Shown: in pieces, positions 1 to 64,000 of the stretch | Numbering within the stretch: position 1 is the first letter of the stretch | Layout: each line of letters begins with the position of its first letter | Source: Eledone cirrhosa | Taxonomy: Eukaryota | Assembly: GCA_964016885.1 (NCBI GenBank) | Contig: OZ024743.1 | Location: 152,768,001-152,832,000 of the forward strand | DNA: 64,000 bases | Direction of reading: 5' to 3' | Translations under genes and position numbers: made by a program | Notes under the pieces: model-generated | Seen by the model: the letters and a program-made list of their open reading frames with translations, nothing else | Told to the model about the DNA's origin: nothing | Database searches by the model: none

Positions 1-37
1 ATAGAAGAAATTAAAAGATGGTTAAAAAAGTTCCATA

Positions 38-107
38 TATTTTATTATGCACATTTCGAAAACAACATCATCCTGTGACAAAAAATGTGTTCTCATCAGA
101 TAAAATA
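38..107 (-). ncRNA. Type I hammerhead ribozyme
   Basis: Minus strand: UAUUUUAU-CUGAUGA-stem II-GAAA-UGUGCA-UA-AUAAAAUA; 8-bp stem I. Confidence 0.75.
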
Positions 108-202
108 AGATAACATGATATGAGGCCTAAAAACAATTGTGAACAAGAAAGTGTCCATTCAATATGTAGACACATGTTTTTAGGCCACATATCATGTTAC
201 CT

Positions 203-272
203 TATTTTATCTGATGAGAACACATTTTTTGTCCCAGGATGATGTTGTTTTCGAAATGTGCATAATAAAATA
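203..272 (+). ncRNA. Type I hammerhead ribozyme
   Basis: tattttat 203-210 pairs with ataaaata 265-272; CTGATGA 211-217; bulged stem II; GAAA 253-256; tgtgca; TA cleavage site 263-264. Confidence 0.75.
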
Positions 273-419
273 TATGGAACTTTTTTAACCATCTTTTAAT
301 TTCTTCTTTATATATACTCCAGTTCTACCAACTGTTGAGTGCTACTTATCTGATATATGCATAGTTTTATTGTTCTACAATATTACTCACCTCCTACATT
401 ATATATATATATATATATA

Positions 420-531
420 AGTCCTTTCTGATGATCTGGTTAGGCTAAGATCGTATTTAAAATTGAGTGGCACAACTTCAAATGTTCAGCAATTTTTAGA
501 CAACTTAATCAGTGAAACAATTGTTAATACT
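420..531 (+). ncRNA. Degenerate type I hammerhead with long stem II
   Basis: CTGATGA 428-434; ctggttagg pairs with cttaatcag 504-512; GAAA-CAATTG-TT 514-525; stem I weak; fragment flanked by (TA)n on both sides. Confidence 0.55.
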
Positions 532-577
532 GTAAATAAAACCTTTTTGTACTGTTAACCATGTTATTCTTCACTCT

Positions 578-649
<72 letters not shown>

Positions 650-1276
650 ATGCAGTATATATTATAAAGTTACGGTGTCTACCGATTTGACATATACTAA
701 TATAGTAGTGTATATTGCTTGAAACATACTTAAATTTGGCAGTTTTATAATGATTGTATTAATGATAATGATATACTGTGTGTAAATATATGAGTGATTC
801 ATTTCAATATCAACAAGACTGACTTAGATATATATTTAGTAATGTGGTAATGCAACTCTAGAAATATGACTAAATGATTTCTGTGCTAATATATTTCTTT
901 CTCTATATTTCTCACAGGAATAATAAACTAATAGATTACTTGGTTTGTGTTTCCCATAAATATTCTTTTCTACATTTCCTGGACTATTTCAATAATTTAT
1001 GACATGTGACCTTTTATTTTTTTCCTCAAAACTGCTATAGATGTAAATGTTTGTTTCTACCTTCTTAAAATATAACTTTCTCTGTTTGCGTAGACTTTCT
1101 GCTAGGCCTTGTTGCTCATTATCATGATTTAATGTCTGTTTTCTTTGCTAGCAAGCGTTGGATGGGTCATCACAGAGTGAAATAGTACTCAAGCAGAACT
1201 ACTGATTCTCAGATGGACCAAGTGTCTGTATCTTGCTTACATACGCCCCTGCATGCTACAAATCACATTGTTGTTT

Positions 1277-1756
1277 AACTCTTTTGATATCAACTCATCT
1301 GAAACTATCACTGGTTCTATAATATGGAATGTGTAAAAGTGCTCATATTTATCTAACCGTTCCACCATAAACTTATCTAAAAAAACATTCTGTCAATTTG
1401 TTTTAAACACCAGCTGAATAAGTGTTTCCAATTTAGGCACAAGGCTAAACATTTGTGAAGCAAGGAAAGAAGTTGATAACATTAACACCAGTATGTGCCT
1501 GTATTTTATTGAATTTGGAAGGATGAGAGACAAAGTTGATATCAGCAGAATTTGAACTCAGAAGATAAAGGGCAATAACTAAATGCTGCAAAGAATTTAG
1601 TTCAATACTCTAATGATTCTGTTAATCAACTGTCCAACACCACTTAATAATGTTAGTTATAGTACTAAAACCATTTAAATTCTTGATTAGTTTCAATATT
1701 ATTTGAAAATCATTTACAGTCTCTTTCATTAGAAACATGGTAACTAAAGAATTAAT
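1277..1756. mobile_element. Old piggyBac-like (TTAA-CCC) MITE interrupted by a minus-strand SINE (~1430-1640)
   Basis: ttaactcttttgatatc...agaaacatggtaactaaagaattaa resembles copies at ~4631-4867 and ~6978-7239. Confidence 0.45.
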
Positions 1757-2382
1757 TGCAAGCCAGCCTTGGTCAAGGAGACCTGTAATCTAAGGTATTC
1801 TAGTCATGACCATCTTGGTTTTTAGAGGCAACTTGGATTATATTATCTAATGAATTATTTCATTATTTTAAATGGCTGCTATTTTGAGCAGGTTGTGTAG
1901 TAAACTTGTTGATTCACTGACCGTATTATTTTTCTTATTGGTATATATTTAAAAATTGACTTTTACACTTTTGTACTATTTCTATTTATTTCGTATATTC
2001 TACATGATTTTAAAAATAATTTAGAGCCTCTGAGACTTGAGGAGTGTCCTCAATATATTATTTAAACCAATGATCTTGGCTGAATTGGCAACAGAATGGA
2101 CTTTGCTACAAGACATCAAAAGTTTGGTGGTGGTGTTAAACCAGCCACTAGATTACGTGTTCTGCAGATATATACTACTGTCATTTATTTTACAAATAGT
2201 TGGTTTCACCCATGTACTACAGTGAGTTGAAAGATGGAAATTAAATGAAATTATTCATGTAATTACTAGACAAAATAAAAAAAATAAATAAACCCTCTAA
2301 GGATGGTAAAAAACTGAACACACCAAACAGGGGAAATAAATCTAATAAGATATGCTAAAAAAATCTTTGGAAAATAAAGATA

Positions 2383-2560
2383 ATTGTTTCTACTTTAGGC
2401 ACAAGGCCAGCAATTAACCAGTGCATTACTGGTACTTTATTTTATCGACCTCGTAAGGATGAAAGGCAAAGTCAACCTCGGCGGGATTTGAACTCAGATC
2501 ATAAAGGGACGTAACTATGCTGGAAAGCATGGTGTCCGACCTTCTACTGATACTGCCAAT
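2383..2560 (-). mobile_element. tRNA-derived SINE with Meta-like central domain
   Basis: Minus strand: A box TGGCAGTATCAG, B box GAGTTCAAATCC, then GCCTTTCATCCTT..GGTCGATAAAATAAAGTACCAG; near-identical copies at 38467 and 60018. Confidence 0.8.
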
Positions 2561-2859
2561 AGATAATACAGACTGTTGATTGTCTTGAAAGTGAAAGCAA
2601 GAGATATTTGGTGGTCTTATTAGATGTCCTCACTAAAGTATACCATAGGGAATGTTCTATTCATATCGTCAGACACAAGCATATATAAATAGCTGAACAT
2701 GTTTGCCTGAAGATATGACTAACAACTGTAACTTACATTTCTGGAGGCTTTGTTAGTTTATGAAGCCATTTGTAGTATATGTAATACCATGTGTATGAAT
2801 CATAATACACACACACACACATATATATATCATGATCATCATTATCACCATATATATAT

Positions 2860-2999
2860 ATCATCATCATCATCATCATCATCATCATCTTAGTTTAACA
2901 TCTATCTTCCACGCTAGCATGGATTAGACGGTATATATATATATACTTGCAAGCAGGGAAAAGCGGACGTAAAATGATGATGATGATGATGATGATGAT
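2860..2999. mobile_element. Two ultra-short RTE 3' tails in opposite orientation around a (TA)n tract
   Basis: (CAT)n-...ccacgctagcatgg...agacgg matches the tail near 38120; cttgcaagcagggaaaagcggacgtaaaa(TGA)n matches tails near 24530 and 53586. Confidence 0.7.
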
Positions 3000-3006
3000 A
3001 TATATA

Positions 3007-3056
<50 letters not shown>

Positions 3057-3122
3057 GAAGAGAGAAGAAACATTTAGATATAATTAGTAATAAAATGTAT
3101 CATACCTAAACTGTTCCTAAAT

Positions 3123-3210
3123 TCCTCGACTACGTAGTTTCGTGGCATAAACAAAAACAATATATCAAAGATATAGAGTCCTTGCGAGGTCTGCCGACTT
3201 ATCAAGAGGA
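3123..3210 (-). ncRNA. Type I hammerhead, U3-A8 core variant
   Basis: UCCUC-UUGAUAA-GUCGGCA..UGCCAC-GAAA-CUACGUAG-UC-GAGGA. Confidence 0.8.
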
Positions 3211-3713
3211 TACCTCATTTTACTAGTCTCAAGAACGCGTCTACACGACGTGAGAAAGAATCCCAAAAGGCGGAGGGGGAGATAGTCACGCGATATAACG
3301 GTCGAGAAACAGAGCTAAGCCTCTTATAACCACGAAAAAAATACCACGGAGGCGGAGGGGGTATTCATACCGAGGCCGTAGAAGAGGTAGTGAAGAAGGC
3401 GAGAAGTATGAGTAATGGAAGCTTTCCAGTTGTCCCCACACTTCAAAGATTGCTCGACCAGAGGGAGTTATTAATACATTTAGAAACACACAGATACATG
3501 CGGACACACACATATATACATGAATGCATCCGCACCCAACTGTGAGTTAAGGGTGCCAACTTCACCGATGTTGCTCAATGAATGACTGGGACAGACCAAT
3601 TCAGTTTGAACCAGACTGAACCAGTATCAGAGTTAAAAATACATTATGAAGAGAGAAGAAACATTTAGATATAATTAGTAATAAAATGTATCATACCTAA
3701 ACTGTTCCTAAAT

Positions 3714-3801
3714 TCCTCGACTACGTAGTTTCGTGGCATAAACAAAAACAATATATCAAAGATATAGAGTCCTTGCGAGGTCTGCCGACTTATCAAGAGG
3801 A
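3714..3801 (-). ncRNA. Type I hammerhead, U3-A8 core variant
   Basis: Identical to 3123-3210, 591 bp away on the same strand. Confidence 0.8.
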
Positions 3802-4000
3802 TACCTCATTTTACTAGTCTCAAGAACGCGTCTACACGACGTGAGAAAGAATCCCAAAAGGCGGAGGGGGAGATAGTCACGCGATAAGAGGCTTAGCTCT
3901 GTTTCTCGACCGTTATATCGCGTGACTATCTCCCCCTCCGCCTTTTGGGATTCTTTCTCACGTCGTGTAGACGCGTTCTTGAGACTAGTAAAATGAGGTA

Positions 4001-4088
4001 TCCTCTTGATAAGTCGGCAGACCTCGCAAGGACTCTATATCTTTGATATATTGTTTTTGTTTATGCCACGAAACTACGTAGTCGAGGA
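4001..4088 (+). ncRNA. Type I hammerhead, U3-A8 core variant
   Basis: tcctc 4001-4005 / gagga 4084-4088; TTGATAA 4006-4012; GAAA 4070-4073; palindrome ctacgtag 4074-4081; TC 4082-4083. Confidence 0.8.
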
Positions 4089-4322
4089 ATTTAGGAACAG
4101 TTTAGGTATGATACATTTTATTACTAATTATATCTAAATGTTTCTTCTCTCTTCATAATGTATTTTTAACTCTGATACTGGTTCAGTCTGGTTCAAACTG
4201 AATTGGTCTGTCCCAGTCATTCATTGAGCAACATCGGTGAAGTTGGCACCCTTAACTCACAGTTGGGTGCGGATGCATTCATGTATATATGTGTGTGTCC
4301 GCATGTATCTGTGTGTTTCTAA

Positions 4323-4395
<73 letters not shown>

Positions 4396-5109
4396 TGTAA
4401 ATATATATATATATGCCTGCACAAACACACATGCATACACTCACAATATATTGTTTAGAATCAATCTAACAAACTCCACTCATATTGGAGACATTTTCAC
4501 AATGTACTATGGAGAGGACTGATTGTGGAATTGTGTGGTTTCAAAACAAATCCTTTTTGCAAACAACACATTATGCATGCACCATTCTTCTCCAATGAAA
4601 CTTATTTTCCCTCAAAGATGTAGGAAATATATTAACCCTTTTGATACCAGTATGGCCTAAATTGGCTTTTGTTCTGTAAAACAAAATCATCTTTAAACAG
4701 TTCTTATTAAAATTAAAGAATATTCCCATATAATTTCATATAAGAATGATATGTTAAAATACAATCTTAGTAATAAAATAATTAATCATTTTAGTAAATC
4801 CCTCAAAATTCATCATTAATTAATTTAAATAGTGTATTTCATTAGAGATATGGCCATGAAAATGTTCAGTCATGGGTGTTAGAAGAAGCATCTTCTTCAA
4901 CCAAGCTTCAGAAGTCAGTAAAGTAAGTACCTCTCTACAAGGAGTATGGTGTGGTATGTTATGGTTCCGTATCTCCTGATAGAATCATGGGGGTGGGGGG
5001 TGGGGTGGCACTGTATTGACATACAGTATTTCTTGGGCATTTTATGCCTGGCAAAGCCCATTTCACTCCAGGCCTGAGTACGGCAGATTTTTTCCTGAGA
5101 AAAGAAGAA

Positions 5110-5260
5110 TCAACCCCAGTACTAGACTGTTACTTTTTTTTATCGACCTTGAAAGGATGAAAGGCAAAGTTGACCATGGCAAAATTTGAACTCAGAGAGC
5201 AGAGTGCCAGAACGAATTTCTACAGCATTCTATCCAATGTTCTAATGACTTTGCGAATTC
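5110..5260 (-). mobile_element. Meta-like tRNA SINE, degraded
   Basis: tttatcgaccttgaaaggatgaaaggcaaagttgacc...atttgaactcag. Confidence 0.65.
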
Positions 5261-8200
5261 AGAGTACATTTTTATAAACCTATGCCCTATTTCTATGTTT
5301 GACATATTTTGTCTCTATTTATAAAACATTGTATATTGGCATCTAAACATGATTTTTTTGTTTAATTAACCATACTACACTACTATATTTATTTATTTTT
5401 GTGTACTTCTAACAAAGTCCTATGGAAATGTAGTTGATAATAGTTTCTTGAGTTACACACAATTATTACAAAACGACAACAACAAACAAACAAAAACATT
5501 TTCAGAATTTTTCATATGAAATATTTCACAAATTATTATTTTCCATCAATTGAAATCATATATAACAATTTGGATTAAAAAATTAGTTGATCAAACAAAA
5601 TTGTCAGTGTCCATCACCTTTGCAGAAAATTCTAGACTAATAAAATAATCATTGAGGTTGATGTTTCATTTAAACTTTAGTATACCAGTCTCTTCTTTAA
5701 AACTTTGTGCAGGCAGGAAAAATAGTTCAGCAATATATTTAGTATGAGATTTGGAATTTGGTGTATTGTTGAATGCAAGTGTAATTTGTTAATTCAGATG
5801 AGCAGATGTCATTTTATTAGACAGCTGGTAAATGAGCGTTGAACTGGGGCTATCCTACTACTATATGTAAATTGAATTGTAGTGTTATATATAATGAGGC
5901 CACAAATATAATCCATTCTAAACTCCTTCCACACTTTCTCGCTAACTTCTACCACCCCAACAAATCCTATATACATGAACATATTCAATAGAATGTCTGT
6001 ATATGTAATACATACATACACATACTCAGAAGCATGTGTATATCCACATGTAAATTAAGGTCTTCACTTAGAGCTGAATGCCTGTGAATGTTGTGTCGTA
6101 ATAGAAGCACTGTATTCAAATAATCATGAAGATCAAATGGCAATTGGGTTGTGATTAGTAACTGTCTCTTTCTACTTTCCCAATACCATATCAGGTCTTA
6201 AACTCAACTAATATGGCGTGTTGTCACACAGTCATGATATATTTGCAATGTGAGTATGCCTCAATGCTCTTGCTTGATCTTTCTGGAAAAGTAGCCAAAT
6301 CACTACCAAATGCATCATATTTGTCTATATATAGAAAAAGCTACAATGAAAAACTTTGCTCTACGCACCAAACATTTTATTAATTAATCCAGGGCTGTGG
6401 AAGAATACACTTACCTAAAGCATTGCACAGTGAGATCAAATAGGAACTACTTGATTGTGTAGCATGCATTTTAACCACATATTCTCTGGGCTAGGAAAAT
6501 ATATAGGAAACAGAGCACATATCTGAGCTATTGTGATGTGAATATTCTCCAATTAGTTGAATATTTTTTTTTTATGTAGTTAGGATTATTTAAGTGCATA
6601 GCAGCAGTAGCACCATTTAGATCTGTGAATAATACTGTAATGTAGGCTGCCCTTCTATTTTGTAGAGGATCAGGAATTGATAAATGAAGTATATTCTTGC
6701 ACTAAATAAGAAGTATAATCCTTGAAATACAGTTTTCGTGAGGTTATATTTCAGAATACTAATTGTCATCCACAAGGCTGAGCCCTACAATGTAGAATGG
6801 CTCTTTCAGTACTTCTTCACAATCTTCCAGGGTAACAACACATTTGCCATTTTGATTGTCAGGATCATGAAACTTTTGTGTGATACACTGAGTTTCTTTT
6901 GTTTATTAAGACTATATTTTTATTTATAAGATATCTGAAATAGTGAGGTTAGATTATTTTTCATAACTTTAAGGGCCCTAACTCATTTGATACATAACCA
7001 TCCCAAACTGTCCCTGATTTTATGTTACAGAACTGTTAGTTTTAAGTGTTTATAGTTATCTAAAAACCTTCCATCATAATTTTATGAAAGAAGTTTTTTT
7101 AATTTATGTTCCGAACACCAGCTTAATAATCAGAAAGTTAGTTATATTACAAAATCACTTAAATTTTTGGTCATTTTCAAAATAATTTGAAAATCATAGG
7201 CAGTGTCTTTTGTTAGAAATATATTGACAACAGGGTTAATAATGTACTGTTGCTCATGGATTGGAAAAGTTTTTTTATATGAGTAGTAATTGTGTCTTTG
7301 TGGTACTGAAGAAGACAAGATTGTCATATCATCATTAGTACATATTCTCAAATTCTGTGTTAAAGAATGCAATGTAAATTTTGTGTAAAGTGTCATGGTT
7401 GCATCTAGTTGATTTTAGTGTTTAAACGGTCAAAGAGAAATAAAGTGTGGTATTATCGATATGTATGTACTTGAAGAAATAGTAAGAAAGTCATTAATAT
7501 AGAGGTAAATGTATGGGAGACATAACAGATCTCTGTAATTCAACAGAATTGATCAAACAAATGGGAGTGAATGTTGTCACTTGACCTATTAAGAATAACT
7601 GCAAAAATTTCAAACCCTATTTTACCATCTTAGATCTGGCCACATTAGAAGTAATTCTCGATTGGATTCCCTGCACACAGGATAAACATGAGTTAGTCAC
7701 TGCTGGAATGCCTTTGGTCATAGTTTTGCTTGAACAGAGATGACCTGGAGCTAAACAGCAACACCAACATCTACTTAATTAATATAGAGTGAGTCAATGA
7801 GACATCTTTCAGTACATACTGCCATACAAATACATCCTTTAATCAAACATACTATCTCTAGAACTACATTATCTAAAGTAGCTTTGTTTTTAAGATTCAT
7901 AGGAAATGATGTAAAGGAAATTTGGCTGCTATTTTTTGCAGGATGCTTGAGCATATAGAAGCTCCCTCGTTGGCTATAGAAAGTAAATGAAAGAATATGA
8001 TATAAAGATAATCACATCAGATGACTGCTATATAAATAAGCATCTATTTTAGTATCAACATTCTATGAAGATGTAATAAACTAGAATAGAATAAATAGAC
8101 CTTCTACCATTAATGAGTATCTTTACGGTTTATGTATTTTGTTTTTGTTTTTACTTCAGCTTTAAAGACCTTGGTGTAAAACTTATTGATGTTCTGGTGT

Positions 8201-8946
8201 AAAACTTATTGATGAACTGAATATTCCTGTTTAAATACAAAGCAAAAGGTTAACTTCTTCGAAACTGTTCATTCACATTTGATTTTTCCATTCTCTGCTT
8301 TCTCAAAAATTATTCTATAAATTATTCCAGTATGAAAACATGAATTGAATTTGCTACAAACAAATAATTTTTTTTGATTCACAATGGATTAGATTAATGC
8401 TAAAGTTTGCTCGAAACAAAGAAAAGTGATGAAATAAAATAACAAAGAGCAGATTTAGTTTACATTTCCCCCACCCATTTCCCTTTTATAAATATTTATT
8501 AACACTCCATCACTGGTAAGATCATCAGCATTAAACTGTAAGATTTAATACTATTTCCATAAAGTAAAATATTTCTAATATATAACAAATTTCTCAACAG
8601 AGCATTAAAATACTTCTCTTTAGATAGATGGAATAAATCTCCAGAGAAAGTATGAACATTACTGTAAAATACTTCTTACTTTAGTGAGGATAGATTTTTT
8701 GCTCGGTTTTGTTTGGGTCAAGAAGACTGTCTGCTAATTTGAAGATTGAGAAGTTATATTGAGCTAACTGACTCACAAACAACACATTGCCTGAACTGAT
8801 TTGATTTTCTTTGTTTGAACAAACACAAATATAACTAAGGAGGTATTTTGATATATGGATATCTCTGTTTAAATTGACTATAGAGAGGTTAATTCATCTG
8901 AAAATAGAGAAGTTGAAGTGAGAACAGACTTCAGTAAACAGATAGC

Positions 8947-8977
<31 letters not shown>

Positions 8978-9790
8978 TATGTATGTATGTATGTATGTAT
9001 ACTTTGCTAGCTTGATAAATAGATGAGAGAGGAAGAGAGAGAAAGAAATAGATCAAGAGAAAGAGAGGAAAAGAGAAAGTGTATGAAGCAGAGTAAAGAC
9101 AGTTTAAAAGAGAATTAAATTAATAGATAGATTTCTTTATTTGCCACAAGGGCGCAAAAAGATGGGGACAAATACAGAGTGGGGAATTTACATACATGCA
9201 TGTAAGAAAATAGAATTAATAAAAATAACAAATTAATAGATAGATAGTTATATAAATGTGTCTATGATTTTCCACTTCCTCAGTGACTAACACATCTACT
9301 TAAGTAATAGTCTTATTGAGTTGGTTCTACCAAAACAAGGGTAAGGATTGTCATTAACATTTAAAGCTTAAGAACTATGTTTTAATGTATCTTTTATTTA
9401 TACTTTGTCACAACAGAAATAAAGCATCATTTAAAACAGAAACAACAACGTTAACAGCAACTTATTTATAATATGCCTTTTATCTTTTATCATATATGAA
9501 TTCTTATTTGAATTTAGAACAAATTAATTTTAAATAAACAAGCAGTATTTATCAGTGCAGGGATCCGCTACTTTTTGTTGATATTTTTAGTTTTGTCTGT
9601 AAAACACATATATGTATATTATATCATATCTTATATATAAACATTTGAAAAGATATGAGGCCCACAACGAACACATTTCACCTGTTGTTAATCCTAGTAT
9701 TAGATTAAAAAATTGTTTCAATAACCTTTTTTCATGCATTTTGTCTATATCTGAGTTCTACTAAGTGTGATGGATTGGTAGAATTGTTAA

Positions 9791-10031
9791 CCCTTTAGCA
9801 TTTGCATTACTCTATATATACTATTGTATACTATTGTGATAAAGGCCTTTCCTCGCTTAATTATATCACATAATATCAAATCTATGAGATTTTGATATTA
9901 TTTACTTTGAGAACGCTACCTTAACGTTGGTGTAAGTGGCTGGTTATTGCCAGCTTGGACAGAAAGAGGTGAGAGAATTTTGGCCGGATATGGCCGGTTT
10001 AAATGCTAACAGAAATATGGTAACGAAAGGG
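9791..10031. mobile_element. piggyBac-like MITE inserted in a SINE
   Basis: TTAA-ccctttagcattt ... aaaggg-TTAA; internal sequence matches 58545-58761; SINE remainder follows at ~10040-10170. Confidence 0.65.
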
Positions 10032-12334
10032 TTAAAGCATCGAATTCTCCAAAGATTAACTTTGCCTTTCATCCTTCTGGAGTTGATGAAATAAAGTACC
10101 AATAAGATACTGTTGTTGATACAGTCAGCTGTTATGTACCCCCAAATTTCTAAATCTAAGGCCTTGTACATATGTAAGAAATCAATATCTAAGTCCTACT
10201 AACTCTGTGATAACTAGTAGCTTTCACAGGATAGTTTAGTTTGCAGCCATGAGAGTTTTGCTGGTCACTACTGAGTCCATACAAAGTTGGGCCAAATTCA
10301 TGTGTGCTGCAAGGTGTCTAGAGTATAAAGTTGATATATCTACTAGAGCTGTCACCAACAATTTACACAGCAATACAGATAGAATAGGATATTAGTTAGA
10401 ACTTTTATAGATGAGCTAATATCTATTTTCAGTATGGATAAATTGATGTGAAATGAAGTAGAGAAGTTGAATCTGAGAATGTTGTGCCTCATCGATGAGA
10501 TATGCTGCATTGCAGACTTGTTGAACATATGCCACTATAGAAAAAAACACATTAAAATGAGGAAGATAATCATTATAAAGGCAATGAAAGTAAGAACAAT
10601 ATTATTAATAATATTGATGATAGTAATAATGATAGTAACTTTTATGTTTAGTTATTCATTCATTTATTCATTTATTTTATATCACAATTTATGAACAACA
10701 TCATTGTTGATTATAGATTTATAATATACCAATCTTTGGTTCACTGCATTTTTGATAGCAAGAGTGAAATGGAAGTGTCACCAGTTTTTTGGCTCCTCAA
10801 TGATGTTTACATGTTTTGCTGATATATACCAGTGAAGACATCCTTCCACCCCACACAAATTTACACACATACAACTACACAGTTTCTATCTACCTATTTC
10901 TATCCACAAGGCTATGGAAAAAGCTTTTACCTAATCTGCTGTACAGTGGGATTGAACCCAGAACCACTTGTTTGTAAACCAAATGTCAAAACCAGACATG
11001 ATTTTAAAATGATGCGTTCATGAAATAATTTGTCATTGCTCATATATATTATCGAATCAGCAAATTTACTAAGATGTCTTTTTACCCAAACCATAATTGC
11101 AATCAGCAAAAAGAAAAATTATTATATATTTTCTACATTAACAAAATTTTGTGAGTTTTTTAAGATCAGGCAAATATTTTTAAAACGAGTAAATTCAATT
11201 TTTGTTTGTTTGTTATGGTTAACTTTTTAACAAATTCTATTTTTTAGCTAACTCTAAACTTTCATAGTTTATACATTTTTATAGCGTAATGTAAAAATTG
11301 TTCTTCATTTTATTTCTGTTCTTGCTAGTAGCAGAACAATCATGGTTTATTTCTTGCTTAAGGGAGTATGTTGCCATCGTGTGTTCTATTTGGTTTTTAC
11401 TTTCTAGCTTACACTGATTACAAAGAGTCTTCAGTGAAGGCATGCTGTTAATACTTTATATAATCTATTGATTTTAATATGATACACATATATACATGAG
11501 AGCAGTAAATTACATTGCTATATGCAATGAAATGAGAGATATGTTCTAAACTATAAAATATAAGTTTATGTCGCCAGTAGTTTCAGTTTTAACATCATGT
11601 TAGCAACTGATCTATTCTGCAATATATATCATTTGTGAAATAATTTTCTTTATATTTTCTTCTTTACTGAGTAAGAATAGCCAAGATTCCTGCATTATTC
11701 TCAGTTGAACAGCATGTAAGAAAGTAGAGCCAATTAAAAACGATGTTACATAGAGAGCCTGTCCTTGAGATATATTTGCTGATACATGAAAGTTAATCCT
11801 TGTCAGATTTTGTAGGTTCTTAAATTTATAGATAACAAATAGAAATATACTTTTATGTGCTTTTCTTTTTCTACTGTTAAGATCCAGAATGTTCCAGTTG
11901 TATCAAGCTATGCTCTACTCTTAAAAATACAATTTCACAGTTTATTAATGTCGTGGGATGTAAAAACTTCCTTTAGAATAAATATTATATAGTATATTAA
12001 TCTAATTAACTCAGTATTGTAAGATTAGCATATAACATATAGTTTTGACTCCCATTATAATTGAATAGAATACCCAGGGACATTGACATTATAAATACCA
12101 TGACAGGTGACAGTTGTCAGTTATATGAATATAAAAAAAATAATCAAATGTCAAAGTATCAAACTTGACGTGGCTGTCACTTAATGATGATAGCATGGCA
12201 GTGAATTTTATTGTTTAATCTTGAAGAAAAAGATAATGGTTATTTGATGTTGATTTGATAGAATGAGAAACTGAAATATACATATACATATGCACACATA
12301 CATACATACATACTTATATATATATTTATACATG

Positions 12335-12570
12335 TAATCATCATCACCACTATTTAACGGCCATTTTCTCATGCTAGCATGGGTTAGACGAGTTGCCACA
12401 TTGTGAGACAAGTCAGATTAGGTGACCATGTCTTGCTTATACAGAATTGTTTCTGGCTTTGATTCTACAGTTGGATGCCCTTCCTAATGACAACCACATT
12501 TGCAGTGTGGACTGAGTGCTTTTGATCATGTCACCAAAATTGACAGGTTGGACTGGGTACATTTTCATGT
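12335..12570 (-). mobile_element. Old RTE 3' UTR fragment
   Basis: (CAT)n tail, catgctagcatgggttagacg, ggatgcccttcctaa motif. Confidence 0.65.
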
Positions 12571-12607
<37 letters not shown>

Positions 12608-12734
12608 CATTAAAAAACATGTGAGACAAATACAGGAAATCCAAAACTCAGAGGAGACAAGCACATGGAAAATGACTGCTCATTACATGTCTTCTGGGGA
12701 TCATTATAATTTCGGATGCTTTTAAATGACAGAA

Positions 12735-12905
12735 TTATTCACCACCTGTGCAATAATAGTATCTTTGGATGAGTAAACTGGAGCAACATAAAATAAAGTG
12801 TCTTGCTGAAGGACACAACACATCATTTAGTCCAAGAATCAAACTCACAACCTTTTAATTGCAAGCCAAACGCTCTAACCACTAAGCCGTGAGCCTTCGC
12901 TACAG
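12735..12905 (-). mobile_element. tRNA-derived SINE (second family)
   Basis: Minus strand: ggcttagtggttagagcg A box, gagtttgattc B box, gtgtccttcagcaagacacttt. Confidence 0.6.
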
Positions 12906-12953
12906 GTATATATATGTATATATATATATATGTATATACATATATATATATAT

Positions 12954-13364
12954 ACCTCTATTATCACGGGGTTTTTCTATTAATTAAACGTAAATCAACA
13001 AAGAATCACCCCTCTTTTATAGTAAAATTTGGCTAATTTAGACATTTTATCTATGCCAAAACATCATTAGAATTATGACAACAAAAATTATTAGTTAATG
13101 CCTCTACTTTTTTAACATTTTCCCTTTATTTTTTCTCCACAAATTATATCACTGATTTGAAATCAATCATCATTTTCTTACAAAAAAATAAAGGGAATAT
13201 GTTAAAAAAGTAGAGGCATTAACTAATAATTTTTGTTGTCGTAATTCTAATGATGTTTTGCCATAGATAAAATGTCTAAATTAGCCAAATTTTACTATAA
13301 AAGAGAGGTACTTTTTTTGTTGATTTACATTTAATTAATAGAAAAAGCCTGTGATAATAGAGGT
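12954..13364. repeat. Inverted repeat (arms 12954-13134 / 13183-13364) abutting (TA)n
   Basis: ~180-bp arms with scattered mismatches, ~48-bp spacer. Confidence 0.9.
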
Positions 13365-13724
13365 TCCAATACTCAAGTTATGGGCTTCCAAAATTTTCAC
13401 TATAGGGCGTTTAACCCTCATTAGTGTGTCTAAATATTATTGAAATTTGCTGAAATTTTGAGAATAGGCATCATATCTTGTCATTTACCTATGGTTTAGA
13501 TTTCATATAAATTAAAGGGAAAAGGCTTTCAGCGCAGGTTTGTGCCCCCAGGGAACCCTTTAATTAAAATGAAATATACTTATCCCAGTACTCTGGGCAA
13601 TGTAGTTTTAGAATATAGTTGGTTATGGGGGTCTATCTCCAAAACCTTAGGAGGAGTTCGTGAACAAACAAGCAAACAAACACAGGAACTACAACTTTAT
13701 ATATATTTATATATATATATATAT

Positions 13725-14030
13725 ATTGTTATGATTAAGGGGGACGTGGCCATACTACCAATAAAAACACACACACCTGTTGGTTTTCACTTCAATTTCT
13801 AACAAATTTCCAGTTGGTTGGTTTAATAACCAGATGGTTGCTTATTTATTGTCAAAGCCCTTTCGCCACACATTCTGTAACCTCCTCAGTGACTAATTTG
13901 TTATTTTGTGTCCCTCCTTCATTCTGTCCTACACCATCTTGGTTTTGTGTGATGTTTTTATTGGCAGCATGACCCTCCCAAAGTATAACAATACCTGTTT
14001 CAACACAGTTTTCAGATGAGAAATCTTTAA
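13725..14030 (-). mobile_element. HHR-bearing short element (family also at ~16170-16245 and ~36690-36950)
   Basis: Shared segments across three loci; HHR at 13851-13893; TA/CA tracts on both sides. Confidence 0.65.
13851..13893 (-). ncRNA. Minimal type I hammerhead
   Basis: GUCA-CUGAGGA-G-GUUACA gaaug UGUGGC-GAAA-GGGC-UU-UGAC. Confidence 0.65.
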
Positions 14031-14055
14031 AACACACACACACATATATACATAT

Positions 14056-15831
14056 ATAGAAGGTGTCATACCAAAAGATTGGTGCAGTAGCATCATTGTC
14101 AACTGCTACAAAGGTAAGGGTAATGCACTCGATAGAGGAAACTATAGAGTTATAAAGCTGATGGACCAGGTCATGAAAGTAACAGAAAGAGTTATAGCAC
14201 AGTTGATTAGGGGCCGGGTGAAACTAGATGAGATGCAATTTGGGTTTGTACCAGGAAGAGGCACCACTGATGCCCTCTTCCTTGTGAGGCAGTTACAGGA
14301 AAAGTACCTAGCTAAAAGTAAGCCACTCTACCTGGCATTCGTCGATCTCAAGAAAGCCTTTGACAGAGTTCCACGTGCTGTAATCTGGTGGGCTCTTAGA
14401 AAACTAGGAGTAGATGAATGGCTTGTGAAAGCTGTAAAAGCCATGTATAGGGGAGCAGTCAGCAAAGTTAGGATTAGCAATGAGTATAGCGAGGAATTTA
14501 GCATACAGGTTGGGGTCCACCAGGGCTCTGTTCTTAGCCCTCTCCTGTTCATCATAGTCCTGCAGGCAATAACGGAGGAGTTTAAGACCGGATGCCCATG
14601 GGAACTCCTGTATGCTGATGACCTCGCACTTATAGCTGAATCTATGGTAGAACTAGAGAATAAATTCCAAACTTGGAAGCAGGGACTAGAAAGAAAGGGT
14701 CTCAAAGTCAACATGACAAAGACTAAGGTCCTTGTAAGTAGACGAGAAAACAGAACCCAGATCCCCTCAGGGAAATAGCCTTGCTCAGTATGTAGGAAAG
14801 GTGTAGGTAGGAACTCGATTCTCTGCCCCAAATGCAAACAATGGGTACACAAGAGATGTAGCTGGATCTCAGGAAGCTTAATTAAGAATGTAGGCTTCAC
14901 ATGCAGCAGCTGTACTGGGACAGCAAGCAGCAAACAGCCACAGGAAACAAGTACCACCAATCTCTGGGGGGGCTCTGCTACCTAGGTGACCGAATTAGCA
15001 GTGGAGGTGGGGGTTCAGAAAGTACAATAACTAGGGTAAGAACGGAATGGAAGAAGTTCAGGGAACTACTACCACTGCTAGCTGCAAAAGGCTTATCCCT
15101 CAAAATGAAAGGCAGACTGTATGATGCGTGTATCCGAACAGCAATGTTACATGGTAGTGAGACCTGGGCGCTGAAGGTGGAAAACTTACGTAGATTAGAG
15201 AAAAATGAATCCTGCATGCTCCGATGGATGTGTAATAGTAATATACGTGAACGACAAAGCATAAATGAATTGAGAGAGAGACTGAGCATAAGAGGCGGCT
15301 GCGTTGGTATGGACATGTGATGCGTATGAAGGATGACAGCTGCATAAAAAGGTGCAGAGCACTAGAAGTCGATGGAAACCACGGAGTGGGGAGACCCAAG
15401 ATGACCTGGGATGAGGTGATAAAAGCCGACCTTACCCAATTACATCTCTCAAAGGCGATGACACACGTCCGTGACCTCTGGCGTCACGCAGTAATACAGA
15501 GTACCCGACATCCCATGGGTACAAGCTGAAGCATATAGACAATATGCCCCCACACCCTCCCACTGCAAGGTGGTCGTGGAGGTGGCAAGGCAAAAAAGCA
15601 CCCAGCCCACACTGTAAAGTGGACGTGTAGGCGCCACGAAAAAACACCCAGCACTCACTGTAAATGAGGTTGGTGTTAGGAAGGGCATCCAGCTGTAGAA
15701 ATCAAGCCAAATCAGTTCCTGTATGAGCAAGGCATGGTCAGCCGACCAGACACTGCCCACAACAGGACAACCCGTCTAACCCTTCCTAGCGTGGAAGAAC
15801 GGACATAAGACGGTGATGATGATGATGATGA
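14056..15831 (+). mobile_element. RTE-clade LINE, 5'-truncated, RT pseudogene
   Basis: QFGFVPGRGTTDA, FVDLKKAFD, GVHQGSVLSP, YADD; premature TAG and deletions; 3' UTR ending (GAT)n. Confidence 0.95.
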
Positions 15832-16825
15832 TATATATATATATATATATATATTATATTATATACATATATGTATATATAAAAGGAGAGCGAGAGAAGA
15901 AGAAAGAGTGTATGCAGTATAATTTTTTTTTACTTTATATATGTTAATCAGAAGGGAAACATTTCCAGCCCCTTTGATATTAACAAGTGTGATGTGATTG
16001 ATACCTGGTTTGAACCTCCGAAAGTTAAGGATTGCAGGAAAAAGTATCAAGGGTAACTGGATTGACGAAAATATGGAAAAACCCATACTAAAATATTTTG
16101 AAAAAGGCATATGATATATAAAATAAATCATATTTAAACAAAAAAGAAACATTAGTGATGTAAAAAGTCATGTGTGGTGAAAGTGCTTTGACAATAAATA
16201 AGCAACCCTCTGTTTTTACTAAACCAACTAACTGGAAATTTGTTGGGTGGTTGAAAAATTTGTTTTCAACTACATGGTTTCAAGTTCTGTCCTACTACGG
16301 TGGGTAAGTGTCATCTTCCATTGTCACAGGTTTACCAAAATCCAATTTTGCAGAATATGATAGACAGAAAGTGTACAGAAGCCTGTCATATATGTATGGC
16401 CAAAATGTGGTTACCGAACCAGTCTAAGTTTAGAAGGTGACAACCCATCCAACACATGCAAGCATGGGAAATAGACATTAGACCATGATGACGATAATGA
16501 TGATGATGATGATAGTCATGATATATATATCTGATAATAGTACAGCCACTTTGTGATAGTCAATCATGATTCAGAAGTGGTAATTTTATGAAGAAAAAAT
16601 AAAGTTCTTTACATAATTTTCTCCTTTCTAAAAAAAATTAAGAGTTTGTACTACTACTACTGCTACTACTACTAGTGCTGCTAATGTTGGTACCAGGAAG
16701 AAGAAGAAGAAGAAGAAGAAGAAGAAGAAGAAGATTGAAGCATCTTTAATTGAATGCTGCACTCAAGGAATTAGTTTAAACTCTACCATTTATGATGGGA
16801 ACTATGCTAGTATATATATATATAT

Positions 16826-16906
16826 ATTACCCACTCTACTACCCTAAGTATCGAGTACTCTGGTGTGTTATGGTCCACCTGGTTCCTTACCACACTTCCT
16901 TCATTA
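16826..16906 (+). mobile_element. Solo fragment of the Naiad-like PLE terminal repeat
   Basis: Matches 55597-55677; flanked by (TA)n. Confidence 0.8.
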
Positions 16907-16933
16907 TATATATATATGTGTGTGTGTGTGTAT

Positions 16934-18408
16934 GTAGATGAATGGCTTGTGAAAGCTGTACAAGCCAAGTATAGAGGAGCAGTCAGCAAAGTTAGGGTTA
17001 ACAATGACTATAGTGAGGAATTTAGCATACAGGTTGGTGCCCACCAGGGCTCTGTTCTTAGCCCTCTCCTGTTCATTATAGTTTTGTAGGCAATGACGGA
17101 GGAGTTTAAGACTGGATGCCCATGGGAACTCCTATATGCGGATTATCTAGCACTTATAGCTGAATCTATGGTGGAACTGGAGAATAAATTTCAAACTTGG
17201 AAGCAGGGACTAGAAAGAAAGGGTCTCAAAGTCAACATGACAAAGACTAAGGTCCTAGATGAGAAAACAGAACCCAGATCCCCTCAGGGAAATGGCCTTG
17301 CTCAGTATGTAGGAAAGGTGTAGGTAGGAACTCCATTCTCTGCTCCAAATGCAAACAATGGGTACACAAGAGATGTAGTGGGATCTCAGGAAGCTTAACT
17401 AAGAATGTAGGCTTCACATGTAGCAGCTGTGCTGGGACAGCAAGCAGAAACGGCCACAGGAAACAATCACCACCAAACAGTGGGAGGGCTCTGTAGAAAC
17501 AGTAGACAGCTTCTGCTACCTAGGTAACCGAATTAGCAGCAGAGAAGGGTGTTCAGAAAGTACAATAACTAGGGTAAGAACGGGATGGAAGAAGTTCAGG
17601 GAGCTACTGCCACTGCTAGCTGCAAAAGGCTTTTCCCTCGAAATGAAAGGCAGACTGTATGATGCGTGTATATGAACAACAATGTTACATGGTAGTGATA
17701 CCTGGGTGCTGTCTGTAGATGATTTGTGTACATTAGAAAGAAACGAAGCTTGCATGCTCCGATGGATGTGCAATAGTAATATACATGAACGGCAAGGCAT
17801 AAACTAATTGAGAGATAGACTGAGCATAAGAGGAATCAAATGCTGTGTGCAGGAGAGGTGGTTGCATTGGTTTGGACATGTGGTGCATATGAAGGATGAC
17901 AGCTGCATAAAAAGGTGCAGAGCACTAGAATTCGATGGAAGCCATGGAATGGGGAGACCCAAGAAGACCTGAGATGAGGTGATAAAAGCTGACCTTACCC
18001 AATTGCACCTCTCAAAGGCAATGACACATGTCCATCACCTCTGGCGTCGTGTAGTAATACAGAAGACCCGACATCCCACGGGTACAAGCCGAAGCTGAAG
18101 CATATAGACAATATGCCCCCACCCCCTCCCACTGCACAGTGGTCGTCGAGGAGCCATGGCAAAAAAGCACCCAGCCTACACTGTAAAGTGGACGTGTAGG
18201 CACCACGGGAAAAAAGCACCCAGCACTCACTGTAAATGAGGTTGGTGTTAGGAAGGGCATCCAGCTGTAGAAATCAAGTTAGAATCAGTTCCCGTATAAG
18301 CAAGACAAGGTCAGCTGACTGGACACTGCCCACAACAGGACAACTCATCTAACCCATGCTAGCGTGGAAGAACCGATGTAAAACGTTGATGATGATGATG
18401 ATGATGAT
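16934..18408 (+). mobile_element. RTE LINE, 5'-truncated, degraded
   Basis: Same family as 14056-15831; several stops; (GAT)n tail. Confidence 0.95.
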
Positions 18409-19288
18409 ATATATATATATATATACGCAAATCAGGTTGATCAGTCACTGTATTTTTGAAAATAGCATATATTTTCACTAGCTCTGACAGTTTGGAAGGT
18501 GAACAGTGAGCTCCAGTGTCTGCAGTTCTGTTCACATGCCAACACAAGAGCAAGAATGAAGTGTTTATTCTACTGACACGGCTATAAAATTGAGGCTTGT
18601 TTGCATAATTGCAAACGAATCGAATGTTTTTATTAATATTAAAAAAACTCAGATTACATTTATTGTATTCAGCCATGTAGAGCGAAATTTTTTTTTTTTA
18701 TATATTTATATATATACATATATACAGGGCCGGCACTACCATATAGGCAAACTAAGCAGTCACCTTTTCAGGGAGCGAATTTCTCCAAATCAACAATAAT
18801 TTTGAAAACTAAATAAATTAAGGGTCGTTTTTATCCTGGTTTATTTCATACAAGGAAAATTAACTGTTAAAAATTTTTTTTTTCAATTTCGAAATTGATA
18901 TTTTCCTTGGGGAAATGTAAGTATGCATACATGCACACATGTATATATATACATACACACACATATATACATATACATATGTACATATTGGTTATATCGA
19001 ACATTAATTATAATGTTCGATTTGTTTGAAAACAAATGGCCCAATTTGAAGCTGTGCCATGCCGATGACCTGTTTGTTCAACAGGAACAATCAACATGTA
19101 TTTATGTATGTATACTTACATTTATGTATCAGCTGTGCTAGGGCGAGAAATAAAATTCTAATTTTACTTTTAATATTTGGCAAGGCCAGCTGCAACTCGC
19201 TCGGTATGCAAATGAAACTACTCAGCTGATGTGTACTTAAGAAAAGACTATATATTTTCAACCGTTCAACACATTGGCAGACGGGTAT

Positions 19289-19331
19289 ACAGTCCTGATG
19301 AAGGGTAATGACCCAGAAACATATTGATTGT
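19289..19331 (+). ncRNA. Minimal type I hammerhead
   Basis: ACAGUC-CUGAUGA-A GGGU aaug ACCC A-GAAA-CAUA-UU-GAUUGU; upstream sequence resembles ~32030-32125. Confidence 0.7.
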
Positions 19332-19364
19332 TCCCCAAAGACAGTGTTGTACAAACGGGTGACA

Positions 19365-19870
19365 ATTGGAAAGCCATCATTCAATGGAAAGCCATCACTA
19401 AGTCCAAGCCATACGCAAGGGGCAATTCGTCTTGTGGATTGTGTATTGAAGAAAGGATAAATAATCTAAGGAGTTTACGCAATAGCGATTGCCTAAATTC
19501 AAGAAATGAAATCTTCTCATGTTGTCCACATGTCTGATAACACTTCTTGCATAACTACAAAGCTCCGGATTGATTAACAACATTCTAATTTTCTAGTCAA
19601 CTCGAACATATTTTCTGGACTTTTGCAGTTATCTCCCTTACACCTTTCGCCCGTGGCTTTGTATCGCTTGGGTGAAGTGAGCATTTCTGCACATGTGCAT
19701 TCATACAGTTGTTCTTCCTGTTTCGTTTAATCACGACCAGTCCGAGCTGAAGATCCGCTAAGGTGAAACAATTGTTATCGGTATGGTGAACTAACTGTTG
19801 AGTTACTACTTCTACCAAACTTGTTCCATGGACTGAGTGCTCTACCACTACGGATATTACCTTCCAGTGT
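19365..19870 (+). mobile_element. 3' fragment of a Naiad-like PLE (GIY-YIG C-terminus plus 3' UTR with HHR)
   Basis: WKAITKSKPYARGNSSCGLCIEE..LNSRNEIFSCCPH fits the CxLCxxE..LNxRxE..CxH end, as in 56996-57262. Confidence 0.75.
19742..19781 (+). ncRNA. Minimal type I hammerhead
   Basis: CCGAG-CUGAAGA-UCC gcuaa GGU-GAAA-CAAUUG-UU-AUCGG. Confidence 0.7.
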
Positions 19871-19875
19871 TCTAC

Positions 19876-19940
<65 letters not shown>

Positions 19941-19986
19941 TAGATAGATAAATATACACGGGTGTGTATGATTGTGTATAGAAGAT

Positions 19987-20299
19987 TATATTAATAAGAG
20001 GAATTCCAACTTTGTCTGATTTACTCGTTTTATTTACAATCTTTTAAAATTTATAATGGTATTATAATGAAATAGTATGATAGAATATTAAATTCTAAGT
20101 GTTAATTGAACAAGTACTTTCATGCTTTCGCAATCTTCAGGTTCATAATATGTGGTGACAGTCAAGTTTGCAATTTTCAAATTTCACTTAGAATTTAATA
20201 TTCTATCATACTATTTCATTATAATACCATTATAAATTTTAAAAGATTGTAAATAAAACGAGTAAATCAGACAAAGTTGGAATTCCTCTTATTAATATA
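19987..20299. repeat. Inverted repeat (115-bp arms 19987-20101 / 20185-20299) with an HHR in the spacer
   Basis: Arms appear perfect; right arm runs into (TA)n. Confidence 0.9.
20107..20145 (-). ncRNA. Minimal type I hammerhead
   Basis: UGAAC-CUGAAGA-UUGC GAAA GCAU-GAAA-GUAC-UU-GUUCA. Confidence 0.8.
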
Positions 20300-21080
20300 T
20301 ATATATATATATATGTGTATATATATATATACTAATATATATATACACATATATATATATACACACTGAATGATGAAATGATGATGATGACACACATATA
20401 TATGTAACCTTTAACAATAGAATTTAAGTTATTTTATGGAAATAACTTCTTGTTTTCTTAATCCCTTGAAAAGAAGAGGTTATCTAGTCTGTTATATCTT
20501 TGACTTATTCTCTAATATGTCAAAAGTTATGGAAATGATTATCTTGATAGCCAGCAGTTCTCAACAGAAATCTATAACTCGTTCAACATCATCATCATCA
20601 TCATTGATGGCTTTGCAACGGTAGTTGTTATTATTTTTATCATAGATCTCAACATCTCCATCTCCATTTGATTTTTATGTTTATTTTACCATGCCACATG
20701 GGTCAGCATATCTAATAGAAAATATTCACATATGTAAAAAGAACAACCAATGTGCTCTGTAAGAAATCTATAAACTATGGAAAAAGAAACAAAGAAAGAA
20801 TAAAGGAAAGAGAGATAGAGAGAGAAAGAATGTATTTGTGTGGGCAGAGAGGATGGTGTTTATCACATTTGGCTCCACCATATCAAATCACTTTAGAATG
20901 TCTAAAGTTTTGATGATAATAAAATCATGTGAAGGTTGTACTACTAACAGATGTTATTCACGCTTAGGATTGTTTTGTCAACTTACCATTTGTAAATACT
21001 TCTTTGGCTGAAACTGATTGAGAAAGAACCATTTTGTCTACTTACTATTTCTTTATTTCCATTTTCCACTGGGAGAGAGA

Positions 21081-21123
<43 letters not shown>

Positions 21124-23691
21124 GGTGGTGGTTGGGTAGTAGTGATACTGACCTGGTTTCAGGCTTGTCTGACATTAGAATTAGGATATATTTCTCCATC
21201 ATATCTTTATAAACATTTATGAACTATTCAAATAACTTACTTTTAAAAGTGAAAATAGCAATATTGAATTTCTGAAATCACCCTCTTTGATCATCCATCA
21301 ACAATGCATTTACTGATCCCTGAAGACTATTATGCAACATATGCAACATATTGTTAAAAGTGTTGACCTCATAGCCCTTATAATTGTGTTTTTCTACGTT
21401 TTCACTTTAAATTCCAGTTGGGTTTAATTTTGCTTTTTGCACTCTGAGATTGGTAAAATAAATACTAGTTCAAGTGAATATATTCTATGTATTTGTGGAT
21501 TTGTGTCAATGTAAGAAATAAATTTACAATGGTGTCTAGATGTGTAATAGTAGGTGGTAGATGTCAAATTTGCCAATTAGATGCTTAGTAAAAAAATGTT
21601 GTATCTATTTGTGTACAAGCCACATCTTTTTACACAGAAATATGAAGTGAAAACCAGCATGCCACTTATGTAATGGATCAACAAAACTTCGATTCAAAAT
21701 ATATATTATATTGTAAATGTTTTTGTATGCAAAATGGTGGCTTGACTTATATACATATACCAGTGTGACTTGTACATGAGTATATATTGTTAATTTTCTG
21801 AATAATTAAGAACTATTCAAAAATTCAAATATTTTGTAAGACAAAAAATATTTTCTATTTCATTTTATTGAAAAACAATTTTTTTATAGTTTCAAAAATC
21901 AAAGTGTTTTAAAAGAAAAAAAGGTGCTTTTATTTTTCTTCTCATCCATAACAAATTTTAGGATTAATTTATAGAAAATTCCTGATTACTTTTTAATTCA
22001 AGCAATTTTCAAAAATATTTTCTTCCTACACTTTTTTCCCTTTCAAGTATTTTCTTAGTTTCAATAATTAAAAAGAAATTGATAAAAAGTATTATCATAC
22101 TACTTAGTTCAAAGTACAATAATATTTTAAATATTTTTGCATTTATGGTAATTTTTTAGATATTAATTTATAGAAAACAACATTTAATTCTTGCATTTAA
22201 GAGATGTAATGTAATAAAAAAGAGAAACGTCTCACATCAAAGAGTTGTTCATTTCAAATGATGCAATATCGATACAATATCTATGCATAGAGTTTAGACA
22301 TACATTTTAGATCTGTTGAATAAAACCTCCTTAGTGAAGGTGACATGATAAAAGTATGCAGGTCCATGCTGTAAAGTGGTTAGCAATAGGATGAAAAGCT
22401 AGCTGTAAGAAACTTGCAGCAAAAGTATAGATGGATTCTGCAGCCAGAGCATAGGGGCAACCTGTCTAAGAAAACAGTCACTCTGAATAAAAATGCTGAT
22501 ACGGGTTTGATGGGATACTTTAGTCCTTCTAACGGCAATCTCTCTAGTGTCAGTGGCATAATATAAGGCACTATGAAATGTTTGATGACAGGTCAGGCAT
22601 TCAGGGGGAATATCAATTCCCAAAACAGATCACATACAAAATGATGGCAATTGTTTTCTGTCATTGTATGTGGTAGATGAAGAAAGATTATGCTGCATTA
22701 TGAGATGCTATGAGACATGTTCAACCCATGCTATAATAAAAAAAACATGCATAAAATTAAGACAGTGATTTATATAACAAAGAATGTTAAATTGTATCTG
22801 TAGATATCATATTATTGACTAAAACAAAACTTGCTTATCCAGAAGAAGGGCAGCATAGTCTCTATGAGTGGTTAGAGGAAAAGGCCAGGATCCATATGTT
22901 GCTATAGTAGACAGCAGCTTACCAAAGTGGAGACCCAGTCCAGGTTCAGGCAGTTGTGATAATTCAACCAATGGATTTGTTTAAAAAGTCCAAACAGATG
23001 ATAATCAGAATTAACTAGAGATTTTGAAAAATAATTATTCATTATATTGAAAGTAATAGCAAAATCAATTTATCAATTGCTGCTAAGAATGAACAAGAAA
23101 GCTTGAAAAGATAAAAAAAGTCAAACAAGATTCAAATCTCAATACTATTATAACACAATTGTAAAACATGTTGCATTTGCATTACAGTCCATATACAAAT
23201 TAAAAAGACCGCAATATTATCATTGAAATGTCGATGATAATTATCAATTTATTACAGTTGGAGAAAGTTTAGTGCCAAGAAACGAAAATATGAATCAGAG
23301 CAGGATCATTTAAACATTTCATAGATATATTTTTGTATTTCCTGGGTAATATATGATTTGATAAAAAAATTATATATATGATTTGATAAAAAAATTGAGG
23401 GTTTAAGTGAGACCTATAGATTATCAGATATGAGTATTAGACTTAATTCATGCTCCATTCTAACACCATCACCCGACCCCTTATGTAGCATTAATGAAGT
23501 CTATTCTGTTGTAAGAATATGGGCCAGATCAGGTTGCCAATTTTAGTATACATTTCTCCTTCCCTTTTATCAGTCCCACAGACTCTAAGGAATGTGGCCA
23601 TTGCTCTTCCCTCTCTGACTAATCAGTAAAAACCTGTCTTATTTCATGAGATATGGATAAAAGGAATTGCGTCTATGGAATAAATGAAATA

Positions 23692-26125
23692 TTGGGTTGA
23701 GTCGTACATAATTTTCGTGTTTTTAAAGCAAGTTGTAACTATTCATTTCAAACTTCCAATGTTTTAAACTCAACTAGAAATTACCTGATTAAAGAGAGTC
23801 TTCATTGGTCATTTCATTAGTGAAAAAGTGTGCATAATAATTTAATCTAAGATTTCATGCCCCTAAAATAGAGGAACTTAAAGTGCATATTTGACACATA
23901 ATGTGAGAGTTTAAGAATGAGAAAAATGCTACAGAAACAACTAAGAAAATTACTGACTGCCAAGTTCAAAACTGGATTTCAAAGTTTAGTTCTGGTAATA
24001 TACCATTGAGAGATAAACCCAGACAAGGATGCACACAGACCTAGATCAAGATGCTTTAAGAGAATTGGTGGAATGCATTCCATGTAAAAGTACTGAAGAA
24101 TTAGCACTTGACCTCACACATTCCAATACACAATCTGCCACCACTTGAAAAAGATAGGAAAATTGAGCAAGCTGGGCATTTGTGTTTCTCATACTTTTAG
24201 TGAGAAGAATAAGCAAGATCGCATATCCATAGTGACAAGTCTTCTTTCAAGGCAGAGAAATGACCCGTTTCTCAAGAGTATCCTTACAAGGGATGAAAAT
24301 TGGGTCTTTTATGACAATATTCAATGCAAAAAGCAGTGGATTAATAAGGATAAATATCCACAGCCTACCTCAAAGGCAGAAAAATTATGCTGTGTGTATG
24401 GTGGGCTAACTGCAGTATTATTCATTTTGAGTTTTTAAACAGCAATCAAACACTCAATGCAGACTTATTCTCTCAACATCTACAATGTGTACATGGAAAT
24501 CATAATCATCATCATCATCATCATCATTTTACATCTGCTTTTCCCTGCTTGCAAGGGTGGGACAGGTCCTATTCAGCACAGCATCTCTCCACTTGTCACG
24601 GTCCTTCGTTATCTCCTCCGTGAGCTTCAGCAATCTGAGGTTTGCTCTCACCACCTCCGCCCATGTTTTTGTAGTCTTCCTCTACTGCGTCTTCCTTCTA
24701 TTGGCATTTCGTGGCACTTCTTTACCCAGCGGTCATCCTCCATGCGCATCACATGTTCATATCATCGCAGTCTTCTCTCCCCCACACTACAACTTATCCC
24801 TCTTAAACACAGTTTCTCTCTCAACTCATCCATGCTCAATCGTTCAAGTACATTGACATTACACATCCAACGGAGCATGCTTGCTTCATTTCTCTCCAGG
24901 CATCGCATAGCCTCTGCAGTTGCTGCCCATGTCTCACTATTATGCAGCATTGTGCACCTCACACAGCCATCATATAACCGGCCTTTCATACACAGGGAGA
25001 AACCCTTCTTTGTCAGCAGAGGAAGCAGCTCCCTAAACTTCTTCCAACCTGTCCTTATTCTAGATACTATAGCATCGGAACCCCCCCCCCCTCCTCATGC
25101 TAATCTTATCACCTAGGTAGCGGAAGCTATCAACCACTTCTATAGAACCTACCCGCATTTGAAAAATCTGTCTATCAATGTGATTTCTACTGTCAAATTT
25201 CCCTGTACATCTACTGCATACGTATTTTTCCCTACCTGTTACTTTGCCTATATCCCACTACATCTCTTGTGTATCCAAGATCAGCATATCGAACATAGCC
25301 ATTTCCCTGACGGAATCAGAGTTTTGTCCTCTTTTCTACTTATCAACACTTTTGTCTTAGCTAGGTTCACTCTCAGTCCTCTTAATTCCAACTGCTGTTT
25401 CCATAGCCAGAATTTATTCTCTACTGATTTTGCTATAAGAACCAGATCGTCAGCATAGAGAAGTTCCCACGAGCAGCCAGTCTTAAACTCCTCTGTTATG
25501 GCTTGAAGGACAAGAGGACTGAACTCTGATGTACTCCTACTTGTATCTGTAATTCCTCACTAAACTCCATTCCTACCTTCACTTTACTGATAGCACCTCT
25601 GTACAAAGCTTGCACTGTCCTCACAAGCCATTCCTTAACACCTAGTTTCCTTAGGGACCACCAGATGACAGATCGGGGTACCCTATCAAAAGCTTTCTCT
25701 AGGTCAACAAAGGCTAAGTATAGTGGCTTATTCTTCTCTAAGAACCTCTCTAAGAAAATGCTCTGCACTTGCCAACAGGAGAGATGTTGCAAAGTCACTT
25801 TCAGCAAGAATCATGCAGGAAAAAATATTTGATTTAGGCTGGTCTGTTCTATCTCATCCATCATATTCATTAGATCTTGATCTAAGTGATTTCCATCTCT
25901 TTTGTTCTCTACAAAATGCTCTGAGAGGCAAAACATTTTCTCAAGAAGATCAGATGAAAACGTTTGTGGAAAACTTCTTGAGCTTGAAATCAGCTGAATT
26001 TTACTTGAGAGAAATCAAAAAGCTAGAAATGGCAAGAGAATATTGAAAATAATGGCGAATTGATTGAAATTAATTCATTGTTAAATTATTCATGAATAAA
26101 TTATTTTATCTATGACTCAACCCAA
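23692..26125 (+). mobile_element. Mariner DNA transposon, transposase pseudogene, interrupted by RTE
   Basis: TIRs ttgggttgagtcgtacataa / ttatctatgactcaacccaa with TA on both sides; ILTRDENWVFYDN and HPSYSLDLDLSDFHLF remnants. Confidence 0.9.
24500..25745 (-). mobile_element. RTE LINE fragment nested in mariner
   Basis: LAFVDLEKAFD, GVHQ, YADD and KGRLYD on minus strand; (CAT)n tail at 24500. Confidence 0.9.
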
Positions 26126-26708
26126 TAGTTAAAAATTATTCATACTTGATAGAAATATAGCATCAAAATTTTGTCTCTGTCAGTAAAATTTTCCACAAAA
26201 ATTGTTAATTTATTCTCATCTAGTTAAAATAAGAGTAAAGTTTTGTTTGATACAAATACTTGATAAAAATAATAAACATATGAAGCAAAGTACAAAACAT
26301 TACTTTTCCTTGATTAATATTTTTGTATGTATTTAAAAACTTACACGCATGTACATTCACATGCACACATCTGTCCACAATAAGTTTTACCTTCTCACTT
26401 TATTCAACTGACTTGCTCAATGTTGGATAAAGGGCTTAATGTTAATGATCCTTAGTAACTTTTCTAGGAAATATTTGACCCTTTATTTTTTAAATTTAAT
26501 TTCATTTATAAGTCCTGGAAGCATTTTCAAGGCTCCTTTCACCAGGCTAAAATGCTTATAACCGAATGGATTTCACTTGAAGCACCCAAGTAACAGTGTT
26601 TAACTGGACGACAGAGTTAGTTCTTTATACACAAAACTACAATATTCTCAACTAAACAATTCACTTATCTTGGACAGAAAAAAAGTATTTGTAAGAAACT
26701 TGACAATG

Positions 26709-26968
26709 TTTTTACACTCAGAGATGCTGAAGCATGGAGCAAACTACCTGCATCCGTTGTTAGCTGCCAAGACACTGCATCCTTTAAAACCTCCATGCTT
26801 TGTGAGATTCTACACCTGATATCCCCCCTCTATACACACGCACACATGTATATCATGACTCATTCACTTTCCTGACATTTGTACATTATTATATGTACTA
26901 TAAATGCACCTTTGATGAGTTGTAGTGCACCTGATCACTGTACACAATCATTTCATTATTATTATTAT
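26709..26968 (+). mobile_element. CR1-type LINE 3' fragment
   Basis: Matches 36066-36460 with a single tail unit and (TTA)n; followed by a SINE fragment at 26970-27070. Confidence 0.85.
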
Positions 26969-28747
26969 AAGCCGAGGTTAACTTTGCCTTTCATCCTTAC
27001 GGGGTCAATAAAATAAAGTACCAGTAATACACTGGGTAATTGCTGGCCTTGTGCCAAAAATAGAAACAATTGTTATTATAATCAAGCAATAAATAGTAAA
27101 AGGAAGTTTATGTTACTATTGTTGTTTTGTCATTAGTCAATCTAAATCAGCCTTCACTAAGCATAGTCTTATGATCAAAGGTGCTCCGACCATGACCATC
27201 TCATTATTCCTAGTGTTTTGTTTTTAAATAAAGCTGTAAGGTGTGATTTCAGGAGATGTGGTTGCTATTTCTAACAGTTTGAGAGACTCCTATAAAAAAT
27301 TTGAAGGATGGTGTTGTTTTTTCTGATACTGGTGCTGATAGAAGAAGAAGAAATAGAAAATTCAGAATTTTGAAAGCAAGCAAACAATTTTTTCATGGTA
27401 ATGAAAAAAGAAAACTTTACATTCAAAACTAGTATTTTGTAAGTAAACGTTATGTGTTAGCATTTTCACTATTTGGAGATATGATTTATAGAGAAAATAT
27501 TTATAAAACATAGTCAATGTTAAATATAAGTGATGTAACAAATAATAGTAAATAAACAAAAAACTTTAAACACAATGCTAAAGTTTCTACCAACATTGAA
27601 ACATATCATTCAAGCTTCATTGATATAATAATGTAAACAAGCTTCATTATTTTTTTTAATAGAATATCAGCATTTTAAAATATAATGACTAAAATGCTGT
27701 CTAAATTATAAGCTGCATTGAGGATATACACTATAACACAATACAAAGGCAACTGGCTCTCTAAATAAAATAAATCTATGAAAATACTGACACTTCTAAC
27801 TAAAAGAATGTATTTTAGAAAATTAATTCACCAAAATTATTGTGAAACAAAAAAATATATATTTTATTGAATAAACTTACTGACAATATTAGAAAACATG
27901 AAGATAACGATTAATTTTATCGAGATAAATATATCAGAAACAGAGGAGAAGTAAATTCTTCTATACATAACTTGTATTGGAATCTTTGCTAGAGTAGACA
28001 CAACATCCAATATGATTTCTCTTGTTTCTCAAGGATTTTCCTAATTTTTTTCTAAAATGAATCTGGCAATTGATTGTAGCATATTCCGAATCGTAATTAT
28101 TGGTTTTCTTTTAAAACATAATTAGTTACGCTCACAAGTTTTGAACTTTTTTCAATAAAATATATAGTTTTATGTAAGTCTTAAAATATTTGCAAGCCTT
28201 GGAATGGAGATCTCTCATTGCCTGATGGTCCATAAAGAAGAAGAAGAAGAAGATGAAGAAGAAGAAGAAGAAGAAGAAGCTCCTTCATTTCTTGCCTTAC
28301 ATGGATGATATATACATATATCCTCATCATCATCATTTTATATACACATCATCACAGTTAAAGTTTGTTCTTATTTGGAGTTACTACCACTCTAGATGAA
28401 TTAGAGGACTATGTATCACTTTCACATTTCAATTTTGGCATGGCTTCTATAACTAGATGTATTTCCTTACACAAACATCTTTACAGAGTGTACTGTGTGT
28501 AGTTGCATCTTGGCACCAGCCCTAGAGAATTTGTTATATCTTTGACAGAATTAATGTGTCTCCTTGAATTTATATTATCTGTTTGGTTACATAATAAAGT
28601 TAATCCTCATTTTAATACACCCTGACTAAACGGATTTGGGATTTAATTGACAAAATAAAGTTAATGCGATACACTAATAAATAGTAATTTAAAAACATGA
28701 AAAAAATGTATTTGGAAAAAGGTGAAGATATAAACTTTCAGGAAAAC

Positions 28748-28824
<77 letters not shown>

Positions 28825-29093
28825 ACTGTTCTGTAGAACAAAATAAAAGGTAGGAGAAAATGAAACATAGAATGATACAAGATGAAGAAACATACAGAAG
28901 AAAATGAGAAATACTAGTGAAGTGGCTGGCTAACAGAATATAGGAGTGTAATAAAGAACAACGAAGTTGAGTGAGTTCATGAGTGATATCATATGAGTAA
29001 GTGAGTAAGAAACTCGATCAGGGAGGAAGTGTGAGAGATATACATAGCCCTTAGGTTATCTGCAGGAAACTTTTCACCTACTTGTTTGTTATG

Positions 29094-31560
29094 ATCATCA
29101 TCACCGTTTTACGTCCGTTCTTCCACGCTAGCATGGGTCAGACGGGTTGTCCTGTTGTGGGCAGTGTCTGGTCGGCTGACCATGCCTTGCTCATACAGGA
29201 ACTGATTTGGCTTGATTTCTACAGCTGGATGCCCTTTCTAACACCAACCTCATTTACAGTGAGTGCTGGGTGCTTTTTCGTGGCGCCTACACGTCCACTT
29301 TACAGTGTGGGCTGGGTGCTTTTTTGCCGTGGCACCTCCACGTCCACCTTGCGGTGGGGAGTGTGGGGGCATATTGTCTATATGCTTCAGCTTGTGCCCA
29401 TGGGAGGTCGGGTACTCTGTATTACTGCATGACGCCAGAGGTCATGGTCGTGTCTCATTGCCTTTGAGAGGTGTAATTGGGTAAGGTCGGCTTTTATCAC
29501 CTCATCCCAGGTCATCTTGGCTCTCCCCACTCTCCGCGGTTTCCATCGACTTCTAGTGCTCTGCACCTTTTTATGCAGCTGTCATCCTTCATACGCATCA
29601 CATGTCCATACCAGCGCAACTGCCTCTCCTGCACACAGCATTTGATTCCTCTTATGCTCAGTCTCTCTCTCAATTCATTTATGCTTTGTCGTTCACGTAT
29701 ATTACTGTTACACATCCATCGGAGCATGCAGGCTTCGTTTCTCTCTAATCTACGTAAGTCTTCTACCTTCAGCGCCCAGGTCTCACTACCATGCAACATC
29801 GCTGTTCGGATACACGCATCATACAGTCTGCCTTTCATTCTGAGGGAGAAGCCTTTTGCAGCTAGCAGTGGTAGTAGTTCCCTAAACTTCTTCCATCCCG
29901 TTCTTACCCTAGTTATTCTACTTTCTGAACACCCACCTCTGCTGCTAATTCGGTCACCTAGGTAGCAGAAGCTGTCTACTGTTTCTACAGAGCCCACCCA
30001 GAGATTGGTGGTACTTGTTTCCTGTGGCTGTTTGCTGCTTGCTGTCCCAGCACAGCTGCTGCATGTGAAGCCTACATTCTTAATTAAGCTTCCTGAAATC
30101 CCGCTACATCTCTTGTGTACCCATTGTTTGCATTTGGGGCAGATAATGGAGTTCCTACCTACACCTTTCCTACATACTGAGCAAGGCCATTTCCCTGAGG
30201 GGATCTGGGTTCTGTTTTCTCGTCTACTTACAAGGACCTTAGTCTTTGTCATGTTGACTTTGAGACACTTTCTTTCTAGTCCCTGCTTCCAAGTTTGGAA
30301 TTTCTTCTCTAGTTCTACCATAGATTCAGCTATAAGTGTGAGGTCATCAGCATACAGGAGTTCCCATGGGCATCCGGTCTTAAACTCCTCCGTTATTGCC
30401 TGCAGGACTATGATGAACAGGAGGAGGCTAAGAACAGAGCCCTGGTGGACCCCAACCTGTACGCTAAATTCCTCGCTATACTCATTGCTAATCCTAACTT
30501 TGCCGACTGCTCCCTTATACATGGCTTTTACCGCTTTCACAAGCCATTCATCTACTCCTAGTTTTCTAAGAGCCCACCAGATTACAACACGTGGAACTCT
30601 GTCAAAGGCTTTCTCAAGGTCGACAAATGCCAAGTAGTGTGGCTCACTTTTAGCTAGGTACTTTTCCTGTAACTGCCTCACAAAGAAGAGGGCATCAGTG
30701 GTGCCTCTTCCTGGTACAAACCCAAATTGCATCTCATCTATTTTCACCTGGTCCTTAAAAAACTGTGCTATAACTCTTTCTGTTACTTTCATGACTTTCA
30801 TGTCCATCAACTTTATACCTCTATAGTTTCCTCTATCTAGTGCATCACCTTTACCTTTGTAGCAGTTGACAATGATGCTACTGCACCAATCTTTTGGTAT
30901 GACACCTTCTAGTATTACCTGGTTAACTATACGTGTGGTTATAGTGTGACCTACAGACCCAGATGCCTTCAGTATCTCGGCAGCTATACCCAATGGACCG
31001 GTTGCCTTCCCCATCTTCATATCTTTGATTGCCTTACTTACTACGTTGCTGCTGACTTGTACTGCTGGCCCCTCTATAGGGTCTACTTGGGGTAGGGTCT
31101 CTTCTTCCCATGCATTCTCCTCATTTAGTAATTTATCATAATGACTCTTCCATGCATCTTTCTTCTCAGCACTTGTGAGGGCAAGCTCACCTTTATCATT
31201 CCGGATACACTTCTCTCCAATGACATCACAACTCTCTCTGACTCACTGCCTCGCAATCTTGAACACCTCCTGTTTCTGGTCCTCATGTTGCAAAACATGC
31301 TTGAATTTTCTATCCTCTGCTTCCCTCCTAGCTAAGTATACTTGTCGCCTAGCTTCCCTCTTGGTCTCTATGTAATGTACCCTGCTCCCCCCGTTCTTCC
31401 AGTCTTTTCATGCTGTCTCTTGGCCTTAACTGCCTCATCTACCTTATTGTTCCACCACCAAGTCACTCTCCTCCTGCTTGAGGTCTTACTCTAGCCACAG
31501 ACCTCATCCGTCGCCTCTAGTAAATTATTTTTTAGCAACTCCCAGTTCTCTTCTACATTG
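29094..31560 (-). mobile_element. RTE LINE, 5'-truncated
   Basis: Reverse complement of the 14056 family; (CAT)n tail at 29094. Confidence 0.95.
29512..31020 (-). pseudogene. RTE reverse transcriptase plus C4HC3 finger, 502-aa open frame
   Basis: NYRGIKL, QFGF, AFD, QGSVLS, YADD, WPCSVC..CPKC..WVHKRC..CSSC; no endonuclease domain. Confidence 0.9.
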
Positions 31561-31642
31561 AGTTCTCTTCTACATATATATATATATATACTGTAGTATA
31601 AGTTTGGTAGAAATATCCGTCCATAGGATGAGTTTGGCATAA

Positions 31643-31758
31643 ATAGTTACAATAGTGACATAAATAGGTACTTAAGTTTCGTTGGGTTCAGGCTGAATGA
31701 CTTGGTACCCAGAATCCAACGAAACTTAAGTACCAATTTCTATCACTTTTGTAACTAT
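31643..31758. repeat. Short inverted repeat (31643-31689 / 31712-31758) holding HHR 3' halves
   Basis: GAAA-CTTAAG-TA in both arms; flanked by (TA)n. Confidence 0.75.
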
Positions 31759-33329
31759 ATATATATATATATATTTAGTTACAACAATATATATATAAAT
31801 ATTATTTTCATTAAAACAACAGGACACCAGACTGGTGTCATTTTAATCAAAATAATAATTAACTCCGTTCCTTCACCACCAACAGGACTCAACATCAAAG
31901 ATGGATAAGTTGCGTAAAGTTGAGTTCTTTTCCTACTATTACATCTTGGTTAAATATACACAATGAACAGAGTTCTATCCAGTGGCAAACCACCAAACTT
32001 AAATATATATATATCGTTTTTAATTGTTTGGTATGCAAATGAGGCTAATCAAGCGAAGTATACTTTAGAAAATACTATATATTTTCAACTGTTCAATCGA
32101 GTGGCATAGAAATATACAGTCCTGCTGCCGAACAAACGGATGGCGATAGCCATCAGGGCACAGCATAGCTTTGTAAGGCTATTTGCTTGCAAACGAATCG
32201 AATATTATTATTATTTGATATAACCCATGGCTACGTGTGTGTATATATATGTGTATATGTGTACATATAAATATACATATGTATAAGTTGTACAAGAATG
32301 TTGTTTATCTTAGTTGTTACATAGTAAGTCCTGAAGATAAGTCCTAGCGATCCAAAGCACTAAACGCCAGTAGCTTATCCCATGTTTATGCTCGCAGTCA
32401 TCAATGTCAGTACTTGCACATGTTTATGTAAAGATGCATGCGTTTGGATTAATATGCAATATTATAGGTGATATATGTTACTGTTTTCTTTTATTAAATA
32501 ATATATTTTTGTGTATGGATTATTATACAATAATACATATAATATACATTACTATATTCTTATATTATTATATGTTTTCATCAATACCAGGATGTCTAGT
32601 ACCATTATTATCAATATAACTGTTATAATTATCTTTACCTTTATAACTAGTTGGGCAACCATCATTATCACTACACATATGCCTGATATAAGGACCTATA
32701 CATATAGCTAATATGTTTCTCTCTATATATACTCATATATCTTTTATATTTTCTTACTTTCTTTTATATTTTTATATATCTATATTTCTATATTATTGTA
32801 TCCCATATTTTCTTACATTACCATTTATTTTTTATTTTCATGTTTTTTTTTAATGTTTTTTAAAAAGGTTTTTTAATATTTGTTTGAAATATTTACTAAT
32901 ACCTTTAGGTATTTAAAAAAAAGTTTCTTTAAATATATATTTATATTTTTTTTATATTTATATATCTATATTTTTATATTTTAAAAAGTTTAATACTTTC
33001 TTATATTTTTTTATACATATTCCTTATATATTCCCTATATGTTTATTTTTTTATAGGTATTACATTAATATTCTCTATATTTTCTTTACATTTTATCCCC
33101 TTATAATTTTGCCAATCAAGCTCCATCCTATAAACTATATTACTTTAATTTATATGTACGTATATATGTATGTGTGTACAGTATATGGGTATATACATAT
33201 GGTGTATACATAATGTTCAAATATTAGGTAGTATGGGCTCGACATAACCAATGCTGGAACCAAAATTGTTGTTGTTATTTTCGATGGTGTAAGAAAATAT
33301 ATGAAAATATGTGATCTACCCGCAATAAC

Positions 33330-36300
33330 TGGCAATGTAAAAACTGCTACAACTCTGGGAAACTAAACCAGAACAACCTGCCACCCTCTACACACCATCA
33401 TAAACTGCGAGCAGGGTACAAATTGTTGTCATTAAATGCTCGCAGTTTATGCAACAAGATACATCTGTTCGAATCCTACGTCAGAAGCATCGACCCTGAC
33501 TTCATCACAGTCACGGAAACATGGGCACATTCCTTACTCTGTGATGGGGTTTTCACCATTACTGGGTACAACCTTTTCCGCAAGGACCGCATTAACCGCC
33601 GTGGTGGTGGTGTGATGGTCTACGTTCGTTCAAACTTTTCGGTAATTCCTTGCGTTGATTTGAACGAATCACAGGAAGAAGTTTTTTTCTGTGACATACG
33701 TATGACCATGTCAACACTTCTGCTTGGTGTTGTTTATCGCCCCCCAAACTACCATCAGGACACACAGCTTTGCGATATCCTCAGAGTTGCTGCCAAGAAA
33801 ACAGCCACTTATGTGTTTATTGCAGGTGACTTCAATCATCCTGAGATCGATTGGGAAACCTTTCGTTGGCCACAGGGTGCAAACGATTTCCTTGAACTAG
33901 TGCTGGACTCAAACTGGTCACAAGTAGTCACCTCTCCAACAAGAGGTGACAACACTTTGGACCTGATCTTCACCACTACTCCTGAAGTGGTTATCAGTTG
34001 TACTACTGAGGAACCTCTAGGCGACTCTGATCATGCTATGATCATTGCCAATCTGGCACTTGAGGGCAGCAACAAAAACCAGGGCCATCTCCAATCTGCT
34101 TGCTTTGATTGGAAGAGGGCGGATTGGAACTTGTACTGCACTGAGCTACAGCGCCCAAACTGGCATGAGATGTATAACTATGGAGATGTGAACTCTATAC
34201 TCCAGAGCATCCTGGACTCAATATGGATAGCGTGTGCAGCATCAGTGCCACGGAAGCGGAAAAATAACCACCCCAAAAGTGCAATCTGGGAAACTTCAGC
34301 GGTCCGACTTGCCAGGAAAGAACGTCGGAACGCTGAACGGGAATATAAACTGCATAGATCAGATGCCAACAGAAAAAAGCGGAATAAATCTTCTAACCAT
34401 CTCAAGCAAGTGACAAAGAAGGCAGTGCTTGAATTTGAACAGTGCATCGCAACGAATCCTGACAGTAAGGTGTTCTGGAAATATGTTCATTCAAAGCAGA
34501 GACCTCACTCTCCAGTTGGTCCTCTTCGCAATCCCCACACAAGCCAGATCACTGACGATCCTAAGGAATGCGCAGAACTCATTGCTGAGTGCTATGCAAG
34601 TATTTTTACTGTTGAAAACCAGAATGTACCATCTCCACCATCTCTAACATCAAATTCCATAACAACTATGGAATTTACACCTGCAATGTTGCGACGTCAC
34701 CTTAAGAATAAGCGCAACTATGCCTCCCCTGGTCTTGATGGTGTGACATACCTGCTTCTCAAACGTGGCGGGGATTTCCTTTTGCGCCAGCTTTCTTTTT
34801 TCTTTCAATACTGTCTCAGCAATGGTGCTACTCCGGAGCAGTGGAAAACTGCCAGTGTCATTCCCCTGTTCAAAAAGGGCAACCGCATGTCACCTGTCAA
34901 CTATCGTCCAGTCAGTCTTACTAGCTGTATGGCCAAACTGATGGAATCCTGTGTCAGAGAAACACTTTGGAACTTCTGGAGCTCTCACAGCCTCATCCGG
35001 CCCTCACAGTTTGGATTTATCCCTAACTCCAGCTGCTGTGATCAGCTTATCGAGTTCCTTGAGGACATCACCCGGATCACTGACAGCGGCTCATGGGTGG
35101 ATGTTGTTTACCTTGACTTTGCTAAGGCTTTTAATTCTGTGCCACACAAAAGACTTATGGCAAAACTCTCTGCAATGGGTGTGAGGGATGATCTTTTCGA
35201 CTGGCTGAAATCCTTCATTCTCAGCCGAAAGGAAGTAGTCACGGTTCTAGGACAGCATTCTTCACCATATGAGATGTCATCTGGTGTACCACAGGGATCT
35301 GTTCTTGGTCCTCTTTTGTTTGTGGCATATATTAATGACATAGATGCCAACTTACAGAATGCCACGGTACTAAAATATGCAGATGACATCAAGCTGTACC
35401 TTGAAATCAAAAGGACTGATCCTGAAATTTACAACTCTTTCCTACAATCAGACCTGGACACAATGCAGCAATGGATCACAGACTGGCAACTGAAGCTGGC
35501 TGTGGACAAGTGTACCACCATGCATTTTGGAAGGAAAAATCCAGCGTCCACATACTCCCTCCACAACACTGACATCAAAAAGTCCTCTTGTGAACGTGAC
35601 CTGGGCATTACTGTCAGCAACGATTTGCGTTGGACAAAGCATGTCTCTAAGATTGTCAAGAAGGCCGAGGGTGTCTTGGCATCACTCAGCAAGACCTTTG
35701 TTAGCCGCTCTCCAGCCATCTATTTAAAACTGTATACAGCTATGGTGCGACCACACTTGGAATTCGCATCATCAGTCTGGAACCCCTATCTTGCTCGGAA
35801 CATTGAACTCCTGGAAACTGTTCAGAGACGTGCAACCAAGCGCATACCCTCCATCAGACACCTACCATACTCTGAACGCTTTGCTTCCCTGGGCATGGAT
35901 TCATTGAAGCTCCGACGTCTGGCAATGGACTTGGTGAATACCCACAAAGTTTTTAACCATCTCGCCAACTGCAACCCTGAGCGCCTCTTTGATCTCCATG
36001 TCTAACACACGTGGACATGCCTACAAGATAAGAAAACAGCACAGCTCCCATGACTTTCGCAGACATTTTTTCACGCTCAGAGTTGCTGAAGCATGGAACA
36101 AACTACCTGCGTCAATTGTTAGCTGCCGAGACACTGCATCCTTTAAGACACTCATGCTTCCCGAAATACGCCAAAACTACACCTGATGTGCCCCTTCCAT
36201 ACACATGCACACATGTGTGCACTGTTCATTTTACTGATGTTTGTGCATTGCCCTATGTACTGTACATGCACTTTTTTGATGGGTTGTGGTGCACCTGGGC

Positions 36301-36460
36301 ACTGTGCACAATATTTCATTATTGTTATTGTTATTATATCATGACTCATACACTGTTTATTTTCCTGACATTTGTACATTATTCTATGTACTATACATGC
36401 ACCTTTGATGAGTTGTAGTGCACCTGAGCACTGTACACAATAATTTCATTATTATTATTA
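33330..36460 (+). mobile_element. CR1-clade LINE, 5'-truncated just upstream of ORF2
   Basis: APE plus RT ORF, duplicated 3' stem-loop unit, (TTA)n tail. Confidence 0.9.
33423..36186 (+). CDS. LINE ORF2 (AP endonuclease plus reverse transcriptase), one frameshift near 36000
   Basis: NARS, VTETW, GDFN, LDL, SDH; NYRPVSLTS, QFGF, YLDFAKAF, GVPQGSVLGP, YADD, VRPHLEF; C-terminus TRGH..FFTLRV..WN in the next frame; no ATG start seen. Confidence 0.9.
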
Positions 36461-36746
36461 TATGTCCCTGTCTGTACATGTGGAAATACGTGGAAATATA
36501 CACTTATGCATATCTATGAATGTACATTCGAATATCTGTACTTATATAAACATGTAGATGTCTGTATGTCTCTATGTGGGTTATGTATCTGTATATATAT
36601 ATATATATAAGTGTGGGTGAATAACTATATTTACATTATATTCTAACACCACTATCATCGTCTTATATAAGGAAACATTGCTGTTACTGTTGCCAAAACA
36701 AGATGGTGTAGGACAGAACAAAGGAGAGACACAAAATAAAAACCCA

Positions 36747-36789
36747 GTCACTGAGGAGTTCCCAGAATGTGTTACGAAAGAGCTTTGAC
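36747..36789 (+). ncRNA. Degenerate minimal hammerhead (13851 family)
   Basis: GUCA-CUGAGGA-(decayed stem II)-GAAA-GAGC-UU-UGAC. Confidence 0.55.
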
Positions 36790-37120
36790 AATATATAAAC
36801 AACCATCTGGTTATCGAACCAACCAACCAACCGGAAATTTATAATAAATTGAAGTGAAAACCAACAGGGGCATGTGTTTTTATTGGCAGCATGACCCTCC
36901 CAAAGTATAACAATATCTGTTTCAACATATGTTTTCAGATAAGAAATCTTGCAAAACAAATAAAAAAAATGAAGTATATATATATATAAATGCAAGAAAA
37001 TTTCAATGATACGAAAGATTTCCTGGTGGAAGTTCAAGTATACTCCAGGTTGGTATCCAATTAGAAATTCCAATGAATTTTGAGAGGTCCATGTAAGCAT
37101 TGATATATATATATGTATGT

Positions 37121-37572
37121 AAAAGGTAAACAGAAATAACAACACAATCGGTACAGTATATGGAAGGGATATATTAAGTTAACGCTTGATATAGCAGGAA
37201 GAGGTTCTTACGTTAGTCTTTCATCAGAAGAAAGAATGAGAAATAAGATAGATTGAGGGGCCAGGCAGGCTGAAATTGGAAAAATGTCTTGAGATTGGGC
37301 ATATTGAAGGTACTAGGGTGGGAGTGAAAAATAGACGGGTGAGAAGAAGAAGGTGGTGTAAGAAGATTATAGGAGAGCCCGGAGTACACTTGAACTTTCG
37401 TATCATTGAAATTATCTTTGCTTCTTGCATTTAAATATTCCACGACTCTCTACCACTTTTCCTCTACTAGCGTCCGAAACGTTAAGACCCTCTTCCTGCT
37501 ATATCAAGCATTAACCTAATATATCCCTTCCATATACTGTACCGATTGTGTTGTTATTTCTGTTTACCTTTT
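37121..37572. repeat. Inverted repeat (37121-37214 / 37478-37572) with complementary HHR remnants
   Basis: ~94-bp arms; minus copy keeps TCTT-CTGATGA, plus copy keeps CC-GAAA-CG-TT-AAGA. Confidence 0.8.
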
Positions 37573-37573
37573 C

Positions 37574-38177
37574 GGTCACGTGATGCGCATGAAAGACGAC
37601 AGCTGTATAAAAAAATGCAGGGCAATCAAAATAGACGGAAGCTACGGAGTAGGTAGACCCAGAAAAACCTGGGACAACTTGATAAATTCTGACCTTACAC
37701 ACTTGCACTTCTCCAAGACAACGTCACTGGACCGAGATCTTTGGCGTTACACAGTAATACAGAAGACCCGCCTTACCTAAGTACATAGCGAAACCTACAG
37801 TCAGTAGGCACCTCTTAACCAAAATACACCCCATCTCACTACCCTACCCCCAACCCCATCTACACGATCCCTCTTGATGTAAAGTTATGTTGGTACCACA
37901 ACATCCAGTCCTAAATAAATGAGGTCGTGTAGGTGTCACAACAAAAAAACACACAGTCCACGCTGTAATGTGGCCATGTAGATAACATGGTAAAAACCTC
38001 CCAGTCCACACTGTAAACGTGGTTGGTGTTAGGAAGAGCATCCAGCCATAGAAAACCTGCCAGACAGTCCTACACGAGCAAGACAACCAATCTTGCCTCA
38101 AGTGGGACAATTCCCGTCTAAACCCATGCTAGCGTGGAAGATAGATGTTAAACAATGATGATAATGATGATGATGAT
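37574..38177 (+). mobile_element. RTE 3' end (second family)
   Basis: GHVMRMKDDSCIKKC..GRPRKTW; 3' UTR like 49440-49847; (GAT)n. Confidence 0.9.
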
Positions 38178-38197
38178 ATATATATGTGTGTGTATAC

Positions 38198-38237
<40 letters not shown>

Positions 38238-38466
38238 ATAATTATGTATATATGTAAGTCAGAGAAAAGTCGAAAGGAAATTGTTTTGGTTTTTTAAACT
38301 ATCAAAAGTAGGTGGTAAATTTTGGGGGAAATTATAGATTCGACAAACAAAGAAATTGTTGAAGAGGGTAAAGCATACTTCCATGCATATTCATAATAAT
38401 GCAGTCGGATAAGAAATGTGAACAAAAATATTTTCTTTTTTCTTGGTCATTTTTCATATATTATAA

Positions 38467-38650
38467 TTGTTTCTACTTTTGGCACAAGGCCAGCAATTAT
38501 CCCAGTGTATTACTGGTACTTTATTTTATCGACCCCCGTAAGGATAAAAGGCAAAGTTAACCTCGGCGGAATTTGAACTCAGTCCGTAAAGGGACGTAAC
38601 TGTTCTGCAAAGCATGGCATCTGACCCTCTACCGATACTGCCAATCCACC
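38467..38650 (-). mobile_element. Meta-like tRNA SINE
   Basis: Same family as 2383-2560. Confidence 0.8.
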
Positions 38651-39184
38651 GCTATTTTCATAATGGCAATGAAAAAACTACTGTTTACAATCATACTTTT
38701 AGGATTTTGTCTACATTCTCACTCAGTTTTCTTTCTCTCACAGAAACACAAATATATTTAGCACAGTTTTTTGTTAGGAATGACAAAAAAGGAAATAATT
38801 GTAATTACTAATTAAATAGGGAAAATTATTTCTCAATAAATAACACACACACAAAACATGCATATATAAACAATATTCATGCACACACACACATACATAT
38901 ATTGAACAAAGAAAGAGATAAATATATTTACAGAGAGGGAGAAATAGAGGGGGAGAAAGAGAATGACAACAATGGACAAGAAAAAATTGGAAGGGAGGCA
39001 ACGAGAAAAAAAGATAGACAGATTAAGAGAGCCAGAAAGCTGCCAGTCAGTCTGCCTTCTTTGTTTTCATTTATATATGAAAGTCTGTCTGTCCTTTATT
39101 GGTTACATTACATCAGTCACAAGCAAGTCTGCAAAATATGTAGGCAGGCCCCTTCATAAATCTTCATTAGAAACGTCAAGCCAT

Positions 39185-39445
39185 TAAATATATCTATGTT
39201 AGGTAATTTACATTAGACGAAGTGGTCATTGACCAGCGAACAAGTTCGCTGAACATCTACAGGACAACCGGTGCGACAACCGATATTTCTATTCTGCCAC
39301 ATACTCCATCCACCACCTCACTGTTTTCCACCTAACTACTTGCTCCAGACACCAGACTCACACTTGAGGAAAAAGCAGCACATTGTTTTTTTTCTCCAGA
39401 CCTGGAGTGGAAACGGCATTGACTCTCTACTCCACTTCATTTAGC
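39185..39445 (+). pseudogene. Degraded GIY-YIG endonuclease remnant (PLE)
   Basis: YIRRSGH*PANKFAEHL and LQTWSGNGID resemble YIGxTGR..RFxEH and LxTxxPxGLN. Confidence 0.45.
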
Positions 39446-40019
39446 CTTTCCCATCATGCACTTACCCATCTCACATGCTCCCACTTTAATGACACACCCA
39501 CTCACACCTAGGCACACAAACTCAACTAATTAGTTACACCAACACGATCATAGACAAATACATACATTATATTTTGCTAACACTATTAATTAACTAAGTA
39601 ATCATACTAACACGTCTAACCACACTGAAACATTCACATTGCATGCCTTTCTGCCAGTACACACCACCACCACAACTCGCCATCTCATTTTCTGCTGCAT
39701 CACAACACTTTCAGCCCATATCATTTCCGTTATTTGCGCGCCACACACAACCACCCACTCGCACCTCCTCTGACCACTTCCTGAAATAGGCCAGCCTTCA
39801 CTACTAACCCGCATGCCGTTGTCACTCGCAAGACCAAAATTCTTATGAAACACCGATAAATACATCCATACAAGCTTCTCCACATAAAAACATTCACATT
39901 CACAAACCAACTACCACATAAACACAAACACATTAACGGGCACACACATACGCATACATGTATATGTGTTTGTGTGTATAAATGTAGAAAAAGAATCCTC
40001 AAATGTAGAAAAAGAATCC

Positions 40020-40735
40020 AACACAGAAGCAATAATTTACACCCACGAAATGCACTTCGTCTGCATACATGTAACAGCACATATATGGGTGTGTCGGAGA
40101 GTAAAATGACCTTCAGTAAAATGACCTTCAGAAACCCAAATAAAAGGAACACCACAAATTTGGAGGATAAAATATGGCAACTTATTAACAAAATGAAAAA
40201 TACTGGAACAATCTCAATTATATGTAAATGGGTTCAATGTTTGCAGATTATGCAATAATGAGAGATGGTTGAGATTGAATAATCTGTACAACAACAATAG
40301 ACCGTTGAATACACGCATGGAACACCTTTTAAAGAATTGGCTTCCTCAACAATTAACATTAATTTTTTTTCATTTTCCTAAAGTATTTCCTATCCACTTT
40401 TTTAGTGTTGGGTTATCTCTCCTTTCCTTAAGCTGATCAACTAACTAACTCCAACTGATGGAGTTCTCTCCATCAGCCCGAACTATTCCTTCCTATACTT
40501 CTCTCACATTCCTTCACTTTAAACACCCTTTTGCGTGCTCTTCTATCTCCTTGCATTTAAATATACTATTTCAATTCCTTTCCACTGGCACAAGATGAAA
40601 AGTTAGTCCTCAAGGCCAAAGAAACGTACGTTCCTTGTATGGCTCCGTTGTAGAAACTGGTCTTAATAATTATATTAAAACTTGCCCTATGGACTTGAGT
40701 TACCTTGAATATTTCTACCATTTTATTACCACTAT
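40020..40735 (+). mobile_element. Naiad-like PLE 3' remnant with decayed HHR (40590-40638)
   Basis: TYMGVSE..TFRNPNKRNTTNLEDKIWQL, then CRLCNNE; GAAA-CGTACG-TT-CCTTGT with upstream ACAAG-ATGAAAA. Confidence 0.6.
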
Positions 40736-40738
40736 ATA

Positions 40739-41138
40739 TGTTGGTGCCACAACATCCAGGCCGAAACAAATGAGATCGTGTAGGTGTCACGACAAAAAAA
40801 ACACACAGTCCACGCTGTAATGTGGCCGTGTAGGCAACACGGTAAAAACCTGCCAGTCCCACACTGTAAATGTGGTTGGTGTTAGGAAGGGCCTCCAGCT
40901 GTAGTAAACCCGCCAGACAGTCCACGCTGTAATGTGGCCGTGTAGGCAACACGGTAAAAACCTCCCAGCCCCACGCTGTAAATGTGGTTGGTGTTAGGAA
41001 GGGCATCCAGCTGTAGAAAACCCGCCAGACAGTCCTATGCGAGCAAGACAATCACTCTTGCCTCAAGTGGGAAAACCCCCGTCCAAACCCATGCAAGCGT
41101 GGAACACGGACGTTAAACGATGATGATGATGATGATGA
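40739..41138 (+). mobile_element. RTE 3' UTR-only insertion with internal 112-bp tandem duplication
   Basis: Matches 49551-49847; unit starts at 40805 and 40917. Confidence 0.9.
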
Positions 41139-41198
41139 TATATATATAAAGAGAGACAGTTTTATTTGTACATCTTCATTTTATTACCTATTATGGAA

Positions 41199-42367
41199 TC
41201 TCTCTATATATGAAATTCTTTTTCTCTCTCTCTGTCTGTCTTTTCCTTATACATTCTCAAATGGCTGGACCAAATCAAATCAAATATTACAATCAAATAG
41301 TATTAGACTCTGGGATTAACAACATGCAATTTTTATTTTCATTTGGATTAAACCAATATAACACGTTATCTATAGTCACATTATCAATAGTCTATAAGTA
41401 AATGGATATTTTATAACACCACGACGACGTCACATTTTGTATATGAATGTTTATGTGTCTGTGAGTGTGTGTGTTTGCATGTTTGTTACATACGTTACAC
41501 CTTAGTGAGTTACATACACATACATCATGTAAATATTTAATCAGATACACAGAGTATTAAACACACACACACATACATACCTACACATACATATGTGAAG
41601 ACTGACAAATATATGTGTGAGTGTATGTGTGCGTGAGTACACATACATTTCTGTGATGACTGACAACAAACGGGGGGGGGGTAAAAAACTGTGTGTGTTT
41701 GTATGAATGTATGTCTGTGGGTGTTTTTATAAGTTGTGTGTGTTTGATGAACACACACACACATCTACACATGCATATACATATACATATGCGTCGACTG
41801 ACAAGTATATGTGTGTGAGTGAGAGAGTGTATGTGTGTATGAGTTAATTTACACTGCATATAAAAAAAGAGATTAATATATATTTATTTGGTATGTTGAT
41901 ACTTATTTGTTTACAATATTGAGAAAAAATGTCTTTATTCCAAAAATTCCTCTCATACCTACAAATGTTCCATTTGAATTTGAGAGGCTTCAGTTTCCAG
42001 TCAAACTAAGTTCTGTTATTTCAATTAACAAATCTCAGGGTCAATCCCTCAAAAGTATTTGGACTTGATCTCTCTACTTCTCCCACGGTCAACTCTATGT
42101 TGGTTGCTCACAAGATGGAAGCAGCAACAATTTATTCATTTGCACACCAACAAAAAATTACACAATGATTATTATTTACCTTGAGCTGCTTCAAGGTTGA
42201 CAGATTTTCATTTCTAAATTCTATTATCATTGCAATTTTAATATTTAAAAAAATAAAATATAGGTATTTTAAAATAATTGTGAGAAAGAAACATATCTTC
42301 ATATTTATTGTTTACTAATCTGATTAAAAACAGCAGTAACCCAGGTAATGCTGGGTGATTCAGCTAG
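41199..42367 (+). mobile_element. Non-autonomous Helitron with PIF1 helicase remnant
   Basis: VFIPKIPLIPTNVPFEFERLQFPVKL..INKSQGQSL..SHGQLYVGCS (~41925-42120); hairpin acccag..ctgggt 42339-42356 then CTAG|T; 5' end approximate. Confidence 0.8.
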
Positions 42368-43598
42368 TTAGGTAATAAAATGAATATGTATGAATAAAAC
42401 CACTTCTCTTCTTTATTTTACTAAAACTCTTCTTGATACCCTACTGAGAAAATCCTAAGGAATACAAATTGTAGAGTGCTTTATGTCTGTTTACGAAAAG
42501 GTTGGCAGATTATTTGGTCAACCAACTTTCATCAACTGAATAAATATATATACACACACACACACACACATATATATATATTTTAGAAATGGGCAAAAAT
42601 CTAAACCCTATTTGTAAGCTGAGGGAGCTAGATGACGTGGTTTTGAAATTCTTATGAGTATAACATATATTCATGAAGTTTTAATATTTTGATGTTTTTG
42701 TTTCATATCTCCATTACGTAATGGGTTTCCATTTCATTAAGTTTCAACAAGTTTCTTGAATTTTTTTTACTTCTCGCTACACACATGGTAAGATAACTTG
42801 GAAAACAAGAATTTGAAAAGAGAACACTGTATAGGGATTTATAGAGTAGAAGAGAGAGGGAGAGGCAGCTGGCGAGAACAATAAAACAGAAATTATTAAT
42901 AAGATTTCAATCTTACATATGATTGAAATAAAATGTATTACCAGAAGAAAACGTATATGAGCATGTGCATGCACGGGCACATGAGTATGGAATATTTATG
43001 TATTAAAAAGTTGAAATTATAAAAATTTTGTGGGAATATTTTCAATGGAATTAGTAAATAACACCAACAAAGATGTAGTAAATGTAGAAAGATTGTAAAA
43101 TAATCTCTCCAGATATTTTAGCCCCTTATTTACGTAAATGTTTTAGTTGGTGAAAATCGGCAAAATATCAGTCGATACATTCTATGGTCAATATTTTCGT
43201 CACATATATCTCGGCTTATATTCGAGTATATATAGTATATATAAATGGGACAAAATGAAAGCAAACAGGTCCAGACATCAGCCATCAATTTTGAGACATT
43301 TTGTCACTTTTCAGCAATATGGGATAATATCTGATCTCTAAATTACTGCTGCAGTTTTCAAACAAAGTTGTTTCAGCACTACCTAAGACTTATTAAACAC
43401 AATGTATAAATGAGATGAAAAAATACATAGGTGGAAAGGAGGTGCCATAATTTATTTCAGGATGGTCTTCATGATATGGTAGTTTTAGCAAAGGTCACTG
43501 ATGGATTTATTTATCTTAGTGATTGGATTTTGCAACATGTTTAAAGGGTTGTGAAAGGCCTTGACATATAAAATTACGTGCTGATCGATGGACTAGAG

Positions 43599-43925
43599 CA
43601 GCGTTTCTTTATCTTTTTACCCTTGTGGGTTCCTTGAAATATTTTTCACGTCTCAGTGAACCCTTGCATAAAAGTTATTATATGCCATTATTAATATCTA
43701 TATCTTTTATCATTTTATTGTAGTTCATGTGGTAAACATAATCAATTATTTGGGGACAACTGGTTTAAGGAAAAAATGACCCAACGTTTTTGTCAAATTT
43801 ATTGGCAATGCAAGGAAAAAAACCATACTGCTCTTTTACGATACCACGCATTAGTTTATTCATCACAGTTTCTTTCAAATCCCCTAGCAACCTAGGGTTC
43901 TGGGAAAACCTGGTGGAAAATGCTG
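43599..43925. mobile_element. hAT (Charlie-like) MITE
   Basis: Ends cagcgtttc / gaaaatgctg; 8-bp TSD-like gactagag / gtttagag. Confidence 0.6.
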
Positions 43926-44637
43926 GTTTAGAGTAAGGAAGTTGTGTTTGGTGTTCGATAAATTACTTCCACAGAACTGTAGATCTGATCAACATTATCA
44001 ATCTCCAATAATGCCTTAGATTATGATTTCTACAATTTTACTATGTGTTCACATATATTTATATCCCTTTTGCTAAGCTAATACTATTAAGGCTAATGTT
44101 ATTGTTGTCATATTTTTCACACATTTTACTGTAAAGAATAACCTACTGGATATATGTGTATTGACTGAAAAGTCAATATCTATCTAAATTAGAAGGTGAA
44201 TTTTATAAATTAGAAGGTGAATTTTATTGATGATAAGTTGAATCAATAATTTCAAGAAAATCTCCATTTTCTTCAGACACTCATCTTTTTTCTATAGAAG
44301 ATTAAACTTGAGTTGCATTTTCAATATAGCATATTTGAAATAATAGATTGATATAAGTGTGTATATTTGTGCGTGTAAACACTAGAATGTAAATGCTTTA
44401 CAGAATAACAGATTACTAAATATGATAAGTAGAATGTGAAAACTAATTTATGCTGAAATGTCAAATTTTGTAACTGAGTTTCAAATCTTTGAGTAATCCA
44501 ACACTAAATAATTAGTAAGACTTTTCCAATGATGGTGATGATGATGATGGTGGTGGTGGTGGTGGTGGTGCTGGTGATGGTGGAGCTGTGTGAGTGTATG
44601 TATGTAATGTTAGTGTGTATGAATAATGAAGAACAGA

Positions 44638-44922
44638 TGTGCTGAGAGAAAAGGCTGAGCATAAGAAAAACCAGGTGTTTTGTGCAACTGGTATGGACAC
44701 ATGATACATATGGATGATAATTATCATATGAAGAACTGCCAAGAGTTCTTGATGGAAGGAAGATGCAGGAGAAGAATATAGAAGTACTGATGGCTGATGT
44801 AAAAATCCTGGATCTCACAGAGGTGATGAAAATATGTAACAAGTGGAATGTAGCTATGACAAAAAACACCTGTCCAAGTCACACAAGCATCGACAAAATG
44901 GATGTAAAAAAGATGATGATGA
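44638..44922 (+). mobile_element. Old RTE 3' fragment
   Basis: ctgagcataaga..tggtatggacacatg..; ggatgtaaaaaa(GAT)n. Confidence 0.6.
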
Positions 44923-47031
44923 TTTTTATTTTAACATACATTTGATTGTCTGAAAAACATTTTCCTCTCATTACCTCTTACATTCCTCACCGTTTTTGCA
45001 TTTTCTGGCTTTACTTTTATTTTCTACTTCTTAACCTCTCTCCACACAAACACCTAGTCCACATTCCACCTCCTCATTGTCTCTTTTACTAATCCCTGTT
45101 TAGATATCATTCAACATCAGTTGATATTTCCTTTTTCTTCCATGGAGTATTCTGCTCAAAATGTTAGAATTTTCTTTTTCTTAGCAGCATAAAATTTATT
45201 CCACCATTTGAATTATTTATAAAACGTAATAGTTTTTGTCTATGGCAATGACTATTATTGATGGAATTATAATAGAAACTCATCCATCATTTGACACTTC
45301 TGATACTTCCAGTTGTTGTATTCATTCAAGATTGGCTATAAGCGATTAACAACTTAATGTTGATTTTGTGGTTTAAACAAGATATAAATATATGTTGGTT
45401 TTAAGGGAAATATTTTGTCTATTTTCCTATTTATATCATTATTTACTGGTTAAGTTTGTATAAATCTAATTGTTGCTTAACCCCAGGTTATACCTGTTCA
45501 AGAAGACATATAAATGTTACTGTTGTAACCATACCATTTTTTTTCACACACATTGTATCTATAACTAGATTATTTAATGTGCCTCCTATTGTATAAGAGA
45601 GTAAGGTATAATTTAAGTCATATTTGGCTACCATTTCTGATAGATCAAGCGACCACATAGTGTTGCCCCCATAAATTCATACACTGCATAACTGAAAGTT
45701 TTAGTAAACAAAAGTTAGTGACATCATAGACACTCAAAAATACAAACAATCTGTGTCACACTTCAACAATAAGATGAACAAATGAGAGAGCCTTTATATG
45801 GTTGTTGGGCCTGTTAGAAATTGTAGCCAAATCTCCTTCAACTTCAATCTTGCCTTCTAACACAGGGAAGAACACATTAGATAATGTAGTTTGAAATACC
45901 CCTAAAACACCACCATGAGCATGACAGAAGTTGAAATTGTTTACACTTCCACTAAAATGAACAGCAGTTTTATTTACATTACATTTACATTAAAATGATC
46001 AAATCTACACTGTGTTCTCATAAATATTTATTATAAATTTAACTACATCACAAAATATATGTATGTCATGCAAATTAGACCAACAATTTCAGTTATTTTC
46101 TACATTCTGTATGGCATCTATAGCACTGGTATGAAAATATTCTACCATGCACAAAATAATAGATGTAGTTACTCTTTGATGAGGACACAAAAATATAATC
46201 TCTTGTTTTTCTGTGTGTCGGGAAGAAGAATAGTTGAAATTATTAAGCATCACAATTCAATCTTTTTACAGCAAAGGCTTCTAATTAAAAATGGTAGCTA
46301 TATCTACATTAAGTTTACCTTATAATCTTCACATATATATTGTATTTTAGTTTGCATCCCCATCACTCTCCCATCCAAGGAAAGCCTGGCACTGCCCCCA
46401 AATGATAGACATCCCCTGGTCACATGCCCCACGTAATATATAAATGCCCTCCTCTTAGACTATTAAGGGAAGCCAGGTATCACCATGATCGCCCCCCCCC
46501 CCCCCCGACAAAAAGTGATGGACCCCAGCCTATCATCTACAGCATGGCTATGTACAATAAGAACCTTGCTGCTATAATAAAATAGTGTTGGTGCCACTAC
46601 AATATTACCAAGTCCACCCTGTAATATGGTAGTCCAGGTGCCAAGACAAAAAGCACCCAGTAAACCCTGTAAAATGCCAGAGTCATGATAAAATTCTTCC
46701 AGTACCCTCTATAAAGTGGTTGGCATTAGGAAGGACATCCAGGTATAGAAACACCATGATCCCAGTACAAGTTGTAAAGTGGTTGTCCTTACGAAGGGCA
46801 TCCAACCATAGAAACGAAGCTAAAACAAAGTATATGAGCAGGACCTACTCATCTGACCAGCATATGATAGCTGTTTAATCATTGCTAGCATGAAAAATTG
46901 ATATTAAACAGAGATGATGATGATATATATTATGACAATATATATGTGAAGATTTTAAGGTAAACTTACAGTGCATTTGTATATAAGTGCATATATGCTG
47001 TGTATATGCATATAGATCTATAGATCGGGGG

Positions 47032-49847
47032 AACACACAAGCCAGGTAGATTATATCCTTACCAGAAGACGTGACAGAGTATCTGTTGTTAACACTAAAT
47101 CCCTCCCCCATGAAGAATGCACCTCCCAACATAGACTGATAATTAGCGACCTCATAGTCAGGACGAGACGTACTAGACAGCAGAAGAGGACTATCCTCAG
47201 GAGAAAAATATGGAAGCTAAAGGACCCCATAGCCAGAAATAAATTTCAAAGCATATTACTTGATGCTTTCGACAGTAAGGAAGAGCAATTAGAGTCGTAT
47301 AATATAGAGGAACAGTGGGAATTCCTGAAAGCAAACCTGCTGACGGCGGCAGACGAAGTCTGTGGCTGGAGCAGGCCTGTAGGTAGGAGGAGAGTAACAT
47401 GGTGGTGGAACAGTAAGGTGGAGGAGTCAATTAAGGCCAAAAAGCAGGCTTGGAAAGTATGGCGGGATGGGGGAATTAGAGAAGACTATCAAGTGGCCAG
47501 GAGGGAAGCTAGGAGACAAGTGTACTTCGCAAGAAGGGAAGCAGAGGAAAGAAAGTTCAAGCATGTTCTACAACGTGAGGACCAAAAACGTGAGGTGTTC
47601 AGGATTGCTAGGCAATGTGTCAAGGAAAACCGTGATATTGTCGGGGAGAAGTGTGTACTTAATGATGATGGCATACTTGCCATCACTGACGCTGATAAGA
47701 AGGTAGCTTGGAAGTGTCACTACGAAAAGCTTCTAAATGAGGAGAACAAATGGGAGAAAAACAGTCTCCCCCACATCGACCCAATAGAGGGATCAGCAGT
47801 GTTAGTCGAAGGTAGTATAATAAGTAAGGCAATCAAAGATATGAAGACGGGTAAGGCGGCTGGGCCTTCGGAAATAGTTGCTGAGATGCTGAAAGCCTCT
47901 GGAACGGTGGGACACACCATGGTCACCCGGATTGTAAACCAAGTTATACAGAATGGGGTTGTTCCGAAGGACTGGCATAGCAGCATCATCATTAACTGTT
48001 ACAAGGGTAAAGGAGATGCCCTAGATAGGTGTAACTATAGAGGCATTAAATTAATCGACCAGGTCATGAAGGTCACGGAAAAAGTAATAGCGCAACTAAT
48101 CAGAGAGAGAATTGATCTAGATGAAATGCAGTTCGGGTTTGTGTCAGGCAAAAGTACCACAGACGCTCTTTTCATTGTACGACAACTACAGGAGAAGTAC
48201 CTAGCTAAAAGTAAACCCCTATACTTAGCTTTTGTTGACTTGGAGAAAGCCTTCGACAGAGTCCCCCGTTCCATTATCTGGTGGGCTCTTAGAAAACTAG
48301 GTGTTGACGAATGGCTTGTGAGAGCTATACAAGCCATGTATAAAGAAACAGTCAGCAAGGTTAGAATTAACAACGAATATAGTGAAGAGTTTAGCATAAA
48401 AGTTGGTGTCCATCAGGGCTCTGTTCTTAGCCCCCTACTATTTATTATTGCCCTTCAGGCTATAACAGAGGAGTTCAAGACCGGCTGCCCATGGGAACTC
48501 CTATATGCAGATGATCTAACGCTCATAGCTGAATCAATGACCGAGCTAGAGAAGAAATTCCAAACATGGAAGCACGGCCTAGAATCAAAAGGCCTTAAAA
48601 TTAACCTGGCTAAGACTAAAGTTCTAGTTTGTAGGAAAGAAAATAAGGCGGCGGTCCCTTCTGGGAAATGGCCATGCTCAGTGTGTAGGAAAGGCGTAGG
48701 TAGAAACTCCATTTTATGTCCCAAATGCAAAGTATGGGTGCATAAAAGATGTAGTGGGATCACAGGTAAGCTAACTAAGAACATAGATTTTACATGTGGC
48801 CGGTGCTCTGGTGCAATAAGTAGCAGCAAGTGCCCACAAAATACTAGCTCTTTCAATTGCGCAGAGGGTTCTATAGAAATAGTGGACAGCTTCCGTTACC
48901 TGGGTGACAAAATCAGCAGTGGGGGAGGGTGCTCTGAAAGTACAGTAGCTAGAGTCAGAACTGGATGGAAAAAGTTCAGAGAAGAGAGCTTATACCACTA
49001 TTAGCCGCTAAATGAAAGGCAGGTTATATGATGCCTGCATACGAACAGCAATGCTGCATGGCAGTGAGACCTGGGAATTGTGTGCAGAGGATATACGCAG
49101 ACTAGAGAGGAACGAAGCTTGCATGCTCCGCTGGATGTATAATAGTAATATACGTGAACGGCTAAGCATAAACGAACTAAGGAAAAAATTAGAAATAAGA
49201 GGGATCAGATGTTGTTTACTCGAGAGAAGGCTACGTTGGTATGGTCACATGATGCGCATGAAAGACGACAGCTGTATAACAAAGTGCAGGGCAATAAAGA
49301 TAGACGGTAGCCACGGAGTAGGCAGACCCAGAAAAACCTGGGACGACATGATAAATTCCGACCTCACACACTTACACCTCTCCAAGACAATGTCACTGGA
49401 CCGAGACCTTTGGCGGTACTCAGTAATAGAGAAGACATGCCTTACCTAAATACAAAGTAAAACCTACTACAGTCAATAGGCATCTCTAACAAAACACGCC
49501 CCCGTCCCACCCCCTCACCCCATCCACACCGCCCCTTTCAATGTAAAGTTATGTTGGTGCCACAACATCCAGGCCGAAACAAATGAGATTGTGTAGGTGT
49601 CACGACAAAAAAAACACACAGTCCACGCTGTAATGTGGTCGTGTAGGCAACACGGTAAAAACCTCCCAGCCCCACACTGTAAATGTGGTTGGTGCTAGGA
49701 AGGGCATCCAGCTGTAGAAAACCCGCCAGACAGTCCTATGCGAGCAAGACAATCACTCTTGCCTCAAGTGGGAAAAGCCCCGTCCAAACCCATGCAAGCG
49801 TGGAACACAGACGTTAAACGTTGATGATGATGATGATGATGATGATG
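47032..49847 (+). mobile_element. RTE LINE, 5'-truncated (second family)
   Basis: 528-aa frame 47418-49004 with full RT and C4HC3 finger; 145-aa C-terminus after an indel; (GAT)n tail; 5' boundary approximate. Confidence 0.95.
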
Positions 49848-51386
49848 TATATTTTCCACATTATTTTCATAATCCTTATAATTTTGTTCATTGTTTTTGT
49901 TTTAAATTGGGTCCCCAAAATCCTGGTTTCCTGTTTACTCTGGTTTGCAGAGCCATTTTTCTATGTAGTAACCTATATGAACAGATTGGCCTTTAAAAAC
50001 CTTCTTCTGTTCCCCTGTTCTGGAGAAGCCAACCGTACATTTAGTGTAACTATTTCAGCCTAAGGCCTTGTAAGCATTTGAATGTTTATCTAATCAATTT
50101 ATGTTATTTTATTATACCTAACTTTATATACATGTTTATATTCTTATATATTCCTTATACCTTTTTGGTCATTGTTTTGAATACTTTAAAAATTATATAT
50201 TTTTATACATTTATATATTCTCTTTATATTTCCATATCACATTATTTGTATTTTCCTTTATTGACCTATTTATATATTTATTTTGTCTTGTTTATACTCT
50301 CCATAATCTTGTACTTCTTCAGTATATTCACTAAGCCCCTTTATACTTTTTATAGATTTTTTTAATAGCCCCTTTATACATTTTAATAGATTTTTTTATC
50401 TCTTTTTGTTAATAAATATTGAAGTATTCTTAATATGTTATATTTAATAGAAAAATATTGGAGTCATAATATATTGAGAACTTATGTTTCAAACTCTCAA
50501 GTTTTCAACTTTTCAAATTTTCAACTTACACTCAACTTTTCTAAAATATTAACATCATTTTAAGTTAAGCATTATCTATTTAATGACCTTAAATGTGGAA
50601 TGTTGGATATAATAGATAATTGATTTATCACAATGCTCACTAAAGTAACTAATGGTAATATGCTGCAATAGAACAACCACTGATCATCACAAACATAAAG
50701 TAGACAATGTGGCACTGACAACTTCTCATCTGAACCATTTTACTGCCTACTGCAGGAAAACATAAGATCAGATATTTCTGTCAATTGAAATTTATGATAT
50801 ACACTAGTTTGGATAATTAATGAGTTGGATTTAGTTCACAATCAGATTTTAGATTTATATATATATATTTTTTGTTATATTTATTTTGTCATCTTTATTT
50901 TGGTTTTTAAATTTTCACTTCTCATCTAGAGAGAATTATACGAAGTGACTGATAAGCAACCCTATTCGATCCAATGTACATACTTTACCTCTTTCTCATG
51001 CTTCCTGTCTTTCTCTCTTTTTTCACTTTTCCTTTCCTTCCACTCATTCACTCATTATTTATTTTTTTCTTTATGTGTTAATTTTTAACCTTTTGTTTTT
51101 ATAATATATAGCAAAATTATTATCATACACTGTGACATACTAATTTTGATGAAATCATCTCTGAAATATACCTGTCTGGTGACATGACAAAATTCTTTCA
51201 GAGCCCAGCTGCAAATAGTTTTGCATTTTCATTGTGAAAATGATTATATAATACTGCAGTTGCAAGCAAGAATTACAGTAATTATTGTTATAGATGCTTT
51301 GCTGAACTCTTTATTTTTGCTCATACATATATATCATTATCATCATCATCATCATTGTCTAAGAGTAAATCCTTGAAAGGTTTATT

Positions 51387-51444
51387 ATACTATGATCATT
51401 TCAATGACCGGGTTCCATATGAATCCTGTGATATCATCAGGTAT
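51387..51444 (-). ncRNA. Type I hammerhead, slightly decayed stem II
   Basis: AUAC-CUGAUGA-UAUCAC..GUCAUU-GAAA-UGAUCA-UA-GUAU. Confidence 0.65.
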
Positions 51445-53050
51445 TGGAACATAACAAAGGAATATGTAAAAAGCCATGGGTCCGAAAAACCATGGGTCCA
51501 AGAAACCAGAGACAGAGAAGGCGGCTGACCAACTAGCTTCACAGCCAGCCGCCCTCAAAGTGTTGGCAACCGAAAAACTACCAGTGAACATCTGGTAAGG
51601 GGGCACAGGCCTATCATGTACTACCACCACTCCGTCAAAGAAGAAGGGGAAGAAAGAAAGGGAGAAAGAAGTGTAGTGTAAGGGTCAAAATACATTCATG
51701 TTAGAGAATGTCGCGAAAAAATGCTACCCAAAGGATCTATAATGTGTGTCTGTATGGTCTAATGTGTGAACCAAAGATTGGAACGCTAAACTTATGTTGC
51801 GAGTTATAGGATTAAATAAATTAAATTAAAAATATTATCTTGCAAAATGGTAAATTGAAAAATAGAGGTAGCGAGATTTATATATTTAACGAACTTATGG
51901 AGAGAGTCTTATATGAAAAAAATTTTTTTAACTCGATAAGCCATTAGGATGGGATATAGAGTAAAGATTTCGATTGGGAGTCCCAGCCAGCACACCCACC
52001 ACCATGAGTCAGCCAGTCTCGAGTGGTATCGTCCAGCGAAAGAAATGGAAATTAATTTTTCCGAGTACTCTAGGAACGTAACTAACTTTGGCCCCGGGAT
52101 CGCTAGCGGGAACTCCACAATTTCGACAAGCCATCGTCTATACCACGAATACTATTAAATCACACATTAGGGGTTTAATTACATGTCAATAGAGGCATGA
52201 TACAGCTAATAGTTGTGCCCAAACCTGGAGTTTGTAGGTCCAGGTATAATTAGGCAGCCAAAACAAGCGGTGCGGTGGGACTGGGGCAGAGCAAGCCACT
52301 CCGAGTAATTTCATTTACCGAAAGAGGAGAAATTAATTTTTCCGAGCACTCAAGGAAGGCTGAACTTTCCGAGTGCCCAGCGCGCAGCCGGGAAAAAGCC
52401 ACCACACAAGTCAAACAATGAAAAGTGAAAATAGATCAAAATTATTTTAAATTATTTTAAAGTCCCAGTTAGTCCGAGTTAAAGGTAGTGTGGTTTTTAG
52501 GTGGGTAGGGGGCTATGAAGGTGCATAATGACCTGAGTAAGGAAAAGTTACAAAAAAATACCAATACATTGATAAAAGTACATTAATAAAATAATAGAAA
52601 ATAATAAAATAATAAAATATACATTAATGAGATAGTAAAAAAATTAATAAAGGTAAATAAGAGTCAATATGGATCAAGTTGTAGTAAGATAACATAAGTT
52701 GTACATATAGATATAGATATAGAGGATAGAGGAGATGGAATGGTAACAGATTGTACCTAGTGTAAAGTTTGGGTTCCGAATTCAGTGCGAGTCACAAAAA
52801 GTCCTGAGGTATAGAGTAGAGAATACAGTCAATACAATACATGTTTTAGTATAATACGTAGAGTTTTGTCGGAATCGGAATCCTCCCGACAAGGAAGTAG
52901 TATCAGGTGGCTGTAGATAAAGCACAGAGCAGCCAAAATCCGAATGGCAAGTAGATCAGTTAATCCCATGCTGGTAATAGCTGTACACTGAAGTCAGTAC
53001 CGCTGTTCAATATCACATTTTGAAGTGCTCAACATTATAGGAACATTATT

Positions 53051-53395
53051 TCTTAAGGTTTGTTGGTTCACCAGTGGATAGAACTGGTCATTCCGTATGG
53101 TCAATCCTGGTGTAATATTGTGAAGAGTACTCAACGCAGTGCAGTTCAACCATCTTCGTTTGTGTAGTTGGTGGTGCGAATACGGAGTTAATTATAAACT
53201 TCATAGTCTTTCAAGGATTTACACCAGTCCAGCCTCCTGTTACTTCATTTATAATTAACTCCGTATTCGCACCACCAACTACACAAACGAAGATAGGTGA
53301 ACTGCACTGTGTTGAGTACTCTTCACAATATTACACCAGGATTGATCATACGGAATGACCAGTTCTATCCACTGGTGAACCAACAAACCTTAAGA
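53051..53395. repeat. Inverted repeat (53051-53198 / 53248-53395) ending in (TA)n
   Basis: ~148-bp arms with few mismatches; terminus resembles ~31970-32003. Confidence 0.9.
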
Positions 53396-53636
53396 TATAT
53401 ATATGTATATATATTCTTGGACCAGGTGATGTGTTGTTTCCTTGAGCAAGACACTTTATTTTCACATTGTTCCAGTTTACTCAACTGTAGAAATCAAGCC
53501 AGAATTGGTTCCCATGTGAGCAAGACAAGGTCAGCTGACCGGACACTGCCTACAACAGGACAACATCATCATCATCCGTCCTAACCTTGCAAGCAGGGAA
53601 AAGCGCACGTAAAACGATGATGATGATGATGATGAT

Positions 53637-55458
53637 ATAACTAAGGAGGTGTGGTAAGGAACCAGATGGACCATAACGCACCAGAGTACTCAATACTTAG
53701 GGTAGTAGTGGGTAATAGGAAAAAGTTTAACCCCGACGGCAGAGCTCAAGCCGTTTCGACGGCTTTTTCTGGACTAAATTAGAATTTTTAGCTTGGTAAA
53801 TAAATAGCCGAGCTTTTCAAGGGGTAATTCCTTATATGGGAAGATTGTAGTTGTCAAAAGGATTGGTCGAAATTTCTTGTAAACACAATTAAATCTTTCA
53901 TGGCAGTGGGTGGGTGGGTGGGTGGGTGGGCTGAACTTGCCTGTAGAACAATAAGGTAGTGGGTGGAGCCGGTCAAGCATTGAAAGTGAATTCTATACAG
54001 CAAATTCTAAGGAAAGTGTAAGAAACCAGGCTAGTTAGGAAGCAGGCAAAATAGGATTCTGAAGGAACTAGAGATTAGAAGAGAATAAATAAATAAAAAA
54101 AAAATAAAAATAATAAAATTAAATAGTAAAAAGTAATAAAAAATCTCTAGAGTCTAAAGCAGCTGCTATATTTAGTTGGTATTGCGTTTTCGGCCAATAC
54201 TATATATAATTTACTGGGGTGAGGGTACTGAGGCTACAAAAGCCCGATGGGATGCCTCGGGGTAGGCTAAAGAGAAAAGGAGAGGGAGTGGAAGGAAGTG
54301 ATAGGAAGAGATAAAGGGAAGAAGAATAGAAAAAGGAATAGAAAAGAAGTACTTCTACCTATGTTAGCTGGAGGTTCCCCTCTCCTGTTCGGCAAGTGGG
54401 GAAAAGAAGAACGTTGCAGCCATTGTCTACCAAACTGGGTCATAAGGGGGTTTGAGGGCTAGGTAAATCCTACGCAATCAATATTTACATGCAGTTACAA
54501 GTTCGTCTTTTTTGTTTAGGAGTTGGTCCTTTGTAAACAGCATTTGTAATGTTTCCTCCGAGCATAAGTTACACGGACAGCGTCCTCCCGTGTAGGAGTT
54601 AGCCCTGGATAGTAAGCTCCAAGTAAGATTGTATGTTCTGTTATTATCTTGGAGGTCCCAGATGTGGCCCAAAAGTGTAGTAACATGTCGCCGGGCCGGG
54701 TTTTGGAACGTATGTCGGTGCTGGTAGAGCCGGGTCTTAAAGTCACAAGCGGTTAATCCTATATAGGCTTTGCTGGAGGTTTCCGTCCCCACGTTGCATT
54801 GGTAGATCACGTTATGTTCTCAGCATCTGTTGTTGAGGGAGCACGTAGATCTATCAGAGCAGTTACACCTCCTGGTCGGCTCTCCACTAATGTCTAGGTT
54901 GTTTCTTCCATATGGGTTGAGTTTCTTGTTGTTTGAAGAGGCGATGTTTTGTGCGAAGTTGGTTGGGGTGCTGTAGGAGAGTTTGATAGTGTTTTTTGTT
55001 GATTCTATTGTGGTAGCGGTGTTGTGGTGGGAAGTGCTTTTTCGAGGAGCCTAAGGAAAATTTTCCCGATTAGTGTTGCCACCTCGGCATCGTGAACCAC
55101 GTTACGTGTCGTGAGCGGCGGAGTCGTCTGCTAGTTCCACTAAGGGAAGCTGGATAAAAGGAGATTTCCTCCCGAAAGCCGCTTCACTTAAGGGACTGGT
55201 GGTAATTGGGCGCATGTTCATCGAATATCTGCTCATTAGCGGACCCACAAGATATGCGGAGTGAGATGTTTTTAACCAGGTTATTGGTGATGTTTCTAGG
55301 ATGGTTAGAGCGGTATTGGATGTGGTGCAGGTTGCCGTTTGGTTTCCTGTATGGGTAGTACAGATCATTTTCGAGGTTGAGGGTAACGTCCAGGAAATAG
55401 ACTCGGGTTAGGGACGTTTGTAGGTTGATTTTAAATCCCCAGTCCCGGAAGAAGTTGA
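53637..55458 (-). mobile_element. Inverted 5'-truncated copy of the Naiad-like PLE
   Basis: Reverse complement of ~56291-58055, extended through sequence equal to 55597-55677; GIY-YIG frame 54478-54810. Confidence 0.9.
53730..53825 (-). ncRNA. Type I hammerhead, U3-A8 core variant
   Basis: ACCCC-UUGAAAA-GCUCGGCU..AGCCGUC-GAAA-CGGC uugagcucu GCCG-UC-GGGGU. Confidence 0.75.
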
Positions 55459-55767
55459 CAACAACAATCTTCCCATATAAGGAATTACCCCTTGAAAATT
55501 TTGGCTATTTATTTACCACGCTAAACATTCTAATTTAGTCTAGAAATAGCCGTCAAAACGGCTTGAGCTCTGCCGTGGGGGTTAAACTTTTTCCTATTAC
55601 CCACTCTACTACCCTAAGTATTGAGTACTCTGGTGTGTTATGGTCCATCTGGTTCCTTACCACACCTCATTCGTTATCTAACTCATACCTCCGTAATAGA
55701 GCACTTTCCGACCCTACCACGCCATATCCTGACTTTTCCACCCAGCTCAACTTTCATTACCCTCACC

Positions 55768-57262
55768 ATGCGAAAACACACTATCGACTTCTCCACCAAG
55801 AACATCCCAGTTCCACCGAGAAAACTTTACCCTCGGATGCTCACGCAAAAAATCGACCTGTTTGCGAAAAGACTGAGATGGAGAACATTTTTCTACGATA
55901 GATACCGCGACAACCAGGACTTCGACACCAAGGAGAGATTCGGATTCAATACCTACAAATCTTCCCCACTGAAGCCTATGCCCTCACTCTTCGAGAACGA
56001 CCTCTTCCACCAAATTCATCCAGTTCGACATAGAGAGTTACTACGCCTCTACTACCTTACCGCTCCTTACGGCCGCTTTGGACTTTACCAAAACACTCAC
56101 ACCCATCACCGACCAGGAAAGAATGGGCGCGACCGACTCGCCCGAGGTGACCGATCTTATAGGATTATTCCTACTATATATCTCACCGAAATGTTTCCTG
56201 CATTTGGCAGTGGGTTGTCCGTGACGATGTGCTCCTTATCCTCAAAGGGTACAACCCCAGTAGTACAGACCGGGTCCGTAAACAACGAATCAACTTCTTC
56301 CGGGACTGGGGATTTAAAATCAACCTACAAATGTCCCTAACCCGAGTCAATTTCCTGGACGTTACCCTCAACCTCGAAAATGATCTGTACTACCCATACA
56401 GGAAACCAAACAACAACCTGCACTACAACCACCGCCACTCTAACCATCCTAGAAACATCACCAATAACCTGGTTAAAAACATATCCCTCTGTATATCTCG
56501 TTTGTCCGCTAATGAACCGATATTCGACGAACATGTGCCTCATTACAACCAGGCCCTCAAGCGAAGCGGCTTTCGGGAGGAAATCTCCTTTTATCCAGCT
56601 TCTCTTAGCGGAACCAGCAGGCGACGCCACCGCTCACGACACGTAACGTGGTTCAACCCTCCCCACAATGCCGAGATGGCAACACCAATCAGAAAAGTTT
56701 TCTTTAGGCTCTCGAAAAACACTTCCCACCACAACACCGCTACCACAACATATTCAACAAAAACACTATTAAACTCTCCTACAGCACCACAACATTGCCT
56801 CTTCAAACAACAAGAAACTCAACCCATATGGAAGAAACAACCTAGACATTAGTGGAGAGCCGACCAGGAGGTGTAATTGCTCTGATGATAGATCTACGTG
56901 CTCCCTCAACAACAGATGCTGAGAACATAACGTGATCTACCAATGCAACGTGGGGACGGAAACCTCCAGCAAAGCCTATATAGGATTAACCGCTTGTGAC
57001 TTTAAGACCCGGCTCTACCAACACCGACATACGTTCCAAAACCCGGCCCGGCGGCATGTTACTACACTTTCGGACCACGTCTGGGACCTGCAAGATAATA
57101 ACAACATACAATCTTACTTGGAGCTTACTGTCCAGGGCTAACTCCTACATGGGAGGACGCTGTCCGTGTAACTTATGCTCGGAGGAAACATTACAAATGC
57201 TGTTTACGAAGGACCAACTCCTAAACAAAAAAGACAAACTTGTAACTGCATGTAAACACTGA
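55768..57262 (+). pseudogene. PLE RT plus GIY-YIG endonuclease pseudogene
   Basis: FSTKNIPVP..RLRW, FIQFDIESYY, MGATDSPEVTDLIGLFLL, (Y)RDD, VNFLDVTLNL, SNHP, WFNPP, CNC..C..C, VIYQ..YIG, CNLCSEE..LNKKD..CKH; frameshifts and large RT deletions. Confidence 0.9.
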
Positions 57263-57944
57263 TTGCATGGGACTTACCTCACCCTCAAACTCCCTCATGA
57301 CCCAGGTTGATAGACCATGGCTGCAATATCCTTCTTTTCCCCACTTGCCGAACAGGAGAGGGGAACCTCCAGCTATCATAGGTAGATGTACTTCTTTTCT
57401 ATTCCTTTTTCTATTCTTCCTCCCTTTGTCTCTTCCTATCACTTCCTTCCACTTCCTCTTCTTTTCCTCTTTAGCCTACCCCGAGGCATCCCATCAGGCT
57501 TTTGTAGCCTCAGTACCCTCACCCCAGTAAATTATATATAGCATTGGCCGAAAACGCAATACCAACTAAATATAGCAGCTGCTTTAGACTCTAGAGATTT
57601 TTTTTATTACTTTTTACTATTTAATTTTATTATTTTTATAATTTTTTTATTTATTATCTTCTACTCTCAATTTATTAACCTATTCTATAACGTTCCCTCT
57701 CTAGTTCCTCCAGAATCCTATTTTGCCTGCTTCCTAACTGGCCTGGTTTCATACACTCTCCTTAGAATTTGCTGTATAGAATTCACTTTCAATGCTTGAC
57801 TGGGTCCACCCACTACCTCATCGTTCTACAGGCAAGTTCAGCCCCCCACCCCCACACCACCCACTGCCATGAAAGATTTAATTGTGTTTACAAGAAATTT
57901 TGACCAATCCTTTTGACAACTACAATCTTCCCATATAAGGAATT

Positions 57945-58040
57945 ACCCCTTGAAAAGTTTGGCTATTTATTTACCAAGCTAAAATTTTTAATTTAGTCCA
58001 GAAAAAGCCTTCGAAACGGCTAGAGCTCTGCCGTCGGGGT
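57945..58040 (+). ncRNA. Type I hammerhead, U3-A8 core variant
   Basis: ACCCC-UUGAAAA-..GGCU..AGCC..-GAAA-CGGC uagagcucu GCCG-UC-GGGGU. Confidence 0.7.
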
Positions 58041-58260
58041 TAAACTTTTTCCTATACATATATATATCATCATCATCATCATCATTTATGTCCACTTTCC
58101 AAACTATCATGGGTTAGATGAGCTGTTCCAATTGAGGTAAGTTGGGTCAGGTGACTGTGTCATGCTCATATAGAATTGTTTCTGGCTAGATTTGTCAAGT
58201 GTGTGATTAACTCCAACCATATTTACAGTTTGTGCTGGGTGCTTTTTGTCGTGACTCCTT

Positions 58261-58357
<97 letters not shown>

Positions 58358-58544
58358 TACACATGTATATATATATATATATATGTGTGTGTATGTGTGT
58401 GTATAATTAGTGCCAGCATCATGAGATATTACTAAATCTTCAAAATCAGTATTCTTTCATTGAATTTATTCAGTCAAGTAGTAGCTTGCAACTTAATTAC
58501 TTCAGTCACTCAATGAAATCAACTCAATTTAATATATTCGTTAA

Positions 58545-58761
58545 CCCTTTAGCATTTACATTACTCTATATTTACTACTATATTTTCATGGGAAAGGCTT
58601 TACCTCACATAATTATTTCACATGATATCGAATCTATGGGATTTTGATATGTTTTTTTAGAACAATACCGTAACAACAGTATAAGTGGTTGGTTACAGCT
58701 AGTTTGCACAGAAGAGGTGAGAGAATTCTGGCTGGTTATGGCCAGTTTAAATGCTAAAGGG
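58545..58761. mobile_element. piggyBac-like MITE
   Basis: TTAA flanks; TIR ccctttagcattta / taaatgctaaaggg. Confidence 0.8.
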
Positions 58762-58926
58762 TTAAAGTGTTTGAAAAAATTTAGGAATATTAGAACTTCC
58801 CATTTTTCTTTTATAAGGCTTTTGTGTTTGTTCAAAAGAGATTCATATTAGAAGTCTTAAGAGTAATAAATGTGGCTGTGTAAGGCTTGAGCTTGAATTT
58901 GATTCCTCTAGTTTATGCTTTTTGTT

Positions 58927-58930
58927 ATAC

Positions 58931-58962
<32 letters not shown>

Positions 58963-58971
58963 ATATATATG

Positions 58972-59029
<58 letters not shown>

Positions 59030-59038
59030 CATATATAT

Positions 59039-59090
<52 letters not shown>
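58927..59090. repeat. Compound (TA)/(TG)/(CA) microsatellite
   Basis: Direct reading; similar tracts at 581-648, 4325-4395, 28755-28821 (GA) and 58261-58404. Confidence 0.95.
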
Positions 59091-59095
<5 letters not shown>

Positions 59096-60017
59096 GGTAT
59101 TAGGTAAGGTATCATGTCAAAGAAATCGTGCTTAAAATGCAATATACTGTCCAGGAAATCAGTAACTGATAATGAACTGACTCGAGCTGCAATGATCGAT
59201 CTAACTGATGCTGGTATGGAAATCGGATATAGAAATGATGATACTGATGATGATGAGGATAATGATCATGATGATGTCGATGCTGCTGCTGATGATAAAT
59301 TAGTTAAAAAACGATGCAGGCAATTTGTTTTAAATTCATTCAAACTGTGACAACAGAAATTTGCATGATAATGAACATTCAGTTGTTCAACCAACTGAAC
59401 ATCTAAGTCATGAATTAACATATGAATAGTTAAGTTTTATACAGATACATATAATAGAATATGTGACAATGCTGTAGCTTTGAATTGTATCTACAATTTA
59501 TTGGATAGTCTTCAACACTTCCATCTACCCAATTTTATTGATAAGGCTTAGATCAACTTGAAATCATGTAAAGAAACTTGCCTAATATGCCACAATGATG
59601 ATGATGATATTGTTGTTATCTTATTTAGCTGAACTCTGATCAAGGCATTCCAAGCAATTATCATTTTGTCTTTATCTTGGACTGACTCAATAACCAATGT
59701 GTCATTCCTTTTGATAAACCAGTAGAGTAATTTGAGGGGGATTTAGCTGCTATTTCTAATAAGTCATGCAACAGCATAGAAGCTCTCATTTTGTTGGCGT
59801 GTGATGATATTGATTATGTTGACAATGGTAATGGTAGTGGTACTTGTTATGACACTCGTGCGAATATTATTTCCATGTTAATTGGATAATGAGTAAAGCA
59901 GTGATGGCACTGAGGACGATGATGATGATGATGACAATGGTGATGATGATGATGATGAGGGGTAGGGGGAGGATGAAGATGGTGGCAGTGGGTCATGATG
60001 GTTCTGACAGTGAAATA

Positions 60018-60202
60018 ATTGTTTCTATTTTAGGCACAAGGCCAGCAATTACCCAGTACATTACTGGTACTTTATTTTATCGACCCTGTAAGGATGAAAG
60101 GCAAAGTTAACCTTGGCGGGATTTGAACTCAAATCATAAAGGGATGTAACTCTTTGCTTCAAAGCATGGTGTCCGACTCTCTACCGATACTGCCAATCCA
60201 CC
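60018..60202 (-). mobile_element. Meta-like tRNA SINE
   Basis: Same family as 2383-2560. Confidence 0.8.
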
Positions 60203-63200
60203 AATACTTGTCAAACAATATTTTGCTTATTAAATTATTAAATTAAATTCACCTTGAAATTTACCTGCGAGATCTTGAGGTAACCAAAGCACAAGGAGAT
60301 CTTATATCTTAAATGCTTTCACACTTGAAAATCTAAAGCTAACTGATACTTATCTAGTAATATGATGAGTGTACTTTTTTGTGTTGTTAATCTTTGCCCT
60401 TAGAAATAATATATTACTTGAAAATATTCTTCTGTATTATGTTGCTAAAAAACAAAAACATAAAAGTAAACAAACAATGAAAACTCCAGCAACTGGAAAA
60501 ATTACTAGTGGCATGAGCATATATCTGATAAAAGTCAAATTGCCTGAAATGGAGACTGCATCTTCATAGAAGTTCCAGTTTTGGTAGGTTATTTACTTTG
60601 ATACTGTTATTATTTTGTTGTTGTTTTACAGTAGTGGTTGTTGTTATTGCTGCAGTGGTTGTTAATATTACTGAAGTGGTTGTAGTTTTTCTTGTTGTTT
60701 TCTTGCTTTTTGTCTAATGAAATAACGGCAGTCTGTCTAAATTTCACTGCCATTAGCTATCAACAGAAGCTGGTTAATGAAGCAGTCCTTGTCATTAAAA
60801 CGAAAAACTTTATTGATCAACTGAACATTTTGAAAAACTAATGTCACCCACAGAGGATTTGTTTACTTGGTTATGGTTTTGTTATTTTTTTCTTATTTCC
60901 ATACATTCTTCACTATTTCATGTAGCACTAGACATTCTAACAGTTGTAATATACACTTATCTCTAATATTCACTTAGTTTAGTGTATATTTGAAGATATT
61001 TCTTCATATTTAATCAAACATTACATACATCTGTGTTGATACATCTGATAATTATTGTCTATTTTTACTATTATACATAAACATCCATACACCCTTACAT
61101 ATATGATACATCGGTATATGTGTGTAAATATCTATATCTCAATATCTATTCATAAAATTATGTTCATCTACTGTGGAGTGAATGTGTGTGCATGAATGCA
61201 TTATTCATTGTCTATGTCCCTCTCTATCTCTCTGTCTTGTTACTTATTATTATTTTCTCTTTTATCTTTCTTTCTTGTTTACAATGTTCATCCACTCCTG
61301 CTGCCTTTGTCCCTTTCTTTCCCTGACTCTTCATTGTTTTCCATACCAGATAATAAACCATATTTTCACTCATCTATACTCAGTATCAGCCTAACTGAGA
61401 AACTGAGTACTCTCAGTACTAATACGATTATTTCCTCTACAATTTCTATTTGTCAAACCCTCCCATTAGTCATGTGCATCTTCAAATTTTCCATCCAACA
61501 TGTGTAGGCTTAGCTATAACCATAGCCAGGTAGTTATGAATTTTGCTTTGCAGCAATGTGATTCTGGTTTCGATCCCACAACACATCATTTTGAGGAAGT
61601 GATTTCTACTGTGGCATTAAGATAATCAAATCCTTCTGAATGAGATCTACTCACCAGGAACTTTCCAGAGTTTGTTTCAGCATGTGTTTATGCTTATTTG
61701 TTTGACAGGACACTATTGTTTCCAAAAACAGTGTTTTGAAAATATCTACCTATTCATTTGACAAAAATAGAGATTGACAAAAAAAAAGTACGAAACCAAA
61801 ATAAGTACTAAGGTTGATAAGATCGTCTAAAACTGTCACACATGGTACTACAACATGGCCACATTCCAATTACTAAATCCATTAAAAAAAAAAGAAAGAT
61901 AATTCATTTTAATTGACCATACCAACAACATAGTCCTTTCCTTTCTTTTTTATATCTTGCGTACATCTGTTAATATATTTGGTGTCTGTTTACTTTCTGA
62001 AATCACTTTCTTGTAAGCTAGTTGTGTATTCAACACACCATAATCGACTTGTTTTTATACAGTCACTATAAATCTTATAAACTGACATTTTTCATTGCCA
62101 CACAGCATTGTGTATCTTATACAAGCACCACAGTCTTCCTTTTATATAGAAATAAATTCCTTTGATGCCAACAGATGTGGCAGTTCTATATACAATTTTT
62201 TTTTGTTTTCCTCAGATCTTAGCCACTATGATATAAGTAACTATACTTCTTTTACAAATTACGTTACTTAGTTTCCAGAACTTATTTATTACTTGCAACA
62301 AGTATCACAACACAATTCAATTTAGTCTTACTTATGCTGTCATATATTCCAGTAAATTTAGTGTGACTAAGTTCTGCCTAATGACAAGTCTGTAAAAGGT
62401 TTGAGTTCTTGTCTACTTCCTTCTCTAGTTGGTGAAATGGCAGTTATTAAGATATCAAATTACTTGCCTTGCAATATTTGCTCCAGCTCTTTGCACTTGG
62501 AGTTCAAATTCAACTGTGGCCTGCTTTACTGTTCATCCTTTCAGAGTAAATAAAGTACCAATCTAAAGTGATAGATTGGCGGAATTTTTAGAATGCCAGA
62601 TGTGATACCTTGCAGTATTTGTTCTGGCTCGGTGTGTTTCGTGAATTCATATCCCACTTCCTGTTACCAGAAAAATGGTGCGCTGATAAGATTGAAGCAC
62701 CTATCATTAAAGCGCTCCAAGAAACTCCTATAACAAAACCCTATAGAAGGCAGGTTAAGCCAATGCAAGGGTGAGCTGTAACAACACCTACTACCTTCTC
62801 AACTAAAATACATGACTATTATTCTGATGCTGAGTGGCTTCTGTGACACTTGTAAATAACTGGTAGTGTATCTTTGCAGATCCTTGAATATTTAAGTATT
62901 TTTGTGCAAGGCATTTGGATACTTTCCAGGTTTTGATCTTTTGCTGAACTTTGGTTTTGCAAGAGAACAAAGTTTGATTTCTAAGGTTCCAATGTACATC
63001 CATTTAAATGGGAGGGTGGAAGCTTCAAGGATTATGATGAAGAGTTTTGATTTCCATATGTATTTCAAATTTGTTTCTGAGGCTGCAGTTTTCTTTAATA
63101 ATTCTTCTAAGCCTTTCAAACGTTGCTCACTCATCTCACTGTGTGCATTTGTTGAATCATAGAAGGCCAAATAAAAGTCTCTTTTAAGTTCATGGATTGC

Positions 63201-64000
63201 CACATTAGAAGATTTCTTCTGTAGTTTTATATTTTTCTCCATGGATTAGTTAGGAGGAGGGTTTGTACCCATGACCTTTACATGCCCTCAGAGACTGGTG
63301 AAATCGATGCATACAAACATAATCTGCATTCAATCTAACTGAACTTTATGTTCTTTTTTATATTCATTGTGATTCGTTTTGTATTTGTTATGACACTTTT
63401 TACCAAAATTCTCACCGTTGGTCTTTAATGTACCTGTTTCAAAATATCAAGATAAAAAGAAAGTAAATGCTTGGAAGAAGTCTTTTAATCTTTTTATCCA
63501 GCACATTAGTGCTTGGTGTAGAGATAAATGTTTTCTTTCCACACGTGCATTAGAAGTTAAATATTCATTTTCAATGTTGCAAGCGTTTGGAAACTACTAA
63601 AAATAGTGTGTAGTTGGACTGAATATCAGTATGAATCTGAAGGGTATGTAGTTAGAGTTCAAAGCAAATGAAATATTTGAATAAAGGTTTGTTTATATAA
63701 GAAGAATAATAGACATGTAATTAAGGTTAAACATGAAGACTATGGTAAGATGTGATGTGAATTGATAATCATACAGAATGCGTATCAGTTAATTTAGTGT
63801 CTGTGCCTAGATTAAGCAATCTAACATGAGAAATGAGGTGTAAATTAAGAGAGACCATGCAAATGACTTTGAGCTATATTTATTTGGAAACATAGAAACA
63901 GAGTTGAACAAGTCTTGACAAAATCTGAAGAACACTTAATACATCAACCATGCACCAAATCACATGGGGTATGTATGTTATCCAAATTTCATTCCACCGC

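What the first reader, a model, noticed from the sequence alone, without database searches (positions are those of the whole stretch)
3052..4328. Young non-coding 591-nt hammerhead-delimited element: candidate retrozyme / circular-RNA system
Seen: two identical minus-strand type I HHRs (3123-3210, 3714-3801) exactly 591 bp apart in a direct repeat, then an inverted copy (3884-4328) with a third HHR. That copy reads continuously across the monomer junction (3642 to 3052). The element sits inside (TA)n, has no meaningful ORF, and its copies show no visible divergence. Known: non-LTR retrozymes are tandem HHR-bounded repeats that yield circular RNAs and are thought to use PLE machinery. Inference: a transcript would self-cleave to a 591-nt monomer, and the permuted, more-than-unit-length copies fit reverse transcription around a circular or multimeric template.
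Basis: partly seen in the sequence, partly recalled or inferred. Interest (0 to 1): 0.92.

Follow-up and report, generated by a model that had tools for sequence, protein, structure and literature searches.

The report
Ribozyme retroelement copied from two starts
This is one of thousands of young copies of a non-coding 591-base repeat that carries a predicted self-cutting hammerhead ribozyme, and its insertions nearly always end at one of two fixed points, one per side, which likely means a Penelope-type jumping-gene enzyme copies it twice at once from a likely circular RNA.

Summary
Window 3052-4328 is a head-to-head insertion in (TA)n of a non-coding 591-nt unit with three type I hammerheads (U3-A8 core, palindromic stem III, predicted dimer-type). 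The family is large: 5,621 exact ribozyme matches in the genome and dispersed arrays of up to 7 units per arm. The ends are not freely permuted. 141 of 146 arms end 3' at site A (+76-85 after the cleavage site) or site B (+241-247), while 5' ends are scattered. Two-armed insertions pair A with B (44 of 49 fetched; 39 of 39 in coordinate lists). Coding Penelope-like elements (PLEs) in the same genome follow the same rule (14 of 14), so this is the PLE 'tail' signature, here 165 nt long. Variants private to one insertion are often fixed in all units of both arms, which points to a single-unit template, likely a circle; four variants do not fit. No coding PLE with DNA homology was found. Hydra-clade PLEs have the closest architecture. 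Cleavage and circular RNA are untested. Verdict: an animal non-LTR retrozyme (non-autonomous PLE) whose insertions record two-site priming. Interest 0.55.

The parts
3052..3886 (-). Left arm, 1.41 units (unit positions 424 through two cleavage sites to 76); its 3' end is site A, joined to (TA)n
3884..4328 (+). Right arm, 0.75 unit (unit positions 392 to 245); its 3' end is site B, joined to (TA)n
3128..3718 (-). One 591-nt unit between predicted cleavage sites (predicted monomer/circle; sense circular fold z -6.1)
3123..3210 (-). Type I hammerhead 1: U3-A8 core, long stem II, 10-nt palindromic stem III; predicted cut between 3128 and 3127
3714..3801 (-). Type I hammerhead 2; predicted cut between 3719 and 3718
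4001..4088 (+). Type I hammerhead 3; predicted cut between 4083 and 4084
4164..4328 (+). 165-nt 'tail' between site A and site B, present at the end of the right arm only
3884..3886 (.). Head-to-head junction of the two 5'-truncated arms, 3-nt overlap (microhomology)
2998..3053 (.). (TA)n target, left side
4326..4375 (.). (TA)n target, right side

Best explanation
This is one insertion of a young, dispersed, non-coding 591-nt tandem retroelement whose arms end at two fixed internal sites, likely because a Penelope-like RT/GIY-YIG enzyme supplied in trans nicks both strands of a (TA)n target and primes two cDNAs, one at each site, on one RNA that is likely a ribozyme-cut, religated circle. Steps: (1) transcription of an array (inferred); (2) adjacent hammerheads pair through the palindromic stem III and cut out 591-nt monomers (predicted by folding, supported by core conservation); (3) ligation to a circle (inferred from known retrozymes and from unit homogeneity); (4) one target end primes at site A and the other at site B, 165 nt apart (end positions shown; priming inferred); (5) each cDNA runs for 0.1 to 7 units straight through the cleavage site (shown); (6) the two cDNAs are joined head-to-head, mostly at 1-5-nt overlaps (shown), or a single arm is joined to (TA)n. 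The likely driver is a Hydra-clade PLE. I put about 0.9 on 'non-autonomous PLE passenger', about 0.8 on two-site priming and about 0.6 on a monomer circle as template.
For: Fixed 3' ends: A 78, B 63, other 5 of 146 arms; 138 of 141 A/B ends run into (TA)n; 2,506 A-end+(TA)n matches genome-wide. Pairing: A+B in 44 of 49 two-armed insertions, B+B 0, A+A 1; 39 of 39 in coordinate lists, P about 2e-12 if the ends were independent. The same rule holds in coding PLEs of this genome: 7 of 7 Neptune-like, 3 of 3 in a 1217-aa family, 4 of 4 Hydra. Two internal RT start sites, cutting and extension of both strands, and a predicted dimer are reported for the anole PLE (PMC11167929). Arm lengths are uncorrelated (rho -0.07); 12 of 42 pairs have lengths impossible for simple fold-back copying; 29 of 42 junctions overlap by 1-5 nt. 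No pile-up of 5' ends at the cleavage site (3 of 146 within 10 nt) and 84 of 146 arms exceed one unit, which excludes a single pass over a cleaved linear monomer. 29 variants private to one of 96 insertions are fixed in all its covering units; L094 has five, each in 7-8 units across both arms. Hammerhead core differences 1 of 1,118 versus 723 of 50,477 elsewhere; the dimer cofolds 13.7 kcal/mol below two monomers; the sense circle folds at z -6.1, the antisense at -130 versus shuffle mean -136 kcal/mol. One insertion switches from this family into a second 316-nt hammerhead repeat (L055).
Against: No RNA data were available, so cleavage, ligation and the circle are unshown. Four variants occur in exactly one unit of each arm of an insertion (L032 twice, L038, L039); a pure monomer circle does not predict this, and L038 fits a linear multimer in register. 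In the anole PLE, ribozyme cleavage was not needed for insertion in vitro and uncleaved RNA was the main substrate. Eight of nine Xenopus retrozyme dimers tested did not cleave in vitro. The 1217-aa PLE family forms tandems without a hammerhead detectable by my regex. 'Private' means unseen among 96 of some thousands of insertions. No coding PLE with DNA or protein homology to the unit was found, so the driver is assigned by architecture only. Part of the core-conservation figure is biased, because 54 loci were chosen by a pattern covering half the core; the unselected half (unit 561-591) is still conserved, 6 of 2,889.
Confidence: 0.6

Rival explanations
1. Same PLE-driven two-site priming, but the template is an uncleaved linear multimer transcribed from a genomic array; the ribozyme acts at another step or not at all.
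For: HHR mutants did not impair insertion by the anole PLE in vitro. The L038 variant sits in the same register in both arms. A PLE family without a detected hammerhead also forms tandems.
Against: Linear copying with 5' truncation can only shorten arrays (median arm 0.9 unit in the positional sample), yet diverged subfamilies have long homogeneous arrays (L094: 0.14% within, 1.3% to the nearest sampled insertion). Only 1 of the 4 inter-arm variants fits the register. Core conservation argues that the ribozyme matters. Repeated template jumping on a linear monomer would also regenerate arrays and is not excluded.
Confidence: 0.27
2. The inverted arm is made by fold-back self-priming of the first cDNA (or of an antisense template, as proposed for rotifer Penelope), and the second end is then cut at the other site.
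For: Proposed in PMC3846280 from palindromes at junctions. A few junctions here are near-mirror (L091, L086, L097), and 8 of 42 lie within 35 nt.
Against: 8 of 42 is not above the 5 expected (p 0.12). In 12 of 42 pairs, including this window, the shorter arm is not contained in the longer one. Either arm can be the longer (A 24, B 18).
Confidence: 0.07
3. The unit is only the terminal repeat (pLTR) of a longer coding PLE, or a satellite expanded locally at the DNA level from such a repeat.
For: Animal retrozymes are homologous to pLTRs in Xenopus and local satellite growth was proposed. Hammerhead-to-end architecture matches Hydra pLTRs here.
Against: None of 146 arms in 92 loci continues into a PLE frame; the two flank hits lie beyond host DNA or (TA)n runs. 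The unit joins to itself head-to-tail at dispersed loci on at least 11 contigs, each with fresh A/B ends. Unequal crossover would not put the fixed ends on both arms.
Confidence: 0.05
4. Fold-back assembly artefact.
For: A perfect 418-nt palindrome.
Against: The arms are unequal and end at different conserved sites; there are dozens of independent loci with different junctions; the unit junction occurs in contigs of 3 of 4 runs laid.
Confidence: 0.01

Closest known systems
Animal non-LTR retrozymes (Cervera and de la Pena 2020, PMC7229834; Li et al. 2026, bioRxiv 10.64898/2026.07.22.740005)
   Same: Non-coding, low-GC tandem repeats with one type I hammerhead per unit, thousands of copies, co-existing with PLEs; predicted highly paired circle.
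   Different: The 591-nt unit is above the 150-450 bp of the first paper (inside the 51-972 bp of the second). U3-A8 core with long stem II. No target-site duplication is discernible because the target is (TA)n. Two fixed ends and head-to-head A+B insertions were not found in the passages read.
EN+ Penelope-like elements, insertion anatomy (Craig et al. 2021, PMC8557442; Arkhipova et al. 2013, PMC3846280; Frangieh et al. 2024, PMC11167929)
   Same: Partial tandems, inverted 5'-truncated arm, tail often at one end only, microsatellite or AT-rich targets, two internal RT start sites downstream of the hammerhead.
   Different: No ORF. The tail is 165 nt rather than 30-40. The tail/no-tail pairing is near-absolute here. 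Both arms can exceed one unit (13 of 49).
Hydra-clade PLEs (Craig et al. 2021)
   Same: Families in this genome with RWK-like, DKT and CxCX5C motifs have a pLTR hammerhead (one family with U3-A8), a pyrimidine-rich site about 50 nt after the cut, a second site about 95-108 nt further, and (TA)n targets.
   Different: No alignable DNA similarity to the 591-nt unit beyond the ribozyme core.
MRC1 and other non-autonomous Chlamys PLEs (Craig et al. 2021)
   Same: Non-autonomous, multicopy head-to-tail insertions.
   Different: Those resemble their autonomous partner at the 3' end, and most Chlamys lack canonical hammerheads.
LINE-1 twin priming
   Same: Two target ends prime on one RNA and give a head-to-head inversion joined by microhomology.
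   Different: In L1 the second site is opportunistic and the arms do not overlap; here both sites are fixed and the arms copy the same sequence repeatedly.

Membership tests
Animal non-LTR retrozyme | Tandem repeats with a type I hammerhead in each unit | tested here: met
   U3-A8 core is a described PLE variant (PMC4209133); no Rfam match at gathering score
Animal non-LTR retrozyme | No protein coding; no LTR/PBS/PPT layout | tested here: met
   Longest frame within an arm 86 aa; no tblastn hit below E 0.24 from 20 long frames; PBS/PPT not searched separately
Animal non-LTR retrozyme | Dispersed, recently mobile copies | tested here: met
   identity to the window unit 81-100%, median 97.5% in the positional sample
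Animal non-LTR retrozyme | Self-cleavage (monomer or dimer) | not testable with these tools
   Folding and conservation only
Animal non-LTR retrozyme | Expressed as linear and circular monomer RNA | not testable with these tools
   No RNA holder listed
Animal non-LTR retrozyme | Target-site duplication larger than 4 bp when present | tested here: inconclusive
   The target is (TA)n on both sides, so a duplication cannot be read
Non-autonomous EN+ PLE | Partial tandem and inverted 5'-truncated arm | tested here: met
Non-autonomous EN+ PLE | Two alternative 3' ends (tail) downstream of the hammerhead | tested here: met
   141 of 146 arms; tail 165 nt
Non-autonomous EN+ PLE | Intact autonomous PLEs in the same genome with the same target and end rule | tested here: met
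Non-autonomous EN+ PLE | Sequence homology to the pLTR of a cognate autonomous family | tested here: inconclusive
   None among the families fetched; each protein search scored at most 150 of 23,000-42,000 candidates, so the survey is incomplete
Autonomous PLE | RT plus GIY-YIG ORF between pLTRs | tested here: not met

The most novel reading that the evidence does not exclude
Penelope-type integration is an obligate twin-priming reaction on a circular RNA: a dimeric enzyme holds one circle at two fixed sites, nicks both strands of (TA)n and rolls out two overlapping multi-unit cDNAs at once. This 591-nt ribozyme circle, with sites 165 nt apart and no coding burden, records the reaction thousands of times and is a minimal substrate for rebuilding it.
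Probability: 0.4. Interest if true: 0.8.

Novelty: new variant of a known kind. Interest (0 to 1): 0.55.

Why it matters
That animal retrozymes are moved by Penelope-like enzymes, and through circles, has rested on co-occurrence and pLTR homology; how PLE tandem, inverted and tail structures arise is stated as open in the papers read. Here a non-coding hammerhead repeat carries the full PLE insertion signature, and the near-absolute A+B pairing constrains the mechanism to two primings per event. A small, young, high-copy RNA with two mapped start sites, and intact candidate enzymes in the same genome, makes the circle-versus-multimer question directly testable in vitro.

Tried and rejected
Rfam gathering scan of the window: 0 matches. 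Search for RNA runs: no RNA holder listed. Run X1 holds a 621-nt self-joined contig (591+30), but its library type is unknown and tandem DNA would give the same contig, so it is not used as evidence of a circle. Hunt for a cognate coding PLE: loci of an older Neptune-like family (29), young Neptune-like and 1217-aa families (20 stretches) and Hydra-type families (20 + 20 stretches) gave no DNA similarity beyond simple repeats and one neighbouring copy of the 591-nt element itself (L182). tblastn of 20 long frames against the unit gave nothing below E 0.24. A five-way alignment downstream of the cleavage sites was uninformative (41% mean column identity). Pfam and NCBIfam barely recognise these PLE proteins, so clades were assigned from motifs in PMC8557442; the 1217-aa family was left unassigned. 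The bacterial promoter scan is irrelevant and at chance level. Earlier-findings look-ups by place and by sequence were empty. Literature searches listed no paper on this family or on strict pairing of ends in retrozymes; most subscription papers and all bioRxiv supplements are outside the library, and no supplements were read. Rows dropped: the L072 duplicate and L110 (an 81% fragment) were left out of the 44 A+B pairs, giving 42; the L072 duplicate was left out. My notebook names L110 as the A+A case; it is L068 (two 60-nt pieces, 84-86% identical).

Full report
Observation. A 591-nt direct repeat and a 418-nt perfect inverted repeat make up a left arm on the minus strand (3052-3886) and a right arm on the plus strand (3884-4328), joined 5' to 5' with a 3-nt overlap and flanked by (TA)n. 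Each unit has a type I hammerhead: stem I UCCUC/GAGGA, core UUGAUAA, a long stem II, GAAA, and a stem III that is a 10-nt palindrome, then GUC. Rfam finds nothing at gathering score, and the isolated 106-nt piece folds no better than shuffles. Two copies, however, cofold into the classic dimer hammerhead, 13.7 kcal/mol below two monomers. The U3-A8 core and palindromic helix III are described for PLE hammerheads (PMC4209133, passages). There is no meaningful ORF.

A large, young, dispersed family. The unit has 635 first-look candidates, of which 40 were scored, all about 99-100% identical. A 26-nt piece of the ribozyme matches exactly 5,621 times, with control 0. I analysed 38 top-identity loci and 54 loci taken in order along contig C1. 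Identity in the second set runs from 81% to about 100%, median 97.5%, and the median arm is 0.9 unit. The longest arm is 7.2 units. The host is an AT-rich 3.0-Gb genome; a cephalopod-like host is only my recalled impression and was not tested.

Two fixed ends. Numbering from the predicted cleavage site, 78 of 146 arms end at site A (+76-85), 63 at site B (+241-247) and 5 elsewhere. 138 of the 141 A/B ends run into (TA)n, and A-end+(TA)n occurs 2,506 times genome-wide. The B pattern gave 1,092 forward matches; its reverse count is inflated by double matches. 5' ends are spread round the unit with no pile-up at the cleavage site (3 of 146 within 10 nt), and 84 of 146 arms exceed one unit. A single pass over a cleaved linear monomer cannot give this.

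The A+B rule. Of 49 head-to-head insertions, 44 pair A with B, none B with B, one A with A (a decayed 60-nt hairpin, L068) and four pair A with a rearranged end. In the coordinate lists for C1 up to 88.1 Mb (79 A ends, 70 B ends), all 39 divergent pairs within 8 kb are A+B; 18 of these lie beyond the fetched region. The window is one such case: A on the left, B on the right. Arm lengths are uncorrelated and either arm can be longer. 29 of 42 junctions overlap by 1-5 nt, mirror junctions are not enriched (8 of 42, expected 5), and 12 of 42 length pairs cannot arise by one arm folding back on the other. The simplest reading is two independent primings per event, one from each target end, on one RNA bound at two sites.

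It is the PLE signature. The genome holds many intact young PLEs: a Neptune-like 784-aa family, a 1217-aa family and several Hydra-type families. One Hydra protein shows the DKT, RWK-like and CxCX5C motifs of the clade description. All insert in (TA)n and have two 3' ends, and every inverted insertion with both ends visible pairs one of each: 7 of 7, 3 of 3 and 4 of 4. Tails are about 38 nt (Neptune-like), about 45-55 nt (1217-aa), about 95-108 nt (Hydra) and 165 nt here. The literature describes a 30-40-bp tail often at one end only (PMC8557442, passages and section 11; PMC3846280, passages). It ties the tail to two internal RT start sites of an enzyme that cuts and extends both strands and is predicted to be a dimer (PMC11167929, parts 1-2 of 4). 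A Hydra family here has a U3-A8 hammerhead and a pyrimidine-rich first site like site A, which makes Hydra the likeliest driver. No family examined shares alignable DNA with the unit, and no arm continues into a PLE frame. One insertion switches from this family into a second, 316-nt U3-A8 repeat (L055; that pattern class has 2,345 matches), which suggests a shared enzyme.

Circle or multimer. Among 96 insertions, 29 variants seen in only one insertion are fixed in all its covering units (four of these are in short decayed fragments). L094 has five such variants in 7-8 units across both arms, and differs 0.14% internally versus 1.3% from the nearest sampled insertion. Another 81 private variants are in only some units, as expected of later mutation. 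This points to a single-unit bottleneck per insertion: a circle, or repeated jumping on a monomer. The sense circle is strongly structured (-171.7 versus -136.5 +/- 5.7 kcal/mol in 40 shuffles; antisense -130.4), and the ribozyme core is conserved (1 of 1,118 versus 723 of 50,477; the unselected half 6 of 2,889). Against this, four variants sit in one unit of each arm, and one of them (L038) fits a linear multimer. Published work also found cleavage dispensable for a PLE in vitro and 8 of 9 Xenopus dimers inactive. No RNA data were available.

Comparison and novelty. By the genomic features that could be tested it is an animal non-LTR retrozyme (PMC7229834, passages). A 2026 preprint (parts 1-3 of 5 read) already argues from co-occurrence and pLTR homology that these are non-autonomous PLEs. 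The element class is therefore known. My searches did not list a description of this family, of a retrozyme with the two-end tail signature, of a 165-nt tail, or of a quantified tail/no-tail pairing rule. Verdict: a real, new variant of a known kind, interest 0.55. The bolder reading, obligate twin priming on a circle, has probability about 0.4 and would deserve about 0.8.

Noticed in passing
window 1-400 (left end checked in L060): A second hammerhead-bearing inverted element (canonical CUGAUGA core, hammerheads near 99 on minus and 211 on plus) in (TA)n, apparently with one short and one ~95-nt longer end; relatives recur in many fetched loci.
   Followed up: partly
window 54800-58060: A decayed C-terminal GIY-YIG PLE (Hydra-like by eye) with an inverted 5'-truncated arm and a 140-nt pLTR repeat (55458-55598 / 57918-58057).
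   Followed up: partly
L055:2159-2830: Switch from the 591-nt family into a second 316-nt U3-A8 hammerhead tandem family within one insertion; that family forms arrays and inverted pairs genome-wide.
   Followed up: partly
L199:1360-7850; L211-L213: Hydra-clade PLE with an 877-aa frame, a U3-A8 hammerhead, a unit over 5 kb and a ~108-nt tail; published Hydra elements are described as generally under 3 kb.
   Followed up: partly
L177-L184: Very young 1217-aa PLE family with an Asn-rich insert, a 4.1-kb unit and many identical intact copies; no hammerhead found by my regex; clade unassigned.
   Followed up: partly
L165-L176: Young Neptune-like family with two frames (455 aa upstream, 784 aa RT-EN), 4.7-kb unit; no hammerhead found by my regex.
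   Followed up: partly
L228:7100-8500; L230:330-680; L202:1-1200: Further hammerhead repeats: a UUGAAAA-core element with paired ends, and a CUGAUGA-core repeat spaced 300-480 nt apart.
   Followed up: no
L032, L038, L039: Four variants are each shared by exactly one unit of each arm; in L032 their order is reversed between the arms. Unexplained.
   Followed up: partly
window 14020-14778, 29512-31242, 33315-36005, 47016-49004: Long LINE-type RT frames; two were scanned and match RVT_1, one with an AP endonuclease and one with a PHD finger.
   Followed up: no
window 1487-1590, 2423-2526, 5121-5224: Three diverged copies of a ~104-nt SINE-like repeat (family D3).
   Followed up: no
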